Shown here piece after piece: positions 1 to 27,427 of a stretch of DNA of 27,427 nucleotides. The notes below the pieces were generated by a model. The model ran no database searches. It saw only the letters and a list, made by a program, of their open reading frames with translations, and was not told where the DNA came from. The stretch is from an uncultured delta proteobacterium (GTDB lineage: Bacteria > Desulfobacterota > WTBG01 > CAIYCZ01): NCBI GenBank assembly GCA_963803975.1, contig CAWDOY010000026.1, forward strand, positions 1 through 27,427, read 5' to 3'. Numbering within the stretch: the stretch's first letter is position 1; each line of letters opens with the position of its first letter. The position numbers and the translations under genes were made by a program.

Positions 1-1
1 T

Positions 2-817
2 GCCTCCTCCAAAAAGGTACTGGAACCGGGTTACAATATAGTGATATTCTGCCGGAGCAATGCCAAAGCCCATTCTTAAATAGATAATAATTGCCGCAAG
101 ATTTATCATCTGCAGTTTGAAATAAGCTGTGCGCGGTACCATGTTGCGTTTGAAGAAGCGGTGGGCACATATAAAATAGAGGATAAACCATGAGTACATA
201 AATATCAGGGATGCGATCCACCAGTTCCTGGCGCTTGCCTCATTGTTGGCTCTGACCTTTCCATAGGCAGCAAGCAGCCCGGCATTTTGTTCGGTGATAA
301 GAGAGCCTTTTTCAAATGAGCCGTAATCCTGCACAAGACATTTGCCCACAAGTTCTTTCGGTACATCCTCATCAATGCGCAGCCCCATACCGATGCTTTC
401 GTTGAACATGTCGGACATAAAACCGGTCAGAAGGGCCACCAGAATAAAAGCCAAAGAGCCCAACCGCGCTGCCTTGGAATAGGCCCAGTCCTTGAGCACC
501 CATTTATAAAAAACTCCGATAAGCAGCGCGCACAGCACCCCGATTATGGCGCCGGCCAGCACTCCTAAAAATCTCCCGGTATAATAGCCCACCGGAAGAT
601 CGCGGAAATAGCCGCAGATGTTAATGAAGAGCGGCGGATACATGAACGTATCAAGAAAGCGGAACTTTGCATCCGCGGTACCGAAGGTTTTGCCGAAAAA
701 ATAGCCGGGGATTATCAGCTCCAGCCAGATGGCGCTCCGTATCCATCCGCCCAGTCCCTTAACCTGCTTCATGGCCGGTTCCCCCCGTGCTGCGTTACTG
801 TTAATGAAACCATGCAT
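2..817 (-). CDS. Multi-pass membrane protein of unknown function, 3' end runs off the window
   Basis: Absent from the ORF track because it has no stop in the window. Hand translation from ATG 817 (GGAGG at 821-825) is open to the edge: MHGFINSNAARGEPAMKQVKGLGGWIRSAIWLELIIPGYFFG...FLGVLAGAIIGVLCALLIGVFY...LGSLAFILVALLTGF...WWIASLIFMYSWFILYFI... Alternative start 772. Begins 8 nt after the MarR stop. Confidence 0.85.
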   Translation of the reverse strand, partial: MHGFINSNAARGEPAMKQVKGLGGWIRSAIWLELIIPGYFFGKTFGTADAKFRFLDTFMYPPLFINICGYFRDLPVGYYTGRFLGVLAGAIIGVLCALLIGVFYKWVLKDWAYSKAARLGSLAFILVALLTGFMSDMFNESIGMGLRIDEDVPKELVGKCLVQDYGSFEKGSLITEQNAGLLAAYGKVRANNEASARNWWIASLIFMYSWFILYFICAHRFFKRNMVPRTAYFKLQMINLAAIIIYLRMGFGIAPAEYHYIVTRFQYLFGGG

Positions 818-825
818 TGACCTCC

Positions 826-1311
826 TTACTTCGTTGATGTGATGGATGCTTTTTCAAACAGCAGTGCGACCCCGTTTAACGTTTCATTGAGAACTTTTAT
901 TTCCACGGGGTTCAAACGGTCGAGCAGGACCCTTACATTTTCGACCTCACCGTTGCGGAAGGCATTGAGCCGTTTTTTCCCTTTTGCGGTAAGCCTGACA
1001 TCCGAAACCCGCTTGTCCTTTTCATTTTTTGAACGTTCAAGATACCCCAGCTGTTCAAGCCGGCAGACCAGGTTCGTGGCGCTCTGCAGCGACATCCCCA
1101 GAGACCTGCTGATATCGGTGATGGTGACGGTTTCCCGTTCGTTAAAGAGAGAGAGCGCACGCATCTGCATAATCGTAATAGGCAGCCGTTTGCCCTGAAA
1201 GCTCCGTCCGATATTCAGAAAGCGGAATATCTTCTGCAGGTTGAGATAAATCTGATGGGGCAGCTTATCCAGGTCGGGTTGGCCTGGCAGTATCTGTGGT
1301 GAGTCGGCCAT
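826..1311 (-). CDS. MarR-family transcriptional regulator
   Basis: Winged-HTH signature TITDISRSLGMSLQSATNLVCRLEQLGYLERSKNEKDKRVSDVRLTAKG; ATG 1311 preferred over the upstream alternative start. Confidence 0.92.
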   Translation of the reverse strand: MADSPQILPGQPDLDKLPHQIYLNLQKIFRFLNIGRSFQGKRLPITIMQMRALSLFNERETVTITDISRSLGMSLQSATNLVCRLEQLGYLERSKNEKDKRVSDVRLTAKGKKRLNAFRNGEVENVRVLLDRLNPVEIKVLNETLNGVALLFEKASITSTK

Positions 1312-1316
1312 TTTAT

Positions 1317-1411
1317 TAGTTAACACTTATTAACTTAATATATAACAAATTATAGTTAAATAATATTTTTAACAATATAATGGTTGAACAATAGTACACA
1401 TATATTAACTA
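1317..1411. promoter_or_regulatory. Two related imperfect palindromes, probable operators of the minus-strand MarR
   Basis: TAGTTAACACTTATTAACTT (1317-1336) and TAGTACACATATATTAACTA (1392-1411) match at 15/20; the second overlaps the -10. Confidence 0.55.
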
Positions 1412-1430
1412 ATATTTACCAGCCTGTCAA
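1402..1430 (-). promoter_or_regulatory. Sigma70-type promoter for the minus-strand marR
   Basis: Minus strand TTGACA (1430-1425), 17-nt spacer, TAATAT (1407-1402). Confidence 0.7.
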
Positions 1431-1504
1431 TATTTTTTTATGTCCCCCGAGCGTGAGCACCTGCACGGGCTTGCCTGCTTTTTTCCGGTTTGGATTAATC
1501 AAAC

Positions 1505-1553
1505 TTGACAGCATGCGAATATTTCATTATCTGATAGTTGCATATGCAACAAT
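1505..1553 (+). promoter_or_regulatory. TTGACA -35 plus palindromic operator upstream of the plus-strand marR
   Basis: TTGACA 1505-1510 (the -10 is poor); ATAGTTGCATATGCAACAAT 1534-1553 with perfect 14-bp core GTTGCATATGCAAC just upstream of ATG 1567. Confidence 0.65.
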
Positions 1554-1566
1554 TTTACCTCTCGCC

Positions 1567-2013
1567 ATGGAACTGATTGAATACAGCCTGAAAAACTCCC
1601 TGGGCCACATGATGGGCCGGATATCGCGGTCCATACTCAGCCAGCTGCAGAAAAGCTTTACCACTGCAGGCTGTGACCTTTCGGTAGAGCAGTGGCTGCT
1701 GCTGGTACATCTCAGGGACTGGGACGGGCAGATTCATCAGCAGCTGGCGCAGAGTACCTACCGGGACAAAACAACCATTACGCGCCTTTTAGACGGACTG
1801 GAAAAGCGCGGGCTGGTTGAGCGCATACCTGATATTGCAGACCGCCGGCAGAAGAGGGTCCGTATCATGCCGGAAGGCAGAAAGCTGATCAATAAGCTGA
1901 AACCGCTGGCTTTAAAGATACAGAATAAAGCCCTGGAAGATATTGCCCTCCAGGAAATAGATATGTGCAAAAATATTCTTTCCAGGATTTTCCAGAACAT
2001 TTCAAGCACCTGA
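1567..2013 (+). CDS. MarR-family transcriptional regulator
   Basis: LSVEQWLLL...HQQLAQSTYRDKTTITRLLDGLEKRGLVERIPDIADRRQKRVRI; the longer track ORF runs through the promoter, so ATG 1567 is preferred. Confidence 0.92.
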   Translation: MELIEYSLKNSLGHMMGRISRSILSQLQKSFTTAGCDLSVEQWLLLVHLRDWDGQIHQQLAQSTYRDKTTITRLLDGLEKRGLVERIPDIADRRQKRVRIMPEGRKLINKLKPLALKIQNKALEDIALQEIDMCKNILSRIFQNISST

Positions 2014-2065
2014 CAGCAAAGAAACAGCAGCAGCCTAACCGTGAAAAGGTAGAGGAGAATAACAG

Positions 2066-2872
2066 ATGGAAGAAAATTTAAAGCGATTCGTCGGACAGCA
2101 CGTTATCGTAACGGGTGCCGGGAGCGGCATTGGGGCTGGTATTGCGCACCGCTTTACTGCAGAAGGAGCGCGGGTCACGGTGGCAGATATCAACCAGGAA
2201 GGCGGCATGAATGTTGTCAAAGAGATCACGGGCAAAGGCGGGATTGCGCAGTACCAGACGGTGGATGTGTCCAAAGAGGATTCAATACTTGAGCTGGTGA
2301 AAAAAGCCCATGAAACGTTCGGCGCAATAGATGTTGCCGTATCGAACGCCGGCATTTCTGAAACCCAGGCATCGTGCCTGGAAATTTCCGGCGCGGAGTG
2401 GGACCGGATTTACGGGGTAAATGTCCGGGGCTCATTCATGTTCTGCAGGGCCTGTGCTAATAATATGATGGATAATGATATCAAGGGGTCCATCATCACC
2501 ATTTCCTCAACCATGGGAAGAACATCAAAAAACATGACCGGGGCCTATGCCTCATCAAAGTCCGCGGTTATCATGTTCACCAAGAGCTTGGCCAAGGCGC
2601 TTGCACCACTGGGCATACGGGTGAACAGCGTTGCTCCGGGTATGGTGGCAACCAATCTTTACCGGCCGGTGGAAAGTGAAATGATGATGGAAAAGGATGA
2701 GTTTGTCCCCTGGATCATTGAGCAGTGTATTACCAGCGGCCAGCTTTTGATCCCGCGGGTAGGGACCCCTGAAGATATGGCCGCGGCCGTCGCTTTCCTC
2801 GCCTCAAAAGATGCCGCCTATATAACGGCGCAGTGTATCAGCGTGGATGGCGGCATGGACTGGAGCTGGTAA
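2066..2872 (+). CDS. Classical short-chain dehydrogenase/reductase, probably NAD(H)-preferring
   Basis: TGAGSGIG, Asp after beta2 (VADI), NAG, YASSK, IRVNSVAPG; RBS GAGGAG. Confidence 0.95.
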   Translation: MEENLKRFVGQHVIVTGAGSGIGAGIAHRFTAEGARVTVADINQEGGMNVVKEITGKGGIAQYQTVDVSKEDSILELVKKAHETFGAIDVAVSNAGISETQASCLEISGAEWDRIYGVNVRGSFMFCRACANNMMDNDIKGSIITISSTMGRTSKNMTGAYASSKSAVIMFTKSLAKALAPLGIRVNSVAPGMVATNLYRPVESEMMMEKDEFVPWIIEQCITSGQLLIPRVGTPEDMAAAVAFLASKDAAYITAQCISVDGGMDWSW

Positions 2873-2880
2873 TGATCAAG

Positions 2881-2943
2881 AGCTGTCAGCTTTCAGCCGT
2901 CAGCTATCAGGTAATACTTTAAATGTACTGAAGGCTGACAGCT
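2881..2943. repeat. Heptamer tandem array with inverted partner (intergenic hairpin)
   Basis: agctgtc-agctttc-agccgtc-agctatc followed by ctgaaggctgacagct. Confidence 0.8.
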
Positions 2944-2967
2944 TTTCCAAGAAAGGAGTATCATACA

Positions 2968-4743
2968 ATGTTTAAAGGCGGATACCACGGACGTTACGTG
3001 ATGGTTGATTTAACCAGCAAAAGCTACAGCATCAAGGAGTTGCCGGAAAATCTCGCCGCAGAGTATCTTGGCGGCAGGGGCATCGGCACGAAGCTTCTGT
3101 ATGACCTGCAACCGGGGCATGTTGATCCGCTGTCCCCGGAAAACAATCTGATCATTTTCACCGGTCCGCTGAATGGCACCAATGCGCCCGGAACTTCACG
3201 CATTACCTTTATCACCAAATCCCCCTCGAGCAATACCATCAACACAACCAGCATGGGCGGGTCTTTCCCCAACGGGTTCAAGCGTACCGGCTTTGACGGC
3301 CTGGTAATAACCGGTAAGTCGCAGGAGCGAATCTGGATTCATCTCACACCTGACGGGGTCAGCTTTCATAATGCGGATGATGTTTGGGGGCTGAAGACCT
3401 CTGATACCGACAAGGCCATAAAGGAAAAGCTTGGCGGTAAATGCCGGGTGGCATGTACCGGCCCTGCGGGCGAGAACCTGGTGCGGTTCGCGGCAATCGT
3501 GTCCGAGACCCGCACCGCGGGCCGCGGCGGCGCCGGCGCGGTAATGGGCTCAAAGAACCTCAAGGCAATTGCCGTGTCCGGAGACGAGAGGCCGCAGATC
3601 GCTGACAAGCAGGCGTTTGATGAGGCGGTAAAGAAGGTGCGCGCCGACCAGGAAGAAAACCCGAGCCTGGTGGGGATGCAGATGAACGGGACCGCGGGGC
3701 TCATCAGCGTGGTTAATGCCATGGGCGGCCTGCCCACCAGAAACTTTCAGACCGGCACGTTTGAAGCAGCTGATGAGATAGCGGGAAGCGCTATCACCGA
3801 GCACAACCGGATTAAAAATTTCGCCTGCCAGTCCTGCCCGGTTGGCTGCGGGCTCATTGCCGAAGTTAAAAGCGGGCCGCGGGCCGGCCTCACAACTGAG
3901 GGCCCTGAGTATGAATCAGCGGTGATGCTGGGGTCAAATATCGGCATCGGCGACCGGGATATCATAATCGCTGAGAACTATATGTGCGATGAGTTCGGCC
4001 TGGACACTATTTCAACCGGCAATGTGATCGGCTTTGCCATGGAATGCTATGAAAAAGGGCTGCTGACTGATAAAGATACCGGCGGCCTGGCGCTTAAATG
4101 GGGAGACGGCGAGCTTGCCCTCAAGCTTATAGAAATGATCGCCAGAAAGGAAGGGATCGGCAGGCGCCTGGCAGAAGGTGTCGCACGGCTCGCACAAGAT
4201 ATTCCGGGCTCCGAGACTTTTGCCATGCATGTAAAGGGATTAGAGCTTGCGGCCTATGACCCGCGGGCTGTTTTCGGCCAGGGGCTTTCCTATGCCACTG
4301 CCCCGCGCGGCGGCGAGCATGGCCGCGGCGGGTACATGATAGTAGAGTTTTTCATGCCGGAGGTTGACCTGTACACCCATGAGGGAAAGGCAGAGCGGGC
4401 GGCGATGCTTGCCGAGAATGCCACGATTTTTGACTCAGCAAGCCTGTGCAGCTTCAACTTTGTGCCGGTGGCGCTTGTTCCGGAGCTGATTAACGCAGCG
4501 GCCGGAACCGCCCTTACGCTGGATGATCTTCGCACCATCATGCGCAGAATCATAGCGCTTGAGCGCACGTTCAATCTGCGCGAAGGCTTCAGCAGGAAAG
4601 ATGATACGCTGCCGCCGCGGCTGCTGAATGAGCCACTGCCTGAGGGCATGGCTGAAGGCAAAAAAGTGGAAGGTCTTGATCTCATGCTCGATGACTACTT
4701 TGCCATCAGAGGCTGGAGCAAAGAGGGCGTACCGCCGGCGTAA
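2968..4743 (+). CDS. aor: Aldehyde:ferredoxin oxidoreductase family (tungstopterin, 4Fe-4S)
   Basis: YLGGRGIG, GPAGENLVRFA, RTAGRGGAGAVMGSKNLKAIAV, CQSCPVGC, EGPEYE, CDEFGLDTIS, HVKGLELAAYDPR, DDTLPPR; RBS AAGGAG. Confidence 0.96.
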   Translation: MFKGGYHGRYVMVDLTSKSYSIKELPENLAAEYLGGRGIGTKLLYDLQPGHVDPLSPENNLIIFTGPLNGTNAPGTSRITFITKSPSSNTINTTSMGGSFPNGFKRTGFDGLVITGKSQERIWIHLTPDGVSFHNADDVWGLKTSDTDKAIKEKLGGKCRVACTGPAGENLVRFAAIVSETRTAGRGGAGAVMGSKNLKAIAVSGDERPQIADKQAFDEAVKKVRADQEENPSLVGMQMNGTAGLISVVNAMGGLPTRNFQTGTFEAADEIAGSAITEHNRIKNFACQSCPVGCGLIAEVKSGPRAGLTTEGPEYESAVMLGSNIGIGDRDIIIAENYMCDEFGLDTISTGNVIGFAMECYEKGLLTDKDTGGLALKWGDGELALKLIEMIARKEGIGRRLAEGVARLAQDIPGSETFAMHVKGLELAAYDPRAVFGQGLSYATAPRGGEHGRGGYMIVEFFMPEVDLYTHEGKAERAAMLAENATIFDSASLCSFNFVPVALVPELINAAAGTALTLDDLRTIMRRIIALERTFNLREGFSRKDDTLPPRLLNEPLPEGMAEGKKVEGLDLMLDDYFAIRGWSKEGVPPA

Positions 4744-4758
4744 GAGACATGCGGATAC

Positions 4759-4827
4759 AGTACTGAGTGCTGAGCGATGAGTGCCGAGTTTTTCCTGCTC
4801 ACTACTCAGCACTCGTTACTCATAACT
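4759..4827. repeat. Heptamer tandem array with inverted partner
   Basis: agtactg-agtgctg-agcgatg-agtgccg versus actactc-agcactc-gttactc-ataact. Confidence 0.8.
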
Positions 4828-4849
4828 AAACTTTAACGGGGAGGGACCC

Positions 4850-6310
4850 ATGGCACCATTTGATTCTTTGAGAGACTACGCAGAAGCTTTGGAGAAGCGG
4901 GGCAAGTTCATAAGAATAAAAGAGATGGACCAGGACAAGTACGAGGCGACTGCGTTTTACTACAAGCTCATGGATCGATATAAAACAAATGCACCGGGTT
5001 TTCTTATCGAGAGAATGAAAATAAACGGGAAATGGTATGAAACACCGGTTGTGGGAAACATTTTCTGCGGGTTTGACACTGTTGCGCAGTGTTTCGGGGT
5101 GGAGAAAATATCTGATAATCAGGCGGAGATGCATACTGTCGCCGTGGAAAAGATCATGAGCTGCCTGGTGAACGGTAAATGGAAAACCATTGATCCGGTT
5201 GTGGTGGATAGAAAGAACGCCCCCTGCAAGGAAGTTATTCTGAAGGGAGCCGGGGCAGACCTCTCAAAATTTCCGTGGGTAAAAAATAATCCTGATGATG
5301 GAGGCCAATACATCAGCGCCGGTTCTTTCATCATGGAGGACCCGGAGCTTGGCAGAAATGTCGGCACCTATCGCATGCAGGTAAAGGGGCCGCACAAAAC
5401 CGGATCCTATTTTACTAACCAGAGCCACGGCTACCGGTTTATCGCCAGGGCAGGTGATCGCGGCGAAGACAAGGTGGATGTTGCAGTGGCAGTCGGCATT
5501 GATCCCATTTCCTGGATGATGAGCAGCACCAGACTGGCGGATCTGGGGGAGGATGAATTTGCTGTAGCCGGAGGATTCAGGGGCAAGCCCGTGGAGCTGG
5601 TAAAGTGCGAAACCAATGATCTCTATGTTCCGGCTCATGCCGAGTATGTGATTGAGGGTGAAGTCCCTATGGATATTGAGAAGGAGGGACCCTATGGCGA
5701 GATGCTGGGCTATATCGGAAAACAGACCAACACGCTCTACATGAACGTGAAGGCAATCACCCACCGGAAAAACCCCTGGGTGTACAATAACTGGCCGGGC
5801 ATCGGCGGCGGCTACATGACGCTTCCCTGGGATGTGGGAAACCTCATTCGCCTGAAGCGCATGATGCCGAACCTGCTCAAGCTGTATACTCCGCCGGAAA
5901 CAGCTTCCCTGTCTATTGTCTGTATTGACAAGAAGTTTCCCGGTGAAGGTATTGAGGCCGGCATGATGATACTCGGCTACCGCCTGGTGGGATTCAGTAA
6001 AAAGATGGTTATTGTTGTGGACAAGGATGTCGAGCCGACGGACCTGGCGCGGGTGTTCCATGCCATGGGCACACGGTGGCAGCCGGTGCCGGCAAGCCTG
6101 CTCGTGCACCACTCGTTCCACATTCCCATTGACCCGAGCATAAGGGAAGATTTCCTGAGCAGCAAAATCGTGATTGACGCGACGCGGCAGCTGCCCGGCG
6201 AGGGCGGCCCGGAAGTATTTCCGGCAGACAACCGCACGGTCATGGAAGAGAAAGCAAAAGAAGCGTTTGATCTGGTAGAGAAGAACTGGGGGAAATATTT
6301 CCAGAAATGA
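4850..6310 (+). CDS. UbiD-family (prFMN-dependent) decarboxylase/carboxylase
   Basis: DGGQYI, NVGTYRMQV, PVELVKCETNDLYVPAHAEYVIEG, EGPYGEMLGY, IVVDKDV, KIVIDAT. No ubiX in the window. Confidence 0.93.
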   Translation: MAPFDSLRDYAEALEKRGKFIRIKEMDQDKYEATAFYYKLMDRYKTNAPGFLIERMKINGKWYETPVVGNIFCGFDTVAQCFGVEKISDNQAEMHTVAVEKIMSCLVNGKWKTIDPVVVDRKNAPCKEVILKGAGADLSKFPWVKNNPDDGGQYISAGSFIMEDPELGRNVGTYRMQVKGPHKTGSYFTNQSHGYRFIARAGDRGEDKVDVAVAVGIDPISWMMSSTRLADLGEDEFAVAGGFRGKPVELVKCETNDLYVPAHAEYVIEGEVPMDIEKEGPYGEMLGYIGKQTNTLYMNVKAITHRKNPWVYNNWPGIGGGYMTLPWDVGNLIRLKRMMPNLLKLYTPPETASLSIVCIDKKFPGEGIEAGMMILGYRLVGFSKKMVIVVDKDVEPTDLARVFHAMGTRWQPVPASLLVHHSFHIPIDPSIREDFLSSKIVIDATRQLPGEGGPEVFPADNRTVMEEKAKEAFDLVEKNWGKYFQK

Positions 6311-6317
6311 TATAATT

Positions 6318-6406
6318 CACCGCCGAGAGCGCCCCTCGGCCATGAGCAACTCGGCCTTGAGCTCGTTGCCGAAAGGCTCGGGGCCGAATGGCAGAGAGCT
6401 CAGAGA
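6318..6406. repeat. Nested REP-like palindrome inside a degenerate 9-mer repeat
   Basis: caccgccgagagcg ... gcagagagctcagag interrupted by cccctcggcc-atgagc-[tcggccttgagctcgttgccgaa]-ggctc-ggggccgaatgg. Confidence 0.6.
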
Positions 6407-6413
6407 TGGTAAC

Positions 6414-6670
6414 CAGAGGGTTTGCGAGCTTTATGAAATGGGCAGGGAAGAATTGTACGCAAGAGGGCGGCAGAAGCAGCGGGTGGAGGCCCGGAGCCTG
6501 ACCATATACTGGGCGGTTCGGGAATTGGGGCTAACGGGAATATCGCTTGCGAGGCGATATCATCTGACTCAGCCGAGTATTGTCTATGCCGTTCAAAGGG
6601 GCGAAAAGATAGCCCGGGAGGGGAGTTACCAACTGCTGAATTGAGTTGCTGATTTATTTATGGACGTCCC
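6414..6670 (+). pseudogene. C-terminal HTH remnant of a Y1/RAYT-like transposase with its probable 3' end motif
   Basis: RVCELYEMGREEL...VEARSLTIYWAVRELGLTGISLARRYHLTQPSIVYAVQRGEKIA resembles the DnaA-C-like tail of these transposases (from recall); no HUH domain; the ORF N-terminus is translated repeat DNA; TTATTTATGGACGTCCC follows the stop at 6644. Confidence 0.7.
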
Positions 6671-6729
6671 ATAGTTGTTCCTAAATGAACCATACCATCG
6701 GCAGAGAATGCAGTTTAAAATAGGCGCTG

Positions 6730-6765
6730 TTGTCCCTGTTTAAACAGGGACAAGAACAGGGACAA
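6730..6765. repeat. Perfect 24-bp palindrome plus a third half-site
   Basis: TTGTCCCTGTTTAAACAGGGACAA (6730-6753), then AACAGGGACAA (6755-6765). Confidence 0.85.
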
Positions 6766-6776
6766 AAATAGTGGCG

Positions 6777-6890
6777 ACTTCTTTTGCAAAGCGTAAGTGG
6801 CAGTCAATAAAATCACAGCAGTAGTCGCGCATTTTGATCATTAAGACACTACAATATATTGTAAAAAAGCAGGGCCATTTCTGACCCTGC
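6777..6890. repeat. Repeat A, copy 1 (~115 bp)
   Basis: ACTTCTTTTGCAAAGCG...CAATAAAATCACAGCAG...ACAATATATTGTAAAAAAGCAGGGCCATTTCTGACCCTGC aligns with 8445-8559. Confidence 0.85.
6863..6890 (-). terminator. Intrinsic terminator of the FN3 gene (part of repeat A)
   Basis: Minus strand GCAGGGTCA-GAAA-TGGCCCTGC-TTTTTT, about 35 nt after the stop at 6925. Confidence 0.8.
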
Positions 6891-6924
6891 CTGTTCAAAG
6901 TTATGAAACTAAATATCAGGTTAC

Positions 6925-7887
6925 CTATTTAACCTGAAAACTGGTTACAATAGTCTCCTCAAGAGAAGCATTAGTAAGATCGGTCTTAATAGTAATGTTC
7001 CACTGACCAGTTGATGCTCCACGCTCCACACACACCGGGATAAATATCAGATTGCCAGAAGAGAAAGCTTGCCGCTGTGAATCAAACGTTACCCCCTGTG
7101 CTTCTGCTCCATCCCCTGTTAACTCAATACTGCTTCCCTGTTGTGTAAAATGATGCTCTTGTGAGGAGTAGATAATCAGCCACAGACATTTCTTATCCAG
7201 CAGTATCGGACGCATGACCACCTTCCGCAGCAGGCTGGCTGCCGTAATGCTTACCACATCCCGGCACTGCTGTAACTCTTCCTTGCACACCTGCTCATCA
7301 CCACAGGGGTTCTGACCATTCACACACGTACCATTGATGCATTCTTCCGTTCCGTTGCAGAAAACCTTGTCATCGCAGTCAGCGTCTACGACACACACCG
7401 ATGGTGGAGCACTGGTGGTTGTCGAGGTTCTCGGATGGTGTCCGCCGCCACCGCCCCCTCCTCCACTGACTGAGGTTGTGGTTGATGTGGTTTTCGGCGG
7501 TATTGTCGTGGTGGTGGCTGCAGGGTTACTGTTATAGGAAATTTCTGCAGAATAATCGCTTTCTACAAGACTGGTGTTATACGAAGTTGCAGCAAAATAA
7601 TATGTCTGCCCTGCTGTTAGATTAGTAATAATGCAAGAGGTAGCAGTCTTGCCTATGACATCCTTGCTTTGAGTATAATTTCCCGAGGAAGCACCATAGT
7701 AGATTTTATAGCCCGCAATGTCCGGTTCATTATTTTGGTCCCAGCCTAATGTAACCTGAACAGCGTAAACATTATTTATGTTTATCAGGAAACATAATGA
7801 GATTACTATAAAAAAGGTGCTGAAACAAGATGAGCGATAAGCTAATGGTGTTGCAGTATTTGTTTGTATGTTTGATTTTTTAACCAC
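6925..7887 (-). CDS. Secreted fibronectin type III protein with Thr/Gly linker and Cys-rich module
   Basis: GTG 7887 after AAGGAGG; signal peptide ending VYA; VTLGWD..EPDIAGYKIYYG..SGNY..LTAGQTYYFAATSYN..ESDYS; TTTTT/GGGGGGGG linker; CVVDADCDDKVFCNGTEECINGTC. Confidence 0.9.
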   Translation of the reverse strand: MVKKSNIQTNTATPLAYRSSCFSTFFIVISLCFLININNVYAVQVTLGWDQNNEPDIAGYKIYYGASSGNYTQSKDVIGKTATSCIITNLTAGQTYYFAATSYNTSLVESDYSAEISYNSNPAATTTTIPPKTTSTTTSVSGGGGGGGGHHPRTSTTTSAPPSVCVVDADCDDKVFCNGTEECINGTCVNGQNPCGDEQVCKEELQQCRDVVSITAASLLRKVVMRPILLDKKCLWLIIYSSQEHHFTQQGSSIELTGDGAEAQGVTFDSQRQAFSSGNLIFIPVCVERGASTGQWNITIKTDLTNASLEETIVTSFQVK

Positions 7888-7941
7888 AGAAACCTCCTTA
7901 GGGTATTTCCGTGCGTAATACATCATCTGAAGAAGCACTGT

Positions 7942-8036
7942 ATGCGCTCGGCAACCCAGCTGCCATATCCTTTTGAAAAAATCTTAGGCCTGTGGCTTTG
8001 CGTCCTACCTTTGCAGGCAGTTTGCTTTTGCATTAA
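7942..8036 (-). ncRNA. Cyclic dinucleotide GEMM-I riboswitch, A20 variant (c-AMP-GMP / GEMM-Ib type)
   Basis: Minus strand AUGCAAAA-GC-AAA-CUGCCU-GCAA-AGGUAG-GAC-GC-AAA-GCCACAGG-CCUAAG...UAUGG-CAG-CUGGGUU-GCCGA: P2 with GNRA loop, GCAAAG junction, 11-nt receptor, conserved CCGA. Confidence 0.9.
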
Positions 8037-8114
8037 CTTTTTTGAGTAGTGACATCAAAATTAATAGAAAAGATAATCTTTTCTTTGTGAGAAAAATTAG
8101 TATTTAATAGTAAG

Positions 8115-8130
8115 CGCAATAAACGTGCCC
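8115..8130 (-). promoter_or_regulatory. Sigma54 (-24/-12) promoter upstream of the riboswitch
   Basis: Minus strand GGGCACGTTTATTGCG versus consensus TGGCACG-N4-TTGC, with exact GG-N10-GC spacing. Confidence 0.65.
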
Positions 8131-8354
8131 AAATATTATTAATAAAAATGCAGTGCAGATAATAATAAAAATTAAGCAATATTAATATGTTATTTAATCA
8201 GAAGGGTTTCAGGTTGAAAATTTGGGGCACGGATAAAAGGAAGGGAGTATTAGTTTCAATACAGGAACGTAATAGAATAAATTTTACATATCGAGATTAA
8301 AGGAGAATCCAATATGGCGTGGTAGGCTTTAAAGGCAGAAAATTGAAACAGGAG

Positions 8355-8407
8355 TGCCAATATATTGTGGTGGGCATTAACCATTGAAAAGTGCAGCTTA
8401 TGTATCA
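8355..8407. repeat. Repeat B, copy 1
   Basis: CCAATATATTGTGGTGG...TGAAAAGTGCAGCTTATGTATCA; the last 23 bp (8385-8407) are identical to 10846-10868. Confidence 0.85.
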
Positions 8408-8444
8408 GCAGCGATAGAAGTGAGTCAACCAAAATTCATTGCAC

Positions 8445-8559
8445 ACTTCTTTCGCAAAGCGACAATGGCAGGCAATAAAATCATAGCAGCAGCATGAGTT
8501 TTAACCAATAAGATCAAACCACAATATATAGCAAAAAGCAGAGCCGTTGCTGACCCTGC
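8445..8559. repeat. Repeat A, copy 2
   Basis: ACTTCTTTCGCAAAGCG...CAATAAAATCATAGCAG...CCACAATATATAGCAAAAAGCAGAGCCGTTGCTGACCCTGC. Confidence 0.85.
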
Positions 8560-8688
8560 TAATAGGGGACATGATGCTTATATAAATATTTCAAAAGTTT
8601 TATAAAAACCGGTATACATGCACAGTGAATTAAGCTATATGCAAAGTTTTCAAACCTAACACATAATATTTGTTTGCAAGAGAACTAC

Positions 8689-9177
8689 ATGACCACCAGT
8701 GAAAAAGTATTGCATCGCTTAATATTTATCTCAGGGATGAATGGCTGGTGCGTCACGTTTCTCGGTGGTGTGAGTATATTGGTTTCTCTTTCGATGGGAA
8801 GCTGGTATGGGGTTATTATAAGTCTGGCAATAACAGCATCAGGATATATGGAGCTTAGGGGGCGTCAAGAATTAAAAAGAAAACGTCCTGAAGCACGAAT
8901 GTGGTTAACTGGTAGTCAGTTGTGGCTTCTTTTTATAATTGTCTCCTATGCCGGGTATCAACTGCTTGTTTTTGATCCATCAAACATGTTAAAGGATATT
9001 CCCCCAGCAGAACAGCAAGCAATGAAGGGGATTGTTGAATCAAATGCTCAGCTATTAAGCACTATGTATAAAGCGGTTTATACTGCAGTAATTATTGCAT
9101 CTTTCATATATCAGGGGGGATTATGGCTTTATTACAGAAGGGACTATTCCAGGCTTTTTTCATCAGCCAGTGAATAA
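8689..9177 (+). CDS. Hypothetical membrane protein (about 4 TM helices)
   Basis: ATG 8689; four hydrophobic stretches; no recognised motif. Confidence 0.75.
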   Translation: MTTSEKVLHRLIFISGMNGWCVTFLGGVSILVSLSMGSWYGVIISLAITASGYMELRGRQELKRKRPEARMWLTGSQLWLLFIIVSYAGYQLLVFDPSNMLKDIPPAEQQAMKGIVESNAQLLSTMYKAVYTAVIIASFIYQGGLWLYYRRDYSRLFSSASE

Positions 9178-9319
9178 CGCAAGAACCTCTCCCGTTAGTC
9201 CGTCAGCAGTCTTGCTGCCTGTCAATACCTAACGGTCGTCTATGCTTCAAGTCCCCTGCAAAAGTGTTTGTAAAGCTCTGTAATAGAGCAACCCTGATAG
9301 AACAACATTTCATGGTTCT

Positions 9320-9888
9320 TTAGTATATCCATATGCAGTTTGCAATCGAATCACGCATTGCTCTCAATATATTAAGTTTTTCAGTATCATGGACCGCACT
9401 CTCAAAAGCACAGGTGGATGGTGCGGGGTTAAACTCAGCGGGTTCCAAATCCCAATGAAAATGGCCATTGTTTGCTCCATTAAAGAGCGCAACGGCATCA
9501 CCTGTAATGTTGTAACCTGATGCAGGTAATGTTAGCCAACTGATGGTTGTGGCACCACCAATAGTCCAATCCTGATAAAGTGGCGGATATGTTGTTAGCC
9601 ATTACATGTTTGTGTTACAATATCTTTAATCATAAATATGCCAGTCTCAAAAAAATATTTTCCTTTATCTCCTCCCCCATTGTCCCACTGTAGACTATAG
9701 CCAGGGGTATTTTCAAGGGGTGCAAGGGACTGAGCATCTTTAGTTTCAGTAATACAGTCGCTGGAACCATCTATTGCTTTTGTCTCCAGTAATACGTGAA
9801 TCGAACCTGATACCTGACCCTGTCCATTCCATTTATAGAGATCGGATACTGTTGTATCCTTTTGATCGAGAACAAAATTACCATCCAA
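9320..9888 (-). pseudogene. Truncated fragment of a secreted protein with a broken CFI-box-CTERM-like tail
   Basis: Track ORF 9595-9888 has no RBS or signal peptide. After a frameshift near 9597 it continues TTYPPLYQDWTIGG...HFHWDLEPAEFNPAPSTCAFESAVHDTEKLNILRAMRDSIANCIWIY*, where C...LRxxRD starts the tail domain and then stops early. Confidence 0.65.
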
Positions 9889-9896
9889 GGTAAACC

Positions 9897-10187
9897 TTAA
9901 ACTTCGCTGGTAATCTTAAGAAATTCATCAATCGGCACTGCAGGCATTGTCACTGGTATGACTCTTCCTTTAGAGCTGATCCTTAAAATTGCTGACATGA
10001 GCGCTTTTTCATCAGGCAGTTCAACAATAGTCATGACATCATATTCTCCAATCAATCCATAGGCATTAATAAGATTCCCTCCGTGGGATTTAATGATTTC
10101 GTTGACAACCTTATACCGTTCAGGAGTGTGTTTAATGTCAACCAAACCATCTTTTGTGTATTTCCACATTGTTACGTATATTGGCAT
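9897..10187 (-). CDS. GYD domain-containing protein
   Basis: 96 aa with YTKDG, GG..INAYGLIGEYDVMTIVELPD; RBS AAGGAG. Confidence 0.88.
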   Translation of the reverse strand: MPIYVTMWKYTKDGLVDIKHTPERYKVVNEIIKSHGGNLINAYGLIGEYDVMTIVELPDEKALMSAILRISSKGRVIPVTMPAVPIDEFLKITSEV

Positions 10188-10294
10188 GTTATCTCCTTCC
10201 TTCTATGCATTCAATGCTTGAGGGCTATTATTTATATCGTCAAAAGAGATGCTGTGTCTGTTAAGCCTAAGATCTCTTCTGCCGCGCTGCAAGA

Positions 10295-10510
10295 TCAGTC
10301 AAGCCACCCCGTATCTAATTCATGCAATTTCCAATTCGCAAGCAATAAAACCGTATCGCCACCTAACCGCTCGGCAGTTTCAATGTATGTTTCTCTTCGC
10401 GCATTATCTGCTTCTGATCTTGCAATCAAATAATCACTAACTATCTTTTCTAAATCAATAGCAGTGCTACAACCATTAATTTTCTGAATTATTGTTTCCA
10501 TGGCTTCCAT
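10295..10510 (-). CDS. Small hypothetical protein (71 aa)
   Basis: AAGGAG upstream of ATG 10510 (MEAMETIIQKINGC...); the longer track ORF reads through a terminator. Confidence 0.6.
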   Translation of the reverse strand: MEAMETIIQKINGCSTAIDLEKIVSDYLIARSEADNARRETYIETAERLGGDTVLLLANWKLHELDTGWLD

Positions 10511-10543
10511 TGCTCGCTCCTTTAAAAAAGGATTATTTGGGAG

Positions 10544-10589
10544 AAAACAAAAAAACCGTCTCAGGCATAGTCTTCTCCTGATGACGGTT
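10544..10589 (-). terminator. Intrinsic terminator with no CDS directly upstream
   Basis: Minus strand AACCGTC-A-TCAGG...CCTGA-GACGG-TTTTTTTGTTTT. Confidence 0.75.
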
Positions 10590-10815
10590 ACTCTTGTTAC
10601 AGTAATCGGCAACATTACTTTTGATGAGTATCACCCCGGCACTCATCGCTGTTGCCTTTATAAAAATACTTTATTCGGTTTGTTACGAGAGGTTTCTCCT
10701 CTCTAAGATTATTCGTATGCCTCTCACTATAGCATGTCAATCGAAATAATAGTTTACATATAAATAGTTCTAAGTAGTAAACAGGGTAGTGGTGATCATA
10801 TATGGATGCGAATAC

Positions 10816-10868
10816 CTACAACTTGTTGTGGTAGGTATATGTAGATGAAAAGTGCAGCTTATGTATCA
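10816..10868. repeat. Repeat B, copy 2
   Basis: CTACAACTTGTTGTGGTAGG...TGAAAAGTGCAGCTTATGTATCA. Confidence 0.85.
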
Positions 10869-11004
10869 TGAAGTGCTCAATGGAGAATAGCTCAAGTATT
10901 TTCACTTACATCTGGTAATATGCAATTGCCTGATATTGAAGAGCCTTTTAAAGGTAGTTACTTTGATGTGTGATAACTGACTTTGCATTACCGTAATTTT
11001 AATC

Positions 11005-12673
11005 TTAATCCCTCTGGACCATAACACCAAAAGTTTTAAAAATTATTCCATGCTCAATGTCCTGTTTGAGGCGGAATAAGTCCTGCTGAAGAGCGGGGCT
11101 GGCCTGCGCTCTCAGAGCATCTATTAATGCAATTGCTTTTTGTATCGTATCCTCGCTTATCGCTGCTTTTCTTTTTGCCAGAATACTTTCTATTGCAGGC
11201 AGTATGCCCCGCATGAGCATGCGGGCCTGCTCTTTCAATTGCGCATTATGAGCAAAAATAGCGCTCATTTCAACGGCGTGTTGGTAATAAAGAGCGGTAT
11301 ACTGCCTTCCCTCACTGGTCTTTGCAAAGAGCTCAGTTCTTAAACCCCGCAGCGTGTTCAAATCCTGCCCGCGTTCACCCATGACTGTTTGTGCCGGGCA
11401 GCCGCCAGACGGCACGGTAGTGGTGGTTGTTGCATTCCCCTGATAGCGCAGTATGGTTCCGTTTTCGCCCGCGGCAAACACGCCAGCCTCAGGGTTTCCC
11501 CATATGCCGTAGAGCGCGTTGTCCGTGCCGCTGTCAAGACAAACCCATTCCGTGCCGTCATAGTGCAGGATGGTGCCGCCTGGACCCACTGCATATACAT
11601 CAGTGCCCGAGCTTCCCCACACGCTGGAAAAGCCGTAGTCAAAGTATTTAGATACCCAGCCGGTCCCATCAAAGTGCCAGATGATGCCGAAGGACTTGCC
11701 CATCCCTTTATCATAGCCATTGCCTGCGATAAAAATATCATTACCTGAGCTTCCCCATATTCCTGATAACCATTCATATCCGCCTCCAACGCCAGGTATG
11801 AGTGACCAGTCGTATCCGTCATAATGGATAATCCCTCTGTCAGAGCTGACATATACATCTGCGCCTGAGCTGCCCCATACGCAGTTAAATGCGGTTGAGG
11901 ACCAGTCCTCTCCGGTCGCGGTAATATTCATCTTGACCCAGGCAGTGCCGTCGTAATGAAGGACAGTGCCAAGGCCGACCACGAACACGTCGTCAGCGGA
12001 AGAACCCCACACATCATATAATGGATTAACGGTTCCGGAGAGAGGATGCGCCACCTGCGACCAGGCGCAATCCATCGTAATGCAGTATGGTTGCCTTGTC
12101 ACCCACTGCATACACATTGTCTGCAGCGCTTCCCCAGATGCCGGACAATTGAAGCGTGGTGCCGCTTGCATCAGGGCTCCAGGAAAAACCATTATAGCGC
12201 AGGATGGTGCCGCCTTCGCCGACCGCAATAATGTTTTCCCGCGAGCTTCCCCAGATGTCGTATAAAATGCCTGAGGCAGCAGTCTGTTCCGGAACCCAGG
12301 AATTCTTTGCCACCAGTGCCGGCACTGCATCGATAAACTGCGAGGTGCCTTTTGCATCCACCGTCTCAAGGCGGTAGTAGTATTTTGTCCTGTCCGCGAC
12401 CGCGGTATCTGTCAGCGTGTAGGCGCCGCCGCTGTAAGGTCCGGGCGATTTCGTGGGAATAAAGGAGTCGTTTATTTTTATATAGTCTGCATCTTTATTT
12501 TCAGAACGATAAAGATTGAACCCCGTGTTGTCAAACTCCATCCAGGTTTTCCACTCAATGACCACCGTTTGCCCCTGCGGCTTTGCGGTAAAAGAAAACA
12601 TGGCTACGCCGGCGCCTGCTTCACCTGTCATAAATAAGAGGATAATTACCACGCTGTAACGCAGCAGCTTCAT
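11005..12673 (-). CDS. Secreted protein: Ig/FN3-like domain, WG-S-S repeats (beta-propeller-like), CFI-box-CTERM-like tail; one frameshift near 12070
   Basis: Signal peptide MKLLRYSVVIILLF..AGA; GFNLYRS...YYYRLETVD; about 7 repeats of (I/V)WGSS.D(V/I)(Y/F)AVG..GTILHYDG..W across the two track ORFs; TTTTT linker; GGCPAQ..LNTLRGLR..GRQYTALYY. Confidence 0.85.
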
Positions 12674-12735
12674 AGTGGTTTCCCGGTTACTGGCCTTTAT
12701 TGAAATATCGTTACGCTTCATTTTAAAGATGGAAT

Positions 12736-12784
12736 AAGATAAAAAGCTCCCGCCAGTGCATCACTGATGGAAGCTTTTTATCTT
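12736..12784. terminator. Bidirectional terminator-like hairpin
   Basis: AAGATAAAAAGCT-CCCGC-CAGTG-CAT-CACTG-ATGGA-AGCTTTTTATCTT. Confidence 0.75.
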
Positions 12785-12862
12785 TCGATCCGATTACGAT
12801 GCTCCTCTTTTTTCCTCATGGTGCAACGACCTCGGGATGCTGTTATAGTAAATTTAATTGGC

Positions 12863-12890
12863 GAGATTGCCGCGCTGCGCTCGCAATGAC
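12863..12890. repeat. REP-like palindromic unit of the GTCATTGCGAG type (single copy)
   Basis: GAGATTGCCGCGCTGCGCTCGCAATGAC; ATTGC...GCAAT stem; family recognised from recall. Confidence 0.65.
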
Positions 12891-12936
12891 CAGTAAGCCT
12901 TATGTAACCTGATTCAGGTCTCAAGCGCAAGCAGAT

Positions 12937-13383
12937 TTACGCTTCCAGCTTTTTGGAGACTGCTTTGCCGTACTCCTGGCACGCCCGCAGGCCGTCTCCG
13001 TGCTCCACCAGGTGCTCCAGCAGATTAAAAGCACCCAGTTCAACCATGTTCATCTTGTAGACATTCTCCATGGTGTCAAAAATTATCTTCGGCGCGTCGC
13101 CGCTGTGGGTGTAGGAGCCGAATGACCCGCCCACTTTTCCCGTAAGGCCTGCCTTATGCGCCATGAACAGAAAAGTTTCCATAATCGGCGGCATGGTCCG
13201 GTGATAGGTCGGGGAGCCGAACACATAGCCGTCATATCCCTGCAAATCTTTTTCCGTCTTGAGCTCTGTGATCTTCTTAACATCCGCGGCATTTCCCAGC
13301 ATGCGCACGCCTTCCGCAACATAGTCAGCCATCTGCTGGGTTTTACCCGTTCTGCTAATGTAGGCGATCAATACTTTTTTCAT
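12937..13383 (-). CDS. Flavodoxin-like protein (FprA C-terminal type)
   Basis: YISRTGKTQQMA, FGSPTYH, GKVGGSFGSY; GGAGG before ATG 13383. Confidence 0.9.
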   Translation of the reverse strand: MKKVLIAYISRTGKTQQMADYVAEGVRMLGNAADVKKITELKTEKDLQGYDGYVFGSPTYHRTMPPIMETFLFMAHKAGLTGKVGGSFGSYTHSGDAPKIIFDTMENVYKMNMVELGAFNLLEHLVEHGDGLRACQEYGKAVSKKLEA

Positions 13384-13615
13384 GGTTACCCTCCCGGTAT
13401 TTTGAATGTTCACATTGTGGTCAATTCAGAACTCAAAAACTCACGAAGATAAAAGCATAACAGATTCCTGATTTCCTGAGTTCCAGATTTTAAAATTTCT
13501 TGTGCTGTAGATAACATATATTATAAATAACCAATAATTTCAGGTTTTGCCAGGTACTTTTTTAGTTTTACATTTAAAAATATTTTGCTCTTGCAGTTTA
13601 CAGCGGACTTATTAT

Positions 13616-13647
13616 ATCATTCATACCGGACAGTCGGTATGAATGAT
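13616..13647. promoter_or_regulatory. TetR-type operator overlapping a candidate -10 (TATCAT 13615-13620)
   Basis: ATCATTCATACCG-GACAGT-CGGTATGAATGAT: perfect 13-bp arms, about 70 nt upstream of the cytochrome gene. Confidence 0.75.
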
Positions 13648-13715
13648 TTTGGAGGGTTTAGTATATACGGCTGGTGTTCTATTGAAAAAACTGGAGATCG
13701 AAAAAGGAGAAATAA

Positions 13716-14983
13716 ATGGGAAACAAGCACATGAAGGGGAGCTCTTTTATCTGTTTGCTTCTGGGAGCCGTTGTACTAATGGCACCGGGGTGCCAGAGGA
13801 AGCAGGCTATCTATGTGATAGGCGGTTATGGGTGGATGGCACAATTCATAGATCAGGATGGCAATGTTATAACTGACGGCGTGGATAGGACAAAAAGCCA
13901 GTATAACTTAGCCAACGAACTAATTGGCACATCTGCGCAATTTGTTGCCTATAAAACAGATCAGGCGGAGCCGAAGACATATGACTGCGGGGCCTGTCAC
14001 ACCACAGGCTTTACTCCAGAAGGTGAGCCACCAGATACAGATTATGTCGGTTCAACCACATGTATTGGTTGTCATCAAAGCTCAAACCCGTTCATCGTAA
14101 ATTCTTTTAAAGAACACGGACATCAGTTTAAGCTTAATGTCGTTAATGAAGCTCCTCCGGTTTACCCTGATTTTTGTTCTGGTGTGCCTGAACCCCCTGA
14201 TAAATTTACCTTTGGTACTACACCGCCACCGGAAGACCTGTTCACCTTGCCGGGCATACAAGGGCAGTGGGTTGAGCCAAATGTAGGGTGTGAGGCGTGC
14301 CATGGCCCCGGAAAAGAGCACCAAGCAAACCCTGCCGGGGTAAAGCCGCCGGGTGAGCCACAGACAGCCTGTGGCAAATGTCACATTACGGGCCCCCAGG
14401 TCAACGGAGTACCACAAGAAGACGGCGTAATTGAAGCAGATGGCAACCTCATGCTGCAGAGTCAGGAGTGGGAAGAGTGGGAAGCAAGCCCCCATAACGC
14501 AACAGGAGGTCCTCAGTGCGCAACATGTCATAACCCGCATGCCTCAACAATACATGATGATAAGGCAAAAGGGGATGGCCGGCGCGTGTATAGAAACCTT
14601 GATTGTCTGAAATGTCATCCGGGTATAAAGATAGGGCTTGGTATGTTTAACCTTATGTGCATTGACTGCCATATGCCCTACGCTGCTAAATCAGCAGTTA
14701 GCAAAGGCATTATCGGGAAAGAAGGAAATTATTCGTATGTGGGCGACGTGCGGTCGCATCAGTTTAAAATCAATGCCGCGGCAGAATCACCGAATGCCTT
14801 TTTTAACCCCGACCGCACGGCAGTGCAGCTTGACGCAAACGGCAAGGTGCCTGGGCTGACCCTCAATTTTGTATGTCAGCCATGCCACAGTTCGGGGGGG
14901 ATCAGGCCTCATTGCTTCCTGCGGCAACGCCATACACTTTTAATGAATTAAAAGTATTTGCGCCGCAAGTGCACGCTGAATAA
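13716..14983 (+). CDS. Octaheme c-type cytochrome, predicted lipoprotein; frameshift in G7 run near 14897
   Basis: Eight CxxCH (CGACH, CIGCH, CEACH, CGKCH, CATCH, CLKCH, CIDCH, CQPCH); LLLGAVVLMAPGC lipobox-like; adding one G gives ...GDQASLLPAATPYTFNELKVFAPQVHAE* ending 14983; RBS AAGGAG. Confidence 0.9.
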
Positions 14984-15126
14984 GCGCACAATATAAACCT
15001 GTTGCTGAACTGAAAAATGGCGTTTTGCAGCTTAAACCTTTTGAAGCGGTTTGCTTTCGGAGTATGATGAAGGACACTGAATGTAATTAAGACTAACGTT
15101 TTGAACAAGGTAAAAGGAGCGATACT

Positions 15127-16139
15127 ATGAACACAGGAATCTTGAAAAAGATAATAACCCTGCTGCCGGGATAGCACGACGCTCATTTATGAAGATCAGC
15201 GGGCTCTCAGTATTTTCGATGCTCGGCATTAACGGTGCAAAGAAGCTGTTTGCCGGCGAATACCAGGAGACGTGGAACGAATTCGGCTACGACGGCAATA
15301 TTCCCTGGTACTGGAATGAAAAGGGTTTTCCCGTCCACAAGACCGTGAATGTGAGCAAATTAAGCGAGGGGATCATCAGCGCACGGGTTGATAAGCGCTG
15401 GAGACAATTTAAGATAATTACACCGGATCAAAATTACCGCGATTTTGAAAGCAACGGCATGGTGAACATCTACAATAAGCTGCTGGAGGGAGTGGTCGCC
15501 ATGTTCGGCGGGGTTTATTGCCCCACCATAATATCCTACGGCGGGATACCGCGCGGAGACAGCAAATTTACCTTGAACGGCGCGTGCAAGTTCATGTTCC
15601 CCTGCCCGAAAGATGAGGCCACCGCGCAGACCATGATTGATACCCTAAAAGAGCTGGCTTCAAACTCGACAGAGCGTCGCAAATGGTTCAGAGACCAGTT
15701 TGCCAATCAGTATCTATGGGACTATTCAGGCCTGGTAGCCCGCGATGAAACAGTGTTAAATCCCGGCGAGGAAAAGGCTGATACCCTGTACCGCGAGACT
15801 CACACCTTCCGCAACCTGATGGAAAACCCGCTGGCGGTTATTCTGTTCGTATCAAACACGGATAATCAGAGTTACGAGCTGCGGACCATCGCCCATTATG
15901 TGCACAAAGATGATGAGACCGCCAATCCCTATGAACGCAAATTAGCAGAGTTCATAAATACCTACGCCAATGTCTCCCATGGCCTTAATGCCAACTTTCC
16001 GGCCATAATATTCCGCACGGTTGAAGAGTTCAACAACAGCATGGAAGTGGGGAAAGAGGGCACCCGTGTGGCACAGCTGGTGAACGGCGTAAAGAACATG
16101 TACGCCAGAATGCCCTGGAATAAGAGCAGTATCGGCTGA
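15127..16139 (+). CDS. Tat-exported protein, tentatively FMN/heme-binding split-barrel (PNPOx-like); frameshift right after the start
   Basis: AAAGGAG precedes ATG 15127. Upstream of the track ORF, in frame, is ..PAAGIARRSFMKISGLSVFSMLG (twin-arginine motif), reachable only by restoring one base. THTFRNLMENPLAVILF..SYELRTI resembles the split-barrel T..N...NP motif. Confidence 0.75.
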
Positions 16140-16197
16140 TTCAGCTGCTGGTAAAAAGCCCACGGGGATATTTGCCTGAAGGTAAAAAAACAATATC

Positions 16198-16246
16198 GTT
16201 ATGCTCTTCCGCCTTTATCGTGCGGAAGAGCATGACATGTTTTATC
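16198..16246 (+). terminator. Strong hairpin between the Tat gene and tetR (weak terminator or stability element)
   Basis: GTTATGCTCTTCCGC-ctttatcgt-GCGGAAGAGCATGAC then ATGTTTTAT. Confidence 0.5.
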
Positions 16247-16267
16247 CTGGCCCATAGCTTATACGTG

Positions 16268-16861
16268 ATGACCGCAAAAAAAGCGCCGGACATCCGCAAA
16301 GAAGAAATTTTTGAAGCAGCCCTGCACTGCTTTAACCACAAGGGATATTATGGTACCTCGATTGATGATATTGCGGCGCAGGCGGAGATTTCCAAGGGCG
16401 GCATCTACCATCACTTCTCTTCCAAGAAGAGCCTTTTTATAGAACTGTTCAACTCCCGGGTAAACCGCTATTTTGATGTGCTCAGGGCAAATATTGACAG
16501 CATCAATGACCCGGCAGAGCGCATCCAGGACTTTGTGGAGAAGTCAGAGCAGATTTTTCAGCAGAACCTTGACCTCCTGAAGTTCAGCCTTGAGTTCATG
16601 ACCCTCAGCACGCGCGACCCGGATATCAGGGAAGCGGTGACGCAGGTTTACCAGAACCGGGTGAATATATTTACCCGGATACTCACCGAGGGGATCGAGG
16701 CAGGATCATTTAAAGAGCTTGAAGCCGAGGCTGTTGCCCGGACCCTCTATTTTCTCTCCATGGGGTTTTTTCTCAACTATTTTACGGTCAATATTGATTT
16801 TGACCTGAAAAAGCAGCACAGCATTAATATGAAAACTATTCTTGAGGGAATTAAGAGATAA
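16268..16861 (+). CDS. TetR/AcrR-family regulator
   Basis: RKEEIFEAALHCFNHKGYYGTSIDDIAAQAEISKGGIYHHFSSKKSLF; ATG 16268. Confidence 0.95.
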   Translation: MTAKKAPDIRKEEIFEAALHCFNHKGYYGTSIDDIAAQAEISKGGIYHHFSSKKSLFIELFNSRVNRYFDVLRANIDSINDPAERIQDFVEKSEQIFQQNLDLLKFSLEFMTLSTRDPDIREAVTQVYQNRVNIFTRILTEGIEAGSFKELEAEAVARTLYFLSMGFFLNYFTVNIDFDLKKQHSINMKTILEGIKR

Positions 16862-17034
16862 GGGAGCAGCAGATGGTGTTGCAGCACCATAACGGCTGGT
16901 ACTGTCAAAAGTTTTATGAATAGTAAAAGAAGATATGCAACCACAGGACACAGAGATGAGGCAAGAGCATTTGCTGATCTGAAGGCTGACAGCAAATAAT
17001 TTCACGTTACTAAAACAACGAAAAGGAGCGCAGC

Positions 17035-17850
17035 ATGAGTAAAAGAACGATCGGTTTTATTATTATGGTAAGCCTTATCTGCTTTATCGGCTACCAGGGA
17101 ATGCTTTCAGCGGCGGACAAAAAGTCCCCGAAGGAGCAGGCGAAGACAGAAAAGGCAGCCAAGGCGAAAGCAATCGACACGTCGGCGACCCTTGACAACA
17201 CCCACCCGGAAGTGGAGGCAGGCTTTTCCTGCAATGACTGCCACGAGATAAAGCTTGACGCTAAAACAACCGCCACCCAGGTGTGGCTGTCCGGAGAATC
17301 TCCCGGCAAAAAAGCCGGCGAAGGCCTGATGCCGAAAGAAAAAGTCTGGGAAGCGGTCGTCAAGATCATCGGCGGCAAGAAAATGGAGTCCAAGACCTTC
17401 GTGCTTGGCACCTGTATGAACAATGTTCCGCTTACGACAACTGCCGAGTTTACCCTGGACCCGGTCAAAAAAGTGCTCTACGGATTCCATGAACCGGGCA
17501 CGGAAAAACTTATCCAGATAAAGAACAACCCCAGGGTGAGCCTCAACTGGCACCGTGAATTTGAGAGCTTCACGGACTTCTGCTGCATCCAGATAAAAGG
17601 CCGCGCAGAGCTGCTGGACGGGAAAAACCCCGAGTTTGAAAAGGTCCTTATCGAACTGCTGCCGTATGAGAATGGCGCACGCGTACCCAAGGATGCAACG
17701 CCGGAGCAGCGCGAGCTGCGGCTTAAGCAGTTCAGGGAAAGCCTGAAAAAGGGGTTTGTTATCAGTAAAATAACGATTGAGCAGGCAACCATGGCCAATT
17801 ATGCGTTTGCTACCGAGGGCTTCCGCAGGTACCAGCGCTGGACCCCGTAA
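17035..17850 (+). CDS. Exported monoheme c + PNPOx-like split-barrel fusion protein
   Basis: Signal peptide; HPEVEAGFSCNDCH; KTFVLGTC..NVP, TEKLIQIKNNPRVSLNW, IQIKGRAELL; RBS AAGGAG. Confidence 0.85.
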   Translation: MSKRTIGFIIMVSLICFIGYQGMLSAADKKSPKEQAKTEKAAKAKAIDTSATLDNTHPEVEAGFSCNDCHEIKLDAKTTATQVWLSGESPGKKAGEGLMPKEKVWEAVVKIIGGKKMESKTFVLGTCMNNVPLTTTAEFTLDPVKKVLYGFHEPGTEKLIQIKNNPRVSLNWHREFESFTDFCCIQIKGRAELLDGKNPEFEKVLIELLPYENGARVPKDATPEQRELRLKQFRESLKKGFVISKITIEQATMANYAFATEGFRRYQRWTP

Positions 17851-17881
17851 GCTCGCTCAGGTGCGCAGGCAATGATATAAA

Positions 17882-17993
17882 ACCACAGGGCACCGAGGTT
17901 ACAAGTTGGAAGAGTTAAGGAGTTACGAGTTCTGGAGTCTGTTAACTCCTGAACTCCTCGACTCCATTACTCATAAACTCAACGTTCTGTGGT
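17882..17993. repeat. Octamer-like tandem array with inverted partner, enclosed by ACCACAG/CTGTGGT
   Basis: gaagagtt-aaggagtt-acgagtt-ctggagtc versus aactcctg-aactcctc-gactccat-tactcata-aactc. Confidence 0.8.
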
Positions 17994-18034
17994 GTTGCTT
18001 TCATAATACTCAAGGGATTTAAAGGGAGAAATGC

Positions 18035-18839
18035 ATGAAAACAGTTGTCATAACCGGCAGCACCCGGGGTATCGGCCAGGGGCTTGCTGTAGAATTTCTA
18101 AAGCAGGGGTGCGCAGTTGTTATCAGCGGGCGGAGTGCGGGGGCAGTTGTAAAAGAGGTGCAGCGGCTGGCCGCGGATATACGGCAGCGACAAGGTTTCA
18201 GGCAGTGCCTGCGAGGTAACCGACAGCGTACAGGTGCAGGGCTTGTGGGACGCGGCACAAGCGGCATTCGGCAGGGTGGACATCTGGATTAACAATGCCG
18301 GCATCACCCACACGACAAAAGTGCTGGCTGAGCTGGACAGCTCTGAAATCAAACCGGTCATTGACACCAACATTACCGGCATGATCTACGGAAGCCAGGT
18401 GGCATTGCGCGGCATGATCAAGCAGGGGTTCGGTCAGCTTTACAACATGGAAGGCCACGGCAGTAATGATAAGAAACGGCCGGGCCTGAGTATCTATGGG
18501 ACATCGAAACGGGCGCTGAAGTATTTCACCGAGGCGCTCATCGAGGAAACAGAAGACGGGCCGGTGCAGGTCTGTTTTTTAAGCCCCGGCATTGTCATTA
18601 CCGATTTTCTGATTGAGGACATGCGCAAGATGTCGCCCGATGAGCTTGAGACCGTCAAAGCGGTTTATAACTGTTTGGCAGACACGGTAGAGACGGTAAC
18701 CCCGTACCTGGTTGAGAATATTCTGAAAAACGATGCGCACGGAGTTGAAATAGCCTGGCTCACCGACGAGAAAGCAAACGAGCGATTTAACTCGGATGAA
18801 TACTGCAGCAGGGATTTTTTCAGCAGATATGGCTTATAA
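18035..18839 (+). CDS. SDR of the chlorophyll(ide) b reductase NOL/NYC1-like subfamily; frameshift near 18178
   Basis: VVITGSTRGIG, GR (NADP-type), rejoined YGSDKVSGSACEVTD..VQGLWD, VDIWINNAG, GQLYNMEGHGS, YGTSKRAL, LSPGIVITDFL, NCLADTVETV; the NM(D/E)GxGS pattern is typical of that subfamily (from recall). Confidence 0.85.
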
Positions 18840-18896
18840 ATAAAAAATATGTCATAAACACCTATACGCAGTTTCATGCCGCAACAGGGTGAGGTA

Positions 18897-20126
18897 ATGA
18901 ATTCTCCGGCAACAAAACCTGAAGGTGCTTTGACGCGGGAAAAGCTGTGCAGCCTCTGCGGGCTGTGCATGGTGAAAGCCTGGTCTGCAAAAGAAGCAGT
19001 TCAGGGCTGTGTGTTTACCACCGGCTGGCTTGGCAGCAAGGAGCAGGCGCTGTTCGGGCGGGAGCGCGCCAGGGATGGTTCTGATGAGATGCTTTTTGGC
19101 ATCAGCACCGAGCGCTTTGTCGCGCGCATGAAAAACCCCCTGCCCGATATCCAGTTTACCGGGATCATAACCAGCATCGCAAAAAAAGCATTTGAGACCG
19201 GGCTGGTGGACGCGGTCGTGACCCTGCACCGCAGTAAGGAAGATTACTTTCTGCCGGTGCCGGTGCTGGCCCGCTCAACAGAAGAGATTTTAGCAAGCGG
19301 CGGCAGCAAGCCGGTGCTGGCACAGACCCTCACCTCTCTGGAAAAAGCCTGTCAGCAGGGAATAAAAAAGCTGCTGGTCATCGGCGCCTCCTGCCATGTG
19401 CAGAACCTGCGCGAGTTTCAGCGCCGCTCTCCCTATCTCAGGGACATGGACCTCTTTGTGGTCGGCATTCCCTGCACTGATAATGTCCACCCGAACCATT
19501 TTCGCTCTATCTTCAGCAAAATCTCCCGCTCCCACGAGACCGTCCGTCATTATGAATTTATGCAGGACTTCACGGTGCATCTCCGGCATGTTGACGGAAC
19601 CCTTGAGCGGGTACCGTTTTTCAGCCTGCCGCAGGATATCAACAGCGCGGAGCTTGTCACCTCCTGCTGCCGGAGCTGCTTTGACTATATGAACGGCCTT
19701 GCCGATATCACGGTCGGCTACATCGGCGCACCCCTTGATATTGAGAAAATGTACCAGTGGGTCCTGGTCAGGACGGAGAAGGGCGAGGAGCTGCGGCAGC
19801 TCATCGCTGATGAGCTTGAAACGTATCCTGAAACATCAGACGGAGACCGGACAGCGCTGGTCGGGCAGTATGCCCTGCGCTACAAAAAAGACGGGGCAGC
19901 GCAGGCCATAAAGATGTCGGGCAGCATGCCGCTGGAGCAGGGATTTGCGCTGGCGGAGCACTTTTATACCACCGGGCCGCGGGGACTTGAGTTCGTGCGC
20001 TACGCGATTGAGACCCATGTGATACGCAATTATTATTTTGTTAAGCAGAATTACCCGGAAAAACTCGCGGCACTGGTGCCGGGCTATGTATATTCAGTCC
20101 TGGAAGCTTATGGGCTGGAGCCGTAA
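18897..20126 (+). CDS. FrhB-family FAD/2x4Fe-4S reductase of the BciB (8-vinyl reductase) / HCAR clade
   Basis: LCSLCGLC..C, FGRER..DEMLFGI, QFTGII, KPVL, LLVIGASCH, GIPCTDN, HYEFMQDFTVH, VPFFSL, SCFDYMNGLADITVGY, QWVLVRTEKG, EFVRYAIETHVIRNY; GAGGT before ATG 18897. Confidence 0.9.
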   Translation: MNSPATKPEGALTREKLCSLCGLCMVKAWSAKEAVQGCVFTTGWLGSKEQALFGRERARDGSDEMLFGISTERFVARMKNPLPDIQFTGIITSIAKKAFETGLVDAVVTLHRSKEDYFLPVPVLARSTEEILASGGSKPVLAQTLTSLEKACQQGIKKLLVIGASCHVQNLREFQRRSPYLRDMDLFVVGIPCTDNVHPNHFRSIFSKISRSHETVRHYEFMQDFTVHLRHVDGTLERVPFFSLPQDINSAELVTSCCRSCFDYMNGLADITVGYIGAPLDIEKMYQWVLVRTEKGEELRQLIADELETYPETSDGDRTALVGQYALRYKKDGAAQAIKMSGSMPLEQGFALAEHFYTTGPRGLEFVRYAIETHVIRNYYFVKQNYPEKLAALVPGYVYSVLEAYGLEP

Positions 20127-20133
20127 ACAGAAT

Positions 20134-20291
20134 CAACAGGCTGTTGAAAAACACCCGTCTGCTGTGTTGCGCTCATCCTTCGTCATTGCGACGTACGCTA
20201 AGAGTACGCCTCATTCCTCAGAATTTCGCGCACCCTGCATCCGGATGTTTTTGACCAGCCTTGGAAAAAACTACTTTTCAACAACCTGCTG
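20134..20291. mobile_element. MITE-like 158-bp non-coding element
   Basis: Ends CAACAGGCTGTTGAAAA / TTTTCAACAACCTGCTG (15/17 inverted match), an internal second right end TTTTTGACCAGCCT, core GCGACGTAC..GTACGCCTC, AAT on both flanks. Confidence 0.8.
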
Positions 20292-20320
20292 AATTTCAAC
20301 CACGTACAGGAGAAAAGGCA

Positions 20321-22403
20321 ATGAAAGCAAAAAAAGTATATCTGCTGCTTACCATCATGCTGCTCGTGCCCTGCATCAGCATGGCTCAATCAACACCGGT
20401 CAAGGACAAGGTCGCGGTGCTGATTACCGGCTGGGGCATGCCTGCGGGGTATAACTTCGGCTATGCCTGGGCAAGCCCTGATCTTGCGCAGATCGGCGAT
20501 AAGACCGAGTCTGAGGGCCAGCCCTGCAAAATAGGGCATGTGGGAGAGTTCCCCTATCAGTCTCACATCAATTTTATTCCATGGTCAATTCTCTTTAAGA
20601 CAGCAGGCAATGAAAATTTTTATGACTCTTATGGCGTCTATAAACTTGAAAATGGTCAGTATGTAAGCCCGAACCCGGACATACCGCCGGTCAGCCCCGC
20701 GGATATCCCGGAGGGGATACCAATAACCCCCCTTAAGGACGTTACTGAATCAGGGGTGCTGAAGTACCCGGTTGACCCGAGAGACGGCATCGGATTATCT
20801 GGCCGGCTGGTTTCAGATAGGCACCTTTCAAAAACCCTATCCTAACGGGATTCATGACTTTAAAGAGTCCATGCCCGCGATCTATACCCGCTATTACGGG
20901 ATTATGGGCGTCCCGAAGGAAGCCGCCGACCCCAATGATCAGTACCCGGCAGTGCTCGCTCAGGATGCTTTTCTTGAACAGCTGATGAATGCTTCCTTCG
21001 GCGACAGCATTGATATGCGCTTCGGCGGTTATTCCCCGATACCCGGCTATACCAAGCGCGAGGATGACGCTGCCGCAGAGTTTGCCAATGAAGGCTTCAC
21101 AAAAATGCTTATTGCCCGGGAGACCACCGATAACAACCGCTACGCCAATGAATTCATGAGCGGCAATTATGTGAAGGAGCGCTTGTGTGAAATGGGCAAG
21201 CTGGACTGCATGCACATCCAGCAGACCCGCCAGGTGGGAAGAACGCCGGAATTTAACGCCATGAATATCCGCAACTTGAAGCCCTTCATCGAGGCCTACC
21301 CTGACGGCAGCACCATCGGCATCATCTATGTCACCCGGGGACTGCCCTGGGGAAAGGATGAAACCCCCGGAGCGTTCGGCACCGCGCACCCGTGGAGCAA
21401 GGAGGTCTATCACGAAAACGCCTATCTCAATTATCTCTCATTGAAGAAAGCGCTCAAGGCAGCATTCGGCAGCCGCTATAACCTGGTCTTCACCAGGGGC
21501 GGCATTGAAAGTGACCTGCGGGCGGACAATTTCTTTTCCTACGCGGTTAATAAAAAAAGTGAAAACGGCGGGGTCTTTATCAGCGTCCGGGACGCAATCC
21601 AGGCGCTGAAGCAGGACGGCGTCGATAAGATTGTCATTGCTCCCGGCCACTGGAACTATGACAATATTGATACCATCCTTTCGATGAAGCTTACCAATAA
21701 CCTGCCCATTACGCCCAAGGCGGACATACTGGCCAATAAAGTTTGATTATACCCACTGTGAAGACGCGGACGGAAATGTTGTTGCCTGCGACAGCCCGGA
21801 CAAAGCCGCGCAAATCACTGCCGCGTCCTCTTTCAGCAACCTTCCCGAGGAGTTTGCCACCGCGTATTACGTGGTGCTGAGGGGAACGCTGGAACGGTTC
21901 GGCCTCTATCCGCAGGATGCACCCGTCACTATTGCAGCACAGCAGCCAATTACCAAGCTTGACGGCGGAACCGTAGCGGTACAAAAATTTTTCAGCCTGA
22001 TCAACAAGGCAAAGATTGAGATTCCCCCGGACCCGTACCCTGACCGGCCGGAAAGTTTCACCAAGGAAACGGCAGTTCCCGTTAATGACCCGGCTGACAC
22101 TATGGATTGCCTCTGGGAGGATACGGTCATCTCAATAGGCCAGCCACTCAATCCGCCGGCCATGAAGACTGCCCGCGCTGTGGGCCCGCGGTTCACTTCG
22201 GCCCCTACCGCACCTTTTTCAACCGGGATGTAACAATTACGATCCCGTATCGAAGACTGCTTGCCCTGGGCAAAACGGTGAAGGCGTATGTCTATAACCA
22301 TGTGACCAAAGACTGGGACGCGCTGGAGGTGGAGAAAGCTGCGGGGGGAACGGTTACTTTTAAGACCAAGGTGCTTGGCCTGTTCCAGGCCGGGGTGGAA
22401 TAA
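20321..22403 (+). CDS. Exported protein with class II chelatase (HemH/CbiX)-like fold and ZU5-like C-terminus; frameshifts near 20790, 21742, 22190
   Basis: Signal peptide; KVAVLITGWGMP; DAAAEFANEGFTKMLI; IIYVTRGLP (HemH: LFSAHGLP); DAIQALKQDGVDKIVIAPGHWNYDNIDTI (HemH: V.P..F.SD..ET); tail GPAVHFGPYRTFFNRDVTITIPY..W. Four track ORFs join by single-base shifts. Confidence 0.7.
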
Positions 22404-22415
22404 CAGCGATGTAAC

Positions 22416-22450
22416 AAAAAAGGCCTCCGGAAAAAACGGGGGCCTTTTTT
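22416..22450 (+). terminator. Intrinsic (bidirectional) terminator closing the cluster
   Basis: AAAAAAGGCCTCCG-GAAAAAA-CGGGGGCCTTTTTT. Confidence 0.9.
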
Positions 22451-22531
22451 ATGTGCAGCGTTTTAAATTTGATTTGAAAAAGATTTCAGCTCCTGATAGC
22501 GTAGACATTATTTCCCCGGAGGGTGAAGGAC

Positions 22532-23384
22532 GTGATTGATAAAGACCTGATCGTCGCGGCAGTTAAAGAGCCCATGCGGCAGTACTGCCAGACCATGAAG
22601 CAGACCATCGGCGACTGGCAGCCGCTGCTTGCACGTGTCGGAAAAAATTCTAGCCGGCGAGGAAGTCAGAAATGACGAGGTCCAGCCGGAGCTGCAATTT
22701 CTGGTAGAGTGGATGCGGCTCATTATGGAGGTCACGCGGGACGGCCAGTGGGACTGGACCAGCCCCGCGGTGCAGGCAGTGTATAAAAATTATGCTGACA
22801 GCATGATTTATAAAACCTTTGCCCGGGCTACGGTCGGGATTGTTACCGCCATCCTGAAGACAGGGCAGGTCGGAACGGTGTTGGAAATAGGCACCGGCCC
22901 CGGCCAGGTTACCGAAGCGCTGTGCGGTGAGATGATAACCAATAATATTTCCGTGCCCATCATCATATCGGATAGAGCGCCCGGCATCGCGGTCGTGGCA
23001 GAAAATCTGCGAAAAAAATTCCCCGCCCTGTCCATCACAGATTTTGTCTGGAACATACGCGAAGACCCGCCGGAAGCGCTGGTTAAAAAGCTCGTTGGGC
23101 CGGTGTTACTGTTTGAGCGCTTCTGCATCCCCTATGGCGGCTATGAAGCCATCGATCGGGTTGCGCCGGTCGCGGATATTTATCTCATGGTGGAGGATCT
23201 GAACCTTACCGGAAAGAAAGAGGCCTATGATGTTATTTATGAGAAGATAGGCTCACAGTTTTTCACCTGGCAGGATACCAGGAAATATCTTGAAAAGCAT
23301 TTCTCCTTCATCCACACCTGTGACCAGGAAACAATTGACGCTATCAACCTGCCGGTAACAGACTTTACCCTTGCGATAAAATAA
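22532..23384 (+). CDS. Class I SAM-dependent methyltransferase-like protein; frameshift near 22638
   Basis: GTG 22532 after GGAGGGTGAAGGA (VIDKDLIVAAVKEPMRQYC...) joins the track ORF; motif I VLEIGTGPG, IISD, WNI. Confidence 0.7.
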
Positions 23385-23523
23385 ACGCTCACATTGCCTG
23401 CATAGAAAACTAAGGGACGCTGGAAAAAGAGTTGCAGGGGTATATAGTTAATAGTGAGGTTTGAACCCACTCTGCCCACTCCACTGTGCTCCTGTGGTGC
23501 AATCTGCTGTAATTTCGTTTATC

Positions 23524-23552
23524 TTGACAAGAATTGGTGACCGCCATATAGT
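23524..23552 (+). promoter_or_regulatory. Sigma70-type promoter
   Basis: TTGACA-17 nt-TATAGT, 50 nt upstream of ATG 23603 (GGGAGG RBS). Confidence 0.8.
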
Positions 23553-23602
23553 TCGGTAACAGCTTACATTGTAGTCATTAACTTTATTGGGAGGGAATAA
23601 GT

Positions 23603-25926
23603 ATGACTATCTCACCAAAAAACCGCCTCGCGTTTTTAGCTCTCATTGTTTCAGTTATTTCTTTATCCCCGTGCAGTATTGTTTTTGCGGCTGACGCCAT
23701 GCCCACATTCACCGAAGATGATTTTGCAGCTTGTACTATTACCGGAATGAAGCTTGACTATGCAGTACATTATGAAACAGAAACAGAAACGGGAATCTCC
23801 GGGCAATGTTGGGATGAAAATGGTAAGCCACAGGAACCAGGATATTCTTTTATAAGATTTGCTCTTTATTATTATTTAAATGCTGAAGAAGCCAGCACCA
23901 ATTATCGCAAAGAAACGGCTAGTCTCAAAGAATATTGTCAGGTGCCAAATCCAGAAGTCGATAAAACTTTTACAGTGCGATGTATCTGATAATGAAACTA
24001 CCGTGGTATACTCCCAGGAGACTCAAGGAGGTACTTATTATCATGGCTCATACTTCATGCTTTATGCTGAACATTATTTCTTCTTTTTTGATTTTGAACT
24101 GCATCCACCTGCCACTGAACAGCAGGCTGTGGGATGCTCTTGCCCAGACTAAAGCCTGCATTATGCAGGTTATTAATTCGAAGGACCGCAAGTTCTGGGG
24201 AAAAGTTACCAATGCCTGGGGAGAGGAACTCCCGAGCATGGTGGTGAAATTAACGTTATGACGGCAAGGAGTATGAGACAACAACTGATGAAAACGGCAT
24301 CTACAGAATTCCGTTTGCGGGCGTTTTCGGCAAGAAAGCCAAACTCACTCTTGTTATGCAGTGCCGTGAAGAACAGGTTACTTATTTTACCATTATAAGT
24401 AACGGCAAAACCCTTACCCCCCATATTGTGCAGGAGGAGTTCACCATACGGACAGATGATGACCTCAAGCATGATGCTGTAGTACAGGATAGCCGTAGTG
24501 GCACGGAGTTTCTGGGATACGTGTTCAGAAGAATGGTGGAGGCAATTGCCATCTATACCGAGAGTGCTAAAAGTTCAGCCTGAGCCCTGTATCATCCTGC
24601 CATATTCATCCCGTAAAACATCATATCTCCCTCTGGAAAAAGGTATTCAGATCAGAGACTCACATACTGTTTACAAGGAGTATAGTGGCCCATGGCGCAG
24701 CGGGTATATTGAGTATCATGAATATTCCCACCATATAATGTACTGCATGTACGGAAGTAAATTCCCCGCGCCTCCTGCTAACGCACAACCAGCTGAGAAA
24801 AATCATGGCGGGTATATGAACCCTTCTACTTCAGACAGCTTTGTAGAGGGATTTGCTGATTTTATGAGTTCGGTTATGTTAGGCAATGGTCAAAGGTCAA
24901 ACCGTACCAAAGATTTCGGGTGCTGAAGAAATCAACGAGCGTGCGTGGGACGGCTGCGGTTATGCAGAAGAAGACGCTGTAACCGGAGTATTGTGGGATC
25001 TATATGATGGTACTAATCCTCTTGACAGCGATAACATCCAGCTGTCCCTTGAGGAGATCTGGGCAGTGCTCAAAGACTATCGTGCGAACATGTATGAAGT
25101 GTACAAGGCATTTGTAGAGACATACCCTGACAGGAAGCCGGAAATTGACCAGGTTTTTATTAACCATGGATTTTTTGCAGATAAAAATGAGGGTAATAAA
25201 CAATATGACTCTGGTGAACCAACCTGGGGACGGCCCGAATTACGTGATGACCCATACATTGATCTTGCAAATCCAGTCCAAAGGGATATCGGCGAAACCA
25301 TAGGCCAGGCTACTAACTACCAGCGTCCTGAACGCAACAGTGAGGAACCGTGGCCCAACCATTTCATCAAGACCAGCACGGCCTATCCATTTTATAAGAT
25401 AAGCTTTACCTTCCCGGAGCACCCCTATCTAAACCATGAGCTGTATCAGGAACAGCAGGAGGGGCTTATATATGTGCCGGTGCCGCCTGAGACATACAAC
25501 GCGCAGATAGCTATTGAAGGCTATGGAGATGATATTACTACCGGCAACCCATTAAGCTTCACCAACCAGGAGTTTATTGCCAGCTATCAGACCATTATTG
25601 AACAGGGGTATTATCGCGAACATGATTTTGCCATTACCGGGCCTACTCCGGTCAGGCCGAAAACAGACCCGGGGCGTAGAGACCCGTCCGGCAGTCCTTG
25701 TATTGCACAGAAACTGATGGGGAGCAATAATCCTGATTTAAAAACCCTGCGCCGGTTCCGGGATGAAGTGCTGGTGAAAAGCTCGATAGGTAAACAGCTG
25801 GTAAAGATATATTATGAAAAGAGCACGACAGTTATTGAAGCATTAGAAGGTCACGAATTCTGCAGAAAAATTGCCGCGGCACTTCTAATAAAAATTATCC
25901 CGGTGATAGAAATGACGCTGACATAA
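23603..25926 (+). CDS. Secreted HExxH zinc metalloprotease-like protein with CFI-box-CTERM-like tail; five +1 frameshifts
   Basis: Signal peptide; segments join near 23965, 24131, 24256, 24561, ~24890; YETTTDENGIY, YHEYSHHIMY, FVEGFADF, VLWDLYD; tail SPCIAQ..LKTLRRFRDEVLVKSSIGKQLVKIYY. Confidence 0.8.
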
Positions 25927-26068
25927 ATTGAACTGCTGCGTTTGAATGGCCATAGCAACAAAGGCATTGAGAAAAACGGGCGCTGTGCCCTGGTTTCTTG
26001 ACACAAAACTATTGGCACTGCCACGACTTAATGTTACACCGCACGGCATTGACTTGGAAGGAGAGAGA

Positions 26069-27289
26069 ATGGCGGACCTCAGAGTTAAGTTGGGAAGTCT
26101 TGAACTGCAAAATCCTGTGATCATTTCATCCGGGCATCTTACCAGGACAGGGAAGGATATCAAGAAATGTGACGGCTATGGAGCGGGTGCCATCATTTTA
26201 AAGAGTGCCTTTCTTGAAAAAGAATACGAAATGGTGGTCAAGCCCTATGCGCCGGGCTTGTTTCCCGATGCCAGGGCTGAGTTTCATTCAACAGGTGACG
26301 GCTATCTTACCATATGCGGTCTTTCACTCATTCCGGTGGAGGTCTGGGCACAGTGGTTCAAAGAAAACATCCGCAGCATAAAGACCCCGGTGATAGCAAG
26401 TATCATGGCCATTACCGTGGAAGGATACGCTAAGGCCGCAAAAATGCTCCAGGAAGCAGGTGCTCAGGCCATCGAAATCTTACTGGCGTGCCCCCTGCCT
26501 TTTCTGCTGCCCTATCCTTGCGTGGGCGGGGCATCCTTCAACCCCCAGATGGTCCGGGATGTGTGTTCTGAGGTAAGAAAGACCGTGGACATCCCGATAG
26601 GGGTTAAACTCATGTTCAACTTTCTGGACCCGTCTCCAATGAAAATCCCCAGAGAAGCAGGCTTGGACTGGGTCACCTCCTGCATCGCAATCCCTGCTGC
26701 ACCTGGCATCCGCCTCGACCAGGTGGAGCCGTCTATCCCAGCCTCGGTTTTCCTTTCCGGCTCAAAAGCGGCCAAACATCTCAATTTTGTCTCTCTATTG
26801 AACCTGAAAGAGCAGTGCAAGGACATTCACATTTCAGCATCTGGAGGGGTCCAGGGCTGGAGCGACGTAATTGAATATGTCATGTACGGAGCCGGTTCAG
26901 TTCAAATTCAAACGCTCTTCCTGCAAAAAGGTTTGGGCATAATCGAAGGAATGAAGAGAGAGATATCCGCGTACATGGATTCAAAAAGGTTTGCTTCCAT
27001 CGAGGAAATGAAAGGGGTGATTTTCCCGAAACTAATCACCTTCGACGAAGCTATATCCACCTATGCACAAACCAGGGGCAAAGTCGTTGCGTCTGTGAAC
27101 CTGGAAAAATGCACGGGCTGCGGTTCCTGCGAAGATCTTTGTAACTGGGACGCTTTGAAGGTAACGGACGAAAGACTGGATATCCTCACAGAAAATTGTG
27201 AAGGGTGCGGTGTCTGTGTCTGCGCATGTCCTGAGGAGGCATTGCGTCTTGATAACGTGGAATTGATACGGAAGCTTGCACGAGCATAG
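26069..27289 (+). CDS. Dihydroorotate/dihydropyrimidine dehydrogenase (PreA)-like FMN enzyme with C-terminal 2x[4Fe-4S]
   Basis: LQNPVIISSG, GAGAIILKS, IPIGVKL, ISASGGV, GAGSVQI, CTGCGSC..C, CEGCGVC..CP; AAGGAG before ATG 26069. Confidence 0.88.
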   Translation: MADLRVKLGSLELQNPVIISSGHLTRTGKDIKKCDGYGAGAIILKSAFLEKEYEMVVKPYAPGLFPDARAEFHSTGDGYLTICGLSLIPVEVWAQWFKENIRSIKTPVIASIMAITVEGYAKAAKMLQEAGAQAIEILLACPLPFLLPYPCVGGASFNPQMVRDVCSEVRKTVDIPIGVKLMFNFLDPSPMKIPREAGLDWVTSCIAIPAAPGIRLDQVEPSIPASVFLSGSKAAKHLNFVSLLNLKEQCKDIHISASGGVQGWSDVIEYVMYGAGSVQIQTLFLQKGLGIIEGMKREISAYMDSKRFASIEEMKGVIFPKLITFDEAISTYAQTRGKVVASVNLEKCTGCGSCEDLCNWDALKVTDERLDILTENCEGCGVCVCACPEEALRLDNVELIRKLARA

Positions 27290-27427
27290 ATACGCAACCC
27301 GCAAATATTTCCAGCCCAGGCTGGAAAGTTTATCGGGGACAAAAGCCGCAAATAAATAAATGTACCGAAAAAGAAGGCGTGCTCCATAGTCTTTGTGCAG
27401 AAGTTGTTTTTTTATTGTTGCTTGCTA

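Follow-up and report, generated by a model that had tools for sequence, protein, structure and literature searches.

The plant chlorophyll cycle employs chlorophyll b reductase (NOL/NYC1, an SDR) and then 7-hydroxymethyl chlorophyll a reductase (HCAR), and green sulfur bacteria and cyanobacteria reduce the 8-vinyl group with the ferredoxin-dependent enzyme BciB. The enzymes of tetrapyrrole biosynthesis reside in the cytoplasm. Haem carries two vinyl groups, and haem-handling roles are known for CbiK of D. vulgaris and FetB of P. gingivalis. Homologues of bciB, chlLNB, bchXYZ, bchF and bchC have been described in 'Ca. Anaeropigmentia', a non-phototrophic class of sediment and lake Desulfobacterota reported to have neither reaction centres nor chlG, and were interpreted there as serving pigment synthesis (bioRxiv 10.1101/2021.03.22.436540).

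Open reading frame inspection of the window (the whole stretch of 27,427 nt that was analysed) places all seven genes of the cluster on the + strand (Table 1), in agreement with an earlier note on this DNA. Six of the seven family labels given there were verified; the remaining one, a NOL/NYC1-like SDR, is a classical SDR. The starts listed for tetR (placed from a 200-aa orthologue), for the reductase gene and for the chelatase-fold gene are the likely true ones. The intergenic gaps measure 130-195 nt and some contain repeat elements, so that several transcripts are possible. The matches of the longer repeat are spread across the genome's contigs, and this contig therefore belongs to the genome; the depth of that repeat exceeds 1000 in metagenome contigs, and in one contig of run X2 the element is missing, 38 unrelated letters standing between 20127 and 20319. 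Depth is also raised over the shorter repeat. The divergent flavodoxin gene, whose product is a candidate low-potential electron donor, also neighbors the cluster in the genome of the same genus and in that of the same family (95% and 83% identity, respectively). The window also contains, at 826-6310, an SDR-AOR-UbiD module with MarR genes (AOR, aldehyde:ferredoxin oxidoreductase).

Table 1. Features of the cluster and its surroundings, in positions of the window.
Feature	Position	Strand	Evidence or remark
Flavodoxin, 158 aa	12937..13413	-	Pfam Flavodoxin_5, Flavodoxin_1; divergent neighbor
Perfect 13-nt inverted repeat, 6-nt spacer	13616..13647		candidate TetR operator
Octahaem c-type cytochrome, signal peptide	13716..14951	+	8 CxxCH; Cytochrome_C7, Cytochrom_c3_2, Paired_CXXCH_1
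Tat-exported split-barrel protein (orf2)	15141..16139	+	RRSFMK motif; AlphaFold model, Foldseek
TetR-family regulator	16268..16861	+	TetR_N, E 1.3e-17
Sec-exported split-barrel protein, one haem-c site (CNDCH)	17035..17850	+	PNPOx_N
Intergenic repeat with hairpin	17880..17990		15 blastn matches in genome
Classical SDR, 267 aa in relatives	18035..18839	+	adh_short on both halves
BciB/HCAR-family [4Fe-4S] flavoprotein reductase	18897..20126	+	FrhB_FdhB_N, FrhB_FdhB_C
Repeat element, ~155 nt, intergenic	20135..20295		94 blastn matches in genome
Exported ~693-aa protein, ferrochelatase fold + ZU5-like	20321..22403	+	model of intact orthologue
Intrinsic-terminator-like hairpin + T-run	~22416..22451	+	dG -22.7 kcal/mol

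The palindrome at the head of the cluster, proposed earlier as a large operator, is indeed a perfect inverted repeat. Its 26-nt core pattern, with up to three mismatches allowed, has one match in the window, the palindrome itself, against 0 in 100 shuffles, and the exact 13-6-13 form is present as a single copy in the 4.25-Mb genome. The arms are kept, with another spacer, in a genome of the same genus (L011 3691-3716). In contigs of runs X2, X15 and X20, position 13644 is joined to 16260, so that only ~31 nt separate the palindrome from tetR; the cytochrome and orf2 genes constitute a 2.6-kb presence/absence variant. The regulator is a TetR protein, as labeled; among solved structures it is nearest to regulators of FadR, DarR and KstR2 type, with ligands of acyl-CoA or steroid type, and no haem sensor is found among its best 60 matches. 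The predicted terminator at the far end also stands, the hairpin having a z of -6.1 with equally good folds in none of 200 shuffles. A consensus terminator scan had missed it.

The first gene had been called an octaheme lipoprotein: the eight haem motifs and multihaem Pfam matches confirm the cytochrome, while the lipoprotein part is a possible assignment, made by eye from an ...APGC motif. In the window the reading frame of the C-terminus shifts at ~14911, where contigs of runs X1 and X2 have one extra T relative to the window; the L011 orthologue is 419 aa long. In orf2, the ATG listed as start (15189) comes after the Tat motif, and no ATG, GTG or TTG start is present in the window upstream of the motif. 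The AlphaFold model of this protein (pLDDT 81.2) has a split-barrel fold, with the haem-binding HupZ (7kpz; E 2e-5, TMt 0.71-0.74) as best Foldseek match; PNPOx-like, F420-binding and haem-binding barrels come next. It has no Pfam match, and its family is small (54 representatives at E<=0.001); since it is exported by the Tat route, it is probably cofactor-loaded. The second barrel scores 32.6 bits for PNPOx_N (cut-off 28.1), and its CxxCH motif, at residue 66, is invariant in all five aligned homologues, two of them at 28-30% identity. The labels of both barrels are thereby confirmed.

The SDR has the motifs TGxxxGxG, NNAG and YxxxK; an extra base at ~18174 splits its gene in the window, intact 267-aa orthologues exist, and the names that the sources give to its relatives are generic. 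The reductase is a full-length member of the BciB/HCAR family, as had been suggested. Its residues 14-413 align with 26-425 of the solved HCAR chain (5dqr, E 8.7e-76), it is 45-58% identical to BciB of green sulfur bacteria (Chlorobiota), and the alignment contains eight invariant Cys. The tree unites it with BciB of Chlorobiota, apart from Chloroflexota, with 100/100 support, the Desulfobacterota reductases branching beside or below Chlorobiota rather than nested inside, in an order that is weakly resolved. To our knowledge, all characterised members of this subfamily act on chlorins.

At the sequence level, the last protein of the cluster has no family match to Ferrochelatase, CbiK or CbiX, and it is at the level of the fold that its earlier description as an exported chelatase holds. 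The model of the intact orthologue (pLDDT 89.7, pTM 0.88) shows a core with ~200 residues of insertions and a C-terminal ZU5-like beta-sandwich; Foldseek matches it to 1c1h (E 6.8e-9), and VIA-align aligns model residues 25-523 with 303 of the 309 residues of CpfC (8aw7, Z 24.8) and residues 533-693 with ZU5 (Z 12.7). Lower structural matches include the periplasmic CbiK of Desulfovibrio and FetB of Porphyromonas, and homologues bear TSP3 or dockerin tails. The family occupies four loci in the host genome, is present in 11 of the 27 relatives in which the reductase has no strong match, and was not found in five of the 14 in which it has one; being multi-copy and uncoupled in relatives, it is not tied to the reductase.

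Single-base indels affect the SDR, chelatase-fold and cytochrome genes of the window, and the chelatase-fold gene is broken into four frames (~20789, 21741 and 22180). The extra base in the SDR gene is absent from the contigs of all four runs compared, and the three indels of the chelatase-fold gene from those of one to four of the four, depending on the site; the indels of the window are therefore most likely assembly errors. Contigs of other public runs contain intact cluster genes from other populations. Near-identical DNA occurs in 20 runs from 15 studies, mostly labeled as sediment or freshwater metagenomes (the habitat label is missing for two of the 20), and contigs from two RNA libraries, which can contain DNA, cover tetR, the haem-c barrel, SDR, reductase and chelatase-fold genes.

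The host genome is 98% complete, and the models for BchH, BchG, Photo_RC and PsaA/B have no match in it at E<=0.001, in keeping with the earlier view of an apparently non-phototrophic bacterium. BchM- and BchL-type matches stay under curated cut-offs, and there is no above-cut-off match of Mg-chelatase/CobN type; judged by its gene content, the host is not a chlorophyll maker. The window does lack bch/chl genes, as stated in the earlier note, but bch-type homologues lie elsewhere: the check for bch and psc genes proposed there finds neither BchH nor reaction centres, while revealing three sets of DPOR-like N/B genes, which carry a PCP_red tail and lie beside MarR genes, and a BchF-like gene (154 bits). 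CbiX-like and ferrochelatase-like genes and alpha/beta-hydrolases are also found outside the window. Among the window genes with a Pfam match there is no transporter.

Synteny in relatives, another check proposed at that time, is seen at close range: a same-genus genome has all seven genes together with an extra flavodoxin-like gene, and a same-family genome has a core of five of the seven together, likewise with the flavodoxin-like gene; the full set was found only within the genus. Two short contigs hold cut-off parts of the cluster. The SDR-reductase pair is more widely spread than the core and reaches the Chlorobiaceae, where 37 of 58 loci have a related SDR adjoining BciB. The neighbors of the reductase in distant clades are haem-c barrels and alpha/beta-hydrolases in L039 and, in L047, a porin together with an orf2-like gene; in L035, L036, L045, L047 and L102 they include ferrochelatase-like, flavodoxin-like, BchF-like and CobN-like genes, and an AOR gene is beside or near the reductase in six of eight distant loci (L034, L035, L036, L045, L047 and L102). 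The AOR of the window is only 37-42% identical to these; their true orthologue is on another contig, without a reductase.

Our tentative reading, which we hold at somewhat under even odds, is that this is a TetR-controlled, inducible locus processing exogenous chlorin or porphyrin pigments. The tetrapyrrole theme, already put forward in the earlier note, draws on the reductase family, the ferrochelatase fold, the split barrels, the recurrence of partners and the want of chlorophyll-synthesis and reaction-centre matches in the host, and is weakened by the restriction of the full set to one genus and by the uncoupled chelatase-fold family. The presence/absence variation of the cytochrome and orf2 genes, the want of a transporter among the Pfam-matched window genes, the missing sequence-level match of the chelatase-fold protein and the ligand types of TetR's solved relatives also speak against our reading. 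The most likely substrates would be chlorins or porphyrins, presumably chlorophyll- or bacteriochlorophyll-derived, reaching anoxic sediment. TetR would sit on the palindrome until the pigment, or something derived from it, sets it free. The ferrochelatase-shaped protein would act outside the cytoplasm, binding the macrocycle and perhaps removing or exchanging its metal, and the two exported barrels would hold or reduce the macrocycle, with the octahaem cytochrome as a possible electron source. In the cytoplasm, the SDR would reduce a formyl or keto carbonyl, giving an alcohol, and the BciB/HCAR-type enzyme would convert vinyl to ethyl or hydroxymethyl to methyl, with flavodoxin or ferredoxin supplying the electrons and two [4Fe-4S] clusters and FAD relaying them. 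Possible purposes include an electron sink, detoxification and salvage of the macrocycle.

The cluster might instead tailor an endogenous, novel tetrapyrrole pigment or cofactor, with the BciB-like, SDR, DPOR-like and BchF-like proteins forming a non-photosynthetic biosynthetic route. The DPOR-like sets with PCP_red and the BchF-like, CbiX-like and ferrochelatase-like genes would suit such a pathway, and the preprint reads the bch-type genes of 'Ca. Anaeropigmentia' in this way. The related SDR beside BciB in pigment-synthesising Chlorobiaceae also means that the pair may have a biosynthetic role. We nonetheless think this alternative unlikely, given the export signals on three of the seven products and the TSP3 or dockerin tails of chelatase-fold homologues, the want of Mg-chelatase/CobN-type, BchM or BchG matches above cut-off in the genome, and TetR and MarR repressors that would be more typical of inducible catabolism or detoxification. 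Nor does it seem probable that the locus serves haem acquisition or detoxification, with exported proteins capturing haem and stripping its iron and cytoplasmic reductases modifying haem or porphyrin vinyls: orf2 resembles HupZ, CbiK and FetB are among the chelatase-fold matches, and haem offers vinyl groups on which a BciB-type enzyme could act, but the reductase is closest to chlorin-specific enzymes, the regulator is of TetR type, the BchF-like and DPOR-like proteins with PCP_red elsewhere in the genome are of chlorophyll-type rather than haem-type families, and no TonB-type receptor or ABC importer is among the window's Pfam matches. A non-tetrapyrrole substrate, with the SDR, HCAR-type reductase and AORs taking an aromatic or conjugated carboxyl through aldehyde and alcohol stepwise to methyl, would fit the AOR genes of the distant loci, the window's own SDR-AOR-UbiD module and a FadR-like TetR, but is quite improbable in view of the low identity of the window AOR to the reductase-linked AORs, whose true orthologue lies on another contig without a reductase, the recurring chelatase-fold, ferrochelatase-like, CobN-like and BchF-like neighbors, which point to tetrapyrroles, and the chlorin activity of the characterised reductases. 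If the reading as exogenous pigment processing is true, the locus may represent a route by which a non-photosynthetic sediment bacterium transforms buried chlorophyll-like pigments without oxygen.

The earlier note knew of no description of such a cluster; bciB- and chlLNB-type genes had in fact appeared in the 2021 preprint, which in its accessible part deals with gene presence and does not describe the cluster, the exported components or the regulators. The closest parallel to the plant chlorophyll cycle is the SDR gene immediately preceding that of an HCAR-family FeS flavoprotein, a pair for which formyl to hydroxymethyl to methyl logic would fit, though here in a non-phototrophic bacterium and clustered with exported proteins under TetR. 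The likeness to BciB of Chlorobiota extends to sequence identity, a well-supported tree group, the eight Cys and the SDR neighbor; unlike BciB hosts, this genome has no above-cut-off Mg-chelatase H, BchM, BchG or reaction centres. With CbiK of D. vulgaris (2xvx) and FetB of P. gingivalis (9b86) the cluster shares a chelatase fold outside the cytoplasm, but its protein is far larger (693 aa) and nearer to ferrochelatase/CpfC than to CbiK (Z 16.0). The split-barrel fold is that of HupZ, here in the same locus as a chelatase fold and, unlike HupZ, with a covalent haem-c motif on one barrel and a Tat signal on the other.

Seven co-oriented genes, all on the plus strand, occupy 13.6-22.5 kb of the window, which is one entire 27.4-kb contig of a 4.25-Mb, 57-contig genome that is 98% complete; in this layout, as in both boundaries, the earlier note has stood up. 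Its large operator is a perfect 13-6-13 palindrome, unique in the window and in the genome and a candidate TetR operator; in the same-genus genome the arms are kept and the spacer is altered, and the same-family locus (L012) showed no palindrome 5' of tetR. The window has no second operator-like site, half-sites with up to 2 mismatches giving 5 matches vs 2.1 expected. A TetR_N domain together with a palindrome at its own locus points to a repressor with a predicted operator. The one terminator is a strong hairpin with a T-run downstream of the cluster (dG -22.7 kcal/mol, z -6.1), which a consensus terminator scan did not pick up; Rfam searching gave no RNA family within the cluster. The neighbouring flavodoxin gene, which is divergent, is conserved in that place.

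Features of the window and chlorophyll-type loci elsewhere in the source genome (G000; C numbers are its contigs, L numbers excerpts of loci; AOR, aldehyde:ferredoxin oxidoreductase)
Feature	Position	Strand	Properties
Octahaem cytochrome		+	8 CxxCH motifs; multihaem Pfam matches
orf2 (Tat split barrel)		+	No Pfam match; RRSFMK Tat motif in frame, 5' of listed ATG
TetR regulator		+	TetR_N helix-turn-helix in Pfam
Haem-c split barrel		+	Signal peptide; one CxxCH; PNPOx_N 32.6 bits
Candidate TetR operator	13616-13647		Palindrome
Separate module	826-6644		Two MarR, SDR, AOR, UbiD-type decarboxylase, small ORF
ORF	6925-7938	-	Fibronectin type III domain
c-di-GMP-I riboswitch	7947-8036	-	74.7 bits vs gathering score 35
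Intergenic repeat	17880-17990		Hairpin
Intergenic repeat	20135-20295		~155 nt, between reductase and chelatase-fold gene
Downstream ORF	22629-23384		No family match
DPOR/COR-like set	G000:C50 ~21400-32300 (L110 7406-18288)		MarR, two NifH-like, N-like, B-like with BchB-type PCP_red tail, 355-aa protein without assigned family, two Abhydrolase_5, OYE/Pyr_redox_2 reductase
Two more N/B-like pairs	G000:C3 ~156900-167400 (L123 6896-17355)		MarR, 236-aa CbiX/ferrochelatase-like, FAD-dependent oxidoreductase
BchF-type (vinyl hydratase) homologue	G000:C12 63865-64272 (L137 7863-8330)		Full length; 154 bits vs cut-off 25
Fer4_5 operon	G000:C9 183-7938 (L138)		Fer4_5, AOR, 490-aa protein, two flavodoxin-like genes

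Several reading frames in the window are broken: the SDR is split, the chelatase-fold gene lies in four frames and the C-terminus of the cytochrome is shifted, and against the same-genus locus (L011) every break is an indel of one base. Depending on the site, between one and four of four public sequencing runs have contigs without the indels at 14911, 18174, 20789, 21741, 22180 and 22632; the extra base at 18174 is missing in all four. Further genes of the source genome are split in the same manner. Assembly errors are thus the most likely cause of the breaks, and for this reason the intact orthologues from L011 and L012 were used for fold and sequence searches; on the same grounds decay of the genes was set aside as the main explanation. 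In the same-genus genome it is tetR (L011 6153-6885) that is split into two frames, perhaps by an assembly error, perhaps genuinely. The 1-base difference at 22632, seen in other runs' contigs, lies near the start of the downstream ORF, which shares 97% identity with the corresponding same-genus ORF, as against 65-88% for the cluster genes.

Nearly identical DNA occurs in 20 runs from 15 studies, mostly sediment or freshwater metagenomes, with two lacking a habitat label. Contigs of three runs (X2, X15 and X20) join 13644 to 16260 with ~31 other letters between, and strains lacking the cytochrome and orf2 therefore exist in nature, with the palindrome standing ~31 nt before tetR; the same-family genome lacks these two genes as well. 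Contigs from two RNA-Seq libraries, 90-99% identical, cover each of the five genes from tetR to the chelatase-fold gene as well as the downstream ORF, though DNA carry-over is possible and such contigs reveal neither strand nor transcript ends. They do not cover the cytochrome and orf2, which is no guide to the expression of the two genes, because the samples in question have the short form. The ~155-nt repeat, which looks MITE- or REP-like, reaches a depth above 1000 in sediment metagenome contigs, and in one X2 contig it is replaced by 38 different letters. The hairpin repeat has 15 blastn matches in the genome, two of these copies lying near a chelatase-fold paralogue on contig C29. The riboswitch stands directly upstream of the fibronectin-type ORF, and the AOR of the separate module shares no more than 37-42% identity with the AORs that accompany the reductase in relatives.

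Synteny in relatives, which the earlier note had proposed as a check, extends to the full seven-gene set (plus an extra flavodoxin-like gene) in the same-genus genome only. The same-family genome keeps five of the seven together, all but the cytochrome and orf2, along with a flavodoxin-like gene, and two short contigs carry cut-off parts of the cluster in the same order. One genome of another family has just the SDR and the reductase, with an AOR after them. In distant Desulfobacterota the reductase belongs to another conserved operon, made up of Fer4_5, AOR, a 471-aa ferrochelatase-like protein, two flavodoxin-like genes and the reductase, to which single loci add a BchF-like gene, a MarR, an OprB porin or a 1302-aa CobN/Mg-chelatase-type gene. 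At a further locus (L039) the reductase is accompanied by a B12-radical-SAM gene, two homologues of the haem-c barrel and two alpha/beta-hydrolases, and at another (L047) by an orf2 homologue. Across 41 related genomes, which are not independent samples, 14 have a strong reductase match (E<1e-90). Members of the chelatase-fold family occur in 20 of the 41, including 11 of the 27 without such a match, and were not found in 5 of the 14 with one; a B-like gene occurs in 12 of the 14 and in 11 of the 27. Both sets of counts run against tight coupling to the reductase.

The exported protein of ~693 amino acids has no Pfam or NCBIfam match, and a PDB sequence search gave one chance-level match; its 181 relatives are all unnamed or "hypothetical", some with TSP3 or dockerin tails, and its ESM Atlas clusters are likewise only "hypothetical". 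The model is confident (pLDDT 89.7, pTM 0.88), and structure comparison upholds the chelatase fold named in the earlier note, here with two domains (Foldseek E 6.8e-9). Residues 25-523 superimpose on coproporphyrin ferrochelatase CpfC (8aw7) with Z 24.8 and rmsd 3.1 over 303 of 309 residues. The human and yeast ferrochelatases come next (Z 22-23), ahead of SirB (Z 16.6) and periplasmic CbiK (Z 16.0), with FetB also within Z 14-17; residues 533-693 form a ZU5-like sandwich (Z 12.7). The protein falls outside PF00762, PF06180 and PF01903, with no Pfam match at E<=0.01, and 31 family members searched at E<=10 gave no chelatase family, though a weak ZU5 in 21; a profile comparison gave no kinship to the genome's own CbiK (hhalign probability 0.2). 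A strand motif, VTRGLP, read by eye, we take as a lead only to resemble the His-bearing motif of ferrochelatases, with Arg for His; R335 is nearly invariant. The source genome has three more paralogues of this family. Searching for the Staygreen (Mg-dechelatase) family gave no matches, but as its control also stayed silent in every genome, this negative carries no weight.

Both barrels have the split-barrel fold of the HupZ/HugZ type and may bind haem or another tetrapyrrole non-covalently. For orf2 the earlier label of a Tat split barrel agrees with the predicted model (pLDDT 81), whose top Foldseek match is the haem-binding HupZ (7kpz; E 2e-5, TMt 0.71-0.74); many of its listed structural matches bind FMN or F420. 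The CxxCH of the haem-c barrel is invariant, including in two homologues at 28-30% identity, and a PDB sequence search with this protein gave no match at E<=1.

Judged from its gene content, the host cannot make chlorophyll. Models for BchH, BchG, Photo_RC and PsaA/B gave no match in the genome at E<=0.001, and the best matches for BchM (42.8 bits vs a cut-off of 158.9) and BchL (207.9 vs 345) fall well short; a phototrophic host, in which these would be ordinary pigment genes, is thus not indicated by any Mg-chelatase H, methyltransferase, chlorophyll synthase or reaction-centre gene. Nor is the contig a stray from a phototroph, because its synteny is with Desulfobacterota and its ~155-nt intergenic repeat is genome-wide (94 blastn matches across the contigs); a mis-binned Chlorobium contig was rejected, the closest relatives also being Desulfobacterota genomes. 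The earlier remark that no bch/chl gene is in the window holds, but the genome is elsewhere rich in chlorophyll-type homologues. By sequence, the set on contig C50 is that of a DPOR/COR-like enzyme in a genome without Mg-chelatase. Indels interrupt the N-like genes on C3, and on C12 the BchF-like gene adjoins a convergent AOR fragment. The 490-aa protein of C9 shares 60% identity with the ferrochelatase-like protein of a relative, and operons of this type run on into a BciB/HCAR-like gene in five distant relatives, though not in the source genome.

Of the label NOL/NYC1-like SDR, the second half is secure: the translations carry TGSTRGIG, NNAG and YGTSK, and the intact orthologue matches adh_short (E 1e-38), making this a classical SDR. 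The first half finds no echo in its 120 best relatives or nearest ESM Atlas clusters, all of which bear generic names; the family is large, with members of exactly 267 aa. In Chlorobiaceae, 37 of 58 loci have an SDR of 39-45% full-length identity convergent to BciB and <600 bp from it; in 4 it is ~4.6 kb off and in 10 absent, the other 7 ending too early. With the SDR of Chlorobium ferrooxidans as query, the window's SDR is the top match in the source genome (41% vs 34% for the next). This adjacency makes the reductase-SDR pairing older or more mobile than the present cluster; no SDR adjoins BciB in 7 Chloroherpeton/Thermochlorobacter-type or 3 Chloroflexota loci. The bciB-adjacent SDR of the Chlorobiaceae loci (L046-L108) is uncharacterised, no description of its function having been found, and the accessible parts of PMC3595025 and PMC13297055 do not describe the pairing.

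A tree of 45 reductases (13 Desulfobacterota-type, 7 Chloroherpeton/Thermochlorobacter-type, 22 of 56 Chlorobiaceae rows and 3 Chloroflexota), drawn from a pattern-based scan without cyanobacterial, proteobacterial or plant members and giving no direction of transfer, unites Desulfobacterota and Chlorobiota in one group (100/100) separate from Chloroflexota. The Chlorobiota sequences form one clade (99/98), with two to three Desulfobacterota lineages beside or below it in a weakly supported order. A 4.3-kb contig (L031) from a MAG labelled Bacillota carries the end of the SDR, the reductase and the chelatase-fold gene in the cluster's order; its reductase is 80% identical to that of the window and branches within the Desulfobacterota clade, and the contig is probably mis-binned, or else recently transferred.

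Four of the seven products belong to folds or families with known tetrapyrrole-handling members and three are exported; taken with a repressor that has a private candidate operator and a host unable to make chlorophyll, this favours an exogenous tetrapyrrole as substrate. That the cluster serves its inducible processing, and that the tetrapyrrole is most plausibly derived from chlorophyll or bacteriochlorophyll, is accordingly the reading that we prefer, tentatively and at a little under even chances. In the periplasm the tetrapyrrole would be bound, (de)metallated or reduced; in the cytoplasm the SDR would reduce a carbonyl and the BciB/HCAR-type enzyme, fed by flavodoxin, a vinyl or hydroxymethyl group. 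A full-text literature search found no anaerobic bacterial chlorophyll-processing pathway or cluster described, nor this gene arrangement. The cluster might instead tailor an endogenous, as yet undescribed pigment or cofactor, which we consider unlikely, though a preprint (bioRxiv 10.1101/2021.03.22.436540), in its accessible part, interprets similar gene sets of "Ca. Anaeropigmentia" in this way and is the only near description found. Less likely again is haem capture or detoxification, for which the haem-related roles of periplasmic CbiK and FetB would speak. Among the best 60 of 79 PDB sequence matches of the TetR, FadR-type regulators are closest and no haem-sensing regulator occurs. A reductive, AOR-linked pathway on a non-tetrapyrrole seems improbable.

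Should the preferred reading of an exogenous chlorophyll-type substrate hold, it bears on sediments. Geochemistry treats early chlorophyll diagenesis as largely abiotic in its classical scheme; chlorophylls and bacteriochlorophylls bring redox-active carbon, rich in nitrogen, into anoxic sediments in very large amounts, and their altered forms are classic biomarkers. It is possible, if somewhat doubtful, that sediment Desulfobacterota enzymatically perform early "diagenetic" changes of the buried pigments. Demetallation would take place outside the cell, and vinyl-to-ethyl and formyl- or keto-to-alkyl reduction inside, by recruited relatives of pigment-biosynthesis enzymes (BciB/HCAR, SDR, BchF-like, DPOR-like) scattered over several TetR/MarR-controlled loci, with the pigments as electron sinks or a macrocycle source. 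If this locus and its sister loci do act on pigments, they would supply named, expressible enzymes for anoxic vinyl reduction, side-chain deoxygenation and demetallation, and would also explain the recurrence of bch-type genes in non-phototrophs; if the locus makes a new cofactor instead, it would open a new branch of tetrapyrrole biochemistry.

One tie to characterised pigment enzymes runs through the reductase, whose BciB/HCAR-like label is borne out by its domains, its full-length likeness and its cysteines, with chlorin reduction a putative activity by analogy with the family. Both FrhB_FdhB domains are present (PF04422, E 3.2e-18; PF04432, E 7.2e-25), and its relatives include JGI-named 8-vinyl reductases as well as Chlorobiales proteins at 45-58% identity. 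C25, C28, C31, C45, C173, C200, C265 and C268 are invariant in 11 reductase sequences; eight such cysteines would suit two [4Fe-4S] clusters, though which residues serve which cluster can only be suggested. BciB is promiscuous towards the HCAR reaction. The protein matches the solved Arabidopsis HCAR (5dqr) over its full length (E 8.7e-76, residues 14-413 to 26-425 of the chain), whereas F420 enzymes match at E 2.5e-16 or weaker and over core residues 93-310 only, and the C-terminal extension that F420-type FrhB lacks is present in the reductase as it is in HCAR.
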